Part shown: piece after piece, positions 1 to 64,000 of the stretch
How the letters are laid out: each line of letters starts with the position of its first letter
How positions within the stretch are numbered: position 1 is the first letter of the stretch
Source: Gammaproteobacteria bacterium
GTDB lineage: Bacteria; Pseudomonadota; Gammaproteobacteria; Tethybacterales; Persebacteraceae
Direction of reading: 5' to 3'
Assembly: GCA_965221835.1 (NCBI GenBank)
Contig: OZ244916.1
Location: 329,947 to 393,946 of the forward strand
DNA length: 64,000 nt
Notes under the pieces: generated by a model
The model's database searches: none
What the model was told of the DNA's origin: nothing
What the model saw: the letters and a program-made list of their open reading frames with translations, nothing else
Translations under genes and position numbers: made by a program

Positions 1-990
1 ATGAATATAACCATGATAAGCACGGAAAAAATTAGGATTAGAGAATGAACTGAATCTTTCAATCAGTTCAACGGCGATATGGTCCATATACACGGTATAT
101 CCGTCTCTGTTCGTTGTATGCGAATTCGCAACATCCTTAAACGAAAGCGTGTAGGTGAAATTATCCAATCGCACGGTAAAACCAAGATTAAAAAAGAAAG
201 GGGTAAGGTCAAAACTTTCGTTTTCAAATCGTGATGTATCCGGCTCGCAAGATTCAAACACACAAGGCGGAAGATATCGATCTCCAATGACGGGATTAAT
301 CGGCAAAGGCGGTGCGTCCAAAAACGAAGAGAGAGGGGGTTGTGGAATCAGAGTTTCGACAAAGGAATGCGGAGTTCCTTCTAATTCTCGTGTAACGCCC
401 ACTTGCCTCCATAACACCGAACGAAAAACCCTCGCCAATCTTGCATGTTCATCACTTCGCACGGTTTGCGTGACTCCCAAAATATCCGTGTAAATTACTG
501 TAAAACTATAAACATCGCCTTCGTCATAACCGTCGCCGGTATGCCCGATATTGACGGTGACATACGGCAGTTCTCCCTCCCGCCGAATACCCGCAATTTG
601 TACCGAAACACCGCTTACCGTTAATGTATTCGAGCCATAAATACGCAAATCGGCGGTGATATGGTCGCAACCCGATATATCTATAAAAGTACTAATCTGC
701 CTAAAAGTCAAAAAACGGGAATTCGGATGTCCAACATCTATTCCCGCAAAATTTTCTCGGATAACTTCGCCGGTGTGAATATCGGTTTGCTGACATCGCC
801 AATAATATTCGCCTCCTGCTCCCGCAACAATTCCCTCGTCAATTTCGGGGGACGGAAATACAACCGAAACCCGTTGCGAATCGTAATCCAAAGTAAGGTC
901 TACTGCAATATCCCCCGTAAATTGTGCAACCGCATTCCCCGCCCCGCAAAGTGCGAAAGCAGTTGCCAAAATTCTCCACAAAACTCTCAT
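1..990 (-). CDS. Partial CDS: N-terminal ~330 aa of a second giant repeat-adhesin paralog; the gene runs off the left edge of the window
   Basis: Manual reverse-complement translation from the ATG at 990 down to position 1 is open with no stops. It reads MRVLWRILATAFALCGAGNAVAQ... (signal peptide). It aligns block by block with the N-terminus of the 3653-aa protein at 37577 (YYWRC / YFWRC, GCDHI / KCDHI, GIRREGELPYVTVNIGHTGDGYDEGDVYSFTVIYTD vs GVRREGNPPHVTVNIDHIGDGYTEGDVYSFNVVYTD, ESCEPD vs ESCETE, YMDHIAVE vs YLDHFAVR). The ORF track omits it because no stop lies inside the window. Confidence 0.6.
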   Translation of the reverse strand, partial: MRVLWRILATAFALCGAGNAVAQFTGDIAVDLTLDYDSQRVSVVFPSPEIDEGIVAGAGGEYYWRCQQTDIHTGEVIRENFAGIDVGHPNSRFLTFRQISTFIDISGCDHITADLRIYGSNTLTVSGVSVQIAGIRREGELPYVTVNIGHTGDGYDEGDVYSFTVIYTDILGVTQTVRSDEHARLARVFRSVLWRQVGVTRELEGTPHSFVETLIPQPPLSSFLDAPPLPINPVIGDRYLPPCVFESCEPDTSRFENESFDLTPFFFNLGFTVRLDNFTYTLSFKDVANSHTTNRDGYTVYMDHIAVELIERFSSFSNPNFFRAYHGYIH

Positions 991-1029
991 GGGCGGAATT
1001 ATAACAAAGAATTGACAAATTAAACGGAA

Positions 1030-1420
1030 TTTTGTATAGTTATGCACGATTCGGCGGCGAAAAATGACGGCGGGGCGAGAATGGAATCGGGCGGCGGCGG
1101 AATTCCGCAAAAAAACCGCGAAATTCCGCGAAAAACCCCCCGTCATTCCCGCGAAAGCGGGAATCCATTATAGGCGATTAATTTTAGAATTCCCGCGCGT
1201 TTTTTCATAAAAAACAGCGTGAACTCGGGGATTTGTCGGCGAAAATGGATTCCCGCTTTCGCGGGAATGACAGCGGGGAAGGCGGGATTTTGTCGGCAAG
1301 AATCGGACGGCGGCGGACGGCGAAAATGACGGGCGGCGGGGGAGATTCCGATTTACATCGGAATGGTAAAAAATGACGGCGCGGCGGACGGGCGAGAATC
1401 GGGCGGCGGCGGGAAGGCGG
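1030..1420. repeat. NIME-type repeat array (RS units flanked by dRS3 ATTCCC-N8-GGGAAT inverted repeats)
   Basis: dRS3 instances attcccgcgaaagcgggaat (~1144) and attcccgctttcgcgggaat (~1249). The RS unit ...ataggcgattaattttagaattcccgcgcgttttttcat... recurs at 16570, 17160 and 48690. The palindromic cattccgatgtaaatcggaatg motif recurs as well. Confidence 0.6.
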
Positions 1421-1422
1421 GA

Positions 1423-2868
1423 TTAGAAACGATGTACGGCTTCCAGATGGAATCTGGCGTTGTTGCCGAATTCGGCGGTTTTTCGCCATTGAAATCCGGC
1501 GGAGGGGCGGATTGTCCAGCGGTTAATCCGCAAAACGCTTTCCAGATTTAGCGAGTTGTTTGTTTCGCTCTCGCCTTTGTCAAAACGGGATTGCAGATGA
1601 TAAACCGGCGATATTTCCCAAATGCCGCCCGTCAAGTTTGCGGACAGGGAAAGATTGTAATCGGCGGTTTCGCCCGCAACGAATTCCGAAAATGCCGCCG
1701 TCCACAACTCGCCTTTGTATTCGCCGCCCGATGAATAATGAAATTCGCCGAATTCGCCGTTTGCGTTTGTTTGTCCGCCGGTGTAGTACAAATGCCAATT
1801 GTCTTTGCGGAAATCCATCCGCCCGCCCGCATTTGCGAAATAGCCGATTTCGTCTACGGAATAGCCGATATCGGGCGTGAAATTAAATAGCGAAAAATCG
1901 CCGCCGGACAAAAGCATCGCCGCCGCCCCGACAACCGCAATTCCCGCCCCGATGGCAGCACCGCCGCCTGAACTGCCCGAACTGCCGCCGCCCGAACTGC
2001 CGCTGTCATCGCCCGCATTTGCGGAATTGGCGGAATTGGCGGAATTTTCGGAATTGACGGAATTGGCGGAATTGGCGGGGGTTGTCGCACAACTCGCAGT
2101 CGCCGGGTCGCAAGAATCCAACGCTTGCGCAACATCGTTTGTTTCTTGATAGTTTGCGTCAAGATGAAACTCGCCGGCATTCGGGTCGGCTTCGCCGACT
2201 CTGCCCGTGTTTTGTGCGAACGCCAAAACTCCGCTTGAATCACGATAAACGAAAACGGTTGCCAATGTATTCTTAAAACGCGAACTTAAGTCGGTGCGGG
2301 GACCGGAGATGAAAAAGCGGTCGCCCGCCTCCATCGTCCGCCGATTACCGGCGTAACCGAACATAAACAAACCCGTATTTGAATCAACCGCTTTCGTATA
2401 GGGCAACTCGCCGCCTATGGTCGTATCGTCGGGGTTGACTCTTCTTAAAATGGCGGCTGCCGCATGATAAGTATGCAAACCGGTTAAATGCGCCACACTT
2501 CCGGCAAAAGAAAAAGCGGAAACGCTCGCAACGATGGCGGTTAGCGGGTCGCTAAAAATGATTTGTCCGCCGGGTTGGGGGCGAGTAGTCGCAACTGTCA
2601 AAGTCGTGGTCTCTACAACTACCGATATGGTATCGGGTCTTCCGTCCCCGTCTATATCTACATTTACATATCTATTGCCTTGACGCAATGTCGTGCGGGT
2701 GGTGATTGTAATAATTCGGTCGCTAATGCCTGGTACATTGATGACAACCGTCGGTCTTTTCCAAACTTGTGCAACTTCCGATTCTTGTGCGGATGCGGAA
2801 GTCGCAAATCCCGCCGCCAAAACGGCAACGGCGAAAAGACGGAAAATAGCGGTTTTTATGATTTTCAT
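1423..2868 (-). CDS. Secreted surface/outer-membrane protein, paralog A: signal peptide, low-complexity (ANS)n and (GSS)n tracts, C-terminal ~160-aa domain ending ...EAVHRF
   Basis: ORF 1423..2928. The likely true start is MKIIKTAIFRLFAVAVLAAGFATSASA-QE (signal peptide). A hydrophobic Gly/Ala-rich segment (AIGAGIAVVGAAAMLL) precedes the C-terminal domain. That domain is shared with the 811-aa protein at 61539..63848 (GQTNxxGxFGxxHYxSG...ELWTAAFSE..AG.TADY.LSLSA.L.GGIW..SPVY...NRWTI.PSAGF.W........RF.). The aromatic C-terminal residue is typical of OM beta-barrel proteins. Confidence 0.6.
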   Translation of the reverse strand: MKIIKTAIFRLFAVAVLAAGFATSASAQESEVAQVWKRPTVVINVPGISDRIITITTRTTLRQGNRYVNVDIDGDGRPDTISVVVETTTLTVATTRPQPGGQIIFSDPLTAIVASVSAFSFAGSVAHLTGLHTYHAAAAILRRVNPDDTTIGGELPYTKAVDSNTGLFMFGYAGNRRTMEAGDRFFISGPRTDLSSRFKNTLATVFVYRDSSGVLAFAQNTGRVGEADPNAGEFHLDANYQETNDVAQALDSCDPATASCATTPANSANSVNSENSANSANSANAGDDSGSSGGGSSGSSGGGAAIGAGIAVVGAAAMLLSGGDFSLFNFTPDIGYSVDEIGYFANAGGRMDFRKDNWHLYYTGGQTNANGEFGEFHYSSGGEYKGELWTAAFSEFVAGETADYNLSLSANLTGGIWEISPVYHLQSRFDKGESETNNSLNLESVLRINRWTIRPSAGFQWRKTAEFGNNARFHLEAVHRF

Positions 2869-2937
2869 AATACTCTCCTGCGTGTGTGTCGTAAAACGGT
2901 ATTGTATCAGAAAACGCCGAAATGTCAACCCGGCGCA

Positions 2938-4275
2938 TCAGATGTCCAGCAAAAATTTTCGTTCCCAAGCGGTGACGACATGGCGGTAGTTTTCCAGTTC
3001 GGTGCGTTTGCATGCCACATACAAATCCACGAAACGATTGCCGAGGCGTTCGCGCAACATTTTGGAACCGCGCATTGCTTCCAGCGATTCTTCCAGCGTT
3101 AGGGGAATTCCGCGCGCCATTTCCCACGCCGCTACGGTAACCGGGGCGGTCGGTGCGATTTTGTTTTTGACGCCCATAAATCCGGCGAGTAAGGAACCCG
3201 CCACCGCCAAATACGGATTTGCATCCGAACCGCAAACGCGATTTTCCACACGCATCGCCGCCGGTGCACCGGTTTCCGGTACGCGCAATCCCACCGTGCG
3301 ATTGTTCGCGCCCCAATGATTGTTGGTATTTGGCCACGGTACATTAATGCGGCGAAACGAATTGACATTCGGTACCAGCATCGCCATAATTTCGGGCAAA
3401 TGCCGCTGCAATCCGCCCAAATAATGTTTGAACATCTGACTCATTCCGCCGTCCCGTCCGGCAAATAAGTTGTCGCCGCCGCCCCGTGCGACAACGCTTT
3501 GGTGAATATGCATTGAACTGCCGGGTTGTCCCTCCACCGGTTTCGCCATAAAAGTAGCGACCATTCCGTGTCGCACCGCCGCCTCGCGTACGCATCGTTT
3601 GAACATCATCACTTGGTCGGTCATCGCCAAGGCGTCGCCGTGCTTGAAATTGATTTCAAACTGCGCAACGCCTTCTTCGTGCGTCAATGTGTCGACCGCC
3701 AGCGATTGCGCTTCGGCAAAACGGTAAATGTCGTTAATGACCGGCTCAAATTCGTTTAAGGCATCTATGCTGAACGGTTGGCTGGAAAACTCCGGGCGAC
3801 CGGTGCGACCAACCGGCGGACGCAAGGGATTGTCGGGATTGTTGTCACGGCTGGCGAGATAAAACTCCAACTCCGGTGCGACAATCGGACGCCAGCCGTT
3901 GCGATGAAAAAAACGAATGACTCGCTTGAGAATACTGCGCGGTGCATAGCGAATAAGCGCGCCTTTTTCGCTGATTCCATCGCAAATAATCTGCCCCGTC
4001 GGTTCCGTCGCCCACGGCACCAAAAAACATCCTTCCAGCCCGGCACGCAACTCCATATCGCCGTCCGTATCATCCAAAAAATCTTCCTGTTCGCCCCAAT
4101 CGCCGGTGACGGTTTGCGCCAAGGCGGATTCGGGCATCCGCACCGAAGATTGAAGGAATTTTTCGCACGGGATAATCTTGCCGCGCGGCACTCCCGCCAA
4201 ATCGGGAATGAAAATTTCGACTTCGGTAATGGAATGATTCCGCAGCCAGTTTTTAACTTCGTTATCCAACGACAT
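2938..4275 (-). CDS. Glutamine synthetase family protein (GlnA type III / gamma-glutamyl-polyamine synthetase-like)
   Basis: 445-aa ORF with GS catalytic-domain hallmarks (GDWGEQ, ...SSMHIHQS..., NRxxxxR-type C-terminal motifs). The exact subfamily was not resolved. Confidence 0.65.
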   Translation of the reverse strand: MSLDNEVKNWLRNHSITEVEIFIPDLAGVPRGKIIPCEKFLQSSVRMPESALAQTVTGDWGEQEDFLDDTDGDMELRAGLEGCFLVPWATEPTGQIICDGISEKGALIRYAPRSILKRVIRFFHRNGWRPIVAPELEFYLASRDNNPDNPLRPPVGRTGRPEFSSQPFSIDALNEFEPVINDIYRFAEAQSLAVDTLTHEEGVAQFEINFKHGDALAMTDQVMMFKRCVREAAVRHGMVATFMAKPVEGQPGSSMHIHQSVVARGGGDNLFAGRDGGMSQMFKHYLGGLQRHLPEIMAMLVPNVNSFRRINVPWPNTNNHWGANNRTVGLRVPETGAPAAMRVENRVCGSDANPYLAVAGSLLAGFMGVKNKIAPTAPVTVAAWEMARGIPLTLEESLEAMRGSKMLRERLGNRFVDLYVACKRTELENYRHVVTAWERKFLLDI

Positions 4276-4321
4276 ATCGCCTCGTTCCCTATTTTAGCAA
4301 AAATATGGCAATATTAATAAA

Positions 4322-4675
4322 ATGTCATACAACGAAACAAAAATGGAAACCGAAATACCCGAAATACCCGCAACAGCGGAACCCGAAACGGCGGAAAACA
4401 CCGCGCAAACCGCCAAATATCGCCTAACCGGCGATGTGCAAAACATCGGATTTCGCCACTATCTCGCAAAAACGGCAGAAGATCTGCAAATACGCGGCTG
4501 GGCAAAAAACGAAAGCGACGGCAGTTTAATCGTTTTGCTGTGCGCCGAAGAATCCGCCATCGCGCAAATGCTCCCGCATCTTTTGCAAGGACCGGTCGGT
4601 GCCGCCGTGAACAATATGATAGAACTTTTGGTTGAAGAAGACGACATTCCGCCCGAAAACTTTGATATCCGCTAA
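4322..4675 (+). CDS. acyP: Acylphosphatase with an acidic ~30-aa N-terminal extension
   Basis: LTGDVQNIGFRHYLAKTAEDLQIRGWAKNESDGSLIVLL matches the acylphosphatase signatures (V.G.VQGV.FR ... G.V.N..DGSV). Confidence 0.6.
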   Translation: MSYNETKMETEIPEIPATAEPETAENTAQTAKYRLTGDVQNIGFRHYLAKTAEDLQIRGWAKNESDGSLIVLLCAEESAIAQMLPHLLQGPVGAAVNNMIELLVEEDDIPPENFDIR

Positions 4676-4703
4676 TGCGTTCGCGCCAATTTTGGCGTAA
4701 AAA

Positions 4704-5939
4704 CTATACCAATCCTTCAAACATTTGCACGCAAACTTTTTCGCCGGCGGCAACCGCCCCGCGCGATTCTTCCAAAACAATAAAACAATTTGCGCGCGTC
4801 ATGGACGACAAAATGCCGGACCCCTGGTCGCCGGTCGGCGACACTTCATAACCGCCGCCCGCCGCCGGACGCAAAACTCCGCGCTGATATTCTTCGCGCC
4901 CCGCCGATTTTTTGAACGCGCACAAAGCGACCGCTTCCAGCATCGGCGGCGGTGAATATGCTTTTCGCCCGGCGCGTTTCCACAATGCGGCTTGCACAAA
5001 TTGATAAAAACACACCATCACCGAAACCGGATTGCCGGGCAATCCGAAAAAATCCGCCTCGCCGAGTTTGCCGAACGCCAGCGGACGACCGGGACGCATT
5101 GCCACTTTCCAAAACACGACTTCGCCGCGTTCCGCCAGAACCGGACGAATAAAATCCGCCTCGCCGACAGACGCCCCGCCGCTGGCGATAACGACATCCG
5201 CGTTTTTTGTTGCCGCATCCATTGCCGCCGCCAACATTTCCGGCGAATCGCGCACCACGCCCAAATCCAAACCGTCCGCCCCCATCCGCGCCAACATCGC
5301 AAAAATCGCATGGCGATTGGAATCGTACACTTCCCCCGGTGCCAGCGAATCGCCGGGCGATTTCAATTCGTCACCGGTGGAAAAATAAGCGACTCGCACG
5401 CGCCGATAAACCGCGGTTTCTGTTATTCCTAACGAACCCAAAAGACCGATTTCCGCCGGGGCGCAAAATGTCCCCGCCGCCAATGCGATTTCGCCGCACC
5501 GCAAATCTTCTCCCGCCAATCGGATGTGCGTTCCTGTGCGGCGAACGGCGGGCGCGATTTCTGCGATTCCGTCTTTTTCGCCGCACGATTCTTCTTGCGG
5601 AACGACAATATCCGCACCTGCCGGTACGCGCGCACCGGTCATAATGCGGACGCATTCGCCGCTTGCAATCGCGCAATCAGAAGGCGCACCGGCAAAGGCG
5701 CGTCCCGCAATGCGCAACGAAACATTTTTGTCGGCGGACAAATCGGCAATGCGACAAGCATAACCGTCCATCGCCGAGTTGTCAAAACCCGGTACATTAA
5801 ACGGTGCGGCAATATCTTCCGCCAGAACGCGCCCCAAAACATCGCGCAACGGCGCGCGCGTTTTTGCCGCAACCGGCACAATGCGCGACAAAATTAATTC
5901 GCGCGCTTCCCGCACCGATTTCCATTTTTCGTTTGTCAT
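4704..5939 (-). CDS. moeA: Molybdopterin molybdotransferase MoeA
   Basis: ORF 4704..6023, with the probable start at MTNEKW. It carries MoeA motifs (...SGGASVGEADF..., GLPGNPVSVMV). Confidence 0.8.
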   Translation of the reverse strand: MTNEKWKSVREARELILSRIVPVAAKTRAPLRDVLGRVLAEDIAAPFNVPGFDNSAMDGYACRIADLSADKNVSLRIAGRAFAGAPSDCAIASGECVRIMTGARVPAGADIVVPQEESCGEKDGIAEIAPAVRRTGTHIRLAGEDLRCGEIALAAGTFCAPAEIGLLGSLGITETAVYRRVRVAYFSTGDELKSPGDSLAPGEVYDSNRHAIFAMLARMGADGLDLGVVRDSPEMLAAAMDAATKNADVVIASGGASVGEADFIRPVLAERGEVVFWKVAMRPGRPLAFGKLGEADFFGLPGNPVSVMVCFYQFVQAALWKRAGRKAYSPPPMLEAVALCAFKKSAGREEYQRGVLRPAAGGGYEVSPTGDQGSGILSSMTRANCFIVLEESRGAVAAGEKVCVQMFEGLV

Positions 5940-6034
5940 TTGTTTCCTCCGCCGTGCGGCGATAAGCGATAAATTTGAATTGTAAAATAAAAACGCGTTC
6001 TGCGAAAAAACCGCCTTTCGCAAAACCGATTATT

Positions 6035-6568
6035 TTATTTCGGAAAAGACGATTTTGCAGAATTTTCCGAATTTTTTTCGGCAACTTTTTCTGCCAGAAA
6101 TGTTTCCGCCGTTTTGCCGTCCGGGTGAATAAAACGAACGATAACTTTTGTGCGTCCGAGATAAATCCATGTTGCAATGTGTATTAAAACCGATGCCACA
6201 ACGAAAATAGTTTGCGGCAAATCAAAAAGCGGCAATTCGGTAATCGTTTCATTTTTGGAAATAAAAATTAAAAGAATTATTCCAATAACGAAAAAAATAA
6301 TATGAACTGCGGCAAAAAATCGCACGGCGCGGCGCGCCCGGTTTTTCATCCGATATAAATTGATTCCGCAAAGGCACATTATCATATACCAAAAAAATGT
6401 CGCCGCCCAAAATGCAGGATATTCCGCGCCATATTCGCGATAAGACGGCAATGCACTTTCCGCAATTTGCACAAGCGGATACAACGCATAATACGCCGCC
6501 ACAACGACCACGCCGGGCATCCGCCCGCCCGCGATTTTTCGCCATAAATCGGCGGCAACTTTTAGCAA
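6035..6568 (-). CDS. Hypothetical integral membrane protein
   Basis: 177-aa ORF with several hydrophobic helices. No recognisable family. Confidence 0.4.
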   Translation of the reverse strand: MLKVAADLWRKIAGGRMPGVVVVAAYYALYPLVQIAESALPSYREYGAEYPAFWAATFFWYMIMCLCGINLYRMKNRARRAVRFFAAVHIIFFVIGIILLIFISKNETITELPLFDLPQTIFVVASVLIHIATWIYLGRTKVIVRFIHPDGKTAETFLAEKVAEKNSENSAKSSFPK

Positions 6569-6705
6569 CTTTTCCGCATTCCGAATGCGCTCCGTGTTTG
6601 AAAATAAAATTTATTATAACCGACAAATCGCGCCGCAAAAAAATTGCAAAAAATCGTATTTTTTCGCATTTGTGATAAAATGCGCGGCATCGGAGGATTA
6701 TAAAA

Positions 6706-8376
6706 ATGAAAAAACGCAGCGACATTATTACCGCCGGAAACGCGCGCGCACCAAATCGCGCATTGTTGCGGGCGGTCGGATTTAACGACGACGATTTTGA
6801 CAAACCGATTATCGGAATCGCCAACGGACATTCCACAATTACGCCTTGCAATTCCGGTCTTGATGCGCTGGCACACGCCGCCGAAAAAGCCCTTCGCGAT
6901 GCGGGCACAATGCCGCAAATGTTCGGCACAATTACAATTTCAGACGCCATTTCAATGGGGACGCCGGGAATGAAATATTCGCTGATTTCGCGCGAAGTAA
7001 TCGCCGATGCGATAGACACCGTCGTCAACGGGCAATGTATGGACGGCGTTATTGTTGTCGGCGGTTGCGACAAAAACATGCCCGGCGGAATGATGGCACT
7101 CGCACGAGTCAATATCCCGGGAATTTTCGTTTATGGCGGCACCATAAAACCGGGGCATTACAAAGGCGAAGATTTAACAGTCGTCAGCGTTTTTGAAGCA
7201 GTCGGCAAACACGCCGCCGGAAAATTGTCGGCAGAAGATTTTTTGCAAATTGAAAAAAAGGCGTGTCCGGGTGCCGGTTCATGCGGCGGAATGTTTACCG
7301 CCAACACGATGTCTTCGGCGTTTGAAGCGATGGGAATGTCGCTGCCTTATTCGTCCACAATGGCGGCAACAGACGCCGAAATAATTGATAGTGCCGCCGA
7401 CTCGGCACGCGCATTAGCCACCGCCATAAAACTGCAAATTCGCCCGCGCGACATTATGACAAAAGCGGCGTTTTTGAACGCCATCGCGGTGATTATGGCA
7501 GTCGGCGGTTCCACCAACGCGGTTTTGCATTTAATGGCAATCGCCCGCGAAGCCGAAGTTAATTTGCATTTGGACGATTTTGAAACGGTGCGGCGACGCA
7601 CGCCCGTTTTGTGCGACTTAAAACCTTCCGGACGATTTGTAACAGTAGATTTGCATCGTGCCGGCGGCATTCCGCAGGTGATGAAAATTTTGCTCAATCT
7701 CGGACTTTTGGAAGGCGAATGCATCGGCATTACCGGCAAAACATTGCGCGAAACTCTGGCGGATGTGCCCGATTTGCCGCCGTCCGCTGCGGCGAAAGAA
7801 GTCATTCGCCCCCCCGACAATCCGCTGTACGCGGACGGTCATTTGTCGGTTTTGTATGGCAATCTCGCCGAAGAAGGCAGCGTTGCAAAAATTTCCGGCA
7901 TCGCAAACCGCGTACATAACGGTCCGGCACGCGTTTTCAACTCCGAAGAAGAAGCACTCGCCGCGATTTTGGACGACAAAATCAAACCCGGCGATGTGCT
8001 GATTATCCGCTACGAAGGCCCGAAAGGCGGACCGGGCATGCGCGAAATGCTGGCACCAACTTCGGCAATTATCGGCAAAGGACTCGGCGATTCGGTCGGA
8101 CTCGTCACAGACGGCAGATTTTCGGGCGGCACTTACGGACTCGTTGTGGGACATGTCACGCCCGAAGCGGCAATCGGCGGCAATATCGCGCTGGTACACG
8201 AAGGCGATTCCATCACCATAGATGCCGAAACACGCAAACTAACTCTGCATATCAGCGACACCGAATTGGCGCACCGCCGCAGCGAATGGCAACCGCCGCA
8301 ACAGAATTTATCCGGCGTTCAGGCGAAATACGCGAAACTTGTCGGCGGCGCAAGCGAAGGCGCAGTAACTTGGTAA
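6706..8376 (+). CDS. ilvD: Dihydroxy-acid dehydratase (IlvD/EDD family)
   Basis: 556 aa, N-terminal ...[10 protein letters not shown]..., CDKNMPG motif, [12 protein letters not shown] ggagga sits 8 nt upstream of the ATG. Confidence 0.85.
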
Positions 8377-8385
8377 AATCGCGCG

Positions 8386-8739
8386 TCAATGCCGGTTCGC
8401 TTTGCGCGTCAATTCGGACATCGCAATGCAATCCACAATCAGCCAGCAAACGGATGCAAGACACAGCGCGCCGCCGCCCGCAAACCAGATTTCGCTTTTC
8501 AGATTGATAATTCCCGTTTGCGGCAACACCGACAAATCGCCGCCCGCCGCCGACAACATCGTCAAAAACGGCGTCAGCAAATGCACATAACCAACCGCCA
8601 AACATACGACACCGACAAAAAACAGCGCCGTCATCCACATACCCGAAACAAAAAATCCCAGATAAAAACGGTGCAACCCGACGACGCCGAAAACCAGCCC
8701 CGCCAACGCAAAACAATACGCCTTAAATAAATTTTTCAT
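8386..8739 (-). CDS. TM2-domain small membrane protein
   Basis: 117 aa with the GLHRFYLG motif and two hydrophobic helices. Confidence 0.45.
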   Translation of the reverse strand: MKNLFKAYCFALAGLVFGVVGLHRFYLGFFVSGMWMTALFFVGVVCLAVGYVHLLTPFLTMLSAAGGDLSVLPQTGIINLKSEIWFAGGGALCLASVCWLIVDCIAMSELTRKANRH

Positions 8740-8806
8740 ATAACGAATTAAACTTTATCACATCCGCCCCGTTTCGGGCGCGGTGTATTATAATTGTCGC
8801 AAGAAT

Positions 8807-9946
8807 ATGCCGGACACACCGCCGACTCCCGCCATTCTCGCTTTTGCGGACGGTATCGTATTTTCCGGCACCGCCGCCGGTCATCCGGGTATCGCCGTCG
8901 GCGAGGCGGTTTTTAATACCGCCATTTGCGGCTATCAAGAAATCGTCAGCGACCCTTCCTACTATCGCCAAATCGTCAATTTTACGCATCCGCACATCGG
9001 CAATACGGGCGCAACTTCGCTTGACGATGAATGCGCGGATTTCGCCGCCGCCGGTATTGTCGCACGGCGAATCGCCTCCTATCCGCATTGGCGCGCGCAA
9101 TGCACTTTGGACGATTATCTGCGGGCGCGACAAATTCCCGCCATCGCCGGAATAGACACGCGCGCAGTTACTTGCAAATTGCGAGACGGCGGCGCAATTG
9201 CCGCTTGCATCGCACCGGGCAATGACGAAAAAACGCGCCAAAATGCCATCGCCGCCGCCGCCGCTTTCGGCGGATTAACCGGCGCAATGTTGGCAGCAGA
9301 ATCCGGACAATCGCGCGCAACACAATGGCGCGAAGGTTTATGGCGCGCGCGCGAAAATGATTATGCGGCGGGCGGCGGACGGCGCGTTGTCGCGGTTTTA
9401 GATTGCGGAGTCAAAAGCGCGATTTTGCGCCAACTCGCCGCACGCGGTTGCGATGTGCGAGTATTGCAATACGACACCGATTTTGCAACAATACAAAAAT
9501 GCAAACCGGACGGCGTAATATTTTCCAACGGACCGGGCGACCCGGAACCGTGCGCCGCCGCAATTGCATTGGCGCGCGAATTAATGCACCAAAAAACGCC
9601 GCTGTTGGGAATTTGTCTTGGGCATCAAATTATCGCCGCCGCATTAGGGGCGAAAATTGTCAAAATGAAATTCGGACACCACGGCGCAAATCATCCGGTG
9701 CGAGACGAAGAAACCGGACGCGTTTTAATCACCAGCCAAAATCACGGTTTTGCGGCAGATGCGGCGAGTTTACCGGCGGACACGCGCATCACGCACACTT
9801 CTTTGTTTGACGGTTCGCTACAAGGAATCGCATGCGATTCGCCGCCGATTATGACTTTTCAGGGACATCCCGAAGCCAGCCCCGGCCCGCACGATGCCGC
9901 GATTTTATTTGACCGTTTTATCAATTTAATGGATGAAAGAAAATAA
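8807..9946 (+). CDS. carA: Carbamoyl-phosphate synthase small (glutaminase) subunit
   Basis: GATase motif ICLGHQ and CarA N-terminal homology. Start taken as the second ATG (8807), downstream of a tattataat -10 element. Confidence 0.9.
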   Translation: MPDTPPTPAILAFADGIVFSGTAAGHPGIAVGEAVFNTAICGYQEIVSDPSYYRQIVNFTHPHIGNTGATSLDDECADFAAAGIVARRIASYPHWRAQCTLDDYLRARQIPAIAGIDTRAVTCKLRDGGAIAACIAPGNDEKTRQNAIAAAAAFGGLTGAMLAAESGQSRATQWREGLWRARENDYAAGGGRRVVAVLDCGVKSAILRQLAARGCDVRVLQYDTDFATIQKCKPDGVIFSNGPGDPEPCAAAIALARELMHQKTPLLGICLGHQIIAAALGAKIVKMKFGHHGANHPVRDEETGRVLITSQNHGFAADAASLPADTRITHTSLFDGSLQGIACDSPPIMTFQGHPEASPGPHDAAILFDRFINLMDERK

Positions 9947-9948
9947 TC

Positions 9949-10254
9949 ATGCCATTTGTAATTGATAACCAAGATCTTTTTTTAGAACATCTCGCGAATC
10001 AAGGAGTTGGCGATAACGACACGGTTCACGGCGCAACACCGAGATCGTATGTCGCCTATCTTAAGTCGGCGGCAAAAATTCTCAACTGCGACATATCCGC
10101 GGATTTGTTTCCAAATTTAAATCGGAATGAATTAGAGGCGGTTTACGACCGTATAAAACGCAATCAACAGCACGCGCAATACGCCGCAGGAACGCGAAGG
10201 AATGCCGTTTCCGCAATGCGACATTATTTTGAGTTTTGCGGGGGAATTCTCTAA
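9949..10254 (+). CDS. Small hypothetical ORF wedged between carA and carB, low GC
   Basis: 101-aa ORF. It starts 2 nt after the carA stop and its TAA overlaps the carB ATG (TAATG). GC is visibly lower than the flanks. No recognisable domain. Confidence 0.35.
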
Positions 10255-13200
10255 TGCCAAAACGAAACGACATAAACAGCGTTCTCGTTCTCGGTGCGGG
10301 ACCGATTATTATCGGGCAGGCGTGTGAGTTTGATTATTCGGGAACGCAAGCGTGTCGTGCGTTGCGCGAGGAGGGAATTCGCGTTGTTTTGTTAAATTCC
10401 AATCCGGCGACAATTATGACCGACCCCGAAGTTGCCGATGCAACTTATATTGAACCGGTGGATGCGGATACGGCGGCGGCGATTATTGCGGAAGAAAAAG
10501 TAGACGCGGTTTTGCCGACAATGGGCGGACAAACCGCATTGAATTGCGCGATGGAACTTTTTCGGCGCGGCGTTTTATTTCCGCAAAATCCGCATGGCGC
10601 AAAACTCATCGGCGCAGGCGCAAACAGCATTCGTGCCGCCGAAGACCGCGGCGAATTCAAACGCGCGATGGAAGAAATCGGGCTGCAATGCGCGCCTTCG
10701 GCACTCGTTTCCGACATTGCGGATGCCGAACGGCGGGCGGGCGAAATCGGTTTTCCGATTATCTTGCGCCCTTCATTTACACTCGGCGGCGGCGGCGGCG
10801 GAGTCGCCTACAATCGCGAAGAATTTCTCGCGCTGGTCGCTCGCGCCCTCGCCGAATCGCCCTCCGGCGAAGTATTGCTGGAACGCTCCTTGCTGGGCTG
10901 GAAAGAGTTTGAAATGGAAGTCGTGCGCGATTCCGCCGACAATTGCATCATCATCTGTTCCATTGAAAATGTCGACCCGATGGGCGTGCATACCGGCGAT
11001 TCGGTCACCGTCGCCCCGGCGCAAACCCTGACCGACAAAGAATATCAGCGAATGCGCGATGCCTCATGCGCAGTATTGCGAAAAATCGGCGTAGATACCG
11101 GCGGCGCAAATGTGCAATTCGCCGTCAATCCCGAAGACGGCGAAATGGCGGTAATAGAAATGAATCCGCGCGTTTCGCGTTCTTCGGCACTCGCCTCAAA
11201 AGCAACCGGTTTTCCGATTGCAAAAGTCGCCGCAAAACTCGCCATCGGCTATACCTTGCCCGAAATCGCCAACGACATTACCGGCGGCACACCCGCATCG
11301 TTTGAACCGTCCATAGATTATATTGTCGTCAAAATACCGCGATTTGATTTTGCCAAATTCGCGCCCGCCGCCGATACGCTCACAACACAAATGCGTTCGG
11401 TCGGCGAAGTCATGGCAATCGGCGGCACTTTCGCCGAGGCGTTGCAAAAAGCATTGCGCGGGCTGGAAATCGGCGCGAACGGATTTGAAACGATATTGCA
11501 TTATGCACAATTAAACGAAGACGAAATACGCGAACGACTTTCAACCCCCCATTCCATGCGGCTGTTCGCCGTTGCCGATGCGATGGCGGGAAGCGAAATC
11601 GCAAAACGCGAACCGTTCAAAATGGAAGAAATTTACAAACTCACGCGCATCAATCCGCGCTTTTTGGACGAAATGCGCGAAATCGTTTTAATGGCGGCAC
11701 AAATCGCGCAAACCCGCCTCGCCGATACCGCCGCGAACGAAATGCACGAATGGAAACGACTCGGTTTTTCGGATGCGCAAATCGCCCGTTTGTCCGACAC
11801 CGGCGACTCGCCGCACACAGCCGAAACCGCGCGAAAAAAACGGCGCGCGTTAAACATTCATCCTGTATATCGCCGCATAGACACTTGCGCGGGCGAGTTT
11901 GCAACCGAAACCGCGTATTTATATTCCACTTATTTTTACGACCGCGCGCATCCCGCATGCGAGTTGCGCCCGCAATCCGGCGACAATAAAATTCTCATTC
12001 TCGGCGGCGGTCCAAACCGAATCGGGCAAGGCGTGGAGTTTGATTATTGTTGCATTCACGGCGTCACCGCATTGCGACAATCCGGTTTTGAAACATTAAT
12101 GATCAATTGCAATCCGGAAACGGTGTCCACCGATTATGACATTGCCGACCGGCTGTTTTTTGAACCGCTTACCGCCGAAGATGTGCTGGAAGTTTGTCGC
12201 CGCGAAATGCCGCGCGGCGTTGTCGTACAATTCGGCGGACAAACGCCGCTTTCCATCGCACGCGAACTGGAAAAAGAAGGCGCGCCGATTATCGGCACTT
12301 CCGTAGACGCAATAGATTGCGCCGAATCGCGCCGCCGCTTTCAACAATTAATTAAAAAATGCGGATTGCGACAACCCGAAAACGCGATTGTCAATTTTTC
12401 CGGCGATATTCAATCCGACAATTCCGCCGTCCCGCAAAAAACCGAAGAAGCGGCGCAAGCGGCGGCAAATATCGGCTATCCGTTGGTCGCCCGTCCGAGT
12501 TATGTACTCGGCGGCAAAGCGATGCGAATCGTACACAACGAAGACGAGTTGCGCGCCTATTTTTCCGCGCCGTGGTTGCAAGATTTTGACGGCGATATTT
12601 TGTTAGACAAATTTCTCGTCGGCGCAGTAGAAGTAGATGCGGACGCAATTCGCGATTCGGCGGGCGCATGCGTCATCGCCGGCGTGATGGAACACATAGA
12701 ACACGCCGGCATACATTCCGGCGATTCGGCGTGTTGTCTACCGCCGCATTCTCTGCCGGCGGCAATTGTCGACGAAATTAAAAGACAAACAACCGCGCTC
12801 GCAAACGCGCTCGGTGCAGTCGGAATGATGAACGTACAATTCGCCGTCAGCCAAAACGAAGTGTATGTTTTGGAAGCAAATCCGCGCGCCTCGCGCACCG
12901 CACCTTTCGTTTCCAAAGCGACCGGAATGCCGGTTGCCAAAATCGCGGCGCGGGCAATGGCGGGAATGTCGTTGCGCGCACAAAACATTCGCGAAATACC
13001 GCCGCCCGCCCGTTTTGCGGTAAAAGAAGCGGTTTTTCCGTTTGACAAATTTTCGGATGCCGATGTACTCCTCGGTCCAGAAATGAAATCTACCGGTGAG
13101 ACAATGGGAATCGCCGAAAACTTTCCGCGCGCGTTTTTGCAAGCACAAGAAGCCATTCAGCCGATGCCGCGCACCGGCACGGCGTTTATCAGCGTCCCCG

Positions 13201-13577
13201 ACGACGACAAACCCGGCGCATTAGAAGCGGCGCGACAATTCCAAAAACTCGGTTTCAATATCATCGCAACAGCAGGCAGCGCGCGCTATTTTTGCGAACA
13301 CGGTGTTGCCGCCGCAGTCGTGAACAAAGTCAAAGAAGGGCGCCCGCACATCGTGGACGAAATTGTCAGCGGGCGAGTGCATATCGTCATCAATACCGAA
13401 ACCAAATCGCCGCAAAGCCGCGCCGATTCTTTTTCCATCCGCCGCGCCGCGTTAATGCGCAAAGTGATATACTATACGACAGTCAGTGCCGCACAAGCGG
13501 CGGCAGCAGCATTAGGCGCAAAACGAGGAAAACCGAAATCTCTGCAAAACTGGCTAAAAAACGATACAAAAAACTAA
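10254..13577 (+). CDS. carB: Carbamoyl-phosphate synthase large subunit
   Basis: Starts [33 protein letters not shown]. Duplicated ATP-grasp halves and an MGS-like C-terminal domain. Confidence 0.95.
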
Positions 13578-13578
13578 A

Positions 13579-14064
13579 ATGGCAACACCGATTACCAAAG
13601 AAGGAAAAACGCGGCTGGAAACCGAACTCCAGAAACTGCGCACCGTAGAACGCCCCGCCATTGTCGCCGCTATCGCCGAAGCGAGGGCGCACGGCGATTT
13701 GTCCGAAAACGCCGAATATCATTCCGCCAAAGAAAAACAAGGAATGATTGAAGCGCGAATCAAAGAACTGGAAGCAGTTTTAGGTTCCGCCGAAGTCATT
13801 GACCCCGCCTCCGAAGGCGGCGGCGGACGATGCATTTTCGGCGCATTTGTCGCGCTTGAAGACGAAGACGGCAACATGTTCCGCTACCGGATTGTCGGCG
13901 AATACGAAGCCGACATTAACGCCGGTTTGTTGTCATCCGCTTCACCGTTAGGACGCGCCCTTCTCGGCAAAATAAAAGGCGATAGCGTGGAAGTCCGCGC
14001 ACCCGGCGGCGTTCGCGAATATCTAATTGCCGCCGTCGCCTATACCCAATTTGAATCCGAATGA
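13579..14064 (+). CDS. greA: Transcription elongation factor GreA
   Basis: MATPITKEGKTRLETELQKL...GDLSENAEYHSAKEKQ... is the classic GreA N-terminus. Confidence 0.9.
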   Translation: MATPITKEGKTRLETELQKLRTVERPAIVAAIAEARAHGDLSENAEYHSAKEKQGMIEARIKELEAVLGSAEVIDPASEGGGGRCIFGAFVALEDEDGNMFRYRIVGEYEADINAGLLSSASPLGRALLGKIKGDSVEVRAPGGVREYLIAAVAYTQFESE

Positions 14065-15482
14065 ATCCGCGCGCGTTCGATTCGCCGCGCTGGGATGTCC
14101 GCGCCGCCGCACTCAAAGCCGCCGATTATGCGGCGTTTGATGCCGTCTTGCAAATCGGCGGCAGCAACACACCTTTCGCAAAAGAAATCGCCGCCGCCGC
14201 CAAAAAACGCGGCGATTCTTCGTCCCCGACAATATGCACTTTGCGCGGCGGCACCGCCGTCATTAAAATCAGTTGGCGCAAAGCCGATTCCGTTTTTTCG
14301 CATCTGGAATCATTACGCCGTCATTTCGCCCCGCTGGCAAAAGCGCGAAAAATCGCAGTAGACATTCGCGATTCGGCGGCGACCGAATCTGCAGTTTTTG
14401 CCATTCTCGCCGGGGCAGCGGTCTTTGCCGGCGGTCCCGATTCCACACGCAAACCCCCGCGTCTGACTTTCGCCGGTTGCAATCGCAAAATCGCCAAAAT
14501 AGCAGCAGAATCGGCAACGGCAAATATTCTCGCACGCACATTGCAACGAATGCCGCCCAACGAATTGACCGTCCCCGAATTTGCGCGAATCGCCCGCACT
14601 CTCGCAAAACAAAATCCGCGCATGTCCTCCACAATTTGGAACGCAACCGAATTGCAAAAAATGAATGCCGGTTTAATCTGCGCAGTCGGACGGGCAGCAG
14701 AAAATCCGCCATGCATCGTCCGCATTCGCTATTCGGGAAATCCAAAATCGCGGCGAATTGTCTTTGTCGGCAAAGGCGTTTGTTATGATACCGGCGGCGT
14801 CAACATCAAACCCGCCCGTCACATGCGGGGAATGAAAAAAGATATGTCGGGGGCGGCGTCCGCATTGGCGGCAGTTTTGGCGGCGGCGGCGTTACAATTG
14901 CCGGTCAATGCGGACGCCTATCTCGCCCTCGCCGAAAATGCCGCCGGTCCGCAGTCATATCGCCCGGACGATGTCGTCACATCAATGTCCGGCAAAACCG
15001 TAGAAGTCGTCCACAGCGATGCCGAAGGACGAATGATTTTGGCAGATGCTATGACACTCGCCGCCCGCAAAACACCGGATGCCGATTTTTTCGTCTCATT
15101 CGCAACACTCACCGGCACAATGCACATCGCCCTCGGCGAAAGAATCAGCGGCGTTTTCGCCTCCGCCCCCTATCTGCTAAAAAAAGCACAAATCGCCGCC
15201 GCCGCAAGCGGAGAAAGATTATGCGCATTCCCGCTGGCAAACGATTATGCAACCGCCCTAAAAAGCGATGTCGCCGACATAAAACAATGTGCCGAAGAAG
15301 GTGCGGCAGACCACATTATGGCGGCACTTTTTTTGCGTGATTTTCTGCCGCCCGATTCGCCGTGGCTGCATTTAGATTTGTCAGCGGCAAGTTGCAAAGG
15401 CGGATTAGGCGTCGCCCCCGGACCAGAAACAGGTTTCGGTGCGGTCTGGGCGTTGGAGTTATTAAAACGGGCAAAACCATGA
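14061..15482 (+). CDS. pepA: M17 family leucyl/cytosol aminopeptidase
   Basis: Active-site NTDAEGR-like motif (VHSDAEGRMILADA) and a GKGVCYDTGG region. The ATGA overlaps the greA stop. Confidence 0.8.
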   Translation: MNPRAFDSPRWDVRAAALKAADYAAFDAVLQIGGSNTPFAKEIAAAAKKRGDSSSPTICTLRGGTAVIKISWRKADSVFSHLESLRRHFAPLAKARKIAVDIRDSAATESAVFAILAGAAVFAGGPDSTRKPPRLTFAGCNRKIAKIAAESATANILARTLQRMPPNELTVPEFARIARTLAKQNPRMSSTIWNATELQKMNAGLICAVGRAAENPPCIVRIRYSGNPKSRRIVFVGKGVCYDTGGVNIKPARHMRGMKKDMSGAASALAAVLAAAALQLPVNADAYLALAENAAGPQSYRPDDVVTSMSGKTVEVVHSDAEGRMILADAMTLAARKTPDADFFVSFATLTGTMHIALGERISGVFASAPYLLKKAQIAAAASGERLCAFPLANDYATALKSDVADIKQCAEEGAADHIMAALFLRDFLPPDSPWLHLDLSAASCKGGLGVAPGPETGFGAVWALELLKRAKP

Positions 15483-16219
15483 ACCAAACTCTGCCGCCGA
15501 TATGCGGCGACGGTTTTTTGGCAACACTATCCCGCCCCCGAGTCGCCGCAAGTTTTTGGCACCCGCCGCAACCACAAAAATTCGCACAAATGTGCCGGGA
15601 CGGTCTGCAAATCGCCGAAATACGCTTGGATCTCGCACAATCGCAAACCGAAGAATCGGCACGCACTCTATTATCCGCCGTTTCCGCCCTGCCGTCAATT
15701 CTCACAATCCGCCCGCCCTTTGAAGGCGGCAAATTCGCCGCAGACGAAAATAAACGCCGCAATTTGTTTTACCGCCTTTTGCCTTTCGCCTCCGCCGCAG
15801 ACATTGAGTTATCAGCAGAAATCCGCCCCGATATTGTCGCCGCCGCAAAAAAATCCGGTGCCGCAACAATCATATCGCAACACAACTTTAACGGCGTAGA
15901 ATCGCCGGCAGCCATAAACACAGCAGCAAATCAGGCATTCGCCGAAGGTGCAGATGTCTTCAAATATGCAGCAACCATAAAAAACCAAAACGAATTCGCC
16001 GCCCTAAAATCATTCTTGCAACAATGGACGCAAAAACCCGAAAATCCGCCCGTCATCGTCATCGGAATGGGCACCGCCGAAATCGCCCAAAAAACCCGCC
16101 GTGATTTTCCCGCCCTCGGTTCACGCATCACTTTCGCCGCCGCAAACGGAATTCCGACCGCCCCGGGACAACTAACAATCAAAGACGCCGCCGCCGCCGC
16201 CGCCCGATATTCACCATAA
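15479..16219 (+). CDS. aroD: 3-dehydroquinate dehydratase, type I
   Basis: IISQHNF (vs ISYHNF) and GADVFKYA (vs GADIVKIA) type-I DHQase motifs. The ATGA overlaps the pepA stop. Confidence 0.65.
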   Translation: MNQTLPPICGDGFLATLSRPRVAASFWHPPQPQKFAQMCRDGLQIAEIRLDLAQSQTEESARTLLSAVSALPSILTIRPPFEGGKFAADENKRRNLFYRLLPFASAADIELSAEIRPDIVAAAKKSGAATIISQHNFNGVESPAAINTAANQAFAEGADVFKYAATIKNQNEFAALKSFLQQWTQKPENPPVIVIGMGTAEIAQKTRRDFPALGSRITFAAANGIPTAPGQLTIKDAAAAAARYSP

Positions 16220-16224
16220 AACCC

Positions 16225-17400
16225 CGCCGCCCCGCCGATTCCCGCCTTTCCGCCGCCCGTCATTTTTCGCCTCCCCGACTCGCCCCTGACATTTGTCGGG
16301 GGCGAAACAAGTTCGGCGGAGTTTACTCCGCCCCCCGCAATTTCCGCCTTTCCGCCGCCGTCCGATTCCCGCCTTCCGCCGCCCGTCATTTTCAATTTTT
16401 ACCATTCCGATGTAAATCGGAATCTCCCCCGCCGCCCGATTCCCGCCTTTCCGCCGCCGCCCGATTCTCGCCGACAAAATCCCGCCTCCCCGCCGTCATT
16501 CCCGCGAAAGCGGGAATCCATTTTCACCGACAAATCCCCGCGTTCACGCCGTTTTTTAAGAAAAAAACGCGCGGGAATTCTAAAATTAATCGCCTATAAT
16601 GGATTCCCGCTTTCGCGGGAATGACGGGGGGGGGGGGGGCGCGGAATTTCGCGGTTTTTTTGCGGAATTCCGCCGCCCCCTCATTCCATTCCCGCGAACG
16701 CGGGAATCTGTCTGCGTCGCAAAGCGGCGGTAATTTGCATCGCAAAGCGATGCGTACAGATTCCCGCGTTCGCGGGAATGGAAGGTTCTTTTTCCCGCCG
16801 CCCCTCCGCCGGATTTCAATGGCGAAAAACCGCCGAATTCGGCAACAACGCCAGATTCCATCTGGAAGCCGTACATCGTTTCTAATCATTAATTCCCCGC
16901 CCCCGACATTTGTCGGGGCGAAATCCGCCGCAGCAGTTCACTGCCGCAAACCCCGGCATTTCCCGCCTTCCCGCCGCCCGTCATTTTTTACCATTCCGAT
17001 GTAAATCGGAATATCCCCCGCCGCCCGTCATTCTCGCCGTCCGCCGCCGTCCGATTCTTGCCGACAAAATCCCGCCCTCCCGCCGTCATTTTCGCGAAAG
17101 CGGGAATCCATTTTCGCCGACAAATTCCCGCGTTCACGCTGTTTTTTATGAAAAAACGCGCGGGAATTCTAAAATTAATCGCCTATAATGGATTCCCGCG
17201 TTCGCGGGAATGACGGGGGGTTTTTCGCGGAATTTCGCGTTTTTTTGCGGAATTCCGCCGCGTTCGCCGGAATGGAAAACTTTATTTTTCGGTCGTTTTA
17301 CGGAAAAATGGAAAACTTTATTTTCGGCGGAATTCCTCCGCATTCCGATGAAAATCGGAATCTCCGAATCGCAAACTAAATCCCGATTGCGATTCCTTCA
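16225..17400. repeat. Large NIME array (multiple RS units and dRS3 repeats); contains a G14 tract and an orphan gene fragment
   Basis: dRS3 copies at ~16499, 16604, 16688, 16760 and 17192. The palindromes ccccgacatttgtcgggggcg and cattccgatgtaaatcggaatc recur. Units are shared with 1030-1420, 48640-48830 and 61340-61535. Confidence 0.65.
16794..16877 (+). pseudogene. Orphan 3'-terminal fragment of the paralog-A surface protein (encodes ...RPSAGFQWRKTAEFGNNARFHLEAVHRF*), inverted relative to the full gene
   Basis: About 100 bp (16782-16880) are the exact reverse complement of 1420-1518, the last codons plus stop of the CDS at 1423..2868. Identity ends a few nt past the stop and ~20 nt into the coding sequence. 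It is embedded in the NIME array. Confidence 0.6.
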
Positions 17401-17513
17401 CGGCGGGTGCAATTCATCGTCGACAAAACGCACAATATGCAGACCGCTGACAAGCGGGCGGATGTTGATTTTTTGGAAAATCGGCGAAAAAAATCTTCCG
17501 CCCGAAAAAAAAA

Positions 17514-18608
17514 TTATACGCGGAATTGGGTGGCAAATTGGTGCAATGGAATTGATAATGCTGCGGTTGTGATTCCGCCGATGATGCGGAACGGGGGGGC
17601 GCGTAAATGTCCGCCCGCCGCCAAAATGCTTGTTGCCGCGAACATTGTGCAATGCGCGCGGGTGCGGCGGCGGCGGTATTCGGAAAACGCGCGCGGCGGC
17701 GGATTCGTCCGCAACAACGCCGCCAGACATTCGGCGTCTGCGATTCCCAAACTCAATCCTTGCGCGCCCGCCGGATGCAAAATAGTCGCGCCCGCGCCCA
17801 ACATCGCAACGCGCCCCGCGGCAAGCGGCGAAACGCGGCGCGCTTTCGGGGCGTAAATAAATCGTTCGCCTGCTGTGTGCAGGGCGAATTCGCCGCCGAA
17901 ACAATCGTTAATTTTTGTCAACAATTCGCCGTCCGGCAATGCCGACAATGCGCCCGCCGCGCGTTCGCCCGCGCATACAATCACGCCGGTTTTGCCGTCC
18001 GTGCGCGGTACCAGCGCGACAATGCCTATGGCGGTGAAACTTTCCACTGCCAGACCGCGCGGAAAACTTTTTGTTTCGGCGGCGAAAGTGATAATCGCCT
18101 GCCGGTAATCGGTTTCGCGCGCGACAAACGGCGGCGGCAAATCGGGCGCGGCGCAAGCGACAACGACGGCGGCGGCTTCGGCGATTTCTTCCGTCCCGTC
18201 CGCCGCGCGATACAAAACGCGCACCGAATCGGGTTGCGGCGTAAAAGACGAAACCGATACCGGCGCGCGAAATGAATCGCCCAATGCGGCGGCGAGTTCG
18301 CGGCGGGCTTCGCGATGGGCGATGCCGATTCCCAAAACGCCGCCGCAAAATGTCGCGCCGCCGGGGGCATTTTGGAAGGATATGCGCGCCGTTGATAGCG
18401 GGGCGGCGTTTGGCAAATTTGCGCCCGCTTGTCGCAAAACGGCGGCGGCGGCGGCGTTGATGACAACCGATTTTCCGTCTTCGGCGGCGGAATCAATGTC
18501 GTCTTTTTCCAAAACCAATACTTCGCCGCCGCGGGATTTGTGCAGGGCGGCAAAAACGAGTCCGCTAATGCCGCCGCCGATAACGCAAATCAGTCGCCGC
18601 GCATCCAT
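17514..18608 (-). CDS. FAD-dependent monooxygenase, UbiH/UbiF/VisC family
   Basis: VIGGGISGL dinucleotide-binding motif and GATILHPAGAQGLSLGIADAECL (vs GDAAH.IHPLAGQGLNLG.RD). Sits downstream of pepP as in E. coli pepP-ubiH. Confidence 0.6.
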   Translation of the reverse strand: MDARRLICVIGGGISGLVFAALHKSRGGEVLVLEKDDIDSAAEDGKSVVINAAAAAVLRQAGANLPNAAPLSTARISFQNAPGGATFCGGVLGIGIAHREARRELAAALGDSFRAPVSVSSFTPQPDSVRVLYRAADGTEEIAEAAAVVVACAAPDLPPPFVARETDYRQAIITFAAETKSFPRGLAVESFTAIGIVALVPRTDGKTGVIVCAGERAAGALSALPDGELLTKINDCFGGEFALHTAGERFIYAPKARRVSPLAAGRVAMLGAGATILHPAGAQGLSLGIADAECLAALLRTNPPPRAFSEYRRRRTRAHCTMFAATSILAAGGHLRAPPFRIIGGITTAALSIPLHQFATQFRV

Positions 18609-19909
18609 TTTTCTATTTCGGCGCGAGTTTTTGGGGCGGCGGGCATTATTTCGCATCCGCCCGCACAAACGACCGCGACATCTTCAATGCGGATTCCGAT
18701 ATTGCGGTATTTCACCGGAATGCCCCGCGCGTCCGGAATATACAATCCGGGTTCCACTGTCAGCACCATTCCGGTGCGCAAAATGCGGGCGTTGCCGTTT
18801 TCTTCGGTCATTCGCCCGACATCGTGAACATCCAATCCGATAAAATGCCCGATGCGATGCATATAAAATCGGCGATATAACTTTTTGTCATAAATGGTTT
18901 TTGCGTCCGCTTTGATAATTTTTAGTGCGGACAATCCGCGCGACAAAACGCGCGCCGCGGCATTTTCTATCGCGTCCCATTTTACGCCGGGGGCGATTGT
19001 CGCCAATGCGCGCCGTTGTGCGGCGAGGACGACATCGTATAACGCCGCTTGTGCGGGGGAAAACTTGCCGTCCGCCGGAAATGTGCGCGACATATCGCCG
19101 GCATAATCGCGATATTCCGCGCCTGCGTCAATCAATATCAGGTCGCGCCCCAAAATCCGCCCGTTATTTTCCCGATAATGCAAAGTCAGGGCGCGGCGAC
19201 CGGCGGCGACAATCGGCGAAAAAGCGTGTTGCGCATCGCCCGCACGAAATACCGCGCCGAGAATCGCCTCCAACTCGCGTTCGTTTTTTGCAATGGCGAC
19301 GGCGCGCATTGCGGCGGAATGTCCGGCGGCGGTGATTTCCATCGCCCGCCGCAACAGCGCGATTTCTTCGGGCGATTTGATTGTGCGCATGTCGTCCAAA
19401 ATCGGCGCGACATCGGAAAGCGTGCGCAACATTGTCGCGCCATCGCCGCGGTTTTGTAGGCGGCGGGCGGCGATTTTTTCGCATAAATACAAATCCAACT
19501 CTTTGTCTGCGCCGGGGAGAAAATGTGCGATTTCGCTGTGTTGCAAAAACGAATTGAGTTGCGCGTGCCATTCGGCAATGTCGACGCTTTCGGTGATTCC
19601 GGTTTGACGGCGGGCGCGCAACGGACCGGCTCTTTCGCCGTCCCATTGTTCGGCGCGTTTGTCGCGCGGGCGGCACAGCAATGTTTCGCGCACGATTCCG
19701 CCGTTGCGAATTTGCATTAACAAAGCGGAATGCGGTTCGGCGAAACCGGTTAAATAATATAAATATTTGTCGGGGCAGTACGGATAATCGTTGTCGCGGC
19801 TTTTGACTCGTACCGGCGCGGAGGTGAGAATGAGTGCGCCGTCTTTGAGAGTGCGGGCAACGGTGCGCCGCCGTGCGCGAAAGTTATCGGCGGTTAAGAT
19901 TGCGTCCAT
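18590..19909 (-). CDS. pepP: Xaa-Pro aminopeptidase (aminopeptidase P, M24B)
   Basis: HRIGHFIGLDVHDVG, GMVLTVEPGLY and other M24 metal-ligand motifs. Confidence 0.85.
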   Translation of the reverse strand: MDAILTADNFRARRRTVARTLKDGALILTSAPVRVKSRDNDYPYCPDKYLYYLTGFAEPHSALLMQIRNGGIVRETLLCRPRDKRAEQWDGERAGPLRARRQTGITESVDIAEWHAQLNSFLQHSEIAHFLPGADKELDLYLCEKIAARRLQNRGDGATMLRTLSDVAPILDDMRTIKSPEEIALLRRAMEITAAGHSAAMRAVAIAKNERELEAILGAVFRAGDAQHAFSPIVAAGRRALTLHYRENNGRILGRDLILIDAGAEYRDYAGDMSRTFPADGKFSPAQAALYDVVLAAQRRALATIAPGVKWDAIENAAARVLSRGLSALKIIKADAKTIYDKKLYRRFYMHRIGHFIGLDVHDVGRMTEENGNARILRTGMVLTVEPGLYIPDARGIPVKYRNIGIRIEDVAVVCAGGCEIMPAAPKTRAEIEKWMRGD

Positions 19910-20352
19910 GGCAGTCCGTGAAAACGCCAGCCGTTTATGTTGCCGCGTTTGCCGGTTTTGTCGGGATCGCCTTCAAAACCTTCCAAAATGTTGTAGGCTT
20001 TTTTCCATCCGGCTTCGGCGGCGGCGGCGGCGGCATGATGCGAACGGACGCCGCTGCGACACAAAAACAAAACGGGGCGGTCGTGCGGTACTTCGCGTTC
20101 CAGTTGTTCGCAAAAGTTTTCGTTGTTGATCATTTCCGGGTAAATCTGCCATTCTAAATGCAAGGCGTTCGGCGCGCGTCCTACATATAAAAATTCGGGC
20201 GCGGTGCGCACATCCACCAATACGGCGGACGAATCGCCGCGCAAAACGGCGGCGGCTTCGGGCGGCGTCAATGCGCCGGAATAAATCAGATTCATTTCCC
20301 GCCGCCGTTCTTCGGCGGATTTTAGGGCTTGCTGCGGTGACGGATTTTGCAT
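19894..20352 (-). CDS. Rhodanese-domain sulfurtransferase
   Basis: Rhodanese active-site loop CRSGVRS. 152 aa. Confidence 0.7.
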   Translation of the reverse strand: MQNPSPQQALKSAEERRREMNLIYSGALTPPEAAAVLRGDSSAVLVDVRTAPEFLYVGRAPNALHLEWQIYPEMINNENFCEQLEREVPHDRPVLFLCRSGVRSHHAAAAAAEAGWKKAYNILEGFEGDPDKTGKRGNINGWRFHGLPWTQS

Positions 20353-20378
20353 AATATTCGCTGGTTTATAAAATAAAT

Positions 20379-20451
20379 TAGGCCGTCAGGGACTCGAACC
20401 CTGGACCAACGGATTAAAAGTCCGCTGCTCTACCAACTGAGCTAACGACCC
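20379..20451 (-). tRNA. tRNA-Lys (anticodon UUU)
   Basis: The reverse complement gggtcgttagctcagttggtagagcagcggacTTTtaatccgttggtccagggttcgagtccctgacggccta folds as a cloverleaf with D-loop, anticodon loop cuUUUaa and T-loop GGTTCGAGTCC. The acceptor stem has two G-U pairs and CCA is not encoded. Confidence 0.8.
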
Positions 20452-20522
20452 GCCGAAATTATACTACCGAAATCGCCTTTTTTTTCGATTCGCGATTTCT
20501 TAATTTTTTGCCAAAAAAAATT

Positions 20523-22034
20523 TCAGAGATTTTCCCGAAAATCGGACGGGCGGACGCCGCCGATTCTTAATGCGATGAAATAAGTTATCGCGCCCAAAAA
20601 TATCAATCCGAAAAGGGCGGCGGTGCGCGACAAAAGCGCGGCGGTGTTCCAAAAATTCGCGTCCGGCAATATCGCCGCCAATGTTAAAACCATCGCCGTC
20701 AGTGCGCCGACGGTTGCCGCCCCCAATCGCCGCCATCCGGCGGGCGGGGTATACCATCCGCGGCGGCGCAATATAAACAGCAACAAAAACGCGTTTAATG
20801 TCGCGGCGAGACCGATAGAAAATGCAATTCCGGCGTGATTCCATTTCAGCATAAAAACAAAAATGCCGTTTCCGATTTGCGTAAAAATCAGCGCGCAAAA
20901 CGCGACTTTTGCGGGAGTTGCTGCGTCATGACGGGCGAAAAATGCCGCCGCCAGCGGGCGCAACGCCACAAGTCCGATAACGCCCGCGCTATATGCAACA
21001 ACCGCCTGCGCGGTCATTTCGGCATCCGCCGCATCAAATTCGCCGTGCCGAAACAATACCGACACAAGCGGCATCGCCAATATCGCCATTCCGACTGCGG
21101 CGGGGGCGGATAACAAAACCGCCAGCCGCAAAGTTTTATCCAAAATGGCGGAAGCGCGATTTGCGTCCGCCGACAATGCGGGCAAGGCGACGGTCGTCAA
21201 TGCCGCCCCCAACAATCCGGCGGGCAACTCCATTAAACGATCCGCATAATACAACCACGAAATCGCTCCCGCCGGCAACAAAGAAGCGACGATTAAATTA
21301 ATCAGCAAATTAATTTGCATAGCACCCGCACCCAATGCGCTTTGTCCCATTCGTATCAGTGCGGTTTTCATTTGCGCACCCGGACGGCGGATGCGGATTC
21401 GCAAGCGAATTCGGGCGCGGCGGACGAAAAATATCGCCCATATTAATTGCAATGCGCCGCCTGCCAATACGCCCCACGCCAGCGCGATATTCGGCGGCGA
21501 ATGTGCGGGAGACGAAAAAAATGCGGCGGCAATCATACACAAATTTAACAAAACCGGCGCGGCGGCGGCGGCACGAAAATGTCGCCCGGCGTTCAACATT
21601 CCCGCCAAAAGCGCGACAACCGAAATAAACGCGATATACGGAAAAACGATTCGCAACAAATCGGCGGCGGTTTCGGTTTTTTGCAAACCGGGGGCGAAAA
21701 CGGCAATGATTTGCGGGGCGAAAATCGCGACAATCGCCGACAAAACCGACAACGCCGCGCCGAGAAGAAATAATAATTCACCGGCGAAATTCGCGGCTTT
21801 TTCTTCGTCTTCTTTTAATAAAGAAGTGTAGGCGGGAATAAATGCTTGCGTCAATGCGCCTTCTGCGGTAAATCGGCGCAACGCATTCGGCAAGCGGAAC
21901 GCGACAAAAAACGCGTCCATTAATGCGCCCGCACCGAAAACGGCGGCAATCATAATATCGCGCACCAGCCCGAGAATGCGCGATATAAAAGTCCATCCGC
22001 TGACGGACAAAAACGCGCCGATAAAATTTTTCAT
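20523..22034 (-). CDS. murJ: Lipid II flippase MurJ (MviN)
   Basis: N-terminus MKNFIGAFLSVSGWTFISRILGLVRDIMIAAVFGAG is canonical MurJ. 14 predicted TM helices. Confidence 0.9.
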   Translation of the reverse strand: MKNFIGAFLSVSGWTFISRILGLVRDIMIAAVFGAGALMDAFFVAFRLPNALRRFTAEGALTQAFIPAYTSLLKEDEEKAANFAGELLFLLGAALSVLSAIVAIFAPQIIAVFAPGLQKTETAADLLRIVFPYIAFISVVALLAGMLNAGRHFRAAAAAPVLLNLCMIAAAFFSSPAHSPPNIALAWGVLAGGALQLIWAIFFVRRARIRLRIRIRRPGAQMKTALIRMGQSALGAGAMQINLLINLIVASLLPAGAISWLYYADRLMELPAGLLGAALTTVALPALSADANRASAILDKTLRLAVLLSAPAAVGMAILAMPLVSVLFRHGEFDAADAEMTAQAVVAYSAGVIGLVALRPLAAAFFARHDAATPAKVAFCALIFTQIGNGIFVFMLKWNHAGIAFSIGLAATLNAFLLLFILRRRGWYTPPAGWRRLGAATVGALTAMVLTLAAILPDANFWNTAALLSRTAALFGLIFLGAITYFIALRIGGVRPSDFRENL

Positions 22035-22933
22035 TGTTGCAAAAGGCGCGTTGTTGCCGCAAAATCGTCCGGCAACGGCGCGCGCAAATCAAGTTTTTCG
22101 CCGGTCAGCGGATGTTCAAACGACAAAACGGACGCATGCAACATCGTCCGTTTTGCGCCGAGTTTGCGATTTGCGGCAAAATCGCCGTATTTGTCGTCGC
22201 CGACAATCGGCAAACCGACCGCAGCGAGATGAATGCGCAATTGATGGGTGCGTCCGGTGATAATATCCGCCCGCACCATCGCAGCGGCGGGAAATGCTTC
22301 CAAAAGAGTCGTTCGCGTCAAGGCGGGGCGTCCGTCTTTTGCGACCATTCCGCCGATACCGTGTGCGGTGCGTTTTAGCGGCAGCGAAATGACCGCCGCC
22401 CGCCGCGACCATTTTCCGAACACCAGCGCATGATAAATTTTGTTGACTTGTCGCGCCCGCCAGCGGCTTTGTACGCCGCGCAATGCCGAAGATTTTTTCG
22501 CCAGCAATAAAACGCCGGAAGTGCTTTTGTCCAACCGGTGCGCGAGTTCCAAAAATTGCCCGTCGTGCGTTGTCCGCAATCGTTCCACAACGCCATGGGC
22601 GGTTGCCGTGCCGCCATGTACCGCCATTCCGGAAGGTTTATTGACCGCCAGAAACGCGGAATCTTCGTATATGACCGGCAATGTTGCCGGCGGGGCGGCG
22701 GCGGCGGGGGCGGCGAGAGATATATTGTCGGGAATGCGAAGTTCGTCGCCGGCGCAAAGTTTGCTACTCGGGGCGGAGCGTCTTCCGTTGATTCGCACTT
22801 GCCCCGTGCGGATGAGGCGGTATATCAGCGGGCGCGGTGCGCCCTTCATTTCGCGCGCGAGGTAGTTATCCAGCCGTTGTCCGTGGTAGTTGACGCCGAC
22901 TGTGCGGGCGGGAGATAATATTTTTTTCTGCAT
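22031..22933 (-). CDS. rluC: 23S rRNA pseudouridine synthase RluC
   Basis: S4 domain, then LNKPSGMAVHGG and HRLDKSTSGVLLLAKK catalytic motifs. Divergent from rne as in E. coli. Start taken at MQKKIL. Confidence 0.8.
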   Translation of the reverse strand: MQKKILSPARTVGVNYHGQRLDNYLAREMKGAPRPLIYRLIRTGQVRINGRRSAPSSKLCAGDELRIPDNISLAAPAAAAPPATLPVIYEDSAFLAVNKPSGMAVHGGTATAHGVVERLRTTHDGQFLELAHRLDKSTSGVLLLAKKSSALRGVQSRWRARQVNKIYHALVFGKWSRRAAVISLPLKRTAHGIGGMVAKDGRPALTRTTLLEAFPAAAMVRADIITGRTHQLRIHLAAVGLPIVGDDKYGDFAANRKLGAKRTMLHASVLSFEHPLTGEKLDLRAPLPDDFAATTRLLQQ

Positions 22934-23210
22934 TATGTGTACATAACGACGATATTTTATCTTATAATTATAAACAATGGCGGAGAGGGGAAGAATCCTT
23001 GCCGGATTTATTCCTGTCTTCAATTATTTTGTGGCGAAAATCGCGCCACCCGCGGAAAGCCGCTACCGCGTTTTGCAAAAGCGGTGTTAATTCGGACAAA
23101 GGCAATGTATTGGCTGTTCGCTGCGAATGATATTGTATCGTGTTTTTTCCGCTTGCCGGAAATTCGCGCGTTTGTTTGTTGCCTTGCGCCGAGTGGAAAG
23201 CAATTAATTT

Positions 23211-25415
23211 ATGAGAACTATCTACATCAACACGCGACAATCGGAAGAACACCGGATTGTCATCGCCCAAAGCGGAAAACTGACCGGATTTGAGCAAGAT
23301 ATTGTCGGCTGGGAGAACAAAAAAGGCGACATTTACAAAGGTGTCGTCACTCGCATAGAAGAGGGACTGGACGCCGCATTCGTCAATTTCGGCGAATCCA
23401 AAAACGGTTTTTTGCCGCTCAAACACATTGCCGCGGATTTGCCCGGCGCATCCGGCGGACAATACCGGGTTGCCGAAGGCGACAGCATTTTGGTGCAAAT
23501 TAAAAAAGACCATGTCGGCGACAAGGGCGCGGGATTGACGACCAACATTTCGCTTGCCGGATGTTATTTGGTGCTGATGCCGCAAACCAAAAAAGACAAA
23601 ACGATGGTGTCCAAAAACATTTCCGGACAAGATCGCCGCAAAATCACCGAATCGCTGGACGGTTTGAATATCCCGGACGGAATGAGCGTTATCGTGCGCA
23701 CCGCCGGTATCGGTCGCCCGCAAGAAGATTTGCGATGGGATTTGGAATCGTATTTGCTTAAATTGTGGCGGGCGGTGGAAACTGCGGCACAAAACAATCG
23801 CGGTCCGGTTCTCATTTATCGCGAAAATAATCTTTTGTTGCGGGCGGTGCGCGATCATTACCGCCCCGGCGAAGACGAAATTTTTTGCGATGATTTTGAC
23901 AATTTTCAGGAGTTGAAAAACTTTATGGAAATTATCAGCCCCGACAATGTAGATTGCGTTCATTATTACGAGGGCACGGGCGTGATGGTGCCGGACGCTT
24001 TAGAACAGCAAATAGACGCGATTTATCAGCGCGAAATAAAGACGACTTCGGGCGCGCGGGTTGTGTTTGATGTCACCGAGGCGATGATCGCGATTGATGT
24101 CAATTCCGCGCAAATGCGGGGCGCGAGCGACATAGAAACGACGGCGTTGCGCGCCAACAAAGAAGCCGCCGAAGTCATCGCCAAACATCTGCATTTGCGC
24201 GACATGAGCGGGTTGGTTGTCGTGGATTTTATTGATATGGCGATAGAGGCGAACCGCCGTCAATTAGAAGAATATTTTGTTTCGCTTTTGCGCAAAGATC
24301 GCGCCCGCGTGCAGTGGGCGGGGTTGTCGCGATTCGGAATGATGGAGTTATCGCGTCAGCGATTGTCGCGACCGGTAGAAGAATCGCAAAGCGTGGTGTG
24401 CCAAACTTGTCGCGGCACCGGACGGCAACGCCGCCCCGAATCTTTCGCCTTGCGATTGTTGCGCAAAATCCGCGGAATGCTGCCGGATCCTGAGGCGGAG
24501 GCGTTGGTCGTGCATGCGCCGTCCGATTCGGCGGTGTATTTGTTGAACGAAAAACGCGTGGAGTTGCGGCGGATGGAAGACGAATACGATTGCGAAATAT
24601 TAATCGCGCCGTTGTCGGATATGAAACCGCACGATTACAGCATCCGCAAAATCAAAAACGAGGGAAAAGTCGGCGCGAGTTATCAGGCGCGAGGCGGCGG
24701 CGAAGACAAAATGCGCGCCGAAGAAATGAAACAACGCGCCGAGAAAAAAATGACCGGCAAGAAAAAACCGCTCATCCAAACCATCATCCCCGAAGAACGC
24801 GCGCCCGACAGCGATGGAATGTGGGGCAAGTTGTGGAAGAAAATCGCGGGGGCGTTTTCGTCTTCCGCCCCGTCCAAAACCGGCGACAAAAAACAAGGCG
24901 ACAAACGCCGCAATCTCAAAAAGAAACGCCGACAAAAATCCGGCAACGACGAATCGGCGGCAAAGTCGCCGCCGGGTGCCGCCGAAAATGCGTCCGCCGG
25001 TCGTAAATCGCGCAACAACGGACAACGGCGGCGTGGACAACGGATGCGACAAGAATCGCCGAAACCGATGCCGCAATCCGCCCGCACAAATTCGGAAACG
25101 CCCGATGAACAGAAACAATCGCCGACACCTGCCGTTGCGGACGGCGATACTGCGGCGGCTGTTGCGGCAACGCCCGAAATCGCCGCCGAAACAAATGCCG
25201 AAAAAAGTTTTTCGCCTCCCGCATTTGCCGAAAATGAATCGTTGCAAAAAATAGAGACCATCGGCGGCGACAAAACGCCTGTTGCACGAGTTGAACAAAA
25301 CGAAGTGCAACAATTGGAATCGGGAAATATCGTTCGCGAAAAACGCCCGCCCGAAACTGCCGCATTAATGCAAGTAGAAACCGCCGCCCCCGGCAAAGAA
25401 AATCCGCCGTCTTGA
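23211..25415 (+). CDS. rne: Ribonuclease E
   Basis: The N-terminus ([10 protein letters not shown]..., [35 protein letters not shown]) matches the RNase E S1/catalytic region. The C-terminal half is Arg/Pro/Gln-rich low complexity (degradosome scaffold-like). Confidence 0.85.
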   Translation: [734 protein letters not shown]

Positions 25416-25950
25416 TTTTGTTGTAAAAAATCCATTTTTGTCGCAAAAAAATCCGCTTCCCAAAAAAATTAAAAGTTAATTTTCCGCGTTTTTTTACAGC
25501 ATTCCGATTAGAATCATGCAAATTCCGGCGGACGCTGGAATGATGGCGGGTTTTGTGGAATTAATTTAAGAATCCCTCTTTTGTCGTAAAAAAATCCATT
25601 TCCGCAAAAATGTTAATTTCCGCGGTTTTTACTACATTTTCCGCGGTTTATAGCGTTCCGATGAAAATCGGAGTTGCGTGCGAATTCGGATTGGAATCAG
25701 GGAAATTTGTTTGTGAAAAACGCCCGTCGCCCGATTTCGCCGCATTAATGCAAGTGGAAACCGCCGCTTCCGACAAAGAAAATCCGCCGTCTTGATTTTG
25801 TTGTAAAAAATTCATTTTTGTCGTAAAAAAATCCGCTTCCCAAAAAAATTAAAAGTTAATTTTCCGCGTTTTTTTACAGAATTCCGATTATAATCAGGCA
25901 GATTCCGGCGGACGCTGGAATGATGGCGGGTTTTGTGGCATTAATTTAAT
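25361..25950. repeat. Roughly 380-bp tandem duplication spanning the rne 3' end and downstream region
   Basis: Block 25361-25590 (ccgcattaatgcaagtagaaaccgccgcc...gaaaatccgccgtcttgattttgttgtaaaaaa...ccgcttcccaaaaaaattaaaagttaattttccgcg...) is repeated at 25741-25950 with a few substitutions. The second copy reproduces a pseudo C-terminus (ORF 25610..25795 ends ...[17 protein letters not shown], versus rne ...[17 protein letters not shown]). Confidence 0.6.
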
Positions 25951-26059
25951 AATCCCTTCTCGTGCCGCATTACGGTGCGAGAGAATCGGGGGAATTATTG
26001 CACGAGAAGAACGGGGCGGAATGAAAAACGACGGTTATGCCGCCCCGTTCGTTGGCGGT

Positions 26060-26677
26060 TTAGGAATCCATTGCCTTTTCAAAACGCTCGTTTGCGGTTT
26101 TCCAATCGGCGACATTCCAGAATGCGGCGATATAATCGGGGCGGCGGTTTTGGTATTTTAGATAATAGGCGTGTTCCCAAACATCCAACGCCAGCACCGG
26201 CGTACCGCGATGCGATTCGTCCGTCACATCCATCAGCGGATTGTCCTGATTGGGCGTGGAGACGATTTTGAGTTTGCGATTTTGGACGACCAGCCACGCA
26301 AAGCCGGAACCGAAACGGGCAACCCCGGCGTCCGACATTTCTTTTCGCAACTCGTCAATGCTGTTGAAAGTGCGCCCGACTTCCGCCGCCAAAGCGCCTT
26401 GCGGGTCGCCGCCGCCGTCCGGCGACATGGAAGTCCAGTAGATATTGTGATTGTAATAACCGCCGGCGTTGTTGCGGACGGCGGAGCCCATGGACGATAC
26501 GCTGCCTAACAGGCGTTCTATCGGCATCATCCATCCTTCGCTGTCTTTGAGTGCGACCGCCATTTTGTCGTAATAGGTGCGATGGTGTTTGCCGTAGTGG
26601 ATTTCCATCGTTTGTGCGTCAATATGCGGTTCCAGCGCCTTAAAATCGTAAGGCAAGTCCAAAAAATCAAAAGCCAT
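26060..26677 (-). CDS. sodB: Fe/Mn superoxide dismutase
   Basis: MAFDFLDLPYDFKALEPHIDAQTMEIHYGKHH...DVWEHAYYLKYQNRRPDYI. SD aggaga. An inverted-repeat terminator candidate lies downstream (~26010-26050). Confidence 0.85.
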   Translation of the reverse strand: MAFDFLDLPYDFKALEPHIDAQTMEIHYGKHHRTYYDKMAVALKDSEGWMMPIERLLGSVSSMGSAVRNNAGGYYNHNIYWTSMSPDGGGDPQGALAAEVGRTFNSIDELRKEMSDAGVARFGSGFAWLVVQNRKLKIVSTPNQDNPLMDVTDESHRGTPVLALDVWEHAYYLKYQNRRPDYIAAFWNVADWKTANERFEKAMDS

Positions 26678-26758
26678 TGTCGTGTCTCCTGTCGGTTGTC
26701 TGATAAAAAAATATACCAACGCCATTATATCACTCTGTTTTTGTTTTACAATACGGCG

Positions 26759-27679
26759 GTGCGAGTTTTGCGCGACATTCCCGAAAAAGGCGCGCCGCTG
26801 GCGCTTTGTATCGGCAATTTTGACGGCGTCCACCGCGGCCACCGGATGCTTGTGGAACGGGTATTGCGGCGGGCGGCGGACGATAGTTTGAAAAGCGCGG
26901 TGTTGAGTTTTGAACCGCATCCGCTATCTGTGTTGCGCGGCGAAGTTTTGCGGCGGATTGGCGGTGCGAGCGACAAAATATATTATTTGTCAGATATAAA
27001 TCGTTTATATTTACTTCGTTTTACGAAAAATTTTTCTATGCAAACGGCGGCGCAATTTGCCGATTTGGTTTTTGCGCGATTGAATGCGCGTTATGTTGCG
27101 GTCGGCGAAAACTTTCGTTTCGGGCGCGGGCGGTTGGGCGATTTGTCGCTTTTGCGGCGCACGGGAGAACGGTATGGGGCGACGGTGGAAGGTGTGCCGT
27201 TGCGAAGTGATAACGGCGGGGCGATTAGCAGCGGGCGGATTCGCGATTGTTTGCGGGACGGCGATTTTGCGGCGGCGGCAGCATTGCTGGGGCATCCGTG
27301 GACATTGCGCGGGCGGGTGGTACGCGGACGCGGATTGGGGCGGACTCTCGGCTATCCGACTGCAAATTTGAATTTGCATTTTATTCCGGTGTGCGAGGGA
27401 ATTTTTGTCGCCGCCGCTTTGCTGGACGGAAAAGTGATTCCTGCGGCATTGAGTATCGGCATAAATCCGACTGTGGACGGCGGCGGCGGCGTTCGCGCGG
27501 AAGCGTTTTTGTTGGATTTTGCTGGCGATTTATACGGAAAACGGTTGGAAATTCAACCGCTGCATAAACTGCGGGACGAAATAAAATTCGCGGGAATGGA
27601 CGATTTGCGCGCGGCAATGGCGAACGATGTTTCACAACTACGCGAATGGTGGCGACAAAACGGCGGCAGTTTCGGATAA
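26759..27679 (+). CDS. ribF: Bifunctional riboflavin kinase / FMN adenylyltransferase
   Basis: LCIGNFDGVHRGH motif and a riboflavin-kinase C-terminal domain. The start is uncertain (likely GTG near 26759). The long upstream extension in the ORF track was rejected. Confidence 0.75.
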   Translation: MRVLRDIPEKGAPLALCIGNFDGVHRGHRMLVERVLRRAADDSLKSAVLSFEPHPLSVLRGEVLRRIGGASDKIYYLSDINRLYLLRFTKNFSMQTAAQFADLVFARLNARYVAVGENFRFGRGRLGDLSLLRRTGERYGATVEGVPLRSDNGGAISSGRIRDCLRDGDFAAAAALLGHPWTLRGRVVRGRGLGRTLGYPTANLNLHFIPVCEGIFVAAALLDGKVIPAALSIGINPTVDGGGGVRAEAFLLDFAGDLYGKRLEIQPLHKLRDEIKFAGMDDLRAAMANDVSQLREWWRQNGGSFG

Positions 27680-27689
27680 ATCGGTACGA

Positions 27690-28045
27690 TAATCACCACC
27701 GGAAAATGCCCGCAAATTTCGGTTTTGCACGACTGTATTAATTTAAAATCGCCACCGGAAAAATGTTCGCAAATTTCGGTTTTGCACGACTATTAATTTA
27801 AAATCGCCACCGGAAAATGCCCGCAAATTTCGGTTTTGCGCGACTATTAATTTAAAATCGCCGCCGGAAAACGCCCGAAAATTTCGGTTTTGCGCGACTG
27901 TATTAATTTAAAATCGCCACCGAAAAATGCCCGCAAATTTCGGTTTTACACAACTGTATTAATTTAAAATCGCCGCCGGAAAATGCCTGCAAATTTTGCA
28001 CCTTTTGCGCGATTGTATTAATTTAAAAATTAATTTAAAAATTTA
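27690..28045. repeat. Intergenic tandem array, about 6 copies of a ~59-bp unit, decaying into a short AT-rich taattt/taaaaat microrepeat
   Basis: The unit aatcgccaccggaaaatgcccgcaaatttcggttttgcacgactgtattaatttaa repeats head to tail with point variants (gccacc/gccgcc, gcacgac/gcgcgac/acacaac). Confidence 0.7.
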
Positions 28046-28049
28046 AAAA

Positions 28050-29105
28050 TTAATTAAAAAAATTGAGTGGCGATGACGGGGTGGGGATGGTTTTTCCGCG
28101 CCGCAAACAGACAAGCGCGACTGCCGCATCGGTCAGGGCGAGTTTGATTTCGCCGTCGGCAACGCCTTTTATAACCCGGTCGGCGTAGGCGGCGCGGCGC
28201 AATACTTCCAGCACGGCATTTTCGCCCGTGTTTTGGGAGACGATTCGCGCCGATTCCGTTGCGGATTTGGAAAGTCCCGCCGGATAACCGCCGCGTTTTA
28301 ACGCCAATATGCCGGAGGCGGCGGCGGAAATCGCCCACAAAATCAGCGGCGGCGGTTCTTGGATTTCCAGCAAAACATTGAGAATCGCCAGCGTTTTTTT
28401 GCCGTCGCCGGACAATGCCGCATCCGTCAGTTGAAAAATATTAAGGCGCGCGCCGCCGGATAACGCTTCCGCGACATTTTCTTCGTTGCCGCCGCCCGCC
28501 AGCCGCATTTTATACAAACATTGTTTTGCGGCAGACAAATTGCCTTCGGTTTGCGCCGCTAATCGGGCGACGGCGTCTTCTGAGAGCGACATTTCCCATT
28601 CGCGCGCCCATTTTTTGCACCAAATCGCGGTTTGTTTTGCATTGAGCGGCGGGCAATGCACGACGACAGCGTTCGCGCCCAAATCTTTAAACCATTTCGC
28701 TTTGTGATGTTTGCGATCCAGCCGGTAAAAAGATAATGTCAGCGAATCGGGCGATTTGACTCGTTTAATTACATCCCGCAAAATACCCAAAGAACCGCCG
28801 CCATCGCCGTCGCCGCTTTTTTTTCCGCGCAAACCGGTCGGCGGCGAATGCGCCGTAATTTCGTACAAAGTCGCGCCGCCGCCAAAAAGCGAATCGCCGG
28901 GCGAAGATGCGATGGACGAATCGGGACGGTCGGAATCGCCGAACAATTCCAAAGAGGCGAATTCCAAATTTTTGTAATCGCCTGCGGTGCGCAATGCGGC
29001 GCGCATTTCTTCTATCAGTTGCGGTTCTTCGCCGTAAAAAATGTACGCACCGCCCGGCGAACGTTCTTTTTGCATTTCGCGTACGAATTCAACGGCGGAA
29101 TTCAC
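28050..29105 (-). CDS. holA: DNA polymerase III delta subunit
   Basis: 351 aa. N-terminal ...PGGAYIFYGEEPQLIEE... and overall HolA architecture. Conserved leuS-lptE-holA order. Confidence 0.7.
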   Translation of the reverse strand: MNSAVEFVREMQKERSPGGAYIFYGEEPQLIEEMRAALRTAGDYKNLEFASLELFGDSDRPDSSIASSPGDSLFGGGATLYEITAHSPPTGLRGKKSGDGDGGGSLGILRDVIKRVKSPDSLTLSFYRLDRKHHKAKWFKDLGANAVVVHCPPLNAKQTAIWCKKWAREWEMSLSEDAVARLAAQTEGNLSAAKQCLYKMRLAGGGNEENVAEALSGGARLNIFQLTDAALSGDGKKTLAILNVLLEIQEPPPLILWAISAAASGILALKRGGYPAGLSKSATESARIVSQNTGENAVLEVLRRAAYADRVIKGVADGEIKLALTDAAVALVCLRRGKTIPTPSSPLNFFN

Positions 29106-29506
29106 GGATTTTCCCGCCCCAAAATATAACGCATTTGCCGCAACGCCTCCCGCCGCAAACGAACGATTGCGTCTTTGCGGACATGGCGGGCGGCGAGATA
29201 ACGCGATTCCGAAACCGGCACGACTTGCTCCAACGCAATATCGCGCGCCGCCGCCTCGCCCAAACGAAACTCCAAAACATAACGCATTTTGTACGCGCTG
29301 ACGGTACCGTCGCCGTCAAACGATTCAATTTTGGATGAGACATTTTCGCGCAACGACAAAGATTGCGCGTTTTCGCCGCCGATTGTCATTGCCGCCGCCG
29401 CCGCCCGTGCAAGTTCGGGCGATTCGGTTTGCACATTCACCGGCGGCGTATACAACGGCGGCGCGCATGCCGAAAGCAAAAAACAAAACCAACACCGCGC
29501 ACGCAT
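29102..29506 (-). CDS. lptE: LPS-assembly lipoprotein LptE (RlpB)
   Basis: Lipoprotein signal with lipobox LLSAC. Small protein directly downstream of leuS with overlapping start/stop. Confidence 0.6.
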   Translation of the reverse strand: MRARCWFCFLLSACAPPLYTPPVNVQTESPELARAAAAAMTIGGENAQSLSLRENVSSKIESFDGDGTVSAYKMRYVLEFRLGEAAARDIALEQVVPVSESRYLAARHVRKDAIVRLRREALRQMRYILGRENP

Positions 29507-32196
29507 TATTCTGCAATCACAAAATTAACGATTTTGCCGGGGACGATAATGACTTTGCGTACGGATTTTTGGGCGAGATATTTTTCTGCCGCCCGCCGCG
29601 CAAAATCTTCTATCGCCGCGCGATCTGCATCCGGCGGTACGGCAATTTCGCCGCGCCGTTTGCCATTGATTTGCACCGCCATTGTTGTCAATTGTCGCGC
29701 CGCCAAAACTTCCGCATCTGCGCGCGGCCACGGCGCTTCGGCAATAAACTCGCATTCTGAATCTGAATTAAAACCGAGTTTTTCCCACAACGCCTGCGCG
29801 ATATGCGGCACGGCGGGCGCGAGAAGACGCAAAACGATGGACGCGCTTTCGTCAATTAAATCCGCGCCTTTTTTTGCGGTGTCGCCGCTTGCATTCGCGA
29901 CCAAATCAATCGCCGATTTTCCCAATTCGTTCGCAATGTTCATCGCCGCGGAAGGAATATTATTAAAGCGCAAACGATTCATATCGTAATCGGCTTTCGC
30001 GAGCGTTTGATGTACTTGCAAACGGACATTTGCAATTTTGCGCATCAATTCTTCTTTGTGTTCGTTGTCGGAATTTTTTGCCGCTGTGCGCAACGAATCG
30101 CGACATTGAAGAAGTCCGAGATGTTTGACATCCGATTCGGAATCGCCGTTTGCACTTCGCCACAAACGATTTAAGAATCGCGAACAGCCGCGGATTCCAT
30201 CATCCGACCAGTCCAGCGATTGTTCCGGCGGGGCGGCGAAAAGAATGAAAAGCCGCGCCGCATCCGCGCCGTATTCGGCGACCAGCGATTCCGGGTCCAC
30301 GCCGTTATTTGTGGATTTGGACATTTTAATTCGCCCGGCATATTGCACCGCTTCGCCGCTTGCATCCGCACCGGTTTTGCCGTCCGCTTGCGGCAAAACT
30401 TCGGACGGCGCAAACCATATTCGCCCGCCATCGCTATCGCGATAATAGGCGTCGTTCAACACCATTCCCTGACACAGCAAATTTGCAAACGGTTCGTCGT
30501 AGCGTTTTTCTTGCGGATACATTCCGGCATCGCGCATTAGTTTGTGAAAAAAACGCGCGTATAATAAATGTAGACAAGCGTGTTCTATGCCGCCGACATA
30601 TTGATCCACCGGCATCCAATACGCCGCGCGTTCATCGGTCATTGCATCGCCGCAATCATAACTCGCAAATCGCGCAAAATACCATGACGATTCAAAAAAA
30701 GTATCCAGCGTATCGGTTTCGCGTTTTGCCGCCGCACCGCATTGCGGACATTTGCAATTGACGAACGATTCCATTTTGGCGAGAGGAGAACCGCGTCCGT
30801 CTATTGCGGCATTTTCGGGCAGGCGCACCGGCAAATCTTTTTCCGCCGCCGGCACATCGCCGCATTGCGGACAATGCACAATCGGAATCGGGCAACCCCA
30901 ATATCGCTGACGGGAAACGCCCCAATCGCGCAAACGATATTGCGTTTCGCGCGCGCCCCGTCCGATTTTTTCCAGTTCGGCAATGGCGCGGGGAATCGCT
31001 TCCCGTTGCGGCATTCCGTCCAAAAATCCGGAATTGATCATCGCGCCTTCGCCGGTATATGCCGCATCCGCAATCGCGAATGTTGCCGCCGATTCGCCGG
31101 GCGGCAATACGACCGGCATCACCGGCAAGTTTTCGCGGCGCGCAAAATCTAAATCGCGTTGGTCGTGGGCGGGACAGCCGTAAATCGCACCGGTGCCGTA
31201 TTGGGCGAGAATGAAGTTTGCGACATACACTGGCAGTTTGCGTTGCGGTGCGAAAGGATGAATTACCCGCAAGCCGGTATCGTAACCGCGTTTTTCGGTT
31301 TTTTCCATCGCCTCTTCGCTGACCGCCAGATGGCGGCATTCGGCAATAAATTCGGCAAGCGCGGAATCGTTTTTCGCACATTCCGCCGCCAGACGATGGG
31401 CGGGCGCAATCGCGCAAAAAGACGCGCCGAATAAAGTGTCGGGGCGCGTCGACCAGCATTCTATCGCGTCATTTCGCCCTTCAATTTCCAAAAAAACGCG
31501 CGCACCTTCGGAACGCCCAATCCAATTTTTTTGCATTGTTTTAACCGATTCCGGCCACCCCGGCAAATCGTCCAAATCCGCGAGCAGTTCGTCGGCATAA
31601 TCGGTAATTTTCATAAAATACATTGGAATTTCGCGGCGTTCCACAACCGCCCCCGAACGCCATCCGCGTCCGTCCACTACTTGTTCGTTGGCGAGAACGG
31701 TGTTGTCGACCGGGTCCCAATTGACGGCGGCTTTCTTTTTATAAACTAACCCTTTGCGAAACAGGCGGACGAATAGTTGTTGTTCCCAGCGGTAATATTC
31801 GGCATCGCATGTTGCGTGTTCGCGTCGCCAATCTATGGCGAGTCCGAGTCGCATCAGTTGCGCGCGCATTTCGGCAATATTTCCGCGCGTCCATTCGGCG
31901 GGCGGGATGTTGTTGTCAATCGCGGCGTTTTCGGCGGGCAATCCGAAAGCGTCCCAGCCCAGCGGTTGCAAAACATTGTATCCCAACATTCGCTTGTGTC
32001 GGGCGATCATGTCGCCGATAGTGTAGTTGCGCATGTGTCCCATGTGCAACCGTCCGGACGGATAGGGAAACATTGAAAGGCAATAAAACTTTTCGCCGGG
32101 GCGGTTTTCATCGGCGGCGAAAAGTCCGGCGTCCGCCCATCGCTTTTGCGTTGCGGATTCTACTTCGGTAAAAGGATAACTGCCCGGCGCAATCAT
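29506..32196 (-). CDS. leuS: Leucyl-tRNA synthetase
   Basis: FPYPSGRLHMGHMRNYTIGDMIARHKRMLGYNVLQPLGWDAFGLPAE (HIGH region), KMSKS, and C-terminal ...VRKVIIVPGKIVNFV. Near-colinear with E. coli LeuS. Confidence 0.95.
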   Translation of the reverse strand: MIAPGSYPFTEVESATQKRWADAGLFAADENRPGEKFYCLSMFPYPSGRLHMGHMRNYTIGDMIARHKRMLGYNVLQPLGWDAFGLPAENAAIDNNIPPAEWTRGNIAEMRAQLMRLGLAIDWRREHATCDAEYYRWEQQLFVRLFRKGLVYKKKAAVNWDPVDNTVLANEQVVDGRGWRSGAVVERREIPMYFMKITDYADELLADLDDLPGWPESVKTMQKNWIGRSEGARVFLEIEGRNDAIECWSTRPDTLFGASFCAIAPAHRLAAECAKNDSALAEFIAECRHLAVSEEAMEKTEKRGYDTGLRVIHPFAPQRKLPVYVANFILAQYGTGAIYGCPAHDQRDLDFARRENLPVMPVVLPPGESAATFAIADAAYTGEGAMINSGFLDGMPQREAIPRAIAELEKIGRGARETQYRLRDWGVSRQRYWGCPIPIVHCPQCGDVPAAEKDLPVRLPENAAIDGRGSPLAKMESFVNCKCPQCGAAAKRETDTLDTFFESSWYFARFASYDCGDAMTDERAAYWMPVDQYVGGIEHACLHLLYARFFHKLMRDAGMYPQEKRYDEPFANLLCQGMVLNDAYYRDSDGGRIWFAPSEVLPQADGKTGADASGEAVQYAGRIKMSKSTNNGVDPESLVAEYGADAARLFILFAAPPEQSLDWSDDGIRGCSRFLNRLWRSANGDSESDVKHLGLLQCRDSLRTAAKNSDNEHKEELMRKIANVRLQVHQTLAKADYDMNRLRFNNIPSAAMNIANELGKSAIDLVANASGDTAKKGADLIDESASIVLRLLAPAVPHIAQALWEKLGFNSDSECEFIAEAPWPRADAEVLAARQLTTMAVQINGKRRGEIAVPPDADRAAIEDFARRAAEKYLAQKSVRKVIIVPGKIVNFVIAE

Positions 32197-32228
32197 TGCG
32201 AAATTATAACACCCGCCGCCGCCGCTTT

Positions 32229-33584
32229 TCAGTTAAGTTTTAGCGGTTTGATTTCCGCACCGCGGGCGTGCAATTGTTGTTCGTAATATGAACCGTTTCC
32301 CAGCCGCCCCGCCGCCGAAATGGACAACGCCACCGCCAAAGATGATGCAACAGTCAGCGGATAGTTGCCGCCCGAAAGTTCCAGTACAAATAAAATTCCC
32401 GCCAGCGGTGCGCCGATAACGGGCGCGGTGAAAGCGATCATGCCGCATACCACCGGCACAAAAAACGGACCGTCATAAACGCCGATTGCAGAGGTCAATG
32501 CCGCATATAAAACGCCCGCCAGCGCACCGATTCCCAATGTCGGCGTGACTGCGCCCCCGGCAAATCCCGCCCCCAGACAAATAATTGTCGCCGCGGTTTT
32601 AATCGCGCCCCAAAACAACGCTTCCCGCCAGCCGCCGGGCAATCCGTCTTCCACAATCAATGCCAGCAAATCGCGTCCGCCGGATGCATTAGGGGCGAAA
32701 AACCACAACATCCCGCATATCAATCCCGCCGCCGGCAGCACAATTAACGGCGAAAATGGCGACAATCGTTTTCCCAAAGCGAAAATCGCGCGCAAATACC
32801 ACGCCGCCAACGCCCCGAACAATGCGCCTTGCACACCAAACACCGCGAAATTCGCCACCGTAATGGCGGGCATATCGCCGATGGACAAAAACGCCGGACG
32901 CGCCAAACCGACTGAAACCATATAACCCGCAACGGCTGCAACCGCCACCGGTGCGAAAGTCCGCCGTGAATAATGCCGCAAAATCACTTCGTGCGCAAAA
33001 AGTAAACCAGTTACCGGCGCATTGAATGCCGCCGCAATTCCAGCGGCAACGCCGCATGCCAATCCAACACCGCGTTCTTGCCAATGCCGGAAAAAGCCGC
33101 CGACAAATCCGCCCAAATGCCCGATGGGACCGTATACGCCCACGGATGCACCGGCGGCGAAAGAAGTAAAAGAGGCGAAAACGGATGCAATCGCCGGTTT
33201 CCATGGTTGCGAATCGCCTCGTTGCGCCGCCAACATCGTATCGGCAAGTCCGCAAAATGGCGTTTTGATGACAACCCGAACGATGCCGCAAACGATTCCC
33301 GCCGCCATCGGCGCAAATATCAAAGAATATAAACTAAAACCATCGCCGGAAACGCCGATTATTTGCGCCGCCGCCGTTGCGCCTTCCAAAAATGTGATGC
33401 CGAAAAACGCCGCTATGCAACCCAATCCGGCGGCGGCGGCAATCCCCAAAAATGTGTTTGCAAATTCTTTATATTTGTTCAAAGGCGGGATTTTTTCTCG
33501 GCGGCGTTTTTTTGTACATAATCGGGCGTGTAGCGGAAAGACATCCGCCGCATCGTTTCGTCGCCAATCATGAAATGATGCCAC
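32229..33584 (-). CDS. ClC family chloride channel / H+-Cl- antiporter homolog (start uncertain)
   Basis: AAGIAAAFNAPVTGLLFAHEV matches the ClC AAG.AAAFNAPL.G.LF..E region. GASVGVYGP occupies the GREGP position and GGAVTP the GxFxP position. The annotated ORF start overlaps the upstream gene by 105 bp, so a later TTG/GTG start is likely. Confidence 0.65.
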   Translation of the reverse strand: MASFHDWRRNDAADVFPLHARLCTKKRRREKIPPLNKYKEFANTFLGIAAAAGLGCIAAFFGITFLEGATAAAQIIGVSGDGFSLYSLIFAPMAAGIVCGIVRVVIKTPFCGLADTMLAAQRGDSQPWKPAIASVFASFTSFAAGASVGVYGPIGHLGGFVGGFFRHWQERGVGLACGVAAGIAAAFNAPVTGLLFAHEVILRHYSRRTFAPVAVAAVAGYMVSVGLARPAFLSIGDMPAITVANFAVFGVQGALFGALAAWYLRAIFALGKRLSPFSPLIVLPAAGLICGMLWFFAPNASGGRDLLALIVEDGLPGGWREALFWGAIKTAATIICLGAGFAGGAVTPTLGIGALAGVLYAALTSAIGVYDGPFFVPVVCGMIAFTAPVIGAPLAGILFVLELSGGNYPLTVASSLAVALSISAAGRLGNGSYYEQQLHARGAEIKPLKLN

Positions 33585-34117
33585 AAGCCGACAACAATAT
33601 GCAAGCCGATAAGCACAATCATCGTATCGCCGACAAATTCGTGCAGGGCGCGCATTTGGTGTGCTGCCGGTGCATCGGCGGCGGAAAAATACGGTATCAG
33701 CGGCGCAATAATTTCGAGAAAACGATCACCCGCATCGGCGAGAGAAGGCAGTTCATAAAAATTGAAAAACACCACATCGCGCCGCGCCATTTGCGACATT
33801 GCAACGCCGATTGCCGCTTGCATCAGCACGATAATATACAGCAGCCAGTGCATCAAAAACGCAAGCATTCCGAAAAGCCACGAACTGGAAGATGCCACAG
33901 AAGTGTTGATTATCCGCCACAAAAGGCGAAACGCCATCAGCAGAAAAACCGCCATGCCGATTTGTTTGTGCGCGCCGATTAGTATGCCGATTTTGTCGCC
34001 GGACGGCAACGAAGCGGAATATTTTCCGCCCGCCAGCAACCCCGCAATGAGCAAAAACAGCAGCCAGTGCAGCAACAACGCCATCCATCCATATTGGTCA
34101 CGTCTATTAAACATCAT
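33479..34117 (-). CDS. Cytochrome b561 family protein
   Basis: Four TM helices with conserved His (…LLHWLLF…, …HKQIGMAVF…, …LMHWLLYIIVL…, …GLHIVVGLWHHF…). SD ggaga upstream of the MMFNRR start. Confidence 0.7.
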   Translation of the reverse strand: MMFNRRDQYGWMALLLHWLLFLLIAGLLAGGKYSASLPSGDKIGILIGAHKQIGMAVFLLMAFRLLWRIINTSVASSSSWLFGMLAFLMHWLLYIIVLMQAAIGVAMSQMARRDVVFFNFYELPSLADAGDRFLEIIAPLIPYFSAADAPAAHQMRALHEFVGDTMIVLIGLHIVVGLWHHFMIGDETMRRMSFRYTPDYVQKNAAEKKSRL

Positions 34118-34262
34118 CGTTTTGGTCTCCAAAATAAAAAATAACGGGAATGTCAAAATTATAACGAAATTATCCCGTTTCGCAAAATTTCCGCCGCCCG
34201 TTCGCTACAATTCAATCGTGTCGCTATCCGTATTTTGGCAAAACCTGCCGCCGCCGGTAAAA

Positions 34263-36239
34263 ATGTCTCTGCAACGGGGCGGAATTTCCTCCGCCGAAGA
34301 TCTGTTGACGCGCTTTCCGATTCGCTACGAAAATTGGCGGGCAACGCAAAGCACAGCGTCTTTGCGCGGCGGCGAAAAGGCGTTGGTGGAAGGAGTCGTG
34401 ACCGATGTTCGCATTCTTCCGCGCCGCAGAGGGCGGCAACTTCTCGCGCATCTGGAAGATGACGAAGGCGGTTATTTAACCGCGCGTTTTTTTCATGTAA
34501 CGCCGGGATTGCAACGGGCGCTTGCTATCGGTGCGCGTTTGCGGCTGATGGGGACGGTCAAATTCGGAAATGGATGGGAAATGGCGCATCCGAAAATTCA
34601 ATTCGCCGATTCCGCCGGCGAAGGCAAAATGCAGGCGATTTACGGTGCGGCGGGCGATTTGTCGCAAGACCGGCGGCGGCGATTGATTATGCAAGCGTTG
34701 GAATTGGTTCCTTCTGCGGACGATATTCCGAAAAGTTTTATGCATTTTACCGGCGGCGAATGGCGTTTTCGCGATGCGCTTTCGCTTGTGCATTTGCCGC
34801 CGCCGGACGACCCGCAACAAATTGAAAAAGTACAAAACGGCGAACATCCGGCATGGCGGCGATTGCGATTTGACGAACTTCTCGCCCATCAAATTGTATT
34901 GCGGGCGATTTACCGGCGGCGCGGGCGAAAAAAAGCCGCGCAAATTCGTCCGCCGCCAGAATGGGATTCGGCATTGCGCGCGGCGTTGCCGTTTACGCCG
35001 ACCGCCGCACAACAACGGGCGATGGACGAAATTGCCGAAGATTTACGCGGTTCGCGCCCGATGCGGCGATTGTTGCAAGGCGATGTCGGCAGCGGCAAAA
35101 CGCTGGTCGCCGCATTCGCCTGTCTCGCCGCAGCAAAAAGCGGACGGCTGGCGGTATTGATGGCGCCGACCGAAATTTTGGCATATCAACATTACGAAAC
35201 ATTATCGGCATTTTTTCGTACTTCGGGCGTGCAGTGCGAGTTATTTGTCGGCGGCATTCGCGGTGCAAAACGGCGCGAAGCGTTGGCGCAACTGCGTCTC
35301 GGATTGTCGCACATCGCAATCGGCACACACGCGCTTTTTTACAAAGAAAAAAATATGCCGCCGGTCGCGCTGGCGGTGATAGACGAACAACATCGTTTCG
35401 GCGTAGAACAACGCGCCGCATTATCGGCGGCGGGCAATACGCATCAATTGATGATGTCGGCGACTCCGATTCCGCGTACTTTGGCAATGAGTGCGTTTGC
35501 CGATGTAGACATTAGCGTTTTGGACGAGTTGCCGCCCGGACGAATGCCGGTAGCGACCCGTCTGGTACCTCGCCGCCGCCGTGACGAAGTATTGGCACGA
35601 ATCGAAGCGCAAGAAGGGGCTGCCTATTGGGTTTGTCCGCGCATTGAAGAATCGGACGACGATTTGCAAGATGTATTTTCGCTTTTAGAAAAAGTGCGAA
35701 AAAATCACCCGAATTTGTCGCCGGAAGTTTTGCACGGGCGATTGTCGGCGGCAGAAAAACGGGACGCGATAGACCGTTTTCGTGCCGGAAAATCGCGTTT
35801 TTTGGCAGCAACGACCGTCATAGAAGTCGGCGTGGATGTGCCGCAAGCGGATGTGATGGTGGTAGAACACGCCGAACGAATGGGGCTTTCGCAATTGCAT
35901 CAGTTGCGTGGCAGAGTGGGGCGAGGCGGTCGCGCCGGGGTATGCATTTTGTTGTACGAGGATGATTTGTCGGACGAAGCAAAAGCGCGATTGAAAATTT
36001 TGCACGAAACATCGGACGGTTTTAAGGTTGCCGAACATGATTTGCGATTGCGCGGTCCGGGCGAATGGCTGGGCACACGGCAAAGCGGTTTACCGCCGTT
36101 TCGCGTTGCGCGTCTCGGCGAAGACGCAGATTTAATCGCCATCGCCGGACGCACCGCCGAATGGCTTCTGAACAACGATTTACGCACCTGCATCCGCCAA
36201 ATCCGCCGCTGGATTCCCCGCCACCGCCCACGCGATTGA
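34263..36239 (+). CDS. recG: ATP-dependent DNA helicase RecG
   Basis: Walker A GDVGSGKTLVA, DExH (VIDEQHRFGV), helicase motif VI QLRGRVGRG. The ORF-track N-terminal extension (from 33762) was rejected. Start at MSLQRGG. Confidence 0.9.
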   Translation: MSLQRGGISSAEDLLTRFPIRYENWRATQSTASLRGGEKALVEGVVTDVRILPRRRGRQLLAHLEDDEGGYLTARFFHVTPGLQRALAIGARLRLMGTVKFGNGWEMAHPKIQFADSAGEGKMQAIYGAAGDLSQDRRRRLIMQALELVPSADDIPKSFMHFTGGEWRFRDALSLVHLPPPDDPQQIEKVQNGEHPAWRRLRFDELLAHQIVLRAIYRRRGRKKAAQIRPPPEWDSALRAALPFTPTAAQQRAMDEIAEDLRGSRPMRRLLQGDVGSGKTLVAAFACLAAAKSGRLAVLMAPTEILAYQHYETLSAFFRTSGVQCELFVGGIRGAKRREALAQLRLGLSHIAIGTHALFYKEKNMPPVALAVIDEQHRFGVEQRAALSAAGNTHQLMMSATPIPRTLAMSAFADVDISVLDELPPGRMPVATRLVPRRRRDEVLARIEAQEGAAYWVCPRIEESDDDLQDVFSLLEKVRKNHPNLSPEVLHGRLSAAEKRDAIDRFRAGKSRFLAATTVIEVGVDVPQADVMVVEHAERMGLSQLHQLRGRVGRGGRAGVCILLYEDDLSDEAKARLKILHETSDGFKVAEHDLRLRGPGEWLGTRQSGLPPFRVARLGEDADLIAIAGRTAEWLLNNDLRTCIRQIRRWIPRHRPRD

Positions 36240-36249
36240 TTGCAAAAGA

Positions 36250-36290
36250 AAACGGCGGCGGGAATCTCTTCCCATCCGCCGTTTTTGTTT
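36250..36290. terminator. Bidirectional rho-independent terminator between recG and the convergent hypothetical gene
   Basis: aaaacggcggcgggaatctcttcccatccgccgtttttgttttc: a GC stem (acggcgg / ccgccgt) followed by a T-run. Confidence 0.5.
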
Positions 36291-36300
36291 TCGGTTTATG

Positions 36301-36981
36301 TCAGACGATAACCGCTTTTTCCGTCATTGACCAGGGACCCCGTCCCGCCGAATTTTCGTACGCGACTTTTAAGAACGCGTTCATTCCAACTTCGGGTTCG
36401 GTAAACATCACCGTAAACCGCCCTCGCCCGATATAATCCATCGGATGAAAATCGCCGTCCGTCGGTTCTGTTCCTTGCGGCAAAACTGCAATTTGTCTTG
36501 CAACTTTCGTATTTCTCGGCAATGCAACACGATTTACGCCTTCGGTCGTCTGCATTGTCGTATCAAAAGTCAAAGCCATCGCCCGCCGGTCAACCAAAAC
36601 CAAAGTCGGTGCATCGGTCGGAACTTCGGCGGGTGTTCGTGTTGTTTTGTCTTCGTGAATAAACAAATGCAAATAATCGTCCGTTGTCAGCGTCACCATT
36701 CCATTTTTTATTGCCTGCCGTAGCGGCAAAACGAAAGTGTACGCCGCATCGTCCATTTCCCGCATTTCCCGTATTGCTTTCGGTCCGTGCGTGTCGGGGT
36801 CAATATAATTGTTATATGCCGTCTGAAAGGCGGAATTGAAATTAATCAAACTCGTCACCTGTTCAGCAGTCACACCGAGTCGGGTTGCATTTTCGCTTGG
36901 AACGCCGCCCGTGTCGGAGAGATATTGCACCATAGATAATAATTCCGCCCAATGTTCGGCGTATCGTTGTGATAAACGCAT
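36301..36981 (-). CDS. Hypothetical cytoplasmic protein (226 aa), divergent neighbour of the giant adhesin gene; contains the only canonical DUS in the window
   Basis: Good SD (aaggag) before MRLSQRY. No signal peptide or known domain. ATGCCGTCTGAA occurs at 36816-36827 inside the CDS. Confidence 0.5.
   Translation of the reverse strand: MRLSQRYAEHWAELLSMVQYLSDTGGVPSENATRLGVTAEQVTSLINFNSAFQTAYNNYIDPDTHGPKAIREMREMDDAAYTFVLPLRQAIKNGMVTLTTDDYLHLFIHEDKTTRTPAEVPTDAPTLVLVDRRAMALTFDTTMQTTEGVNRVALPRNTKVARQIAVLPQGTEPTDGDFHPMDYIGRGRFTVMFTEPEVGMNAFLKVAYENSAGRGPWSMTEKAVIV
36816..36827 (+). other. Neisseria 12-mer DNA uptake sequence (AT-DUS, ATGCCGTCTGAA)
   Basis: Exact match read directly from the sequence. 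No further exact copies or other DUS dialects were spotted by eye elsewhere in the window. Confidence 0.6.
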
Positions 36982-37084
36982 GATTTTTCTCCTTTTGTGT
37001 TGATTAATAAAATAAGCGTTGCAGCGATTAAAACACGATTCTGCACAAATTGCGAAAGTTTTTACATTAGCATGCCATTTTGCT

Positions 37085-37255
37085 ACACAAAAGTTTGCAT
37101 TTACAGTGTAAAGACATGAAATAACAGTGTAAATAATTGCAGTACGGCATAGGAATGTGCATGAACAGTGTTGCAATTTGCAAGAACAGTGTAGTAATTT
37201 GCAGTGTCAGTATTGCAATTTGCATGTGCTGTGTAGCAAAATGCTCGATCAATGT
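37085..37255. promoter_or_regulatory. AT-rich control region upstream of the giant gene with about 6 iteron-like ~22-bp direct repeats (consensus nACAGTGTwrynAATTTGCA)
   Basis: The repeats are tacagtgtaaagacatg, aacagtgtaaataattgcagt, gaacagtgttgcaatttgcaag, aacagtgtagtaatttgcagtg, tcagtattgcaatttgcatgtg and ctgtgtagcaaaatgc. The region 36985-37575 is far more AT-rich than its surroundings. A near-consensus ttgaca-N15-tataat lies at 37545-37569. Confidence 0.4.
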
Positions 37256-37576
37256 AAGAATTTGCCGAATTAATGCGGGAATTCATAGATTTATGCGTTT
37301 CAGACGCCGAATTACTGCGGAAAATAAAAGTGCAGGCGATGAACGGGTTTTGTATGAGAGTTTTGCCGTCCTATCCGCTGACATTTCTGCCCCGCCTGCA
37401 ACGGATTCGTAAAAATGATGCCGTCCGGATATATTATATTCAATCAAGTTCCACTTGCGACACGAGAATCAGCAAGATGACGAGGAAAATAAAGCCGATA
37501 TACATCCCTTTCATTTGGCGGAGATTATAGCATTAAATATCGTTGACAAGTCAAACTATCTGCTATAATTCCGCCC

Positions 37577-40500
37577 ATGAGATTTTTCCGGCGAATTTTG
37601 GCGATTCTTTTCGCCCTTTGCGGGGCGGAGGCGGCATTATCGCAAGAAATTACGATTAGTTTGGATGTTGCGGCAAAACAGATAACGGTTTTATCGCCGA
37701 GACCGACAAGGCAATTTAGATATTTTTGGCGGTGTGCGGAAACTAACCCTATCACAGGCGATGAAATCGAACTTGAATTTCTTCAGCGGGATACAAACCT
37801 ACCAAATTCTCAATTTTTAACTTTCGCCGAAATTGAAGAACATCTTAACGATAATATCAAATGCGATCATATTTCTTTGGCTTATGTGAGAAATGCTAAT
37901 GAAGTAATACGCAGCAATACTCTCCGAATTGTGGGCGTGCGGCGAGAAGGAAATCCGCCGCATGTCACCGTCAACATTGACCATATCGGCGATGGATATA
38001 CCGAAGGCGATGTTTATAGTTTCAATGTGGTATACACGGATTTATTTGGAGTCGTGCAAACCGTACGCAACGATGAAGAAGAAAGATTTAATGAGGTTTT
38101 TGGAAATGTGCAGTGGTTTAAGACGGGAATTAGAAGCAAGGATAACTTGATTGCATTTCCGTCATCTTCGTCTACTGATAATCTTTTTGTAAATCCGCCC
38201 TCTCCGTTTCCAGAAAGAAGATTTATTTTTTTACCAGTACGGGATATTGAATGTACGGGCGAATCTTGCGAAACTGAACTTATGCCGACATTGGGCGATG
38301 CCATAGCATATCAACCGATTGAAAGCCCGCCTCCACCACAATATCCTCATACCTATACACTATCGCACAGTCATTTTTCCGATTCGTACTACACCAGAGA
38401 TAACGGAGAAATAATATATTTAGACCATTTCGCCGTTCGGATAACAGACAAATGGGAACACACAGAACAACCATTTTCGGGGCTAACGCAATATGGAGTT
38501 TCTTGGGGATTTATTCCGAGAAACGAACCGACCGAAGTTTCTCAACTGGAACTTTATAGGAGTATTGACCCGTTCCAATTTTCCGGAACTCCGGCAGAAG
38601 AACCAGTTTCTTTCGGCGAATTTGCATTCGGTAGCGATAAAGAAAAACTTTACAACTTATTCAGCATTTCCGGAGACCTCAACAATGGCATTAAGCAAAG
38701 TACCAGATTTATATGGCAACACCGGATTAACGGCGGCGAATGGATAACTACGGAAGATGAAAGGATTGTCAGAGGAACTTATTTTACAAGTCCCGATCAT
38801 TTTGTCGGGGCGAAAATAGGGGACGAAATTCAAATTCGTGGCATATTGGATGTTGAAGACGGATGGGGATTGCGAAACTATTTATTTTCGCCCACATTAT
38901 CGCACACCGATATGCCGCCGACGGGAGATATGCAATTCATAGAGACCGGATTGCATGCAGAAGCGACGATAACCACCTCGCTGGATGAAATAGAAGACCC
39001 GGACGGAGAAATTGATGTACTTTCCTATCGTTGGCAAGCGGGAAATGGTACGGTTTTTACCGATGTACTTTTTCAAGAATATGATGAGGCAAACCGGAGA
39101 TTATTTGCCGACAGTATTAGAAATGTTCCGTACATTTTGGACGCATCCGTTTTCAATCAAGAAGGCAACAGCGGAATGCGAGTAATTGCGGAATTGACCG
39201 ACTCATTTTTTGGGCAGGCAACTATAACTTCCGGTTTCTTTCTGGTGAATCCCCCGACCGAAGGAACCGTTTCCATAAACGGCAATCCGTTATTTTCGGA
39301 CGGCGAAATATACACATTAACGAATGTTGACGAATTAACGGACGGCAACGGAATCGGCAGATTTAGTTATTCATGGTATGTAAGCATAGACGGCGGCAAT
39401 AGTTATGACAGAAGAGGGGCTTTTGGTACAACTTTCACATTAAAAGCATCTCACATTGCAGAGGCAAATGCAGATACGCCCGTATTGTTGCGTGCCGATG
39501 TGGTACATACCGATGCGGACAGATACACACAAACGCTTGTGGCTTTTTTTGAACAAAATTTTCCGACACAAGGCGAAATCACAATTGACGGCAATCCGAT
39601 GTTTGCGGCGGGCGAAATATACACCGCAATCACCGCCGAATTATCGGACAGCAACGAAATCGGCGGATTTACTTATCAATGGCTTGTGAGTTTTGATGAC
39701 GGCAATAACTATAATGAAATTGCGGGCGAGACGGGAGAAACTTACACGGCGGACACGGCGGATTTTGCGGGGGCGAATCCGAACACGCCGATATTTTTGG
39801 GCGTTTCGGCGGTGCATACCGATTTGGACGGCTACGCACAAACGATTACGGCATTTTTGGAACAGGATCTTCCGACACAAGGCGATATTGTTTTGAATGC
39901 TATTGCGAATCCTTTGGTGCTTGGCGAAGTCAAGTTTTCGGTGAATGTTGACGCATTGACGGACGGCAACGACATCGGCGATTTTGCATATCAATGGTTT
40001 GCGAGTATTGCCCGTGGTGCAGATTACAATCCGATTTCGGCGGCGACCGACAGATCGTACATATTGGACCGGTCGGATTTTGCGGGGGCGGCGGCGAATG
40101 AACCGGTGCGAATTTCGGTTTCGGTTGTGCATACCGATTTGGCGGGATATGAACAATCGTTCGGAGATTTTTTCGTGCAGAATCCTCGGACAGAAGGCGA
40201 GATAACAATTGACGGCAATCCGATGTTTGCGGACGGCGAAATATACACCGCAATCACTGCCGCATTATCGGACAGAAACGGAATCGGCGATTTTACTTAT
40301 CAATGGGTTATAAGTTTTGACGGCGGCAACAACTATAACACTAACGGAATTTTGGGAATCGATTCTACTTACACTTTGCGGGCGGAAGATATTGCGAATG
40401 CCGATGAAAACATTCCCGCCCTGCTGGGTGTTGCGGCGGTGCATACCGATTTGGACGGAAACACACAAACGTTAACGGCATCTTTTTTGCAAGATATTGC

Positions 40501-43500
40501 CGGCACAGGCAGCGTTTCAATTTCGGGTGCGAATTCATTTGCGGCGGGCGAAAAATATACAGCGATAACAAACATTGCGGATGCAAACGGAATCAGCGTT
40601 TTCGTTTATTCATGGCATGCAAGTACGGACGGCGGAAATAACTATACGCAAATAACAGATGCGAATTCGGAATCGTACACGCTTGCATTGTCAGATTTTG
40701 CCGGTGCAACTTCGGCGAATCCGGTGCATCTTTTGCTTTCAGTTGTGCATACCGACATGGGCGGATTTTCGGAGTTTTATTTGGCAACGCTAATTCATTC
40801 CGACACGGCGGCGGGTGGAAGTTTGGGAATTGAAATTCAAAACGGCGTAATTGCGGAAGATGCGATTGTGGAATTAAATACGGCGGGAATTTCGGACATA
40901 AACGGCGGGGGAATCGTTTCGCATTCGTGGCATTTGGATAACGGTGCGGCGATTGTCGGCGAAACTTCGGCGACTTATATTTTGTCATCGGCGAATTTAA
41001 CTTTGTCGGAAATTCGCAACGGCGTTTTACATTCGGAAGTTTTATATCGGGATTCGTTCGGTTATGAAACAAGATTTTCCATCACGCTATTCGGCGAAGG
41101 CGATGATGAAGAATACGATCCGGACAATCCGAATGAGTTGGATTCTATGGGAACGGGAACGGTTGCGATTTCGGGAACGATTTCGTTTGCGGCGAATGAA
41201 AGATATACGGCGGACATTTCGCAAATCGCTCCGAATGACGCAAACGGCGAAGGAGATTTCGCATATTCATGGCATACGAGTACGGACGGCGGAACGAATT
41301 ACAATTTAATATCGGGTGCGAATTCGGAATCGTACACGCTTGCATTGTCGGATTTTTCCGGTGCAACTTCGGCGAATCCGGTGCATCTTTTGCTTTCGGT
41401 TGTGCATACCGATTTCGGCGGATTTGATCAAAGTTATCTGGCGACTTTGATTCATTCCGACACGGCGGCGGGCGGAAGTTTGGGAATCGGAATTCAAAGC
41501 GGCGTAATTGCAGAAGGTGCGATTGTGGAATTAAACACGGCGGGAATTTCGGACATAAACGGCGGCGGAATCATTTCGCATTCGTGGCATTTGGATAACG
41601 GTGCGGCGATTGTCGGTGCAACGGCGGCGACTTATATTTTGTCATCGGCGAATTTAACTTTGTCGGAAATTCGCAACGGCGTTTTACATTCGGAAGTTTT
41701 ATATCGGGACGATTTCGGTTATGAAACGAGATTTTCCATCACGCTATTCGGCGAAGGCGATGATGAAGAATACGATCCGGACAATCCGAATGAGTTGGAT
41801 TCTTTGGGAACGGGAACGGTTGCGATTTCGGGAACGATTTCGTTTGCGGCGAATGAAAAATATACGGCGGACATTTCGGACATCGCTCCGAATGATGCAA
41901 ACGGCAAAGGGACTTTTACATATTCATGGCATACGAGTACGGACGGCGGAAATAACTATACGCAAATCACGGGGGCGACATTGGAGTTGTATACGCTTGC
42001 ATTGTCGGATTTTGCGGGTGCGAATGCGAATGCGGAAGTGCATTTGCGAGTTTCGGTTGTGCATACCGATTTCGGCGGATTTGATCAAAGTTATCTGGCG
42101 ACTTTAATTCATTCCGACACAGCGGCGGGTGGAAGTTTGGGAATTGGCATTCGGGACGGAATCATCGCCGAAGATGCGGTTGTGGAATTAGACACGGCGG
42201 GAATTTCGGACATAAACGGCGGGGGAATCGTTTCGCATTCGTGGCATTTGGATAACGGTGCGGCGATTGTCGGTGCGACTGCGGCGACTTATACATTGCA
42301 AGCGGCGAATTTAACTTTGTCGGAAATTCGCAACGGCGTTTTACATTCGGAAGTTTTGTATCGGGATTCGTTCGGCTATGAAACAAGATTTTCCATCACG
42401 CTATTCGGCGAAGGCGATGATGAAGAATACGATCCGAACAATCCGAATGAGTTGGATTCTTTGGGCACGGGAACGGTTGCGATTTCGGGGACGATTTCGT
42501 TTGCGGCGAATGAAAGATATACGGCGGACATTTCGGACATCGCTCCGAATGACGCAAACGGCAAAGGAGATTTCGCATATTCATGGCATACGAGTACGGA
42601 CGGCGGAACGAATTACGATTTAATTTCGGGGGCGACATTGGAGTTGTATACGCTTGCGTTGTCGGATTTCGCCGGTGCGAATGCGAATGCGGAAGTGCAT
42701 TTGCGAGTTTCGGTTGTGCATACCGATTTCGGCGGATTTGATCAAAGTTATCTGGCAACTTTGATTCATTCCGACACGGCGGCGGGCGGAAGTTTGGGAA
42801 TTGAAATTCAAAGCGGCGTAATTGCCGAAGATGCGATTGTGGAATTAGACACGGCGGCGATTTCGGACATAAACGGCGGCGGAATCGTTTCGCATTCATG
42901 GCATTTGGATAACGGTGCGGCGATTGTCGGCGCAACGGCGGCGACTTATATTTTGTCATCGGCGAATTTAACTTTGTCGGAAATTCGCAATGGCGTTTTA
43001 CATTCGGAAGTTTTATATCGGGATTCGTTCGGTTATGAAACGAGATTTTCCATCACACTATTCGGCGAAGGCGATGATTCCGTCTCGCCGAATCCCGATG
43101 ATCCGAATCGTCCCGGCACGACGACAAATCCGGTTGACCCCGGCGACAATCCGGGCGGCGAAGATCCGGACAATCCGGGAAACATTTTCGGCACAGGCAG
43201 CGTTTCAATTTCGGGTGCGAATTCATTTGCGGCGGGTGAGAAATATACAGCGATAACGAACATTGCGGATGCAAACAGAATCGGTACGGTTTCATATTCA
43301 TGGCAAGCGAGTACGGACGGCGGAACGAATTACAATTTAATAACGGATGCGAATTCGGAATCGTACACGCTTGCGTTGTCAGATTTTTCCGGTGCAACTT
43401 CGGCAAATCCGGTGCATCTTTTGCTTTCAGTTGTGCATACCGACATGGGCGGATTTTCGGAGTTTTATCTGGCAACTTTGATTCATTCCGACACAGCGGC

Positions 43501-46500
43501 GGGCGGAAGTTTGGGAATTGAAATTCAAAGCGGCGTAATTGCGGAAGGTGCGGTTGTGGAATTAGACACGGCGGGAATTTCGGACATAAACGGCGGGGGA
43601 ATCGTTTCGCATTCGTGGCATTTGGATAACGGTGCGGCGATTGTCGGCGAAACTTCGGCGACTTATATTTTGTCATCGGCGAATTTAACTTTATCGGAAA
43701 TTCGCAACGGCGTTTTACATTCGGAAGTTTTATATCGGGATTCGTTCGGTTATGAAACAAGATTTTCCATCACGCTATTCGGCGAAGGCGATGATGAAGA
43801 ATACGATCCGGACAATCCGAATGAGTTGGATTCTTTGGGCACGGGAACGGTTGCGATTTCGGGAACGATTTCGTTTGCGGCGAATGAAAAATATACGGCG
43901 GACATTTCGGACATCGCTCCGAATGATGCAAACGGCAAAGGGACTTTTACATATTCATGGCACACGAGTACGGACGGCGGAACGAATTACAATTTAATAT
44001 CGGATGCGAATTCGGAATCGTACACGCTTGCATTGTCGGATTTTGCGGGTGCGAATGCGAATGCGGAAGTGCATTTGCGAGTTTCGGTTGTGCATACCGA
44101 TTTCGGCGGATTTGATCAAAGTTATCTGGCAACTTTGATTCATTCCGACACAGCGGCGGGCGGAAGTTTGGGAATTGAAATTCAAAGCGGCGTAATTGCC
44201 GAAGATGCGATTGTGGAATTAGACACGGCGGGAATTTCGGACATAAACGGCGGGGGAATCGTTTCGCATTCGTGGCATTTGGATAACGGTGCGGCGATTG
44301 CCGGCGAAACTTCGGCGACTTATACTTTGCAAGCGGCGAATTTAACTTTGTCGGAAATTCGCAATGGCGTTTTACATTCGGAAGTTTTGTATCGGGATGA
44401 TTTCGGTTATGAAACAAGATTTTCCATCACACTATTCGGCGAAGGCGATGACGAAGAATACGATCCGGACAATCCGAATGAGTTGGATTCTATGGGAACG
44501 GGAACGGTTGCGATTTCGGGGACGATTTCGTTTGCGGCGAATGAAAAATATACGGCGGACATTTCGGACATCGCTCCGAATGATGCAAACGGCAAAGGGA
44601 CTTTTACATATTCATGGCATGCGAGTACGGACGGCGGAACGAATTACGATTTAATTTCGGGGGCGACATTGGAGTTGTATACGCTTGCGTTGTCGGATTT
44701 TGCCGGTGCGAATGCGAATGCGGAAGTGCATTTGCGAGTTTCGGTTGTGCATACCGATTTCGGCGGATTTGATCAAAGTTATCTGGCGACTTTGATTCAT
44801 TCGGATACGGCGGCGGGCGGAAGTTTGGGAATCGGAATTCGGGACGGAATCATCGCCGAAGATGCGGTTGTGGAATTAGACACGGCGGGAATTTCGGACA
44901 TAAACGGCGGGGGAATCGTTTCGCATTCATGGCATTTGGATAACGGTGCGGCGATTGTCGGCGAAACTTCGGCGACTTATATTTTGTCATCGGCGAATTT
45001 AACTTTGTCGGAAATTCGCAACGGCGTTTTACATTCGGAAGTTTTATATCGGGATTCGTTCGGTTATGAAACGAGATTTTCCATCACACTATTCGGCGAA
45101 GGCGATGATTCCGTCTCGCCGAATCCCGATGATCCGAATCGTCCCGGCACGACGACAAATCCGGTTGACCCCGGCGACAATCCGGGCGGCGAAGATCCGG
45201 ATAATCCGGGAAACATTTTCGGCACAGGCAGCGTTTCAATTTCGGGTGCGAATTCATTTGCGGCGGGTGAGAAATATACAGCGATAACAAACATTGCGGA
45301 TGCAAACAGAATCGGTACGGTTTCATATTCATGGCAAGCGAGTACGGACGGCGGAACGAATTACAATTTAATAACGGATGCGAATTCGGAATCGTACACG
45401 CTTTCGCTGGCGGATTTTGCCGGTGCAACTTCGGCAAATCCGGTGCATCTTTTGCTTTCAGTTGTGCATACCGACATGGGCGGATTTTCGGAGTTTTATC
45501 TGGCAACTTTGATTCATTCCGACACGGCGGCGGGCGGAAGTTTGGGAATTGAAATTCAAAATGGCGTAATTGCGGAAGATGCGATTGTGGAATTAGACAC
45601 TGCCGGAGTTTCGGACATAAACGGCGGGGGAATCGTTTCGCATTCGTGGCATTTGGATAACGGTGCGGCGATTGTCGGGGCGGATGCGGCGACTTATACA
45701 TTGCAAGCGGCGAATTTAACTTTGTCGGAAATTCGCAACGGCGTTTTACATTCGGAAGTTTTATATCGGGATTCGTTCGGTTATGAAACAAGATTTTCCA
45801 TCACGCTATTCGGCGAAGGCGATGATGAAGAATACGATCCGAACAATCCGAATGAGTTGGATTCTATCGGCACGGGAACGGTGGCGATTTCGGGAACGAT
45901 TTCGTTTGCGGCGAATGAAAAATACACGGCGGACATTTCGGACATCGCTCCGAATGATGCAAACGGCGAAGGAGATTTCGCATATTCATGGCATGCGAGT
46001 ACGGACGGCGGAACGAATTACGATTTAATTTCGGGGGCGACATTGGAGTTGTATACGCTTGCGTTGTCGGATTTTGCCGGTGCGAATGCGAATGCGGAAG
46101 TGCATTTGCGAGTTTCGGTTGTGCATACCGATTTCGGCGGATTTGATCAAAGTTATCTGGCAACTTTGATTCATTCCGACACGGCGGCGGGCGGAAGTTT
46201 GGGAATTGTCGCCGCCGGTTTGATGGCGGGCGATTTGGTGACGGCGGATGCGGCGGGATTGACGGACGCAAACGGGGCGTTGACAATTTCATATCGCTGG
46301 CAAACGGGCGAACGAAATACGCCGGAAAGTTTTGCGGATCTTGTCGGCGAAACGGAAGCGGTTTATACAATTTATGCGGATGATTATGATTCCGATTCGC
46401 GAGATTCGTTGCGGCTGATTGCAAGAACGGCGGATCCGTTCGGCGGCGAGACGCAAATTACGAGTGCGATATTGCCGATCAATCGCGAAACCGAAGGGCG

Positions 46501-48538
46501 AATTTCGTTGGAGTTGGTCGGCGGAGAAATTGTTGCGGGGGCGACGATACGATTGCGGACGGATGCGGTATCGGATGAAAACGGCGGCGGTTTTGAAAAA
46601 TATTATTGGTTTATAAACGATCTTTTGTTGATGGAAGAAAATGACGATTTTCTTGTCGTGCGGTCGGATGATTTGCGCGATATTGCGGCGGGCGGATTGC
46701 GGGCGGAGGCGAAGTATGTTGACGGAATCGGATTTACCGTTCGGTTGTCGGCGAGATTGATTGCTGCCGGTATTGTCGCACCGTCGCCGGAAGAAATCGC
46801 GAATTGGTCGGTCGTTATAGAAACCGAAGGCGTTGCGTTCGGCGAGGATTTGGCACGGGCGAATTTGATTGGCGCGGAACAATCGGATTATTACGAAGTT
46901 TTCTATCGCTGGCGAACAGGCGTTGGCATCGCTTTTGCCGATGAAAGGAATGTCGGCGGCGTTGGCAACTATCATCAGTTGGAAGCGGCGAATTTTAATC
47001 CGCAAGATCATTTGCGGGCGATTGCCGAAGTGGAGTTATTGTCCGGCGCTTTTGTCACGCTTACTTCGGCGCCGGTGCAAATTGATTATCCGTCTATCGG
47101 TGCGGTGCGAATTGTCGCCGGCGAGTTGCTGGCGCCGGGGGTTGTGGTCAGTGCGGATATTTCTGATGTGCGGGATGCGAATGGCGGCATAAACGTTGTT
47201 TCTGAAAGATGGTTGTATGCAGATACGCCTGTTGCGATGGCGCGCAGTTATACCTTAACCGAAGAAGCGGTGCATGCCGGAAAAGTTTTTTATGAGGCGA
47301 TTTTTGCGGACGCTGCCGGTTTTCGTACATCGTTGCGGGCGGAAGCAAATGTGGGAGGCGAAGTATCATCCGAAAAAGCCGAAGCAATAATTGGTGCGGT
47401 CAATGCAGCGGCGATTGACGGATTGTGGAACGCGTTGGAGGGGCATTTGGATAGCGAAGCCGGATGGCGTGCGAATGGTGCGCCGATTGAAGATCCATCG
47501 CAAATCGCCGCGGCATTGTCGCGCCGTGATGAAAATTCTTTGCATCCCGATTCGCCGTTTGCGTTGGATTCGTTTGCGTTGAAAGAATCGGGCGGCGAGG
47601 CGGGTGAAGAATGGTCGTGGTGGGCGCACGGGTCGCGGAGTAGATTGAAAGGAAAGCCGATTATCGACGGCGAGGAAGTAAAATATCACGGCGATTATGC
47701 ATCTTTTCATGCGGGAATGGATCGGCAAATCAGCGACACGATGCGCGCCGGACTCGCTTTCGGTGCGGACGATGCGGATTTGGATGTGGAATGGCGCAAA
47801 GGCGTAGACGGACGGTTGCGGCAGAATATTCGTTCGCTGATTCCATATACGGAATGGCGTCCGGATGATTTGACGAATGTGCGCATATTGGCGGGCTACG
47901 GCGAAGGCGATATTTATTTGGCGGAACACGATAACGCATCCAGGGCATCCGCCCGCCGGACATTGTTCGGCATTCGCGCCGCCCGCCGCAAAGATTTGGC
48001 GGACAATTTTGATATTACTTTTTCGGGCGGATTTGACAAAACGCGTCTGCAAACGGGCGCGATTGATTTGCCCGGATTGCAAGATGATTTGGACGCCCGC
48101 ACGAAAGAAACACATGCGCGAGTGAGAGGTGGACATATTTCATTGTTGCCGGCAAAAGGATCATTGCACAAAGAAATAAGTTTGCGTTGGCGTTCGCAAT
48201 CAGTAGCGGGCGACAGAGATAGCGTTTTTGATTTCGGCATCGGATTTAATGCGACATTGCCGGAATATTTTCTTTCGTTCGGGGCGGACGGCGAACGGCA
48301 ACTAACCGACTCGGCACACGAACGAAATCGTTTCGGCGTTTATATCGCCTACGGTGCCGGACGATTTGCGCATATTTTGGAAACCCGTTATGACAACGAA
48401 ATAGCGTTACCACAAAATCGCTGGCAAATTAACACCGTTTCAGAATGGGGCGTCAGCGAACTTCTCACCGGCGTTTATGTGGAACATAACGGCAACGCAG
48501 ATCTTAGAATCGGCTGGGAATCTAATCTTCTGTTTTAA
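37577..48538 (+). CDS. Giant (3653 aa) secreted repeat protein: signal peptide, unique N-terminal domain, diverged ~110-aa modules, about 9 near-identical ~219/238-aa tandem repeats, and a ~330-aa C-terminal autotransporter-like beta-domain ending in Phe
   Basis: One uninterrupted 10.96 kb ORF. Signal peptide MRFFRRILAILFALCGAEA-ALS. Repeat blocks (...GTGTVAISGTISFAANEKYTADISDIAPNDANGKG.F.YSWH.STDGG.NY...VHLRVSVVHTDFGGFDQSYLATLIHSDTAAGGSLGIEIQSGVIAEDAIVELDTAGISDINGGGIVSHSWHLDNGAAIVG..SATY.L..ANLTLSEIRNGVLHSEVLYRDSFGYETRFSITLFGEGDDEEYDPDNPNELDS) are identical except at scattered residues. The C-terminus (...WSWWAHGSRSRLKG... to ...IGWESNLLF) resembles the start and end of type Va autotransporter barrels. 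Confidence 0.8.
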   Translation: MRFFRRILAILFALCGAEAALSQEITISLDVAAKQITVLSPRPTRQFRYFWRCAETNPITGDEIELEFLQRDTNLPNSQFLTFAEIEEHLNDNIKCDHISLAYVRNANEVIRSNTLRIVGVRREGNPPHVTVNIDHIGDGYTEGDVYSFNVVYTDLFGVVQTVRNDEEERFNEVFGNVQWFKTGIRSKDNLIAFPSSSSTDNLFVNPPSPFPERRFIFLPVRDIECTGESCETELMPTLGDAIAYQPIESPPPPQYPHTYTLSHSHFSDSYYTRDNGEIIYLDHFAVRITDKWEHTEQPFSGLTQYGVSWGFIPRNEPTEVSQLELYRSIDPFQFSGTPAEEPVSFGEFAFGSDKEKLYNLFSISGDLNNGIKQSTRFIWQHRINGGEWITTEDERIVRGTYFTSPDHFVGAKIGDEIQIRGILDVEDGWGLRNYLFSPTLSHTDMPPTGDMQFIETGLHAEATITTSLDEIEDPDGEIDVLSYRWQAGNGTVFTDVLFQEYDEANRRLFADSIRNVPYILDASVFNQEGNSGMRVIAELTDSFFGQATITSGFFLVNPPTEGTVSINGNPLFSDGEIYTLTNVDELTDGNGIGRFSYSWYVSIDGGNSYDRRGAFGTTFTLKASHIAEANADTPVLLRADVVHTDADRYTQTLVAFFEQNFPTQGEITIDGNPMFAAGEIYTAITAELSDSNEIGGFTYQWLVSFDDGNNYNEIAGETGETYTADTADFAGANPNTPIFLGVSAVHTDLDGYAQTITAFLEQDLPTQGDIVLNAIANPLVLGEVKFSVNVDALTDGNDIGDFAYQWFASIARGADYNPISAATDRSYILDRSDFAGAAANEPVRISVSVVHTDLAGYEQSFGDFFVQNPRTEGEITIDGNPMFADGEIYTAITAALSDRNGIGDFTYQWVISFDGGNNYNTNGILGIDSTYTLRAEDIANADENIPALLGVAAVHTDLDGNTQTLTASFLQDIAGTGSVSISGANSFAAGEKYTAITNIADANGISVFVYSWHASTDGGNNYTQITDANSESYTLALSDFAGATSANPVHLLLSVVHTDMGGFSEFYLATLIHSDTAAGGSLGIEIQNGVIAEDAIVELNTAGISDINGGGIVSHSWHLDNGAAIVGETSATYILSSANLTLSEIRNGVLHSEVLYRDSFGYETRFSITLFGEGDDEEYDPDNPNELDSMGTGTVAISGTISFAANERYTADISQIAPNDANGEGDFAYSWHTSTDGGTNYNLISGANSESYTLALSDFSGATSANPVHLLLSVVHTDFGGFDQSYLATLIHSDTAAGGSLGIGIQSGVIAEGAIVELNTAGISDINGGGIISHSWHLDNGAAIVGATAATYILSSANLTLSEIRNGVLHSEVLYRDDFGYETRFSITLFGEGDDEEYDPDNPNELDSLGTGTVAISGTISFAANEKYTADISDIAPNDANGKGTFTYSWHTSTDGGNNYTQITGATLELYTLALSDFAGANANAEVHLRVSVVHTDFGGFDQSYLATLIHSDTAAGGSLGIGIRDGIIAEDAVVELDTAGISDINGGGIVSHSWHLDNGAAIVGATAATYTLQAANLTLSEIRNGVLHSEVLYRDSFGYETRFSITLFGEGDDEEYDPNNPNELDSLGTGTVAISGTISFAANERYTADISDIAPNDANGKGDFAYSWHTSTDGGTNYDLISGATLELYTLALSDFAGANANAEVHLRVSVVHTDFGGFDQSYLATLIHSDTAAGGSLGIEIQSGVIAEDAIVELDTAAISDINGGGIVSHSWHLDNGAAIVGATAATYILSSANLTLSEIRNGVLHSEVLYRDSFGYETRFSITLFGEGDDSVSPNPDDPNRPGTTTNPVDPGDNPGGEDPDNPGNIFGTGSVSISGANSFAAGEKYTAITNIADANRIGTVSYSWQASTDGGTNYNLITDANSESYTLALSDFSGATSANPVHLLLSVVHTDMGGFSEFYLATLIHSDTAAGGSLGIEIQSGVIAEGAVVELDTAGISDINGGGIVSHSWHLDNGAAIVGETSATYILSSANLTLSEIRNGVLHSEVLYRDSFGYETRFSITLFGEGDDEEYDPDNPNELDSLGTGTVAISGTISFAANEKYTADISDIAPNDANGKGTFTYSWHTSTDGGTNYNLISDANSESYTLALSDFAGANANAEVHLRVSVVHTDFGGFDQSYLATLIHSDTAAGGSLGIEIQSGVIAEDAIVELDTAGISDINGGGIVSHSWHLDNGAAIAGETSATYTLQAANLTLSEIRNGVLHSEVLYRDDFGYETRFSITLFGEGDDEEYDPDNPNELDSMGTGTVAISGTISFAANEKYTADISDIAPNDANGKGTFTYSWHASTDGGTNYDLISGATLELYTLALSDFAGANANAEVHLRVSVVHTDFGGFDQSYLATLIHSDTAAGGSLGIGIRDGIIAEDAVVELDTAGISDINGGGIVSHSWHLDNGAAIVGETSATYILSSANLTLSEIRNGVLHSEVLYRDSFGYETRFSITLFGEGDDSVSPNPDDPNRPGTTTNPVDPGDNPGGEDPDNPGNIFGTGSVSISGANSFAAGEKYTAITNIADANRIGTVSYSWQASTDGGTNYNLITDANSESYTLSLADFAGATSANPVHLLLSVVHTDMGGFSEFYLATLIHSDTAAGGSLGIEIQNGVIAEDAIVELDTAGVSDINGGGIVSHSWHLDNGAAIVGADAATYTLQAANLTLSEIRNGVLHSEVLYRDSFGYETRFSITLFGEGDDEEYDPNNPNELDSIGTGTVAISGTISFAANEKYTADISDIAPNDANGEGDFAYSWHASTDGGTNYDLISGATLELYTLALSDFAGANANAEVHLRVSVVHTDFGGFDQSYLATLIHSDTAAGGSLGIVAAGLMAGDLVTADAAGLTDANGALTISYRWQTGERNTPESFADLVGETEAVYTIYADDYDSDSRDSLRLIARTADPFGGETQITSAILPINRETEGRISLELVGGEIVAGATIRLRTDAVSDENGGGFEKYYWFINDLLLMEENDDFLVVRSDDLRDIAAGGLRAEAKYVDGIGFTVRLSARLIAAGIVAPSPEEIANWSVVIETEGVAFGEDLARANLIGAEQSDYYEVFYRWRTGVGIAFADERNVGGVGNYHQLEAANFNPQDHLRAIAEVELLSGAFVTLTSAPVQIDYPSIGAVRIVAGELLAPGVVVSADISDVRDANGGINVVSERWLYADTPVAMARSYTLTEEAVHAGKVFYEAIFADAAGFRTSLRAEANVGGEVSSEKAEAIIGAVNAAAIDGLWNALEGHLDSEAGWRANGAPIEDPSQIAAALSRRDENSLHPDSPFALDSFALKESGGEAGEEWSWWAHGSRSRLKGKPIIDGEEVKYHGDYASFHAGMDRQISDTMRAGLAFGADDADLDVEWRKGVDGRLRQNIRSLIPYTEWRPDDLTNVRILAGYGEGDIYLAEHDNASRASARRTLFGIRAARRKDLADNFDITFSGGFDKTRLQTGAIDLPGLQDDLDARTKETHARVRGGHISLLPAKGSLHKEISLRWRSQSVAGDRDSVFDFGIGFNATLPEYFLSFGADGERQLTDSAHERNRFGVYIAYGAGRFAHILETRYDNEIALPQNRWQINTVSEWGVSELLTGVYVEHNGNADLRIGWESNLLF
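40500..46210 (+). repeat. Intragenic tandem array: about 9 copies of a 657-bp unit (two copies 714-717 bp with an added Pro/Asp-rich linker), >95% identical, arranged as a ~2031-bp higher-order repeat
   Basis: The antisense and alternate-frame ORFs in the supplied track recur with identical sequence at fixed spacing (41719/42376/43750/44407; 41064/42378/43752/45783; 43033..43263 = 45064..45294; 43053..43760 = 45084..45791; 43300..43521 = 45331..45552). Older diverged ~330-bp repeats precede the array at 39230-40500. Confidence 0.85.
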
Positions 48539-48639
48539 TATATTCCGAAAATTTTTTTCGGCGGTTTTGCTTTTTTAAGATATTCCGAAAATTTTTTTTT
48601 CGGCGATTTTGTTTTTTTAAGATATTCCGAAATCCCCGC

Positions 48640-48830
48640 CGTCATTTTCGCGAAAGCGGGAATTTATTCGGGGAAATTAATTTTGGAATTTTCGCGCATT
48701 TTTTTGTGAAAAACGGCGTGAACGCGGGGATTTGTCGGTGAAAATGGATTCCCGCGTTCGCGGGAATGACGGGGTTTTTCGCGGAATTGCCACAAAAAAC
48801 GGCGGGGATTCGGAATCCCGCCGGTTTTTA
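48640..48830. repeat. NIME/dRS3 repeat block downstream of the giant gene, ending in a bidirectional terminator hairpin
   Basis: dRS3 attcccgcgttcgcgggaat (~48750) and the RS unit shared with 1170-1260 and 17120-17200. The hairpin aaaaacggcggggattcggaatcccgccggtttttatttg at 48797-48832 has T-runs on both strands. Confidence 0.55.
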
Positions 48831-49265
48831 TTTGTCTTTGGCGCAATCGCTCGCTTTTAGCAAACAATATTTTCCGCATTTTTTACGGGCAACGAGTTCG
48901 GCTTTTTCTTTCGTGCCTCCTCTTGCCAAAGAATAGCGGAATTTTTTCTCTTCATTATGAATGTACAGTGCGAAACATTTTGCGCCTCCGGCGGAAAGAC
49001 GACGGCAGGGTTTAAGCCCCCGATTCTGTTTTGCGCGATTCTGTTCGCAAAATCCCCGTGCGGCAGCGTTCGCCTCATTAATATTCTCACGGCGTGCCCA
49101 ACCGAATGCATATCCGCCGTGTTTGCCGGGTTTTGCCAACCACACGGCGGCGATGTCTTCTTGGGTATGCTGTATAAATTTATGCACATAACCTTTCGCA
49201 CTTGCAGACGGCGAAACCGCCAACAAAATCGCAAACAGCGAAATAATAAATGTTCGTTTTTTCAT
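48828..49265 (-). CDS. Small secreted Cys-containing protein (DUF4189-like), 145 aa
   Basis: Strong SD (aaggag) and signal peptide MKKRTFIISLFAILLAVSPSASA-KG. ...GGYAFGWARREN...AAARGFC... resembles DUF4189 periplasmic proteins (family assignment from memory only). Confidence 0.45.
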   Translation of the reverse strand: MKKRTFIISLFAILLAVSPSASAKGYVHKFIQHTQEDIAAVWLAKPGKHGGYAFGWARRENINEANAAARGFCEQNRAKQNRGLKPCRRLSAGGAKCFALYIHNEEKKFRYSLARGGTKEKAELVARKKCGKYCLLKASDCAKDK

Positions 49266-49507
49266 TCTGTTCTCCTTTTTTATGGATATTAAAAGCGGAA
49301 ATGAATTCCGCACGGAAAAGATTATACAAAAAAACGGCGGGGAATCTAATCTTTTGTTTTAAGATATTCCACCGATTTCGTTTCTGGCGGTTTTGGAATT
49401 CGTGGTTTGTTTGTATTTTCCGAAAATGGAGTTGTGGCGGGCGGGGAATGATTTTTCTGGCGCGGATTTTCATCATAAAAGGGGGCGTGTCTGCTACAAT
49501 TGCGGGC

Positions 49508-50749
49508 ATGCCGTTCGCGCTGATTAAGTATGCGTTTCGCCGCCGTCCGTTGCCGCGTTTTTTGCCGCCTTCGCCGCCGCGCAAAAAAAATTACGATGTC
49601 GTCATTATCGGCGGCGGCGGACACGGGCTGGCATGCGCATATTATCTTGCCGCCCGCCATGGCATTCGCAATGTTGCGGTGTTTGAACGCGGCTGGCTCG
49701 GCGGCGGCAATACCGCGCGCAATACCGCCATTATTCGGGCGAATTATCTGACCGCCGAGGCGATTCGTTTTTACGGCGAATCGGCGCGAATGTTCGCCGG
49801 TTTGTCGCGCGAGTTGGACTATAATATTTTGTATTCTCCGCGCGGACATTTGACATTGGCGCACACCGATGCCGCTTGTCGTACCGCCCGTTGGCGCGCA
49901 AATATGAACCGGCATTCGGGCGAAGAATCGCATTTTATCGGCGCGGACGAAGTCGCCAAAATATGCCCCGAAATTAATCTTTCCGCATCGGCGCGTTATC
50001 CGGTTTTGGGGGCGTTGTATCATCCGCCGGGGGCTATCGCCCGTCACGATGCGGTCGCATGGGGATATGCGGCGCGTGCTGCCGAGTTGGGAGTCGCGAT
50101 TTTTCCGCACACCGAAGTGACCGGCATTATGCGCGAAAACGGCGAAGTGCGCGGCGTTTGTCTGGCGGACGGCGAAGAGATTTTTGCGGGGGCGGTGATG
50201 CAAGCGACAGCGGGTGCAAGTTCGGCGGTTGCGGCGCTTGCCGGATTTAAATTGCCGCTGATAAGTATTCCGTTGCAGGCGATGGTGTCGCAACCGCTGG
50301 CGCCGTTTTTGGACCCGATTATCGTTTCCGGTTCTTTGCATGTCTATATTTCGCAATCATCGCGCGGCGAATTGGTGATGGGCGGCAGTGTGGATCCGCG
50401 TCCGTTGCATTCGCCGCGTTCCACGGCGCGATTTAAAGAATCGCTCGCTGGCGACATCGTGCAGTTGTTTCCGTTTCTCGGCGAGGTGCGCGTTTTGCGG
50501 CAGTGGGCGGGAATTGCAGACATGACTCCCGATTTTTCGCCGCTGATGGGCGAGACGCCGCTGAAAAACTATTACATAGATGCCGGCTGGGGGACATGGG
50601 GATTTAAGGCGACGCCGGTGTGCGGAAAAACGATGGCGGAAACCATTGCCGCCGGACGCGCACCGCCGATTATCGCGCCGTATTCGTTGTCGCGATTTGA
50701 CGATTTGAATCTGGTCGGCGAAAAAGGCGCGGCGGCGGTCGGGCATTGA
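49508..50749 (+). CDS. soxB: Heterotetrameric sarcosine oxidase beta-subunit homolog (FAD-dependent oxidoreductase)
   Basis: YDVVIIGGGGHGLACAYYLA dinucleotide fold, ...GGGNTARNTAIIR... typical of SoxB. First gene of a B-D-A-G order. Confidence 0.8.
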   Translation: MPFALIKYAFRRRPLPRFLPPSPPRKKNYDVVIIGGGGHGLACAYYLAARHGIRNVAVFERGWLGGGNTARNTAIIRANYLTAEAIRFYGESARMFAGLSRELDYNILYSPRGHLTLAHTDAACRTARWRANMNRHSGEESHFIGADEVAKICPEINLSASARYPVLGALYHPPGAIARHDAVAWGYAARAAELGVAIFPHTEVTGIMRENGEVRGVCLADGEEIFAGAVMQATAGASSAVAALAGFKLPLISIPLQAMVSQPLAPFLDPIIVSGSLHVYISQSSRGELVMGGSVDPRPLHSPRSTARFKESLAGDIVQLFPFLGEVRVLRQWAGIADMTPDFSPLMGETPLKNYYIDAGWGTWGFKATPVCGKTMAETIAAGRAPPIIAPYSLSRFDDLNLVGEKGAAAVGH

Positions 50750-50750
50750 A

Positions 50751-51053
50751 ATGAAGTTGATTCCCTGTCCGCTGAACGGTCTGCGTCCCGAAGACGAGTT
50801 TGTTTGCGGCGGTCGCATTCGCGCCGTGCCGCCGCCGGATGCGCCCGATTCGGCGTGGCGCGATTATCTTTTTTTTGACGACAATCTGCCCGGCGAAATG
50901 TGGGAATGGTGGTGTCATTTGCCGAGCAGTTTTTGGTTCGCCGCCCGCCGCGACACCGTGCGCGATGAAATTTTGGAAACGCGCGAAGTTGCCGAAATCT
51001 CCGAAATCTCCGAAATTGCCGAAATCTCCAAAATCGCGGAGGCGAAAAAATGA
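50751..51053 (+). CDS. soxD: Sarcosine oxidase delta-subunit homolog with a C-terminal (EIS/EIA)n repeat
   Basis: MKLIPCPLNGLRPEDEFVCGG...WWCHLPSS.W is SoxD-like. The tail EISEISEIAEISKIAE is encoded by 9-bp tandem repeats (gaaatctcc x~5). Confidence 0.75.
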   Translation: MKLIPCPLNGLRPEDEFVCGGRIRAVPPPDAPDSAWRDYLFFDDNLPGEMWEWWCHLPSSFWFAARRDTVRDEILETREVAEISEISEIAEISKIAEAKK

Positions 51054-53749
51054 CGCCGGGAAAATTTATCGCGTCGTCAAAGCGGCTGTCGTTCAATTTT
51101 GACGGGCGGCGGATTGAATGTTTTGCCGGCGATTCGGTTTCGTCGGCGTTGTGGCGTGCGGGCGTCAAAACAATTTCGCGTTCTTTTAAGTACCATCGGC
51201 GGCGCGGCATATTGTCGCTGTCGGGGGCGGATGCGAACGCGCTGGCGGATATTGATGGCGCGCCGAATGCATGTATGGATCGCGCGGCGGCGGCGGAGGG
51301 AATGACGGTGCGCGCCCGTCATTGCATCGGCGGGGCGGCGCGTGACCGGCTGGCGATGATGCGGTGGCTGTCGCCGTTTTTGCCGCCGGGATTTTATTAC
51401 AAGGCGTTTTACAAACCGCACGGCGTTTGGCCGCTGTGGGAAAAACTCATTCGCCGTCTCGCCGGAATGGGCGAAGTCAATCCGGCGGCGACATTTTCCC
51501 CGCCGGAGCGGATATACGATTTTTGCGATGTCGCGGTTATCGGCGGCGGTGCGGCGGGCATTGCCGCGGCGCGTGCGGCGGCGAAAGGCGGCGCATCCGT
51601 TTGTTTGATAGACCGCAATCTTGCATTGGGCGGCGCGTTGAATTGGCGCGGCGGCGGTGCGGAAGATTTCGCGTTGCCCGACAAAGTGCGCGTGATGACA
51701 TCGTGCGAGGCGACCGGCGTATTTCCCGACCGGACAATTCTGGCGCATTCGCCGGGGCGTTCTTTTCGTTTGCGCGCGGACAATATTTTGTATGCGACCG
51801 GCGCGCGCGATACGCCGGTTGTGTTCGGCAACAACGATTTACCCGGCGTAATGCTGGTCTCGGCGGCGTTGCGTCTCGCGTTTTTGTACGATGTCGCTTG
51901 CGGACGGCGTGCCGCGATAGTTGCCGGTACTGCGGCGGATGCGAATGCCGCGCGCGCATTGCAAAACTACGGCGTGCAAATCGCGGCGGTTTTCAATATC
52001 GGCGATGGCGATGCGGAATGGGCGGCGGCATTGGCGGCGGACGGATTCGCCGTCTACCGCGATATTTCGGCTTTTTCTGCAACCGGACGCGAATGCGTTG
52101 CGGGCGCGAACGCCGTTGCCGAAGGACGGAATATAAAAATCAGTTGCGATTGCATTCTGATGAACGGCGGCGCGATTCCATGCGCGGAGTTACCGGCGGC
52201 GGCGGGAGTTGCGTTTCATTACGATTCGCTTTTGCGCCGACCGGTTTCCGCAGACAAATCGCTGGCGGGCGGGGTTTGCAATCGCGCGCAGTTTGCCGCC
52301 GAAGACGGTGCGGCGGCGGGCGGCGGCGGTGCGCGACCGGCGGCGGATTCCGAAGCGGCACCCGCCGACATATTTTTATCCGGCAACGGAATGGCGTTCG
52401 TGGATATGGAAGAGGATTTGCAATTAAAAGATTTGGACGATGCGATGGACGAAGGATTTGACGACATTCAACTTCTCAAAAGATACACGACCGCCGGAAT
52501 GGGACCGGCGCAAGGCAAACTCGGCAATGTCGCGGTATTGCGCTATCTCGCCGACAAATCGGGGCGGGATGCGGCGACACTCGGACAAGTCACCGCCCGC
52601 CCGCCGGCGGCAGCGGAAACATTGGCGCAACTCGCCGATCATCCGCATCCGATAAAACGCACGCCGTTGCATTACGAACATTTGCATTTATCGGCGGCGT
52701 TTATGCCCGCCGGGGCGTGGTTGCGTCCGGCACGCTACGGCAATGTGGAAGAAGAAGCGCGGGCGGTGCGCGAAAATGCGGGCGTTATTGACATTTCCAC
52801 ACTCGGCAAAATTCAAATTTCCGGTCCCGATGCGGCGGCGTTTTTGGAACGAATGTATGCGGGCAAATTCGCGCAACAAAAACCCGGCACGGTGCGTTAT
52901 GCGTTGATGCTGGACGAAAGCGGCGTTATCGCCGATGACGGAGTCGTCGCCCGTTTGGACGAGGCGCGTTTTTGGGCAACAACGACAACGGGCAATGCAG
53001 ACGCGATTTATCGGCAGATGTTGCTGTGGCGCGCGCGCTGGAATTTGCGGGCGGATATTTTGCAAATGACTTCGGCGTTTGCGGCGATGAATGTTGCAGG
53101 CCCGAACGCGCCGCGATTGCTCGCCGCAGTTGCCGGTCGCGACATTGATTTGGGCTATATGCGGGCGGCGGAAATATCGCTCGGCGGCGGCACGGTCATT
53201 TTGATGCGGGTCGGATTTGTCGGCGAAAAAGGATATGAAATTCATCTTCCGGCGGGGCGCGCGGTCGCGCTGTGGAAAGCGTTTTTGCGGGACGCGATTC
53301 CTTTCGGCGTGGAAGCGCAACGGCTGTTGCGTTTGGAAAAAGGGCATATTATTGTCGGACAAGACACGGACGGTTTAACGACGCCGTTAGAATCGGGAAT
53401 GGAATCGCTACTCGGGCGCGACAAAGCGTTTTATCTCGGACAACGCGCTTTGACAATTCACCGGCGGCGCGGCATTCGGCGGGTATTGCGCGGTTTTACG
53501 ATGAACGCGCGCCGCCGAAAAATTACCGAATCCGATTTGGTGCTGGACAAAACCGGTGCGGCGGCGGGGCATGTCACTTCGGTCGCCTATTCGCCGGCAT
53601 TGCGGCGCGTTGTCGGTTTGGCGTTTGCGCCCGCTGACACGCCGCCGCGCGGGGGGATTTTGCGTTTGCGTACCGCCGCCGGAGAAGTCATGGAAGTACG
53701 CACTTCGCCGCCGCCGTTTTATGACCCGGAAGGAGAACGACAAAAATGA
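51050..53749 (+). CDS. soxA: Sarcosine oxidase alpha-subunit homolog (NAD/FAD-binding plus GcvT-like folate-binding domain)
   Basis: The N-terminal SoxA segment (…RIECFAGDSVSSALWRAGV…HRRRGIL) is followed by DVAVIGGGAAGIAAARAAAKGGASVCLIDRN and then a C-terminal aminomethyltransferase-like region (GKIQISGPDAAAFLERMYAGKF). The ATGA overlaps the soxD stop. Confidence 0.85.
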   Translation: MTPGKFIASSKRLSFNFDGRRIECFAGDSVSSALWRAGVKTISRSFKYHRRRGILSLSGADANALADIDGAPNACMDRAAAAEGMTVRARHCIGGAARDRLAMMRWLSPFLPPGFYYKAFYKPHGVWPLWEKLIRRLAGMGEVNPAATFSPPERIYDFCDVAVIGGGAAGIAAARAAAKGGASVCLIDRNLALGGALNWRGGGAEDFALPDKVRVMTSCEATGVFPDRTILAHSPGRSFRLRADNILYATGARDTPVVFGNNDLPGVMLVSAALRLAFLYDVACGRRAAIVAGTAADANAARALQNYGVQIAAVFNIGDGDAEWAAALAADGFAVYRDISAFSATGRECVAGANAVAEGRNIKISCDCILMNGGAIPCAELPAAAGVAFHYDSLLRRPVSADKSLAGGVCNRAQFAAEDGAAAGGGGARPAADSEAAPADIFLSGNGMAFVDMEEDLQLKDLDDAMDEGFDDIQLLKRYTTAGMGPAQGKLGNVAVLRYLADKSGRDAATLGQVTARPPAAAETLAQLADHPHPIKRTPLHYEHLHLSAAFMPAGAWLRPARYGNVEEEARAVRENAGVIDISTLGKIQISGPDAAAFLERMYAGKFAQQKPGTVRYALMLDESGVIADDGVVARLDEARFWATTTTGNADAIYRQMLLWRARWNLRADILQMTSAFAAMNVAGPNAPRLLAAVAGRDIDLGYMRAAEISLGGGTVILMRVGFVGEKGYEIHLPAGRAVALWKAFLRDAIPFGVEAQRLLRLEKGHIIVGQDTDGLTTPLESGMESLLGRDKAFYLGQRALTIHRRRGIRRVLRGFTMNARRRKITESDLVLDKTGAAAGHVTSVAYSPALRRVVGLAFAPADTPPRGGILRLRTAAGEVMEVRTSPPPFYDPEGERQK

Positions 53750-54387
53750 GCGGCAACGAAAATTTGTCGTACTGGCGCGGACCGCTGGAATCGGCGTTCG
53801 CGAACGGCGCGGACGGCGCGGAATGGGCGGATTGCGGCGATTCCCGCATTGTCGAATCGTGCGCATCCGATTCCGGTTCTTTTTCAACAGGCGTTTGCGA
53901 TTTGTCGCCGCTGCCGCGAACGGGTGCGAAAGGCGAATGCACCGCCGCCGCACCGCCGCCGAACACTTCCGCGGCATTTGCGGACGGTTCGCTTTGTTGC
54001 CGTCTCGGTGCGGACGAAATTTTAATTTTGGCATCACCCGATGGTGCGCATGCGAACATTTCCGAATCGGTGATGCCGTCGCCGCGTCTGATTATTCCGC
54101 GCCGCGATTCGCATTGTCAAATCGGTTTGTACGGTGCGGCGGCGAAATCGGCGTTGGCGCGATTGTGCGCGGTGCCGCCGCCGTGCAAAAACGAATTGCT
54201 GCAAACGCGCGTTGCCGATGTGTCGGCGATTGTCGTTTGCGAACCGCGCGCGGCGGGTGCGTTTTATATTCTGACCGATTGCGGTTATGCGATGCATTTG
54301 TGGGAGGCGGTTGTCGCCGCCGTCAAATCGGCGGGCGGCGGAGTCGCCGGATGGAAACAATGGCGGACATTGTTCGCCGAAAAATGA
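53746..54387 (+). CDS. soxG: Sarcosine oxidase gamma-subunit homolog
   Basis: Size (~213 aa), position and overlap with the soxA stop. Weak SoxG-like composition. Confidence 0.6.
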   Translation: MSGNENLSYWRGPLESAFANGADGAEWADCGDSRIVESCASDSGSFSTGVCDLSPLPRTGAKGECTAAAPPPNTSAAFADGSLCCRLGADEILILASPDGAHANISESVMPSPRLIIPRRDSHCQIGLYGAAAKSALARLCAVPPPCKNELLQTRVADVSAIVVCEPRAAGAFYILTDCGYAMHLWEAVVAAVKSAGGGVAGWKQWRTLFAEK

Positions 54388-55271
54388 AAACGACTCTCGC
54401 CGTTTTGCAAATCGCATGCGAGGCGGAACCGTCCGCGAATATCGCTAAAATCGGCGGGATGACGCGGGCGGCGGCGCGCAACGGCGCACAAATTATTCTG
54501 CCGCCCGAATTGTTTGAACGCCCGTATTTTTGCAAGACGCAACGCGCCGAGTTTTACGATTTCGCTGCCGCACCCGAAGAAAATATGGCGGTGCGGGCGA
54601 TGCAAAAACTATCTGCGGAATTAAATTTAATCATTCCCGTCAGTTTTTACGAACGCGCGGGCAACGCATTATTCAATTCGCTCGCGTTGTTGGCGGACGG
54701 CGAAGTAGCGGGCGTATATCGCAAATCGCACATTCCGGACGGACCGGGTTATCAAGAAAAGTTTTATTTTTCGCCGGGCGATACCGGATTTTTTGCCGCA
54801 CCGACTTCGCGCGGAAAAATCGGCGCAGCGATTTGTTGGGATCAATGGTTTCCAGAAGCCGCGCGGATTATGGCGTTGGGCGGCGCGGATGTTTTGCTGT
54901 ATCCGACAGCGATAGGAGACGAACCGCATCTTACCGCGAAAGGTGCAACCGCAAATTCGTTCGCGCATTGGCAAAATGTCATGCGCGGACACGCCGCCGC
55001 GAATGTCGTATCGGTTGCCGCCGCAAATCGCATCGGCGAAGAGGAACAAAAAGACGCTTTTGGCAATATCGTGCGGACGAATTTTTACGGCGGTTCGTTT
55101 GTCGCCGATGCGTGCGGCGAAGTTGTCGCGCAAGCATCGCACGATGGCGAAGAAACGATTGCCGCCGAAATGGATTTTGCGCGGGATGCGGAAATGCGCG
55201 CGACATGGGGATTGTTCCGCGACCGCCGCCCCGATTTATACCGCGCGTTAACGACATTGTCGGGAAAGTAG
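54384..55271 (+). CDS. aguB: N-carbamoylputrescine amidase homolog (nitrilase-superfamily C-N hydrolase)
   Basis: Near-colinear with Pseudomonas AguB: ...AQIILPPELFERPYFC..., LIIPVSFYERAGNALFNS, YRKSHIPDGPGYQEKFYFSPGDTGF, KIGAAICWDQWFPE, LLYPTAIGDEPH. Its ATG overlaps the soxG TGA (ATGA). Confidence 0.85.
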   Translation: MKTTLAVLQIACEAEPSANIAKIGGMTRAAARNGAQIILPPELFERPYFCKTQRAEFYDFAAAPEENMAVRAMQKLSAELNLIIPVSFYERAGNALFNSLALLADGEVAGVYRKSHIPDGPGYQEKFYFSPGDTGFFAAPTSRGKIGAAICWDQWFPEAARIMALGGADVLLYPTAIGDEPHLTAKGATANSFAHWQNVMRGHAAANVVSVAAANRIGEEEQKDAFGNIVRTNFYGGSFVADACGEVVAQASHDGEETIAAEMDFARDAEMRATWGLFRDRRPDLYRALTTLSGK

Positions 55272-55284
55272 ACGCGGCAAGTTT

Positions 55285-55975
55285 TTAATCGGAATTCGGA
55301 AAATTCCGATTTTCATCTGAATTTAGAAAATTACGATTTTCACCGTAATTCGGAAAACTCCGATTTTCACCAGAATGCCATTTTATGAACATCGCCGCCC
55401 GCCGCCGTTTCCATCCTCGCAAAACGCGGAAATTAAATAGGCGCGTTTTTCATCATAATTTGGAAAATTCCGATTTTTATCTGAATTTAGAAAATTACAA
55501 TTTTTATCGCAATTCGGAAAACTCCGATTTTCATCTGAATTTAGAAAATTACGATTTTCACCGTAATTCGTAAAATTCCGATTTTCACCAGAACGCTATT
55601 TTATAAACACCGCCCGCCGCCGCCGTTTCCATCCTCGCAAACGCGGAAATTAAATAGGCGCGTTTTTCATCGGAATTCGGAAAATTCCGTTTTTCATCCG
55701 AATTCGGAAAATTAAGATTTTTATCAGAACGCTATTTTATGAACTCCGCCCGCCGCCCGTTTCCATCTTTGCGAACGCGGAAATGAAATAGGCGCGTTTT
55801 TTATCATAATTCAGAAAATTCCGTTTTTCATCATAATTCGGAAAATTCAAATTTTCACCGGAATTCGGAAAACTCCGATTTTTATCAGAACGCTATTTAT
55901 GAACGCCGCCCGTTTCCATCTTCGCAAAACGCGGAAATGGAAAAGATGATTTTTTTTATAAAACAGTGATTCGGT
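55285..55975. repeat. Complex intergenic tandem repeat array: about 14 copies of a 26-28-bp hairpin-capable unit (AATTCGGAAAAyTCCGATTTTCAyC) interleaved with 4 copies of a ~80-bp unit
   Basis: gaattcggaaaattccgattttcatc, tgaatttagaaaattacgattttcacc and gtaattcggaaaactccgattttcacc alternate with ...gccattttatgaacatcgccgcccgccgccgtttccatcctcgcaaaacgcggaaattaaataggcgcgtttttcat. Each cggaa-aa-ttccg core can form a 5-bp stem. Confidence 0.7.
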
Positions 55976-56020
55976 TTTGCGCGGGTGTTCTTTTTTGCGG
56001 TTGCGTATTATAATTTGCGA

Positions 56021-57382
56021 ATGACTAAAACGACAAACGAAACTGCTGAATATCAATGTTTGGATGCGGCGCATTATATGCATCCTTTTACGGACGGGCG
56101 CGCGTTGGGGGCGGGGGCGCGCATTATCGTGCGCGGCGAAGGCGCATATTTGTGGGACAGCGATGGCGGCAAACTGCTGGACGGAATGTCCGGTTTGTGG
56201 TGCGTCAATATGGGTTATGGGCGCGAGGAAATTGTCGCCGCGGTTGCCGCACAAATGCGCGAGTTGCCTTATTACAACAGTTTTTTTCAGTGCGCGACTC
56301 CGCCCGCGATTGAGTTGGCGAAAGAGTTGGCGGACATTGCACCGCCGGGATTCAATCATGTCTTTTTTGTCGGTTCCGGTTCCGAGGCGAACGATACTAT
56401 CGTGCGAATGATTCGCCGCTATTGGGCGTTGCGCGGTCGTCCGCAAAAAACGGTTATCGTTTCGCGTCATAACGCTTATCACGGCAGCACGATGGCGGGC
56501 GCGTCTTTGGGCGGAATGGCGGCGATGCACGCGCAAGGCGGATTGCCGATTCCCGGCATTGTGCATACCGCGCAACCTTATTGGTTTGGCGAAGGACGCG
56601 ATTTGTCGCCGGACGAATTCGGACGCCGTGCGGCGAATGCGCTGGCAGAAACAATTGACGAAATCGGCGCGGAAAATGTCGCGGCGTTTATCGGCGAACC
56701 GGTGCAAGGGGCGGGCGGCGTGATTGTGCCGCCCGATTCATATTGGGGAGCGGTGCAGGAAATTTGCGACGAACGCGATGTGCCGATTGTCGCCGACGAA
56801 GTGATTTGCGGTTTCGGGCGTTTGGGGACTTGGTTTGGGTCGGAAGTTTTCGGGATTCGTCCGAAACTGATGCCGATAGCGAAAGGAATGACTTCGGGCT
56901 ATTTGCCGATGGGCGGCGTGTTGGTGCATGACGATATTGCCGACACCATTATTGACGAATGCGGCGAATTCGCACACGGATTTACATACAGCGGTCATCC
57001 GGCTTGTGCGGCGGCGGCGCTTGCAAATTTGCGTCTAATGCACGAAGAAAATATTATACAAAAAACGCGCGAAGTTGCTGCACCGTATTTGCAACAAGAA
57101 TGGGCGCGACTTGCCGATCATCCGATTGTCGGCGAAGCGCGCGGAATCGGAATGGTTGCGGCGCTGGAAATTGTCGCCGATAAAGCAACCGGCGCGCGAT
57201 TTGCGGGACAATCGGCGGGCGCAAAATGCCGCGATTTTTGCGTCGCCGCCGGACTCGTCATGCGCGCAGTCGGCGATACGATGATCGTCGCACCGCCGTT
57301 AGTTATCACCCGCGAACAAACAGACGAACTCATCCAAAAAGCAACTCTCGCATTAGACAAAACCGCCGCCGCATTGCGATAG
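56021..57382 (+). CDS. Class III (omega-amine) pyridoxal-phosphate aminotransferase, SpuC / beta-alanine–pyruvate transaminase-like
   Basis: ...LWCVNMGYGREEI..., ...VFFVGSGSEANDT..., FIGEPVQGAGGVIVPP, DEVICGFGRLG, ...MPIAKGMTSGYLPMGGV... (PLP-lysine region). A tattataat -10 ends 6 nt before the ATG. Confidence 0.8.
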   Translation: MTKTTNETAEYQCLDAAHYMHPFTDGRALGAGARIIVRGEGAYLWDSDGGKLLDGMSGLWCVNMGYGREEIVAAVAAQMRELPYYNSFFQCATPPAIELAKELADIAPPGFNHVFFVGSGSEANDTIVRMIRRYWALRGRPQKTVIVSRHNAYHGSTMAGASLGGMAAMHAQGGLPIPGIVHTAQPYWFGEGRDLSPDEFGRRAANALAETIDEIGAENVAAFIGEPVQGAGGVIVPPDSYWGAVQEICDERDVPIVADEVICGFGRLGTWFGSEVFGIRPKLMPIAKGMTSGYLPMGGVLVHDDIADTIIDECGEFAHGFTYSGHPACAAAALANLRLMHEENIIQKTREVAAPYLQQEWARLADHPIVGEARGIGMVAALEIVADKATGARFAGQSAGAKCRDFCVAAGLVMRAVGDTMIVAPPLVITREQTDELIQKATLALDKTAAALR

Positions 57383-57613
57383 ATTCGCGGCGCGGAATTC
57401 TAACTATGCCATTTCCGTGAAGGCGGGAATATTGTCAATCCGCAGAATCCGCAGAAGCGAGGGGCGACAATAAACTGCGGCACGAGAGAAAACTTCCCGC
57501 ATCAAATGCTCGGATGTGGTTTTTTTGTTGCAGGTTTGTGTGTGCTGATGGGGCGGGGGCGGGATTTGGGGGGATTTTTTTGTGCAGCGCAAAAATATGC
57601 TATACTTTTCGCC

Positions 57614-59335
57614 ATGAAAAAGAAATCGGGATCGGCGGCGGAACCGCCGCATTTGGAAAATCTCGGCGACGGACCGGTGTTGCTGGCGGTTGCCGGACAA
57701 AAAATTGCGGGGGCGTGGCAGCGATTTTCGGATGCGTTGGCGGAAAATCCCGATGTCTGGCTTTCCATTGTCGGCGATGCGCAACAAAAACAAATGCAAA
57801 TCGCCGCACAACCGGTCAATCCGGCGGACGCCGGAAAACCCGACCGCATTTTTGCTTCCGCACAATGGCGCGAAAATCCGTTTTTTTCTTTTCTCCGCCG
57901 CAACTATCTTCTCGGCGGCGAAATGCTGGAAACCGCAATTGACCGCGCACCGCTTTCGGAAGAAGACAAAAAATTGTTGCGATTCGCCGCCGGACAATAT
58001 ATTGACGCAGTGTCGCCGGCGAATTTTCCGATGACAAATCCCGAAGTGCTGGATGAAACTATTAAAACCGGCGGGCAAAACTTTGTCGCCGGAATGCAAA
58101 ATTTTGCGGAAGATATGCAAAAAGGTGCAATCAGCAACACCGACAAAAACGCTTTCGCCCCCGGCAAAAATGTCGCTATCACGCCCGGCAAAGTTGTGTT
58201 TCAAAACGACATTATGCAGTTGATTGAATATGCACCGCAAACCGAAAAAGTGCATTCGCGTCCGCTGCTCATCGTGCCGCCTTGCATTAACAAATATTAT
58301 ATTTTGGATTTGCAACCGCGCAATTCGCTGGTCGCGCATGCGATTGCCGCCGGGCATCGGGTATTTTTGATTTCGTGGGTGAATGCGACTCCGGCACATC
58401 GCAGTTTGGATTGGGATTTTTATTTACGCGAAGGCGCGATGGCGGCGATTGAATCTGTGCGCGCGATTTCCGGACAAGCGAAAATAAATGCGCTTGGTTT
58501 TTGTATCGGCGGCACGATGCTGGCGGCGGCGTTGGCGGTGCTGGCGAACGAAAAACAACGTCCGGTACAATCGCTTACGCTGCTGGCGACGATGTTGGAT
58601 TTTTCCGATTCGGGCGACATCGGCGTTTTTATAGACGAAGCGCATGTTGCGGCACGGGAAAAAATGTTTGCCGATGGCGGATTGGTGGACGGCGAAGAGT
58701 TGGCGCACGGTTTTGCGGTGTTGCGTCCGAACGATCTGATTTGGCCATACATCGTCAACAACTATTATCGCGGACACAAACCGCAGGCGTTTGATTTGTT
58801 GTACTGGAATTCCGATTCAACGAATTTGCCGGGACCGATGTTTATGGAATATCAACGCGCGTTTTATCTGGAAAATCGTTTCGCAAAAAATACGGCGACA
58901 TTTTGCGGCGTGCGGGCGGATTTGGCGACGGTGAAACTTCCGCTATATGCAGTGTCGTGTGAGAAAGATCATATCGTGCCGTGGCATGCCGCTTTTTCAA
59001 GCGCGCAACTGCTGGCACACGGCGCAAAAACGCGTTTTATATTGTCGGCAAGCGGTCATATCGCCGGTATTATCAATCCGCCCGCCGCAAAAAAAGGATG
59101 GTGTCGAGCCGCACCGTTGTCGGCGGCGGCGGCAGATGAATGGCGGAATTCCGCCGAAGAGTTTTCCGGCGGCTGGTGGGACGATTGGCTGCAATGGCTT
59201 TCCGCACACAGCGGACGCAAAGTCGCCGCCCCCGCAAAACAAGGCAATGCCCGTTATGCACCGCTGGAAGATGCACCCGGTTCGTTCGTTTGCGCACCGA
59301 AATTTAATGTCAACAACAAAGGAATATTAAAATGA
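57614..59335 (+). CDS. phaC: Class I poly(R)-hydroxyalkanoate synthase
   Basis: Lipase-box GFCIGGT with the catalytic Cys, a conserved PhaC N-terminal region and the alpha/beta-hydrolase core. Start at MKKKSGS. Confidence 0.85.
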   Translation: MKKKSGSAAEPPHLENLGDGPVLLAVAGQKIAGAWQRFSDALAENPDVWLSIVGDAQQKQMQIAAQPVNPADAGKPDRIFASAQWRENPFFSFLRRNYLLGGEMLETAIDRAPLSEEDKKLLRFAAGQYIDAVSPANFPMTNPEVLDETIKTGGQNFVAGMQNFAEDMQKGAISNTDKNAFAPGKNVAITPGKVVFQNDIMQLIEYAPQTEKVHSRPLLIVPPCINKYYILDLQPRNSLVAHAIAAGHRVFLISWVNATPAHRSLDWDFYLREGAMAAIESVRAISGQAKINALGFCIGGTMLAAALAVLANEKQRPVQSLTLLATMLDFSDSGDIGVFIDEAHVAAREKMFADGGLVDGEELAHGFAVLRPNDLIWPYIVNNYYRGHKPQAFDLLYWNSDSTNLPGPMFMEYQRAFYLENRFAKNTATFCGVRADLATVKLPLYAVSCEKDHIVPWHAAFSSAQLLAHGAKTRFILSASGHIAGIINPPAAKKGWCRAAPLSAAAADEWRNSAEEFSGGWWDDWLQWLSAHSGRKVAAPAKQGNARYAPLEDAPGSFVCAPKFNVNNKGILK

Positions 59336-60507
59336 AAGAAATCGCAGTTGTCGCCGCATGCAGAACAGCGGTCGGAAAGTTTTCGGGCGCACTCGGCAAA
59401 ATCCCCGCCGCCGATTTGGGCGGCGAAGTCATTGCCGCATTGTTACGCCGTGCCGGTGTGGAATCGTCGGCGGTGAATGATGTCATTATGGGACAAGTTT
59501 TAACCGCCGGAGTCGGACAAAATCCCGCCCGACAAGCGGCAATGCGGGCGGGCATACCCCAAGAAACGCCGGCGATGACAATCAATCATGTTTGCGGCAG
59601 CGGATTGCGTGCCGTGCATCTCGCCGCACAGGCGATTGCGTGCGGCGATTCCGATGTTGTCGTCGCCGGCGGACAAGAAAATATGAGTGCAAGCCCGCAT
59701 GTGCTGAACAATTCGCGCAACGGCATTCGCCTCGGCAACGGCGTATTGACCGATACAATGGTATATGACGGTCTCACCGATGTTTTCAATCAATATCACA
59801 TGGGAATTACCGCCGAAAATGTCGCCGCCAAATATGGCGTTTCGCGTGAAGAACAAGACGCCTTCGCCGCCGCCTCGCAAAACAAGGCGGAATCTGCACA
59901 AAAGGCGGGGCATTTTGCGGACGAAATCATCCCAATTAAAATTCCGCAACGCAAAGATTTGATTTTTGAATCGGATGAATACATTCGCCTCGGTGCGACT
60001 GCCGAATCGCTTGCCGGATTGCGTCCGGCTTTTCGCAAAGATGGCACGGTAACCGCCGGTAATGCGTCCGGCATTAACGACGGTGCAGCGGCGGTTTTGC
60101 TGATGAGTACCGATTTCGCAAAAGCACAAAACATTAAACCGCTGGCGATTGTGCGGGCGTGTGCGACTTGCGGCGTAGACCCGGCATTGATGGGAATCGG
60201 TCCGGTGCCTGCCTCGCGAAAATGCCTGCAAAAAGCGGGATGGCGTGCCGAAGAGTTGGATTTAATGGAAATTAACGAGGCGTTTGCCGCACAGGCGATT
60301 GCGGTAAATCGCGAAATGCAGTGGGACGAATCGCGTGTTAATGTCTGCGGCGGGGCGATTGCAATTGGGCATCCTATCGGTGCATCGGGTGCGCGTATTT
60401 TAACGACTTTGTTGCACGAAATGGTGCGGCGTGATTCTAAAAAAGGGTTGGCATCTTTGTGTATCGGCGGCGGGATGGGAATTGCGTTGGCGGTTGAAAG
60501 AGTTTGA
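59332..60507 (+). CDS. phaA: Acetyl-CoA acetyltransferase (beta-ketothiolase)
   Basis: MKEIAVVAACRTAVGKFSGALG..., active-site NHVCGSGLRA and C-terminal GGGMGIALAVE. ATGA overlap with phaC. Confidence 0.9.
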   Translation: MKEIAVVAACRTAVGKFSGALGKIPAADLGGEVIAALLRRAGVESSAVNDVIMGQVLTAGVGQNPARQAAMRAGIPQETPAMTINHVCGSGLRAVHLAAQAIACGDSDVVVAGGQENMSASPHVLNNSRNGIRLGNGVLTDTMVYDGLTDVFNQYHMGITAENVAAKYGVSREEQDAFAAASQNKAESAQKAGHFADEIIPIKIPQRKDLIFESDEYIRLGATAESLAGLRPAFRKDGTVTAGNASGINDGAAAVLLMSTDFAKAQNIKPLAIVRACATCGVDPALMGIGPVPASRKCLQKAGWRAEELDLMEINEAFAAQAIAVNREMQWDESRVNVCGGAIAIGHPIGASGARILTTLLHEMVRRDSKKGLASLCIGGGMGIALAVERV

Positions 60508-60532
60508 GTTTTTACTTCCGGAGAAAATAAAA

Positions 60533-61276
60533 ATGACAAAAAAAACAGCATTGATTACAGGCGGATTGGGCGGCATCGGCACGGCAATTTGTCGCCGTTT
60601 GCGTAGCGAAGATTACGCAGTCGCCACAACATACATTCATAACGGTCCCCGTTTGGAAAAATGGCTTGCCGACCGCAAAGCGGAAGGTTATGAAGATTTC
60701 CATCCCTATTTGTGCGACATCACCCGCTGGGAAGATTGCGTTGCATTGGGCGAAAAAATAGAAAAAGATTTGGGCGGCGTGGATGTATTAGTCAACAACG
60801 CCGGAATCACCCGTGACGGTCTTTTTCGCAAAATGACTCCGCAAATGTGGGACGAAGTTATGGCGACAAATTTGGATAGCGTTTTTTATGTCAGCCGGCA
60901 GTTTGTGGAAGGAATGACAAAACGAGGTTTCGGTCGCATCATCAACATTTCTTCGGTCAACGGACAAAAAGGGCAATTCGGGCAAGTCAACTATTCGGCG
61001 GCAAAAGCGGGAATGCACGGTTTTACCAAGGCACTTGCGCAAGAAGTCGTCAAAAAAGGCGTGACGGTCAATACGATTTCGCCGGGCTATATCGGTACCG
61101 AAATGGTGAAAGCGATTGCCGAAGAAGTTCGCGAAAAAATTCGTGCGCAAATTCCGGTCGGTCGTTTCGGCGAACCAGACGAAATCGCCCATATCGTCTC
61201 ATTCCTCGCCGCCGAAGAATCCGCCTTCATCACCGGTGCAAACATCGCCGCAAACGGCGGACAGCACATGTTTTGA
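60533..61276 (+). CDS. phaB: Acetoacetyl-CoA reductase (SDR)
   Basis: ALITGGLGGIGTAICRRL (TGxxxGxG), NNAGITRD, catalytic YSAAKAG. SD ggaga. Confidence 0.85.
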   Translation: MTKKTALITGGLGGIGTAICRRLRSEDYAVATTYIHNGPRLEKWLADRKAEGYEDFHPYLCDITRWEDCVALGEKIEKDLGGVDVLVNNAGITRDGLFRKMTPQMWDEVMATNLDSVFYVSRQFVEGMTKRGFGRIINISSVNGQKGQFGQVNYSAAKAGMHGFTKALAQEVVKKGVTVNTISPGYIGTEMVKAIAEEVREKIRAQIPVGRFGEPDEIAHIVSFLAAEESAFITGANIAANGGQHMF

Positions 61277-61296
61277 TAGTTTGGATTTTGCAAAGA

Positions 61297-61336
61297 AAAT
61301 GGCGGACGGGATTTTATTTCCCGCCCGCCTTTTTTG
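61297..61336 (+). terminator. Rho-independent terminator after phaB
   Basis: ggcggacgggattttatttcccgcccgcc followed by ttttttgtttt. Confidence 0.5.
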
Positions 61337-61339
61337 TTT

Positions 61340-61535
61340 TAATATGCGGCGGAATATCGCTTCTTCCTCGCCCCCGACATTTGTCGGGGGCGAAACAAGT
61401 ACGGCGGAGTTTACTCCGCCCCGCAATTCCCGATTTCCCGCCGCAATCTATCGTTCGCGGAAAATTCCAGATTTTGCAGCAGTAAACTGCTGCGGCTGAT
61501 TTCGCCCCCGACAAATGTCAGGGGCGAGAAATTAA
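61340..61535. repeat. NIME-type repeat block / REP-like palindromes between phaB and the paralog-B surface protein gene
   Basis: gcccccgacatttgtcgggggcg and the inverted copy gcccccgacaaatgtcaggggcg flank ...ggcggagtttactccgcc.... Same family as 16285-16330 and 16890-16925. Confidence 0.5.
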
Positions 61536-61538
61536 GAA

Positions 61539-63848
61539 TCAGAAACGATGCACCGCATTTATCTGAAATCTTCCGCCATTCGCAAAATCTGCGGCATTTT
61601 CCCATCTAAATCCCGCAGACGGGTGAATCGTCCAGCGATTGTAATGCAAAACGCCTTCCAGATTTAACTCGTTTTGCGTTTCGGTTTGTATGCCGAAATC
61701 GGATTCTTTCCATTCGGAATGCATCCGGTAAACCGGCGACAAACTCCAAATCCCGCCTCGCAAATCCGCCGACAACGACAAATCATAATCGGCAGTTTTG
61801 CCCGCAATAGATTCCGAAAATGCCGCCGTCCAAATCTCGCCATTGAACTTCGCCCCGGATTCGTAATGCAAATCTCCGAATTTTCCGTCCGTATTCGTCT
61901 GTCCCGCCGACCAATACAAATCCCATTCTCCTATTTCGTATTTCGCCCGACCGCCGAAATGTGCAGAATATCCGCTTTCGCTAAATGCATAACCCGCATC
62001 GGGCGAGAACGAAAATGCCCGAACATCGCCGCTGTGGAAATAATGCACAATCGCAACCATCCCCAAAATTCCGCCGACAACGCCCGCAACTTTCGCACTT
62101 TCTTGTGCGTCGCCCGAACTCTCAACAACCAACAAAATCCGAGGCACTTCCAAATCGCCGTAAAATATCTGATTCTCGCCGCCGGCAACAACCACAACAA
62201 TCAGCCGGTCAGTTTCAACATCAAAACCGTCCGGCATCGCCGGAAATCCCTCACTGCCAAAAACTTGCAAATCCGCACAATCGGGAACCGCAAAACTATC
62301 AGAAGCGGCAGTTCTCCGCATCGCACAACCGTTCGCCGTGTCGCCATTTTCGGCAATTTGCGGTTGCGATTCTCTTGCGGCGGCAACAGCCGAATCGTTT
62401 CGTTCAAGCGGAATCCCGCAAATTTCCGCAACTTCTTGCCGGTTTTCGCTAAATGCAAATCCCGTTTGCCATCTTGCGTTTTCGCATGAGTCGGCGGTAT
62501 AAGTCGCCGAAATAAATGCCGACCCCGCCAAAACTTCGGCGGCAGAAACGCAAATACCGCCGCTATTCGCCGGTTCAAAAACTTGCATATTATCGCAATC
62601 TTCGGCAGTCCGAGGTTCGCATATTTTATCGGCATCGTTTAACGATTCCGTTTCGCCGCAAACCGGATTTACGCAAACGCCGTTTTCGGCAGTTTGTTCG
62701 CCCTCGCAATCCGAAGTCACAAGCGGACGACATTTGTCGGTTTCGCTATCGTCAAAAATCGGCATCGCAACGCCATAAACCGAAAAACATTCCGCATCGC
62801 CATCTGCAATTGTCGGCAGACGGCAGTTGCCGGTCGCTATTGCGGCGGAATCCATATCGTCAAAAATCGGAAATGCTGCCGGACATTCGCCCATTTCGCC
62901 CGCCGCCCGACACATTCCGTCATCGCCTAATATCGGAGTCGCTTCCATAGATGCACAATCCGATGCGTTTCTTTCGCACATTGTCGGATTTACTCTTGCG
63001 GAAAATCCGGTTAGGCAATCGCAGTTGCCGTTGTTTAGTTGCGTTGTTGTTGTATCGCAACTCGGATTTTCGCAAAGATTATTGACGACGGTTTGAATTC
63101 CGATGCAATCGTTATTTGCGGGCGTGCGAAGGTCGCAAGTAGACGGCGTATTTGCTTCATTAAAATATTCTGTGTTCAAACAATCCGATGCTTGCAATAA
63201 TCTGCAATTTACTTCGTCATCCGAAATATAACCGGTTGCACATTGAACCGGTTGAAATCCGAAAGCGTCTCTTGTTAGCGTGTCGGTTCTTTGCCAATTT
63301 GATTCAATAAGAAAAAATTGAGTTGCGGTTTTGTCCGCTTGCGGGGCATTTGTCGGGTCGGCGGCAGTCGGCAAAACATCGCCTTCTCCTCCCGCTACAA
63401 ATAATTCAGTGTTGCCCGCTTTTCTATATGTTCGTACGGAAATGCGAAATTCAATGGGTGCACCGGCAATATAGTTATCTCGTAAAATGACAACATCTCC
63501 CGCCCTTATTTCTCGTTTTGTGTCAAAGCCCGTGCAAACAGCATTAAATTCCGGCAAAACAGCGGTTATTGAAGGCAAATTCCCACCGTCTAATCGCCCG
63601 TCGCTTGTTCGTATACATGCAAACGCCAATATATGACTGCTTGCACCTGCAAGATCTCTCGAAATTTGCTGAATAGAATTATTAAAATTAAATGATTGCC
63701 TTGTCGTACTAAAAGCAATTATATTCTGCGTTCCAACATCGTAAAAAACTCTCGCACTTGCGGGAGTCGTAACTTGTGCATTTGCGGATGTAAATCCCGC
63801 CGCAAAAAAGACGGCGAAAAGAATGATTTTATTGATTGTATTTTTCAT
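61539..63848 (-). CDS. Secreted Cys-rich surface/outer-membrane protein, paralog B (769 aa): signal peptide, Cys-rich central region, C-terminal ~160-aa domain ending ...NAVHRF
   Basis: SD gaggag before MKNTINKIILFAVFFAAGFTSANA-QV. The central region has over 40 Cys residues. The C-terminal domain is colinear with paralog A (1423..2868) and is again preceded by a hydrophobic Gly-rich segment (AKVAGVVGGILGMVAIV). Confidence 0.6.
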   Translation of the reverse strand: MKNTINKIILFAVFFAAGFTSANAQVTTPASARVFYDVGTQNIIAFSTTRQSFNFNNSIQQISRDLAGASSHILAFACIRTSDGRLDGGNLPSITAVLPEFNAVCTGFDTKREIRAGDVVILRDNYIAGAPIEFRISVRTYRKAGNTELFVAGGEGDVLPTAADPTNAPQADKTATQFFLIESNWQRTDTLTRDAFGFQPVQCATGYISDDEVNCRLLQASDCLNTEYFNEANTPSTCDLRTPANNDCIGIQTVVNNLCENPSCDTTTTQLNNGNCDCLTGFSARVNPTMCERNASDCASMEATPILGDDGMCRAAGEMGECPAAFPIFDDMDSAAIATGNCRLPTIADGDAECFSVYGVAMPIFDDSETDKCRPLVTSDCEGEQTAENGVCVNPVCGETESLNDADKICEPRTAEDCDNMQVFEPANSGGICVSAAEVLAGSAFISATYTADSCENARWQTGFAFSENRQEVAEICGIPLERNDSAVAAARESQPQIAENGDTANGCAMRRTAASDSFAVPDCADLQVFGSEGFPAMPDGFDVETDRLIVVVVAGGENQIFYGDLEVPRILLVVESSGDAQESAKVAGVVGGILGMVAIVHYFHSGDVRAFSFSPDAGYAFSESGYSAHFGGRAKYEIGEWDLYWSAGQTNTDGKFGDLHYESGAKFNGEIWTAAFSESIAGKTADYDLSLSADLRGGIWSLSPVYRMHSEWKESDFGIQTETQNELNLEGVLHYNRWTIHPSAGFRWENAADFANGGRFQINAVHRF

Positions 63849-64000
63849 GGTTTTGCTCCTCTGATTAAAAATGTCTGCGAAAGTATAACACACATTCCGC
63901 CCGAATTTGCAAAAAAAACGGGCGGGTTCGGCAAAAAATGCGTAAATCGCTGATTTCCCGCCTTTTTGCGGCAAACTGCTGGCTGAAAAAAGGATTTTAT

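Follow-up and report, generated by a model that had tools for sequence, protein, structure and literature searches.

The stretch of DNA analysed here, 64,000 nucleotides long and called the window in the following, carries two genes of a giant-protein family in inverted orientation (Table 1). One is complete and encodes a protein of 3653 aa. The other, referred to as the edge gene, begins with an ATG at position 990 on the minus strand and is clipped at position 1. The edge gene points to the left and the big gene to the right, and 36.6 kb separate their start codons. Around them lie common chromosomal genes (carAB, greA, ilvD, moeA, leuS, recG, soxBDA-like and phaCAB).

Table 1. Positions of the two giant genes and associated features in the window.
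Feature	Position	Strand	Details
Head domain of the edge gene, aa 24-330, clipped by the window edge	1..921	-	BLASTP match to the paralog head at 36% identity (E 8e-53)
ATG and Sec-type signal peptide (aa 1-23, MRVLWRILATAFALCGAGNAVAQ), putative second giant autotransporter gene	922..990	-	Hydrophobic core; cleavage site between AVA and Q
Core upstream element common to both paralogs	991..1006	-	TGnTATAAT, then TCCGCCC, then ATG
Palindromic NIME-like repeat unit between two dRS3-consensus hairpins (1145-1164, 1249-1268)	1136..1277		69-nt arms, 77% complementary
481-aa secreted or outer-membrane-type protein, upstream neighbour of the edge gene	1423..2868	-	Synteny GS, 481-aa gene, giant gene
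Segment of about 36.6 kb between the inverted giant genes, apparently in both orientations among related strains	991..37576		Coordinates of GS and PhaB-like gene
3653-aa paralog gene, inverted relative to the edge gene	37577..48538	+	PF03797, 45.7 bits; unit counts; AF2/Foldseek on a rod unit
C-terminal 400 aa with translocator (linker and PF03797 beta-barrel)	47336..48535	+	99% identical to full-length alleles with the edge-type head

The edge gene and its surroundings

As an earlier note on this DNA had stated, the minus-strand frame from position 990 to position 1 is open over all of its 330 codons and starts with a signal peptide. The product begins with MRVLWRILATAFALCGAGNAVA, followed by QF. 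A basic n-region (MRVLWR) precedes the hydrophobic core ILATAFALCGAG and an AXA-type cleavage site (NAVA, cleaved before Q), which corresponds to the Sec-type signal peptide of type Va autotransporters. The call was made by eye and by a hydropathy calculation rather than with a dedicated predictor; the hydropathy maximum spans residues 4-17. The likeness of the edge gene to its paralog and to all other alleles starts exactly at the ATG and the signal peptide. Alignment of the two N-terminal domains, which the earlier note had proposed, gave 117 identities over 329 positions when the edge head was compared by BLASTP with the first 500 aa of the 3653-aa protein. All of the conserved blocks quoted before were recovered, namely YYWRC/YFWRC, GCDHI/KCDHI, a GDGYxEGDVYSF block, ESCE and YMDHIAV/YLDHFAV. 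A tblastn search of the window found no third copy of the head.

Upstream of both giant genes, TATAATTCCGCCCATGAGA is identical amid diverged surrounding DNA. Each gene has an extended -10-like TGnTATAAT only 7 nt from its start codon, without a Shine-Dalgarno sequence, and a generic promoter scan called no full -35/-10 pair at this element of the edge gene. The closeness of the -10-like element to the ATG, together with the lack of a Shine-Dalgarno sequence, suggests that the transcripts of the giant genes may have a short or absent leader and are possibly leaderless.

Further upstream of the edge gene, a repeat array of 432 nt (991-1422) holds a palindromic unit of 142 nt. The two hairpins in it flank a unit of 84 nt, which is within the 50-150 bp of NIME/dRS3 repeat units. 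The dRS3 consensus ATTCCCN8GGGAAT has eight exact matches in the window, where 0.01 would be expected. The first two lie at 1145-1268, the next five at 16.5-17.2 kb and the last at 48748. The claim that NIME arrays surround both giant genes is thus correct in part, since two dRS3 matches immediately precede the edge gene and one follows the big gene, but the region upstream of the latter has none and carries 62-nt repeats of a different type. The NIME-like arrays lie at rearrangement breakpoints. The canonical DUS GCCGTCTGAA is present once in the 64 kb, and other DUS dialects occur 0-2 times. The leucyl-tRNA synthetase (LeuRS) scores 915 bits against PDB 6q89, which we take to be the enzyme of N. 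gonorrhoeae, and 854 bits against the E. coli enzyme. By these sequence signs the host is not Neisseria-like, and LeuRS itself says only that it is proteobacterium-like and no close relation of Neisseria.

The gene for the 481-aa protein adjoins the edge-type head in both of the chromosomal arrangements described below. Its product has no match in Pfam or NCBIfam; over the last ~190 aa it shares 50-55% identity with the ORF at 61539-63974.

Architecture of the giant proteins

The 3653-aa protein consists of a signal peptide, a head (aa 24 to ~330), a neck (~330-560), a rod (560-3256) and a C-terminal autotransporter barrel. The barrel is recognised by PF03797 well above the cut-off of 26 bits, and the protein ends in ...ESNLLF. 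The rod comprises 24 Ig-like units of ~100 aa, including nine double units of 219 aa. From an alignment of 22 window-internal units, AlphaFold2 predicted a single rod unit as a confident beta-sandwich (pLDDT 92). Foldseek matched this model in the PDB to Ig, PKD, FN3 and BIg domains at TM 0.4-0.58 with weak E values, none better than 1e-3; among the matches are the PKD domain of AAVR, PKD1 of PrtV, a collagenase PKD domain, the BIg unit of MpIBP and an extender of an RTX adhesin. In Pfam, the rod summed to E 1e-11 for PF22352 (K319L-like PKD), with no single stretch passing. An Ig-like fold of the rod units, without assignment to a specific family, is therefore supported by the predicted model. 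Positions D29, N31 and D87 of the unit are invariant, and these conserved Asp and Asn residues could bind Ca2+ between units.

Pfam searches over the 3653 aa found no pertactin, PATR or autochaperone domains and no RTX/HemolysinCabind repeats. A beta-helical passenger with an autochaperone, typical of type Va proteins though not universal, is thus absent, and Ig-like units are found instead. The layout is also not that of an inverse autotransporter (type Ve), as the protein starts with a signal peptide and the head and has its barrel at the C-terminus, nor that of a giant RTX adhesin of the type I secretion system (T1SS), as the C-terminus is an autotransporter barrel and RTX repeats are absent. 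Overall, the giant proteins are classical type Va autotransporters whose passenger is an Ig-like rod and not a beta-helix.

Continuation of the edge gene in sibling strains

Sibling strains were represented by metagenome assembly loci from ENA (L001-L006), which were retrieved by exact look-up of neighbouring proteins and have in common the order GS-like gene, 481-aa gene, giant gene. The DNA of positions 1-990 is 99-100% identical to L002, L004 and L005, and the heads of L004 and L005 are identical to the edge head in 330 of 330 residues. L011, which covers the same contig as L004, contains at 653-9169 a frame of 2838 aa without a stop. Its head is again identical in all 330 residues, and it carries a neck, 17 Ig-like units of ~100 aa and a PF03797 barrel (47 bits, cut-off 26) that ends in ...NLLF. 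Within its last 780 residues, 772 (99%) are identical to the 3653-aa protein of the window. A further protein, P0001, was matched in an exhaustive HMMER search; it comprises 2892 aa once a spurious N-terminal extension, 59 residues translated across the repeat array, is removed, and a single residue distinguishes its head from the edge head.

Because identical or, in P0001, nearly identical heads continue in the siblings over 2838-2892 aa to a barrel, we infer that the edge ORF opens the gene of a second giant autotransporter, which in this exact genome would have a length of about 2800-2900 aa by analogy with the identical-head strains. Together with the homology of the heads, this bears out the proposal of the earlier note that a second giant paralog starts at the window edge, and in annotation the edge ORF is best treated as a real gene. 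Phase variation was considered as the cause of the split giant gene in L003 and was ruled out, the break being a cluster of small indels.

Divergent heads on nearly constant rods

P0001 was compared with the 3653-aa protein in sliding windows of 60 residues. From aa 1 to ~360-420 the two are about 15-58% identical, whereas aa 421-660 and 1021-2880 are at least 92% identical (about 92-100%). Between aa 661 and 1020 the identity is 37-80%, with early rod units that differ in number. At the DNA level, the rods of the paralogs are 90-96% identical over several kb. The N-terminal domain had been described before as the conserved part that the two proteins share. The comparison reverses this view: the head, at 36% identity, is the only strongly diverged part, as against ~92-100% over most of the remaining ~2400 residues.

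The head is moreover polymorphic and mosaic between strains. L001 and L003 have flanks that are 97-100% identical to the window, but the first half of their head DNA is 75-90% identical to the edge head and the second half only ~40% and unalignable. L007 is the big-gene locus of another strain, on a 6-kb contig of a MAG that is labelled Spirochaetia and probably mis-binned or mislabelled. Its flanks are 97% identical to the window, and its head protein is 52% identical to the 3653-aa head in the N-terminal part and 93% in the C-terminal part. The head alleles, which are mosaic, thus number at least three for the edge locus and two for the big-gene locus. Where the alleles differ most, dS is saturated; dN/dS ranges from 0.3 to 1.0 and is never clearly above 1, so that positive selection on the head gave no clear signal. 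Judged by these substitution rates, the head alleles are old and under relaxed constraint.

Evidence for a probable inversion of the segment between the giant genes

The arrangement of the segment was followed with two markers, the GS-like gene and the PhaB-like gene (window 60533-61276), whose coordinates were compared within the same contigs. In ctg52286_133x the markers are on opposite strands and 57 kb apart, as in the window. They are on the same strand, and the arrangement is inverted, in ctg51932_432x (22.5 kb apart), ctg51956_105x (25.5 kb apart) and ctg132874_7.87x; in all three the gene with the edge head lies between the markers. For ctg51932_432x the observed spacing is 22,552 nt, and 22,700 nt is predicted for an inversion with the crossover inside the rods. 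The whole stretch of ctg132874 (L004/L011) reads GS, 481-aa gene, edge-head gene, SoxB, and its SoxB flank is 97.8% identical to window 48621-50749. An edge-type head is therefore joined to the downstream flank of the other locus, which fits homologous recombination within the rods. Such recombination would also explain why the rods are nearly identical and yet differ in their number of units (17 and 24). Recombination between the inverted giant genes thus appears to flip the 36.6-kb segment, with the qualification that these are metagenome assemblies in which a mis-join across the near-identical repeat of ~7 kb is possible. The contig of P0034 was also considered as support for swapping of heads or promoters between the loci, and was rejected at its coverage of 1.38x.

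It could be argued that the edge-head/SoxB joins in the three contigs are mis-assemblies through near-identical rods, that there is no inversion and that the paralogs resemble each other through recent duplication. Rods with the identity given above are a classic cause of wrong joins, and one of the three inverted contigs has a coverage of only 7.9x. We nevertheless regard this explanation as unlikely. Both arrangements are present at 100x or more in the same sample (133x versus 105x and 432x), the inverted one occurs in a second sample as well, and the spacing agrees with the inversion model to within 150 nt. The copies have rods of unequal length, which shows that assembly did not collapse them completely, and a second, independent inversion is found nearby between shorter inverted repeats. 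Finally, a recent duplication would not give heads that are 36% identical with saturated dS.

The head domain

The N-terminal subdomain of the edge head (aa ~24-185) contains YYWRC, CDHI and HTGDGYDEGDVYSF. It is followed by a middle part (aa ~186-250) with a Pro-rich hypervariable stretch and a CxxxxC loop, and by a C-terminal subdomain with TYTLS and VYMDHIAV. Invariant among six alleles and relatives are C-x-H-I, H-x-G-x-G-Y-x-E-G-D-V-Y, T-Y-T-L and a Y/F-L/M-D-H/N block in which the D is invariant.

Searches with the head, a domain of ~330-400 aa, show it to be an orphan that, as far as sequence comparison can tell, belongs to no described family. It has no match in Pfam, in NCBIfam, among PDB sequences (searched with a profile of six alleles) or in JGI metagenomes. 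An exhaustive HMMER search of 1.84 billion representative proteins returned P0001 and P0002 only; the latter (identical to L008) comes from a Gammaproteobacteria MAG of a sea cave and has E 6e-12 to the head. A search with the first 560 aa of the 3653-aa protein found only P0033 and P0034, which are near-identical fragments. A word-index protein search with the head and the six head alleles gave no matches; its representatives are short fragments (e.g. P0027, 137 aa) and therefore uninformative on rarity.

The mature proteins of 2892 and 3653 aa have cysteines nowhere but in the head, which contains four of them (C66, C108, C243 and C248 in the edge type; C53, C96, C226 and C231 in the big type). 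All four are also present in the distant relative P0002, in agreement with the earlier reading of paired cysteines. This confinement to the head and the retention in P0002 argue for two structural disulfides, as far as can be judged from the pattern of residues. Two of the head cysteines lie 42 residues apart, and large loops closed by a disulfide generally hinder the export of autotransporters, a point that counts against the explanation favoured below.

Structure prediction of the ~330-aa head had been suggested before. AlphaFold, run with an alignment of four sequences, gave a mostly beta model with pLDDT 41, which is unusable, and Foldseek with this model (best E 0.085, TM at most 0.19) is meaningless given its quality. 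The fold search thus tied no solved structure to the head. That the head consists of two degenerate rod units was rejected, as hhalign aligned only 13 residues at a probability of 3%; it is kept as a lead only. A rod HMM has weak matches in the head of the big protein, at aa 129-165 and 256-281 (E 0.1-0.5).

Proposed mechanism and significance

From established type V biology, the barrel would insert in the outer membrane and the passenger would be threaded outward from the C- to the N-terminus. The Ig-like units would then fold one by one outside the cell, and the head would emerge last. Since the C-terminus is the anchor in type Va proteins, the head would be located at the far end of the rod, at the distal tip. 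There it would act as a contact or recognition module with the rod as extender, as in other giant adhesins; such an adhesin or tip-binding role of the head is inferred from the architecture only. Recombination would keep the rods homogenised and reshuffle their length (17 versus 24 units), while each head would keep its own promoter. Different heads on the same rod could provide two specificities or antigenic types per cell, and the head alleles would diversify specificity across strains.

Instead of binding a ligand, the head could have a catalytic or toxic function that the rod delivers at its end, e.g. as a Cys/His or metal-dependent hydrolase. C108-x-H110, H150, E157, D159 and D303 are invariant across all alleles and the distant relative, and classical autotransporters often carry enzymes (PMC9289746). 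On balance we consider this possibility improbable, since the head matches neither an enzyme family nor a solved structure, its four cysteines are kept as two pairs, which suggests disulfides and not a nucleophile, its predicted secondary structure is nearly all beta like that of the rod, and half of it is hypervariable between strains, which would be unusual for the scaffold of an active site.

Least probable of all is that the edge ORF of this genome is a truncated remnant or pseudogene with a stop or frameshift just outside the window, leaving one functional giant gene: the interrupted copies in the related contigs L002 and L003 would fit such a case, but L002 has a coverage of only 6.7x and the break in L003 is made up of five small indels crowded into ~100 nt, as is typical of consensus errors, whereas the edge ORF has an intact start, signal peptide and core promoter in addition to its 330 open codons, DNA 99-100% identical to it leads in L004/L005/L011 into uninterrupted genes for 2838 aa, and P0001 likewise has no break.

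The explanation that accounts best for the data as a whole, and in which we have considerable confidence, is that the edge ORF begins a second giant type Va autotransporter, with a distal orphan head on an Ig-like rod, and that the two paralogs appear to recombine as inverted repeats. A more far-reaching version is put forward tentatively and is rather doubtful. In this version the head would represent a novel recognition fold stabilised by disulfides, and balancing or diversifying selection in a population rich in strains would maintain it at the two loci as a set of old mosaic alleles. The inverted pair would serve as a recombination device: besides flipping the 36.6 kb, it would combine heads anew with rods of other lengths while preserving the identity of the rods. 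An association of the organism with a host is possible, a guess based only on the multi-strain assemblies of high coverage.

The paralog pair provides a natural case in which rod and anchor evolve in concert, apparently by recombination, and the tips are kept far apart. This contrast between concerted rods and diverged tips would mark the tip as the determinant of specificity and supplies well-delimited constructs for work on structure and binding. What makes the locus worth noting is the unusual architecture of a predicted type Va passenger, its orphan and polymorphic tip and the evidence of recombination between the copies.

Comparison with known systems

The intergenic repeats resemble the NIME/dRS3 elements of Neisseria in that 20-nt dRS3 sequences bracket units of ~85 nt in intergenic arrays. 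They differ in their occurrence in a host that is not Neisseria-like and in the absence of such an array upstream of the 3653-aa gene.

With type Va adhesins such as AIDA-I, Ag43 and pertactin, the giant proteins share the Sec signal peptide, the single polypeptide and the C-terminal 12-stranded PF03797 barrel that ends in an aromatic residue, as well as a passenger displayed from the outer membrane with the N-terminus outermost. The passengers of characterised type Va adhesins are beta-helical, and EstA is the only solved passenger that is not (PMC9289746). In contrast, the passenger found here is made of 17-24 Ig-like beta-sandwich units and an orphan, Cys-containing head.

Type Ve proteins (intimin, invasin, YeeJ) likewise have long runs of Ig-like domains capped by a distinct tip that makes contact, and the stepwise folding of these domains is thought to drive export (PMC6555100). 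Their topology is reversed with respect to the giant proteins, which carry the tip at the N-terminus and a barrel of the PF03797 type at the C-terminus. Pfam searches found neither an intimin-type N-terminal barrel nor LysM or a lectin-like cap in the giant proteins.

The RTX adhesins of type I secretion (SiiE, LapA, MpIBP) are also thousands of residues long, with tandem beta-sandwich extenders of ~100 aa, and the Foldseek matches of the rod unit include the BIg domain of MpIBP and the extender of a 'large adhesion protein'. In RTX adhesins, Ig-like runs carry a tip and the ligand-binding region is located at the distal end (PMC7493085, PMC6272769). Unlike them, the giant proteins lack RTX repeats, a C-terminal T1SS signal and an N-terminal retention module; their export begins with a Sec signal peptide, and they are anchored by the autotransporter barrel. 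In the more far-reaching version given above, they would represent the counterpart among classical autotransporters of the 'variable tip on constant stalk' designs of inverse autotransporters and RTX adhesins. The combination of a PF03797 barrel, an Ig-like rod and an orphan polymorphic head would be a third secretion route to adhesins of the 'extender plus tip' type.

Start regions and database representation of the giant proteins

The start codons of both giant autotransporter genes, that at the window edge and that of its 3653-aa paralog, are preceded by identical elements, and a Shine-Dalgarno sequence is absent before either ATG. This arrangement suggests that the transcripts are leaderless or near-leaderless. 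When the N-terminal head domain was used as query, word-index protein searches returned zero matches although full-length relatives exist. This is because, in the 90%-identity database, the cluster of the 3653-aa protein (clusters of P0026/P0027) is represented by a 137-aa fragment.

Features discussed in the text (window positions unless stated otherwise)
Feature	Position	Strand	Remark
TGnTATAAT, then TCCGCCC, then ATG	991-1006	-	before edge gene
TGnTATAAT, then TCCGCCC, then ATG	37561-37576	+	before 3653-aa gene
481-aa secreted protein	1423-2868	-	upstream of edge gene
811-aa Cys-rich ORF	61539-63974	-	
Inverted repeats at 15.4-kb inversion	1423-1515 and 16790-16882		93 nt, 31 codons, 90% identical
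291-aa ORF	36301-37268; L007 2430-3503		divergent from 3653-aa gene; with the ~62-nt repeats around its 5' end
dRS3 exact matches	1145, 1249, 16498, 16603, 16688, 16760, 17192, 48748		

Neighbouring genes and strain variation

The 481-aa protein and the 811-aa ORF have a C-terminal domain of ~190 aa in common (50-55% identity), which is preceded by a hydrophobic stretch and ends in AVHRF. No match to it was found in Pfam or NCBIfam, and it may represent an outer-membrane anchor module that has so far escaped recognition. Among strains, the 481-aa gene differs in its ANS/GSS low-complexity tract (window ~2001-2100). In the ENA contig ctg52280_66x (L006/L009), a 15.4-kb segment, window ~1420 to ~16798, lies in the opposite orientation to that in the window. 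The crossover falls where the 3' end of the 481-aa gene is repeated in inverted form over 93 nt, beside dRS3-rich repeat arrays.

For the 291-aa ORF a family match was not found. Three ~62-nt tandem repeats surround its 5' end, and in L007, the corresponding locus of another strain, they are translated as NYYTVHA heptad repeats at the N-terminus of its counterpart. In some strains (L010/L012 16261-17007), the aminotransferase gene and phaC are separated by an inserted MvaI/BcnI-type restriction gene. The PhaCAB locus occurs twice, at 0.33 and 1.83 Mb, in one 3.22-Mb ENA contig (ctg52288_630x; L022/L023), which may represent two strains concatenated.

Dispersed repeats

The 14-mer GTTGTGCATACCGA and its complement, a dispersed repeat, occupy about 10 sites in the 64-kb window. 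Downstream of recG, at ~36816-36827, a single canonical neisserial uptake sequence (DUS), ATGCCGTCTGAA, forms part of an inverted pair. Exact matches to ATTCCCN8GGGAAT, the dRS3 consensus of Neisseria, number 8 in the window against 0.01 expected, and these occur though the organism is otherwise without Neisseria traits.

Follow-up and report, generated by a model that had tools for sequence, protein, structure and literature searches.

A compact C-terminal unit of a hydrophobic helix and a predicted ten-strand beta domain in an expanded gammaproteobacterial family of secreted proteins: a candidate outer-membrane anchor

Type Va autotransporters such as NalP, EspP and AIDA-I consist of a Sec signal peptide, a passenger of variable size, an alpha-helix, a short turn and a C-terminal amphipathic beta domain with a terminal aromatic residue. 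They have no dedicated partner gene, and multi-copy families of them exist (Chlamydia Pmp, Rickettsia Sca). Two genes in the window, a stretch of 64,000 nucleotides from a gammaproteobacterial contig, encode proteins with the same order of parts. However, the type Va barrel comprises about 250-300 aa and twelve strands, whereas the tail described here has about 155 aa and ten predicted strands. The two genes, A and B, belong to a previously undescribed and greatly expanded family.

Gene A encodes a signal peptide, an N-terminal passenger module, a low-complexity ANS/GSSGG linker, a hydrophobic helix and the beta domain, in this order. Its features are as follows (slashes mark predicted cleavage).

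2901..2928, minus strand: putative sigma-70-like promoter, TTGACA-16-TACAAT, 11/12 with extended TG, a consensus match only
1423..2868, minus strand: gene A, from open reading frame and translation, 481 aa, likely start ATG at 2868, stop codon included
2788..2868, minus strand: signal peptide, aa 1-27, ...TSASA/QESE, from sequence
2083..2586, minus strand: N-terminal passenger module, aa ~95-262
2017..2078, minus strand: in-frame 9-bp coding microsatellite, 6.9 units with 88% matches (Tandem Repeats Finder), encoding ANSANSVNSENSANSANSAN, aa 265-284
1963..2003, minus strand: 15-bp repeat and Gly/Ser linker, GSSGGGSSGSSGG
1909..1962, minus strand: hydrophobic Gly/Ala-rich helix, aa 303-320, GAAIGAGIAVVGAAAMLL, from the AlphaFold2 model and family-wide conservation
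1426..1896, minus strand: predicted C-terminal ten-strand beta domain, aa 325-481, terminating in AVHRF

The ATG of gene A lies 33 nt downstream of the promoter match. ENA contig ctg52280_66x_l has a called gene for exactly this protein, and its passenger (aa 29-261) has no match in a word-index homology search. The sequence-only reading had placed in-frame 9-bp and 15-bp repeats at 2020-2090. Tandem Repeats Finder shows that the repeats are real and in frame, while the 15-bp unit (1.9 copies at 1975-2003, encoding GSSGG) falls just outside that interval. Both unit lengths are multiples of 3, and judged by their sequence the repeats could, in principle, expand or shrink without loss of frame. 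The sole near-identical ortholog of gene A that was found (P0030) differs at 12 positions of a 482-column alignment; in this one ortholog the repeat unit number is equal, with substitutions only and no length polymorphism.

Gene B has the same plan with two further regions in its passenger, so that the order is signal peptide, N-terminal module, Cys-rich region, pre-anchor module, helix and beta domain. No record of its exact product was found.

61539..63848, minus strand: gene B, 769 aa, likely start ATG at 63848, stop codon included
63777..63848, minus strand: signal peptide, aa 1-24, ...TSANA/QVTT
63234..63701, minus strand: N-terminal passenger module, aa 50-205, from the iterated search inside the family
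62352..63233, minus strand: Cys-rich central region
62127..62366, minus strand: membrane-proximal pre-anchor module, aa ~495-574, ...C.MR...PDC.DLQVFG..GFP...DRLIVVVVAGGENQIF...
62037..62096, minus strand: hydrophobic helix, aa 585-604, AKVAGVVGGILGMVAIVHYF
61542..62015, minus strand: predicted C-terminal ten-strand beta domain, aa 612-769

The whole protein contains 28 Cys, all within aa 78-524. An EGF-like C-x-C-x2-G-F-x8-C motif is found in the Cys-rich region (62976-63023), and hmmscan gives no Pfam EGF match for gene B. The pre-anchor module occurs in 51 family passengers, in 49 of them directly ahead of the linker and helix. It is missing from gene A.

A comparison of the two proteins confirms that they share a Phe-terminated C-terminal domain. 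Their last 191 residues align with 95 identities (50%, BLASTP E 3e-61), a sequence similarity far beyond chance. In both, the tail consists of an 18-20-aa Gly/Ala-rich hydrophobic helix followed by a domain of about 155 aa, and both terminate in AVHRF. The Gly/Ala-rich stretch that had been noticed ahead of the domain is thus present in each (A aa 303-320, B aa 585-604). Both proteins also carry predicted Sec-type signal peptides, with cleavage at ASA/Q in A and ANA/Q in B, in line with the earlier proposal that they are secreted. The passengers had been called unrelated, and this does not hold. Residues 109-244 of A align with 43-189 of B at 25% identity (BLASTP, E 0.004), and in an iterated search within the family A ~95-262 is connected with B 50-205 and with 26 further members.

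A remnant of a third family gene and several repeat blocks lie in the same window.

16798..16885 (start alternatively 16790), plus strand: third family gene remnant, the last 29-31 codons and stop TAA
1075..1420: interspersed repeat block directly 3' of gene A, with two dRS3-like inverted repeats at 1145 and 1249
61288..61535: interspersed repeat units directly 3' of gene B, common to the array at 16.2-17.3 kb

The remnant is A-like, about 90% identical at the protein level, and is followed by the same repeats as those downstream of gene A. The dRS3-like inverted repeats, ATTCCCGC-N4-GCGGGAAT, are observed 8 times against 0.01 expected. Both genes had been described as abutting NIME arrays. 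Two of the dRS3-like repeats do lie downstream of gene A, whereas none of the exact form adjoins gene B, although the other repeat units there match the 16.2-17.3 kb array. A giant open reading frame at 37577..48538 was also considered as a family member and rejected, as it has no domain match.

The family extends far beyond this locus. A profile search with the tail among 1.84 billion representatives finds 256 protein clusters, 215 of them at E<=1e-10. The domain nearly always runs to the last residue, in host proteins of 160-7188 aa. Of 171 members, 130 end in F and 31 in L. Sec-type leaders are common, and a leader nearly identical to that of gene B recurs across many members. Many passengers are Cys-rich (3-9.5% Cys), and six large members have nothing above the Pfam gathering threshold. 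At the level of sequence, the leader and the anchor are conserved and the middle appears free to vary. One sea-cave MAG alone holds at least 53 family loci, all with intact open reading frames; 57 intact frames were counted across 55 paralog loci. No gene recurs as a neighbour at these 55 loci. Without a dedicated partner gene, the use of general machinery is implied. A DsbA-like gene is present in a related genome, near a family member. As a taxonomic marker, IlvD matches only MAGs of 'unclassified Gammaproteobacteria', at 79-84% identity.

As had been supposed, no named family fits the tail. Neither protein has a Pfam or NCBIfam match, and searches with two profiles give PDB sequence matches at chance level only. 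For the classical twelve-strand autotransporter barrel (PF03797), for which the tail had rightly been judged too short, hmmscan finds no match at E<=1 with both full proteins nor at E<=10 with 51 family domains. The YadA-type anchor (PF03895) likewise has no match in either protein or among the 51 domains, and with ten strands in the AlphaFold2 model a four-strand anchor of this type was rejected. No profile match is obtained for OmpA_membrane (PF01389), OMP_b-brl (PF13505), Ail_Lom or Opa, and their folds are missing from the Foldseek top 50. Below threshold, the top three Pfam families among 51 members are the outer-membrane barrel families Porin_10, Phenol_MetA_deg and MipA (five/twelve member matches). 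A lipoprotein was rejected for want of a lipobox Cys. A sorting anchor of the PEP-CTERM or GlyGly-CTERM kind was rejected as well, with about 160 conserved residues after the helix and an acidic flank.

The AlphaFold2 model of the domain, built from a 51-sequence alignment, has ten strands of 9-16 residues connected by loops of 1-9 residues (mean pLDDT 94.0, pTM 0.77). A first, independent run gave the same ten-strand topology and the helix. The small eight-strand barrel suggested from sequence, and with it the class of eight-strand small outer-membrane anchors, is therefore discarded; no profile match supports it either. Column statistics over 119 members show a strict alternation of an aromatic/aliphatic face with a polar/charged face, the predicted lumen face being rich in Arg, Asp and Glu. 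In 9-10 of the ten strands, the end predicted to be periplasmic carries a conserved aromatic residue (F62, F87, W92, Y118, W123, W151, Y182, invariant W185 and F215 in 215-column numbering). Such an aromatic girdle is typical of OMPs. The even strand number, the amphipathic antiparallel strands, the girdle, the C-terminal Phe-type beta-signal and the Sec leader are all found in generic OMPs that are BAM substrates, and a membrane location is predicted. Structural comparison agrees with reading the tail as a domain of the outer-membrane beta-barrel type: the 50 best PDB matches of each Foldseek search are outer-membrane beta-barrels without exception, with no soluble fold and no lipocalin, FABP or avidin-type barrel among them.

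The best of these 50 matches are to halves of 16-22-strand barrels, at TMq 0.5-0.59. With the pLDDT-94 model they are BtuB (22 strands), porins (16) and ScrY (18, TMq 0.59). The first barrel of 8-12 strands, PcoB, appears at rank 32, and no such barrel exceeds TMq 0.38. A closed ten-strand barrel of the omptin/OpcA type was considered and set aside, as OpcA (TMq 0.26-0.29) and the designed TMB10_163 (TMq 0.28) superpose poorly, with rmsd of 13-18 Å, and both are outside the top 50 with the better model. The monomer model thus suggests a sheet that is not a closed ten-strand barrel. Whether it closes alone or together with other copies appears about equally probable from the model. Coevolution analysis (mean-field DCA and MI-APC; 174 sequences, Neff 77) of the contacts between strands 1 and 10 and of the helix is dominated by indel and phylogenetic signal and was set aside.

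The helix in front of the domain looks like a membrane-spanning segment by its sequence. Its median length in the family is 18 aa, about 27 Å, and in most members it has a Kyte-Doolittle mean of about 1.9-2.5 over 17 residues. With a hydrophobic moment of 0.51 vs a mean hydropathy of 1.87 it is not amphipathic; it has a conserved IG-x-G-x4-G small-residue face and carries Trp/Tyr at its C-terminal end. Summed over the helix, the Hessa free energy is +1.5 kcal/mol at the median, by which it would be a marginal Sec stop-transfer signal. The 15 residues after it contain 0.18 K+R vs 2.2 D+E, and the positive charge is greater before the helix than after it. This acidic flank is the opposite of that of a positive-inside stop-transfer anchor, which argues against an inner-membrane anchor. 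Since the predicted lumen is charged, the hydrophobic helix would probably not occupy the pore, unlike the helix of a classical autotransporter; a position in lipid against the barrel wall is more likely.

We propose, at about even chances, that the tail serves to anchor the proteins in the outer membrane and to translocate their passengers, as a unit of a previously uncatalogued, autotransporter-like type. The proteins would be exported by Sec via the cleavable signal peptide, and the general BAM/TAM machinery would insert the last ~155 residues into the outer membrane as a sheet of ten long amphipathic strands, joined by very short loops and ending in Phe. The 18-residue glycine-faced helix, 5-7 residues ahead of strand 1, would span the outer membrane and connect the beta domain via the Gly/Ser linker to the passenger. 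With the helix across the membrane, the passenger (N-terminal module, optional Cys-rich repeats, optional pre-anchor module) would be displayed on the cell surface in autotransporter topology. Several points speak against this proposal. One is the Foldseek pattern, by which the monomer model would not be a closed ten-strand barrel; another is the charged lumen face, which makes a helix in the pore improbable. Alpha-helices exposed to lipid are rare in bacterial outer membranes. If its lumen is filled, a ten-strand barrel would be unable to pass its own passenger, so that translocation would need a BamA-hybrid or a shared-barrel state. Finally, many passengers are Cys-rich and a related genome has a DsbA-like gene, and type V secretion is normally blocked when disulfides form in the periplasm.

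The shared barrel is itself a tentative alternative, clearly less probable than the proposal above. Here the ten-strand sheet would stay open, and two or more protomers would make a barrel of about 20 (or 30) strands with the helices packed inside or beside it, like a scaled-up trimeric autotransporter anchor. The superpositions on halves of large barrels and the poor ones on closed ten-strand barrels point in this direction, as does a pTM that is low beside the pLDDT. The small-residue face of the helix is also consistent with it. In YadA-type anchors the helix preceding the strands is likewise Ala/Gly-rich, small-residue-rich and hydrophobic. On the other side, the idea derives from TM-scores, the AlphaFold2 curvature may simply be wrong, and a lumen of 20-30 strands would be far too wide for two or three helices to fill. 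We know of no 2x10 or 3x10 shared barrel. A more elaborate picture, which we regard as rather doubtful, is a new type V-like class in which ten-strand protomers pair, possibly between paralogs, into a ~20-strand barrel. The helix would sit in lipid or at the seam, released laterally from a BamA-hybrid intermediate after passenger crossing, and the paralogs would display Cys-rich, eukaryote-like ectodomains as a combinatorial surface coat.

It is unlikely that the domain is an outer-membrane barrel with a periplasmic variable region (OmpM-like or a reversed OmpA) and the hydrophobic segment in the inner leaflet. A Cys-rich passenger would suit oxidative periplasmic folding, with the DsbA-like gene near a family member, and through a charged-lumen ten-strand barrel there is no obvious path for passengers that reach 7000 aa. 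However, a uniformly hydrophobic, non-amphipathic helix of 18 residues fits a full span and not an interfacial helix. Furthermore, the size range, the repeat modularity, the paralog expansion and the conserved ends around a variable middle are hallmarks of surface-exposed variable proteins.

A type I inner-membrane protein, with a Sec stop-transfer anchor, a periplasmic passenger and a cytoplasmic soluble beta-barrel around an aromatic core, is highly improbable: the helix hydropathy is within the inner-membrane range and the hydrophobic/polar alternation alone cannot separate a membrane barrel from a soluble hydrophobic-core barrel, but the flanking charges violate the positive-inside rule, the biological hydrophobicity sum is unfavourable, the strands of 9-16 residues have an aromatic ring at one end, all 50 top Foldseek matches are outer-membrane proteins and 161 of the 171 members end in Phe or Leu.

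Should the tail prove to be an outer-membrane anchor, it would be a compact (~180 aa) addition to the few known ways in which diderms attach large surface proteins. The fusion of a membrane-spanning hydrophobic alpha-helix to a beta domain would be unusual, and touches on the handling of hybrid alpha/beta substrates by BAM and on the passage across the outer membrane of passengers that reach ~7000 aa and in many cases are Cys-rich. The family is invisible to Pfam and NCBIfam, so its genes are currently annotated as 'hypothetical'. With a family profile, one could label a major component of an uncultured marine gammaproteobacterial lineage that is probably exposed at the surface and evolving fast. 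A minimal anchor with short loops might also serve as a surface-display scaffold.

The tail is best read as belonging to no known type V class, and literature searches brought up no matching account of an autotransporter with ten strands or of a further subtype of type V. The type Va helix is polar, whereas the family helix is uniformly hydrophobic and Gly-rich and, next to a charged predicted lumen, probably lies outside the pore. Type Va passengers are beta-helices, whereas those of the family are often Cys-rich modules, with no Pfam match at gathering threshold in the six large members scanned. Type Vc proteins share the C-terminal aromatic residue, and several chains per barrel are possibly needed here too. 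Their anchor, however, is 70-100 aa with four strands per chain, and a coiled-coil stalk is not evident in the family. Omptins (OmpT, Pla), Neisseria OpcA and the designed TMB10 are alike in strand number and in the beta-meander topology of outer-membrane proteins, but they are without an N-terminal passenger or helix, and the family loops are minimal (1-9 aa). OmpT and Pla are also missing from the Foldseek top 50. At the level of the whole family, Giardia VSPs, with Cys-rich ectodomains on a conserved membrane anchor, are an analogy only, and neither these nor Helicobacter Hop, Chlamydia Pmp, Neisseria Opa or Anaplasma Msp2/p44 show homology to the family. There is so far no sign of switching, silent cassettes or phase variation in the family, and the repeat units are multiples of three. 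The Hop, Pmp, Opa and Msp2/p44 families nevertheless have, as here, a conserved leader and membrane anchor around a variable middle, dozens of paralogs per genome, truncated copies, flanking repeats and low-complexity coding repeats. The family is best read as lineage-specific, massively amplified variable surface proteins of adhesin- or antigen-like character.

A BLASTP comparison of proteins A and B aligns their last 191 residues with 95/191 identities (E 3e-61), and both end in AVHRF. The common C-terminal domain of two paralogs proposed by the sequence-only reading is confirmed, together with the hydrophobic Gly/Ala-rich stretch directly before it and the 3' ends of both open reading frames:

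1423-2868, minus strand: gene A, 481 aa, likely start ATG 2868, Gly/Ala-rich stretch at aa 303-320
61539-63848, minus strand: gene B, 769 aa, likely start ATG 63848, Gly/Ala-rich stretch at aa 585-604

Either start is followed by a Sec-typical leader, ending ASA/Q in A and ANA/Q in B. The passengers, which were thought to be unrelated, are not: A 109-244 aligns with B 43-189 (E 0.004), and an iterated search inside the family agrees, tying A ~95-262 to B 50-205 and 26 other members. Gene A does carry the in-frame coding repeats that had been noticed: Tandem Repeats Finder places 6.9 copies of a 9-bp unit at 2017-2078 and 1.9 copies of a 15-bp unit at 1975-2003. They can only alter linker length, never the reading frame. 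No repeat-length difference is seen against P0030, the sole near-identical ortholog of A found, which has the same unit number and substitutions only. Gene A appears to be a separate transcription unit, since a near-consensus sigma-70 promoter predicted for it overlaps, at 2901-2936 (minus strand), with a terminator-like hairpin belonging to the glutamine-synthetase-like gene upstream. Protein A is also a called gene on ENA metagenome contig ctg52280_66x_l (ERZ25072152) with housekeeping genes around it. For the IlvD encoded in the window, identity is 99% to a protein on another contig and 79-84% to 'Gammaproteobacteria bacterium' MAGs.

Neither A nor B matches Pfam or NCBIfam at E<=1, and neither the papers searched nor PDB sequences, Pfam (2025 copy) or NCBIfam 20.0 describe the domain; for these sources, the earlier remark that it fits no nameable family holds. 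A word-index search with the tail gives 23 proteins, all unnamed or 'hypothetical', from MAGs or ENA assemblies. Searched against 1.84 billion cluster representatives, a profile built from 22 tails retrieves 256 clusters at E<=1e-3, of which 215 reach <=1e-10 and 81 reach <=1e-30; in these proteins, ranging from 160 to 7188 aa, the aligned region almost always runs to the final residue. Among 185,579 species representatives, a pattern scan yields 55 loci (L002-L056), a number that sets no limit on taxonomic range because the patterns derive from a close subfamily. Two lie in MAG_seacave_22 and 53 in MAG_seacave_91 (JBPCXA01), so that one fragmented MAG holds at least 53 family loci. Six-frame analysis of the 55 loci gives 57 ORFs, every one intact to the domain end, and no recurring neighbour gene was found at them. 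Many sea-cave MAG contigs break within or beside family genes. A 96-kb ENA contig from another organism (L057) has two family genes within 10 kb, at 864-2243 and 10001-10819; a DsbA-like gene lies between them at 2630-3379.

In all members the C-terminal end consists of Gly/Ser linker, helix and beta domain. Among the paralogs, the signal peptide end and the tail end are conserved while the middle is variable. The leader MKNTINKIILFAA..AAGF.TSANAQ is conserved in many members, and the signal peptide MKNTINKIILFAAVFFAAGF.TSANAQ is almost identical across many paralogs (P0028-P0077; B 63777-63848). An N-terminal module occurs in 28 members; 51 (B among them, but not A) have a membrane-proximal pre-anchor module without a match in Pfam, which in 49 stands directly before the linker:

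62127-62366 (B aa ~495-574): two-Cys pre-anchor module, C.[IM]R....P.C..LFG..GFP...DRL.V..VA.G.NQIF

Units of the form C..I...LCS[DE]LFG, pre-anchor-like by eye, recur inside the 7188-aa member (internal repeats: P0109, P0118). Many middles are rich in Cys (3-9.5%), which is spaced as C-x-C-P-x-G and in an EGF-like manner, with no match to Pfam at the curated cut-off.

A remnant of a third family gene and interspersed repeats are also found in the window:

16798-16885, plus strand: truncated third copy, last ~29 codons and stop, about 90% identical to A
1145, 1249, 16498, 16603, 16688, 16760, 17192, 48748: dRS3-like ATTCCCGC-N4-GCGGGAAT inverted repeats

These eight exact copies compare with 0.01 expected; two are 3' of A and five within the 16.2-17.3 kb array. 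Both genes had been said to abut NIME arrays, which is correct for A; for B, the window scan finds no adjoining copy of this form, and its 3' flank shares other units with the array. The repeats after the remnant are those after A (85% identity over 467 nt). The remnant lies within the repeat array 16224-17365, and the sequence following it matches the 3' flank of gene A at 85-95% identity, which suggests deletion or recombination at the array repeats. Two further regions lie elsewhere in the window:

37577-48538, plus strand: giant ORF, 3653 aa, with fragmentary Pfam matches (K319L-like PKD, LpxD-type hexapeptide, MATH)
57506-61276, plus strand: consecutive PHA-synthase-like (609 aa), thiolase-like (391 aa) and short-chain reductase-like (281 aa) ORFs adjoining gene B

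The giant ORF does not carry the family tail; the dRS3-like repeat at 48748 comes after it. Downstream of gene A, 437-598 and 939-1006 are 77-85% identical, inverted, to 37927-38088 and 37561-37628 in the start region of the giant ORF, and could be what is left of a second copy. The three ORFs look like a putative phaC-phaA-phaB cluster, judged from translations alone.

Given 22 sequences, AlphaFold2 models the last 195 aa of A with ten strands and, at 19-34, a helix (pLDDT 77). A second model, of the last 162 aa and based on 51 diverse sequences, has pLDDT 94.0 and pTM 0.77; its ten strands are 9-16 residues long and its loops 1-9. In both Foldseek searches 50/50 best PDB matches are outer-membrane beta-barrels, none of them 8-stranded. 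The expected barrel-type tail is thus retained, no soluble fold appearing among these matches, and the guess of eight strands is replaced by ten. The best matches, BtuB, general porins, Occ channels and ScrY (TMq 0.5-0.59), align over about half of a 16-22-strand barrel, while OpcA and a designed ten-strand barrel reach just TMq 0.26-0.29 (rmsd 13-18 Å). By simple geometry, a closed ten-strand barrel (radius ~10 Å) could not superpose so well on a 20-Å-radius wall, which indirectly suggests an open, gently curved sheet for the monomer model.

Column statistics of 119 tails reveal strict alternation across all ten strands. The hydrophobic face carries conserved aromatics at one strand end, e.g. 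W185 (invariant), W151, W92, W123, Y118, Y182, F87, F62 and F215; on the opposite face Arg, Asp, Glu, His, Ser and Gly are frequent. Because the C-terminus of outer-membrane proteins is periplasmic, the aromatic-bearing end must be periplasmic. In 85 non-redundant members, the helix has a median length of 18 aa, 39% G+A, a recurring IG-x-G-x4-G motif and a Trp/Tyr C-terminal end. It is not amphipathic (hydrophobic moment 0.51, mean hydropathy 1.87), and its median summed Hessa free energy is +1.5 kcal/mol. K+R and D+E number 1.0 and 1.8 in the 15 residues before it and 0.18 and 2.2 in the 15 after. Such a profile fits a membrane span that shares its periplasmic interface with strand 1, which starts 5-7 residues past the helix.

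The simplest model that fits sequence and structure prediction, at about even odds, is that the family comprises autotransporter-like surface proteins anchored by an outer-membrane beta domain. The proteins would be exported by Sec, BAM would insert the C-terminal beta domain, the hydrophobic helix would cross the outer membrane and the passenger would end up outside. A structural variant, in which the sheets close a shared oligomeric barrel, is possible though not favoured; there is a real though minor chance that the tail represents a new class of shared-barrel anchor. An outer-membrane anchor bearing a periplasmic passenger is unlikely. A type I inner-membrane protein with a cytoplasmic barrel is highly improbable, as the charges flanking the helix and its Hessa energy argue against a positive-inside stop-transfer anchor. 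The dozens of intact paralogs, their conserved ends and variable modular middles, the truncated copy and the flanking interspersed repeats suggest variable surface proteins.

The dRS3-like repeat has the same consensus as Neisseria dRS3/NIME, though its host is a gammaproteobacterial MAG lineage. The tail has no profile match to any of the type V classes tested, which have twelve or four strands, whereas the tail has ten. The helix of the family is hydrophobic instead of polar and would face a charged lumen, so that a position in the pore is less plausible than one in lipid or at a protomer seam.

Follow-up and report, generated by a model that had tools for sequence, protein, structure and literature searches.

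A probable relic of a gene end in a hairpin-repeat array bordering a 15.3-kb segment that occurs in both orientations among related bacterial strains

Arrays of small repeats termed NIME, composed of dRS3 elements and RS units, have been described as specific to Neisseria (Bentley et al. 2007, PMC1797815). In these arrays 20-bp palindromes of the form ATTCCCN8GGGAAT are found between repeat units of about 50-150 bp, and the arrays serve as substrates for recombination beside genes for surface proteins. Promoterless partial gene copies are also known from such arrays, e.g., the pilS partners of pilE and the alternative 3' cassettes of mafB and fhaB (PMC1797815). NTS, another hairpin repeat, is the target of SsnA-type GIY-YIG ssDNA nucleases. 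It has been reported in Neisseria and in distant bacteria, and NTS-like motifs outside Neisseria have been noted for Rhizorhabdus and Wolbachia (PMC11893778). Chromosomal inversions associated with repeats, IS elements and prophages have been described in N. gonorrhoeae and N. meningitidis (PMC3454330, PMC9778887).

The locus described here lies in a stretch of 64,000 nucleotides, referred to in its entirety as the window. A reading made from the letters alone (the sequence-only reading) had attributed this DNA to Neisseria. That attribution is contradicted by several observations. The Neisseriaceae DNA-uptake sequence GCCGTCTGAA occurs once in the 64 kb, and no other dialect is enriched. Among named genera CarB comes closest to Guyparkeria and Competibacter, at about 59% identity, against 72-81% for proteins from MAGs. 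For IlvD the highest identity to any GTDB species representative is 71%, and no relative of gene A, whose 3' end is the subject of this work, was found in 185,579 such representatives. The host is a deep-branching, uncultured gammaproteobacterium, and its genome is probably about 2 Mb, judging by a circular related contig of 1,999,211 bp. The Neisseria and NIME frame is one of resemblance only.

The repeats themselves illustrate both sides of that resemblance. The dRS3 pattern ATTCCCN8GGGAAT, the 20-bp inverted repeat (ATTCCCNNNNNNNNGGGAAT) of NIME, has eight exact matches in the window, where 0.01 would be expected. Successive dRS3 copies are spaced by 52, 65 and 84-85 nt, as in a NIME array. 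As in NIME, the palindromes separate repeat units of 50-105 bp, genes for surface or giant proteins lie beside the arrays, and the number and order of units vary between strains. The palindromes recur at the same junctions in all related loci, and a 31-mer that includes the palindrome is common to the window and a copy in N. gonorrhoeae. The RS parts have no similarity to Neisseria sequence. Unlike NIME, these arrays belong to a host that is not Neisseria and has no enriched DNA-uptake sequences, and their outcome is inversion and deletion of a housekeeping segment rather than allele replacement in an adjacent gene (PMC1797815).

The 28-nt NTS motif CGTCATTCCCGCGMAVGCGGGAATCYRG is represented in the window by five copies with one mismatch and one copy with two, and by none in 100 shuffles; the matches include the oriented CGTC...C flanks. 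Like the described NTS/Ssn system, then, the motif occurs in a genome outside Neisseria with at most one mismatch in five copies. That system has a single-domain GIY-YIG gene, ssnA, in the same genome, and the motif often flanks it. Among the nine repeat-adjacent ORFs scanned in this 64-kb part of a roughly 2-Mb genome, none gave a GIY-YIG Pfam match and no ssnA homolog was seen. The repeat type is one already known, and its occurrence here, judged by motif matches, is consistent with the earlier report (PMC11893778). Domain scans also detected no recombinase or GIY-YIG ORF beside the repeats and no recombinase in the neighboring 15.3-kb segment or its flanks. When the repeat region was compared with phage records there was no match; apart from chance matches, comparison with a plasmid collection gave nothing beyond short stretches of dRS3 in two N. 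gonorrhoeae chromosomes that are mislabelled.

Between aroD and ubiH in this window lies an orphan gene fragment, a copy of the 3' end of gene A (Table 1). The 90 nt are an exact reverse complement of the gene end (100% complementary), and chance is excluded as the source of such a match. The sequence-only reading had recognized the repeat, placing it at 16782-16880 and 1420-1518; the repeat is real, with a start set about 16 nt too early and an end set 7 nt too early. It was right that the copy holds the last 28 or so codons plus stop of the minus-strand ORF and that it lies in opposite orientation to the parent gene. The distance between them is 15.3 kb, not the 14 kb given there. In tblastn searches of the whole window the orphan aligned only to gene A residues 451-481. 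With gene A and its paralog (paralog B) as queries, no coding sequence was found to continue upstream of the orphan, and nothing resembling either gene was detected in the 64 kb beyond gene A, paralog B and the orphan itself. This agrees with the same reading's judgement that the fragment is not the end of a frameshifted, full-length third paralog. An ORF of 35 aa, beginning at ATG 16778 and in frame with the orphan, was considered as an expressed product and rejected; its frame is broken by a 1-nt indel in three strains (L008, L012 and L016).

Table 1. Positions of the genes, repeats and gene fragment in the 64-kb window
Feature	Position	Strand	Description
Gene A	1423..2868	-	481 aa; signal peptide, variable N-terminal part, Gly/Ser/Asn-rich linker, predicted C-terminal helix and 10-strand beta-barrel, terminal Phe
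Matching 3' end of intact gene A	1421..1510	-	exact repeat of the orphan
Orphan fragment	16798..16887	+	last 28 codons of gene A (RPSAGFQWRKTAEFGNNARFHLEAVHRF), stop at 16883-16885, 2 further nt
Hairpin block	16888..16959	+	directly 3' of the orphan; fold energy -27.4 kcal/mol, z-score -2.5
Module M1	1094..1381	-	arm on the gene A side; opposite in orientation to M2 and M3; separates gene A from the start of giant gene 1
Module M2	16392..16676	+	aroD side; direct repeat of M3
Module M3	16960..17261	+	orphan-side arm of the long inverted repeat; RS, degenerate NTS, RS, NTS (match at 17188-17215), tail
Repeat unit	16677..16797	+	dRS3, 52-nt spacer, dRS3, 18 nt; runs up to the illegitimate join to the orphan
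15.3-kb segment	1511..16797		gene A body, glnA-like gene, acylphosphatase, moeA, ilvD, carA, carB, greA, pepA, aroD
Giant gene 1	start ~990, runs off the window	-	giant repeat-protein gene, left of the segment
Paralog B	61539..63974	-	811 aa; C-terminal 190 aa 50% identical to gene A

The two ends of the fragment differ in character. At its 5' side the boundary is sharp: a dRS3-type palindrome (16760-16779) is followed by 18 nt and then by the fragment, so that the earlier claims of an adjoining dRS3 copy and of an abrupt loss of identity are both correct here. At the 3' side the second claim is not correct. After a hairpin block of 73 nt, similarity to the gene A flank resumes for about 300 nt at 96-97% (16978-17081 against 1276-1379, 97%; 17079-17246 against 1110-1277, 96%). 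The true inverted repeat is about 450 bp long and brackets 15.3 kb. The hairpin block is deleted 3' of gene A in the window and kept 3' of gene A in other strains, and a diverged version of it is found downstream of paralog B.

The similarity beyond the hairpin block is contributed by a repeat module. Three nearly identical modules of about 290 nt each (M1, M2 and M3) share the layout RS, hairpin, RS, hairpin, tail, and a fourth, weaker copy lies near 48628-48788. To the right of the segment are ubiH-like, pepP and rhodanese genes.

Gene A belongs to a family without a name. Its 56 homologs are spread over a few metagenome assemblies in ENA and over NCBI MAGs with the label Gammaproteobacteria, and none carries a family name. 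Neither the gene A nor the paralog B family has a Pfam or NCBIfam assignment, and a search of PDB sequences with a profile of the gene A family gave nothing meaningful. An AlphaFold2 model of gene A has a helix at residues 307-321 and ten strands between 328 and 479, with pLDDT of about 70-80. When this model was submitted to Foldseek, porins and other outer-membrane barrels were retrieved with E of about 3e-4 and low TM scores. The model suggests an outer-membrane protein with a C-terminal barrel, and gene A is a candidate autotransporter-like protein. In the family the C-terminal 165-190 aa are conserved and the N-terminal parts are unrelated. The stretch repeated in the orphan is predicted by the model to supply this conserved membrane anchor with its final one and a half strands and its terminal Phe. 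The 3' end of paralog B is 72% identical to the orphan at the DNA level.

A promoterless partial gene copy in a dRS3-type array superficially resembles the meningococcal pilS loci, and in this respect it is like the pilE/pilS and mafB/fhaB 3' cassettes as well (PMC1797815). One might suppose that the orphan is kept as a pilS-like silent reservoir that rewrites the 3' end of gene A or its paralogs by gene conversion. Over the 84-90 nt compared, orphan and gene are identical within each genome checked except on one contig (ctg52286, one base), which is compatible with conversion. An orphan identical to the gene has nothing to donate, however. A pilS-type system would comprise several promoterless partial copies that diverge from the expressed gene where that gene is variable. 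There is a single partial copy in the 64 kb by tblastn, and the part copied, the modelled final beta-strands and C-terminal Phe of a conserved barrel, is not the variable exposed portion of the protein. Among gene A alleles of 10 strains there are two variable sites in the last 270 nt compared to 38 in the linker (nt 721-900). These 10 alleles show none of the mosaicism between strains that the sequence-only reading proposed to look for at the 3' end of gene A. The orphan is also missing from 8 of 17 strains with no visible effect on gene A. Unlike pilE/pilS and mafB/fhaB, this locus has one copy, identical to the gene, of a conserved membrane-anchor segment, and no mosaic alleles. A donor cassette is extremely improbable on this evidence, and the silent-cassette reading falls on the same facts of a single copy, identity with the gene, and location in the least variable part of gene A. 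The other possibility named in that reading, a recombination footprint, fares better, since the orphan sits where inverted strains have the 3' end of gene A and since one pair of contigs (L016 and L019, below) records a crossover there.

The strain comparison rests on metagenome contigs. These were collected by exact-protein look-ups (GreA, rhodanese, acylphosphatase, gene A, and members of the GreA cluster) and mapped by blastn. Exact look-ups with UbiH and AroD as encoded in the window retrieved no record, and the orphan junction and a 24-mer of the gene end each had 0 matches when JGI metagenomes were scanned for them. The related contigs are 97-99% identical to the window and, from the style of their names, presumably come from a long-read assembler.

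Among strains that are 1-2% apart, the 15.3-kb segment occurs in both orientations. The window-type order, giant1(-), gene A(-) ... aroD(+), ubiH(-), is found in the window and in 13 contigs. It is complete in ctg52288 at 0.38 Mb (L020 and L001), ctg52286 (L011 and L101), ctg51956 (L012 and L102) and ctg51932 (L003 and L105), and partly covered in nine further contigs. The inverted order, giant1(-), aroD(-) ... gene A(+), ubiH(-), is complete in ctg52280 (L002/L106 and L111), ctg52281 (L019/L107 and L109) and ctg52288 at 1.88 Mb (L108 and L005); ctg140201 and ctg51723 each cover one junction of it. At least four strains have a full-length gene A exactly at the place of the orphan. For example, gene A of L002, with a protein product identical to that of the window, runs through the 90 nt into the equivalent of window positions 16798-25424 at 98.5% identity.

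The 3.2-Mb ctg52288 carries both arrangements 1.5 Mb apart and is probably a chimera of two strains. An assembly artefact was considered as the source of the two orientations and is unlikely: the inverted form recurs in five contigs, which come from two samples and each have SNPs of their own, and three times both junctions occur on one contig. A link between the inverted state and a divergent 5' allele of giant gene 1 was also examined and discarded; the allele is present in two window-type strains too.

Trees of three regions are star-like, with the inverted strains scattered. These incongruent trees indicate frequent exchange between strains; the population recombines heavily, so that independent inversions cannot be counted. 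The polarity of the inversion cannot be set from the outgroup either, because that contig (L113, CarB 80% identical) has neither arrangement and carries PTS genes after aroD.

Segments found in two orientations can be programmed switches, in which inverted repeats flip a piece of DNA reversibly within a clone. Applied to this locus, such a switch would alter which transcripts run into giant gene 1, or what lies 3' of gene A. Both orientations are present together in sample ERZ25072152 at comparable coverage, and in the window-type order gene A reads toward giant gene 1, with the intervening hairpin deleted in this window. These observations would fit a switch. Against it, the two orientations are carried by contigs that otherwise differ by 1-2% and so represent different strains, there is no invertase nearby, and the segment consists of housekeeping operons. 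Promoter switches are usually short. Furthermore, neither flanking gene loses its promoter or any of its coding sequence in one state or the other. A switch of this kind is very improbable, only slightly less so than a donor cassette.

The history of the orphan can be followed across strains. Its 5' junction (dRS3 and GGAAGGTTCTTTTTCCCG, then CCGCCCC...) is shared by the window and eight other contigs, and an intact, uninterrupted version of the repeat unit that precedes it exists in L105. The shared junction shows that the orphan originated once, and together with the intact unit it points to one illegitimate event. The intact unit, which has no gene fragment, is located on the other side of the segment, in the interval between gene A and giant gene 1 (ctg51932, to which L105 belongs, and ctg132874).

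Presence of the orphan is polymorphic. It is missing in four window-type strains, where M2 and M3 are fused, and at all four of the giant1-aroD junctions seen in inverted-type strains, where the same M2-M3 fusion is found. This fusion, which joins about 16628 to 16960, is the deletion allele seen in L006 and L005. Four strains have a variant orphan that ends in TTT TGA and has an unrelated 3' flank. These TGA-type orphans indicate that the 3'-side history is more complex than a single copy event. In ctg51956 the downstream flank of aroD is found between gene A and giant gene 1; such displaced repeat units and mosaic arrays point to several recombination events among the modules.

The same polymorphism can be read in the other direction, with the inverted arrangement (gene A beside ubiH) as the ancestral one and the orphan as the footprint of imported DNA. 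A strain of window orientation would have taken up DNA of the inverted type, with a homologous end in the ubiH-side flank and an illegitimate end that passed from gene A, 90 nt before its stop, into a repeat unit. As a result '90 nt + hairpin + M3' would have been inserted beside the recipient's own M2. Several features suit this proposal. What lies downstream of the orphan (hairpin, M3, ubiH) is collinear with what lies downstream of gene A in the inverted L002, L014 and L108; M2 and M3 are direct duplicates that flank the insert; and the 5' boundary is sharp and falls within a repeat unit with at most patchy microhomology. The orphan is absent in all inverted strains, and the star-like, incongruent trees speak for frequent interstrain exchange. 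The proposal has costs as well. A window-type orientation without the orphan must exist first, DNA uptake is presupposed in a host for which competence is not established, and the TGA-type orphans with their unrelated 3' flank require extra events. If the orphan-bearing arrangement is taken as the start, homologous events suffice to produce all the other configurations observed. Import is an unlikely account overall, though considerably more plausible than either a donor cassette or a switch.

Recombination at the fragment is recorded by two contigs. L016 has the orphan and L019 has the full gene A, and the 200 nt read downstream are identical in the two: what remains of the 90 nt is followed by the hairpin stem and then by the 3' end of a NOV_C-domain gene. 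Upstream of the 90 nt they are unrelated, with repeats and aroD in L016 and the whole gene in L019. No M module lies between the fragment and the NOV_C gene in either, and the homology amounts to the 90 nt plus about 35 nt of hairpin (about 125 nt). Because this is the only homology that the two share, that stretch was the crossover substrate. As read from these sequences, the 90 nt, together with the hairpin, has demonstrably served as a homologous crossover site. Three routes could lead to the L016/L019 pair: inversion followed by deletion, an M1-M2 inversion followed by deletion between direct copies, and exchange with DNA of another strain. All three require the crossover to have taken place in this short stretch.

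The explanation preferred here, and considered probable, is that the orphan is a relic gene end in a recombinogenic hairpin-repeat array, and that recombination between the repeats turns the 15.3-kb segment around and causes array pieces to be lost or moved. The relic would have been created once, when the 3' end of a gene-A-type gene was joined illegitimately inside a repeat unit of an NTS/dRS3-like array. Together with the hairpin block and M3 (290 nt), it makes up one arm of an inverted repeat of about 450 bp, the other arm being the 3' end of gene A and its flank (M1). Homologous recombination among the 90 nt, the hairpin, M1, M2 and M3 would then flip the segment and remove or move pieces of the array, and in some strains recombination between M2 and M3 would delete the orphan block. 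The relic itself would encode nothing and supply no sequence variation.

The features expected of an inversion are present: inverted homology is found at both ends of the segment, both orientations exist, and in L002 the switch point lies inside the 90 nt. Since the crossover falls within or downstream of its last 28 codons, gene A is left whole in both orientations. The recombination is probably of a general (RecA-type) rather than a site-specific kind.

The reciprocal product of the inversion, an orphan at the giant1/aroD junction, is absent at the four such junctions known from inverted strains. A second step, repeat-mediated deletion, must therefore be assumed unless the inverted form is ancestral. 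The order of events proposed here takes the window-type arrangement with its relic as ancestral, with the inverted and relic-free strains arising by inversion and repeat-mediated deletion. An orphan-bearing window-type source is favored by the derivability of every other configuration through homologous events alone.

A gene relic with a repeat-mediated inversion is a known kind of phenomenon. Like the chromosomal inversions described in Neisseria (PMC3454330, PMC9778887), the present one involves a segment in both orientations with breakpoints within repeats. Unlike the inversions described there, one arm here includes the last 28 codons of a gene; the gene is rebuilt intact in either orientation, and the other junction keeps a spare 3' end. 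The material also differs from the Neisseria cases described there, as it consists of co-occurring strains of an uncultured organism in metagenomes.

It could be speculated that the NTS modules and the spare gene end form a maintained device that flips the 15-kb segment repeatedly, always rebuilding gene A and altering which transcripts run into the giant surface-protein gene. This idea is a long shot. If true, the device would be a Neisseria-style system of repeat-array variation in a distant lineage.

With a gene relic at an inversion junction as the preferred reading, what looked like an antigenic-variation cassette in Neisseria is replaced by a gene relic in a host that is not Neisseria. 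The locus would be a clean natural example of how a short duplicated gene end lets a segment invert while the gene at the breakpoint is spared. It would also mean that hairpin-repeat arrays of the NTS/dRS3 type act as recombination hot spots outside Neisseria, and that co-existing strains of one uncultured bacterium differ by such rearrangements.

The sequence-only reading had placed this DNA in Neisseria. That origin is wrong: the host is a deep-branching uncultured gammaproteobacterium whose genome measures about 2.0 Mb at 52% GC, and no close genome is found among GTDB species representatives. A few ENA metagenome assemblies (ERZ25072152, ERZ25070530, ERZ25072479 and ERZ25072490) contain many coexisting strains of the host, 1-2% apart, with high coverage.

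The hairpin repeats of the window match the Neisseria NTS motif, a target of SsnA-type GIY-YIG nucleases, with 1-2 mismatches over its 28 nt, and the oriented flanks are included in the match. One repeat also has a 31-mer in common with a N. gonorrhoeae copy of the dRS3 palindrome. No GIY-YIG (ssnA-like) ORF was found among the scanned ORFs neighbouring the hairpin repeats. The tail of the hairpin-repeat module M2 carries a run of 14 G (16626-16639), a possible slippage tract in intergenic DNA; the equivalent place in the other two modules, M1 and M3, reads G6T5.

Features of the window and of contig ctg52288_630x_l
Feature	Sequence	Position	Strand	Remark
NTS-matching hairpin repeat	window	1141-1272		matches 28-nt NTS motif
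NTS-matching hairpin repeat	window	16494-16626		matches 28-nt NTS motif
NTS-matching hairpin repeat	window	17188-17215		matches 28-nt NTS motif
NTS-matching hairpin repeat	window	48744-48771		matches 28-nt NTS motif
Left-hand giant gene	window	~990 to beyond position 1	-	continues past window edge
Complete giant gene	window	37577-48538	+	3,653 aa
Housekeeping segment copy	ctg52288_630x_l	0.36-0.40 Mb		loci L001/L020/L118
Housekeeping segment copy	ctg52288_630x_l	1.87-1.90 Mb		loci L108/L005

A hairpin block follows the putative outer-membrane protein gene A in locus L001, in L101 and in all strains with the inverted segment order. Downstream of gene A in the window (1381-1422, compared with 16888-16959) the block is deleted, and likewise in ctg51956, ctg51932 and ctg132874; in all four, nothing hairpin-like lies between gene A and the co-oriented giant gene. 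The two giant genes are paralogous and oppositely oriented, and the regions upstream of them share 75-83% similarity (424-1013 versus 37554-38101). The complete one contains nine tandem repeats of 657/717 nt at 40.6-46.3 kb. The 5' end of the left-hand one occurs among strains as two alleles that are only 85% identical.

Gene A is frameshifted in ctg132874 (L103, 3557-5542), called as pieces of 285 and 203 aa, and aroD is cut to 99 aa in ctg47770 (L110, 11012-11311). Both contigs have low coverage (8x and 12x), and the two genes may be real pseudogenes or contig errors. A small ORF between carA and carB (9949-10254), with no family match, overlaps both genes and encodes 96-101 aa depending on strain. 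The linear contig ctg52288_630x_l (3.2 Mb) holds the whole housekeeping segment twice, 1.5 Mb apart. It is probably a chimera of two strains, because the copies are in opposite arrangements and the same organism also has a circular contig of 2.0 Mb.

The slot that separates ubiH from the repeat array (17262-17513) varies in content across the window and loci L003-L020, L110 and L114-L118. Nothing occupies it in the window, ctg51956 or ctg49595; its occupant in other strains is a gene with an HNH_2 domain (188-342 aa), one with a NOV_C domain (299 aa) or one that has no annotation (332-344 aa). The slot looks like a small variable island of defence type.

Follow-up and report, generated by a model that had tools for sequence, protein, structure and literature searches.

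Altogether our results describe a tandem array of 21-bp units that sits upstream of the gene of an unannotated 226-aa protein in the window, the 64-kb stretch of DNA analyzed here, and that recurs upstream of related genes in distant bacteria. At a probability of about 0.55 we favor the explanation that the array offers a protein multiple phased binding sites on the same face of the DNA, that this platform sets transcription of the 226-aa gene and that slippage and gene conversion drive its evolution. The array itself, its period, its linkage to the whole gene family, its hypervariability and its non-coding nature are observed; that a protein binds, in which direction transcription is affected and what the binder is are the parts of this model that we infer.

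The array lies in the 595 bp between positions 36981 and 37577 that part two divergent genes, a 226-aa ORF on the minus strand and a 3653-aa ORF on the plus strand. The locus sits on a 2.0-Mb contig in ordinary chromosomal surroundings: one flank encodes LeuRS, a CLC channel and RecG, the opposite flank an FAD oxidoreductase and sarcosine oxidase. With Pfam, neither an integrase nor any plasmid gene was found among these neighbors. The region contains the following features.

36301–36981, minus strand: 226-aa gene, protein P0001, with an N-terminal helical bundle, a linker and a C-terminal FN3 domain
36989–36993, minus strand: Shine–Dalgarno sequence AGGAG of the 226-aa gene
37006–37045, minus strand: leader hairpin TGCAG..CTGCA, then the run TTATTTTATT
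37059–37072, minus strand: candidate −10, TGcTAATGT then TAAAAA (weak), proposed from positional homology to the −10-like elements of relatives
37076–37089: promoter-proximal arm (CATTTTGCTACACA) of a perfect 14-bp inverted repeat, from the repeat search
37087–37275, minus strand (the strand of the 226-aa gene): 21-bp tandem array of 8–9 head-to-tail units, at 37255–75 (weak), 37234–54, 37213–33, 37192–212, 37171–91, 37150–70, 37129–49, 37108–28 and 37087–107
37230–37243: distal arm (TGTGTAGCAAAATG) of the perfect 14-bp inverted repeat, from the repeat search
37276–37523: non-repeat intergenic stretch, 96.6% identical in strain L006
37524–37532, minus strand: extended −10-like TGcTATAAT, aimed at the array and the 226-aa gene, read from sequence and kept in L006
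37543–37569, plus strand: promoter-like pair TTGACA-15 nt-TATAAT of the adhesin gene (TTGACA 37543–37548, TATAAT 37564–37569)
37577–48538, plus strand: gene of a 3653-aa repetitive surface protein, the adhesin, with a signal peptide (MRFFRRILAILFALCGAEA), tandem Ig-like repeats and a C-terminus ending in F

The array was recovered by TRF, by a repeat search, by layout in 21-nt rows and by autocorrelation. TRF placed a period of 21 at 37150–37239 (4.3 copies, 73% matches), the repeat search found copies spaced 21-21-21, and the best 200-nt autocorrelation was 0.575 at lag 21, compared with 0.371±0.015 (maximum 0.435) in 300 dinucleotide shuffles. The five best units occupy 37150–37254, and ACAGTGT-type cores start at 37104, 37124, 37165, 37186, 37207, 37228 and 37249. 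On the sense strand of the 226-aa gene the unit consensus is cACtGtaCtTGCAaaTTgCaA, the reverse complement of the ACAGTGT..AATTTGCA motif of a preliminary description of this DNA. That description had counted six direct repeats of 22 bp; the repeats are real, and their number and period are to be corrected to 8–9 units of 21 bp. Its suggestion of a two-helical-turn spacing holds for this non-random 21-bp period, which is compatible with proteins binding at successive sites along the same side of the helix, and the AT-richness that it noted is also borne out, with a GC content of 0.335–0.36 at 37000–37300 against 0.50–0.58 in the neighboring housekeeping genes and 0.39–0.48 in the adhesin gene. 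It had further asked whether the motif might be a fragment of a dispersed repeat family. Within the 64 kb the motif is locus-specific: five of the seven matches to the 18-nt motif with up to three mismatches fall inside the array, the remaining two being 3-mismatch matches, and the array is not such a fragment.

The two arms of the 14-bp inverted repeat, which were absent from the preliminary description, flank the core of the array. The promoter-proximal arm is an inverted copy of part of the distal unit and occupies the place expected for a −35 element. The array edge lies ~105 nt from the ATG of the 226-aa gene and ~300 nt from that of the adhesin. An 85-aa ORF at 37273–37530 was considered as a hidden regulator and rejected, its ATG being lost in L006 and the substitutions there being nearly all non-synonymous. 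A single Dam site (GATC, 37247) is present in 36985–37576. Elsewhere in the window there are other intergenic arrays, at 55283–55887 and 27691–28028. One Neisseria-type DUS, GCCGTCTGAA, lies at 36818 and is the sole copy in 64 kb (6 of 100 shuffles hold at least one); with this single copy the idea of a DUS-rich genome was rejected.

The array and the 226-aa gene family are found together far beyond the window. Scoring an array as present where the strongest upstream periodicity was 21 bp or 42/63 bp, we found a period-21 array upstream of the family gene, 40–380 bp before the start codon, in 15 of 16 distinct loci: the window locus (also in strains L001 and L006) and those labeled L002, L004, L005, L007–L013, L017–L019 and L021. 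No array was found at the sixteenth, a locus of a White Sea sponge-associated MAG (L014–L016). Laid out in 21-nt rows, the arrays of the window protein's closer relatives stay in register over 120–260 bp and end 40–115 nt before the ATG. The distant member L017 has 3.8 array copies, and the L021 sequence ends inside its array, with two units 21 bp apart visible and then TGcTATAAT. When TRF was run on all 220 kb fetched, period-21 arrays appeared solely upstream of family genes, save one 2.8-copy case, and the arrays elsewhere had other periods. Three further 21-bp arrays are implied by the 7-aa repeats in the over-extended N-termini of P0047, P0106 and P0143, directly before the true start, and the R/G/A-rich over-extended N-terminus of a 280-aa relative suggests that a high-GC lineage also has an array. 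The repeat units of the relatives are as follows.

L004 and L005: CTTTGCATGCCGACTGTTTGG
L007: GTTGTGTACGCCGTCCACTTC
L008: GCAACGAAATAGTTCCGTTGC
L012: TTCCTTTTGCAAAGNNATTTN
L002 and L010: units built around TTTAACAGTGTTG
L013: CGTCGACGTACGTTGAGAAGT, 9 copies, −235 to −43 relative to the ATG
L018: ACTACTTACAAAAGAAATATT, about 8 copies, −242 to −85 relative to the ATG
L019: TTTCATGGTAATGGAGAATAT and TTCCAAGAAAATGAAGAGTAT, 7–8 copies, −247 to −95 relative to the ATG

The genomic surroundings of this pair change from locus to locus. The relatives' neighbors are unrelated (OMP, ABC transporter, ankyrin, R-M genes, rpoD, SusD/TonB and tRNA genes), none of them is an adhesin gene, and no homologous neighbors that could be partner genes were found across loci. 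In a related 2.12-Mb genome one paralog lies between OMP and ABC-transporter genes and the other between ankyrin and NUDIX genes; more copies adjoin R-M genes and rpoD or phosphate-transport genes, another is on a TARA contig, and a sea-cave gammaproteobacterial MAG has three paralogs. A Bacteroidota-type genome (2.39 Mb) likewise encodes three, at 23% identity and with SusD and TonB-receptor neighbors, each with its own array. The pairing of array and family gene spans at least two bacterial phyla, with cases in Gammaproteobacteria and in Bacteroidota. Unrelated small lipoproteins are encoded downstream of the family gene at three loci. Judged by these comparisons, the array belongs with the 226-aa gene, rather than with the adhesin. 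We found nothing relevant in the literature on 21-bp promoter repeats or on the 226-aa family, and there is no sign of an earlier description of the pairing in the literature or databases searched.

The arrays keep their period and are hypervariable in sequence. Unit sequences differ even among paralogs of the same genome (L007/L008/L009 and L013/L018/L019), array GC runs from 22% to 55% across loci, and no common motif of the kind expected for one shared host factor was established across the family's arrays. Close comparisons show the same at short range. L004 and L005 encode an identical protein in different contexts; their shared stretch, 92% identical, covers precisely the CDS with its upstream intergenic region plus about 60 bp, and their copy numbers are 10.4 and 12.4, a difference between closely related loci like that of promoter VNTR or contingency loci. 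Strain L001, which differs from the window by 1.4% overall, has the same array apart from 2 substitutions. In the sister strain L006 the flanks are 96.6% and 93.8% identical to the window and the array, of equal length, 66.7%. The L006 array consists of nine near-perfect copies of GCAAAT(T/C)(A/T)CTACACTGTTCAT, essentially one window unit amplified, with the cores GCAAAT and ACACTGT common to both arrays, and the best tblastn segment between the two proteins matches at 100% over all 226 residues. Retention of unit and array length together with homogenization or replacement of the unit sequence is what would be expected of concerted evolution under a period constraint. Slippage and gene conversion would retain unit length, homogenize or replace the unit sequence and alter copy number, and they would make the array change far faster than its flanks.

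The arrays lead into putative promoters of the family gene. Directly downstream of them, −10-like elements lie at conserved positions relative to the ATG.

L002 and L010: TATAAT, −83 to −78
L004 and L005: TAAAAT, −83 to −78
L007–L009: TGnTTTAAT, −51 to −46
L021: TGcTATAAT, about −66 to −61

No convincing −35 was found before these elements or before the candidate −10 in the window; the array fills that space. Between the −10 and the Shine–Dalgarno sequence most gammaproteobacterial loci have a GC-rich hairpin and then a U-run, an arrangement that resembles an attenuator. Compared with the leader hairpin of the window, those at the corresponding position in L002, L004, L005, L010, L011 and L012 are stronger and, with their U-runs, terminator-like. 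The candidate promoter assignments throughout the 226-aa gene family rest on sequence reading. If the minus-strand extended −10 at 37524–37532 is active, the array could be transcribed within a ~535-nt leader. The strict two-turn period, together with an array that abuts the −10 and covers the −35 and upstream zone, is what makes a same-face binding platform the most likely reading. We picture a module, composed of a 21-bp array and a gene for a ~225-aa helical-FN3 protein and recurring across bacteria, in which a protein would oligomerize along the same-face sites and set the transcription of the gene that follows, and in which the leader hairpin and U-run would add a second, attenuator-like control point.

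The protein itself has a well-modeled fold. The AF2 model of P0001, with 85 relatives as alignment input, has a pLDDT of 96.6, with predicted helices at residues 5–21, 30–34, 39–60, 67–92 and 100–105, then the linker and a seven-stranded FN3 domain at 125–226. Neither P0001 nor the 85 relatives matched Pfam, NCBIfam, PHROGs, PADLOC or PDB sequence profiles, and the family is unannotated. A word-indexed search with the 226-aa protein returned nine relatives only, and an HMM search of 1.84 billion representatives returned 306 clusters (50% identity) at E ≤ 0.001, with members that are mostly full-length at 220–226 aa. No family relatives were found on viral contigs, and a metagenome scan yielded a single truncated locus.

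The adhesin gene, by the same comparisons, would be a neighbor that stands outside the module of array and 226-aa gene. Pfam gave weak matches only for the 3653-aa protein. The promoter-like pair that the preliminary description had placed ~7 nt from the adhesin ATG is exactly there: 7 nt separate its TATAAT from the ATG at 37577, and its 15-nt spacer explains why a consensus scan with 16–18-nt spacing missed it. The −35 lies inside the palindrome TTGACAAGTCAA (37543–37554), and the pair is kept in L006 and has TACAAT as its −10 in L001. No purine-rich Shine–Dalgarno sequence precedes the adhesin ATG, an in-frame TGA at 37544 makes an upstream start impossible, and a good signal peptide begins at ATG 37577; an adhesin mRNA that is leaderless or near-leaderless is plausible. 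About 300 bp of well-conserved non-repeat DNA separate the array from this pair.

Among other explanations, one that we regard as possible, albeit doubtful, makes the helical-FN3 protein the binder of its own array, either on the DNA or on a transcript of it, should there be one. A fast-evolving N-domain would make the contacts, one protomer or dimer would cover each 21-nt period, and the outcome would be autoregulation or a dedicated nucleoprotein complex, by analogy with a Rep–iteron or ParR–parC pair. The family gene is indeed the sole cis partner that travels with each array, unit sequences are paralog-specific, and in within-genome paralog pairs the N-domain diverges with the array and the FN3 half stays alike (FN3 half versus N-domain identity of 93% versus 64% for L008/L009 and 83% versus 39% for P0121/P0160), but this similarity of the 3′ halves may be just a gene-conversion tract. 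An inverted copy of the unit core lies beside the −10 in the window and in L006, as in iteron rep operators, and residues 30–60 of P0001 read like a helix-turn-helix (ATRLGVTAEQVT) with R34 82% conserved. However, Foldseek against PDB and BFVD matched the FN3 part only, with no match for the N-domain and no DNA- or RNA-binding fold; P0001 is acidic (pI 5.2, N-domain net charge −5) and the family means are a pI of 7.3 and an N-domain net charge of −0.9; and the window and L006 proteins match at 100% for arrays only 67% identical in which the cores GCAAAT and ACACTGT are kept. We speculate, with less confidence again, that each helical-FN3 protein, paired with an array of its own, makes up a self-contained element of two parts that spreads horizontally and occurs across phyla. 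The N-domain would recognize the array of its own element, with one protomer or dimer per two helical turns, in an iteron-like fashion unrelated to Rep, ParR or ParB. That the array works as RNA seems unlikely to us. It would then be part of a long 5′ leader or of a repeat ncRNA ending at the leader hairpin and U-run, and might serve, for instance, as a multi-site sponge or scaffold. The extended −10 TGcTATAAT at 37524–37532 on the minus strand points into the array, terminator-like hairpins and U-runs lie between array and Shine–Dalgarno sequence in most gammaproteobacterial loci, and the L013 array ends just 43 nt before the ATG, leaving scant room for a promoter. Against this, consensus −10 elements lie downstream of arrays, an exact 21 period is most simply the helical repeat of B-DNA, and Rfam 15 gave nothing with the gathering threshold at six loci or with an E-value threshold in the window, apart from tRNAs and two sub-threshold chance matches. 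Fold z-scores reach −2 or lower on both strands in 10 of 15 arrays, the window array being unstructured (z = 0.14), and their likeness on the two strands indicates dyad-symmetric DNA, not a strand-specific RNA; strand-specific RNA structure was rejected, predicted stability being strand-symmetric and absent for the window array.

We consider it improbable that a regulator of the giant adhesin uses the array as its operator sites, the role given to this region in the preliminary description. Divergent promoters can share regulatory sites, the array does lie within the shared divergent intergenic region, and the arrangement with the adhesin is kept in strains L001 and L006. Yet relatives' arrays precede their own family gene, at 14 other loci without any adhesin, the array lies ~300 bp from the adhesin ATG and ~105 bp from that of the 226-aa gene, and the adhesin has its own promoter-like pair and a separate palindrome; an added effect of the array on the divergent adhesin promoter may nevertheless exist. 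We give equally little credence to a purely physical role, in which 21-bp repeats would sum an intrinsic bend in phase to yield curved DNA or would act as a variable, phase-keeping spacer. The conserved period with a sequence free to vary would suit it, and the twist sum per unit is 710–725 degrees, about two turns. A wedge model with approximate parameters predicts 8 of 15 arrays to be more curved than their own shuffles, but it predicts the other 7 to be straight, among them the near-perfect L004, L005 and L018 and, marginally, the window array; array composition varies from 22% to 55% GC, and simple curved DNA was rejected. Least probable in our estimation is a neutral minisatellite or selfish hitch-hiking repeat, or else a set of iterons from the origin of an integrated element. 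Fast turnover and homogenization are typical of minisatellites and the genome has the other intergenic arrays given above, but the period, the position and a similar length (about 6–13 units) are kept in two phyla and among proteins as little as 23% identical, which argues for selection. As for an origin, the spacing equals that of plasmid iterons, the 8–9 units with a 21-bp period being direct repeats within the ~17–22 bp, at about two helical turns, that are typical of iteron origins. Next to their iterons, origins of this type also have DnaA boxes and an AT-rich DUE (PMC4980987, Fig. 1), and a Rep initiator containing winged-helix domains is encoded alongside (PMC4980987, Table 1). We found no DnaA box (TTATCCACA, up to one mismatch) in 36985–37576, identified no 13-mer DUE in the AT-rich region and found no Rep-like winged-helix protein; the context is chromosomal and housekeeping, with no integrase or plasmid genes, and the window array was rejected as a replication origin for want of a winged-helix Rep, a DnaA box or mobile-element genes. 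Adhesin control, transcribed RNA, DNA physics and a minisatellite or origin are weaker rivals than either a binding platform or recognition of the array by the family protein.

Several other identities were considered and rejected. Coding for heptad peptides (21 nt being 7 codons) was rejected as a feature of the family, as stops occur in all six frames in L002, L009, L010 and L011; elsewhere one frame can be open, and ORFs have been called through such arrays. A CRISPR array was rejected, the units being contiguous and without spacers, and so was a type II or Ib partition centromere (parC-like), the neighbors having neither a ParA/ParM NTPase nor an RHH/HTH protein by Pfam.

The combination of a fixed period, a free sequence and linkage to one gene family amounts to a natural experiment on helical phasing, cooperative binding and concerted evolution in bacterial promoters, and the array offers a handle on the function of a widespread 226-aa family protein. 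It also corrects the annotation of the window, since the array is no basis for inferring regulation of the giant adhesin. Were the two-part, self-recognizing element to prove true, it would define a novel class of iteron-like nucleoprotein modules on chromosomes, with possible roles as an autoregulated variable factor in host-associated bacteria or in a defense- or island-linked function.

Plasmid origins, partition sites and a few phase-variable promoters are known to carry phased repeat arrays. The closest resemblance is to plasmids with iterons and an autoregulated rep gene (pPS10, R6K, RK2, F and P1), which likewise have ~20-bp direct repeats at two-turn spacing beside a ~230-aa gene, an inverted partial copy at the promoter of that gene, here a putative one, and element-specific repeat sequences. 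Unlike in these plasmids, the protein here is a helical bundle with an FN3 domain rather than a WH1–WH2 fold, there are no DnaA boxes, the locus is chromosomal among housekeeping genes, and a genome can hold several paralogous modules. In the partition systems parC–ParR (R1) and sopC (F), phased arrays are bound cooperatively by an adjacently encoded protein. Like those arrays, the one described here has phased repeats that overlap the promoter, in this case a candidate one, of the adjacent gene; unlike them, it comes with no ParA/ParM ATPase and with a protein that is neither RHH nor HTH-ParB, and its period is 21 bp, compared with 11 bp for parC and 43 bp for sopC. The Ag43 (flu) autotransporter, which is controlled by OxyR and Dam, resembles the window in that a complex region precedes the gene of a large surface protein, but here there is a single GATC and the array is not linked to the adhesin. 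Finally, contingency repeats are found at the promoters of H. influenzae hmw1A/hmw2A (7-bp repeats) and N. meningitidis nadA (a TAAA tract). As at those loci, the copy number of the repeats varies among strains, presumably by slippage, and the repeats described here abut −10-like elements of a putative promoter; in contrast to those loci, the array accompanies a single protein family in different phyla, its variation is mostly one of sequence, not of length, and with 21-bp units a copy can be gained or lost without a shift in helical phase.

Several genes of the family to which the 226-aa gene belongs lie near restriction-modification or defence-type genes, with an EcoRI-like methylase, GmrSD, AIPR, Eco57I and a reverse transcriptase among these neighbours. 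This suggests that the module of 21-bp array and family gene has a tendency to sit in variable islands. The family protein itself had no PADLOC match. At three loci, a small predicted lipoprotein (signal peptide plus Cys) is encoded directly 3' of the family gene, and BLASTP detected no homology among the three.

Neighbours of family genes (coordinates internal to each fetched locus)
L010 2509-4658, restriction-modification or defence-type
L004 2819-4150, restriction-modification or defence-type
L019 6546-7955, restriction-modification or defence-type
L015 1-59, restriction-modification or defence-type
L013 4686-5138, small predicted lipoprotein
L018 4774-5187, small predicted lipoprotein
L011 5794-6117, small predicted lipoprotein

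The putative promoter of the divergent adhesin gene has features of its own. A palindrome, TTGACAAGTCAA (5-2-5, 37543-37554), includes the -35 hexamer as one of its halves and might serve as the operator that a dimeric regulator binds, distinct from the 21-bp array. There are also two identical copies of a 13-nt direct repeat, ATAATTCCGCCCA. The copy at 37565-37577 covers the -10 element and the ATG of the adhesin gene, and the copy at 36939-36951 falls within the 226-aa coding sequence, where the opposite strand encodes WAELL. By our own estimate, roughly 0.004-0.01 such repeats are expected by chance in 751 bp. Both copies are also found in L006, a 6.1-kb contig that carries the same locus in a sister strain. 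This contig was deposited as 'MAG: Spirochaetia bacterium', whereas all other relatives are labelled Gammaproteobacteria; it was probably mis-binned.

The giant adhesin gene (37577-48538) encodes 3653 aa in the window, and its counterpart in L001, the ENA assembly for a strain with 1.4% divergence, encodes 3669 aa. Because it contains numerous near-identical blocks of ~330 aa, its length probably varies through repeat recombination.

Tandem repeats also occur in other intergenic regions of the window, and the array at 55283-55887 gives its top periodic signal (lag 27, 0.62). Here 27-bp units (TTTTCATCGGAATTCGGAAAATTCCGA) form three blocks that alternate with a recurring ~100-bp segment (…CGCCGCCCGCCGCCGTTTCCATCCTCGCAAAACGCGGAAATTAAATAGGCGCG…), together filling the intergenic region 5' of an ORF whose start lies near 56022.

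Further intergenic tandem repeat in the window
27691-28028, units of 56 and 110 bp, 6 and 3 copies, 87-88% matches

In related genomes, additional elements lie upstream of the 21-bp arrays. In one subclade a conserved ~70-bp block with a hairpin (GCCAAATCATGTTTCGCCG.CG.GCAAGAACGGCG.A.A.AGGCGGTTC…), absent from the window, abuts the arrays on this side. Short palindromic elements, ATTCC(C/T)G-N-C(G/A)GGAAT, cluster 5' of the arrays in other relatives.

Elements upstream of arrays in relatives (coordinates internal to each locus)
L002 5680-5750, hairpin block
L004 5573-5643, hairpin block
L010 4731-4801, hairpin block
L007 1400-1530, palindromic cluster
L008 1960-2075, palindromic cluster
L009 1880-2150, palindromic cluster
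L011 4180-4600, palindromic cluster

The window holds a single canonical DUS, at 36818. The palindromic elements of the relatives are similar to the neisserial dRS3/NIME repeats.
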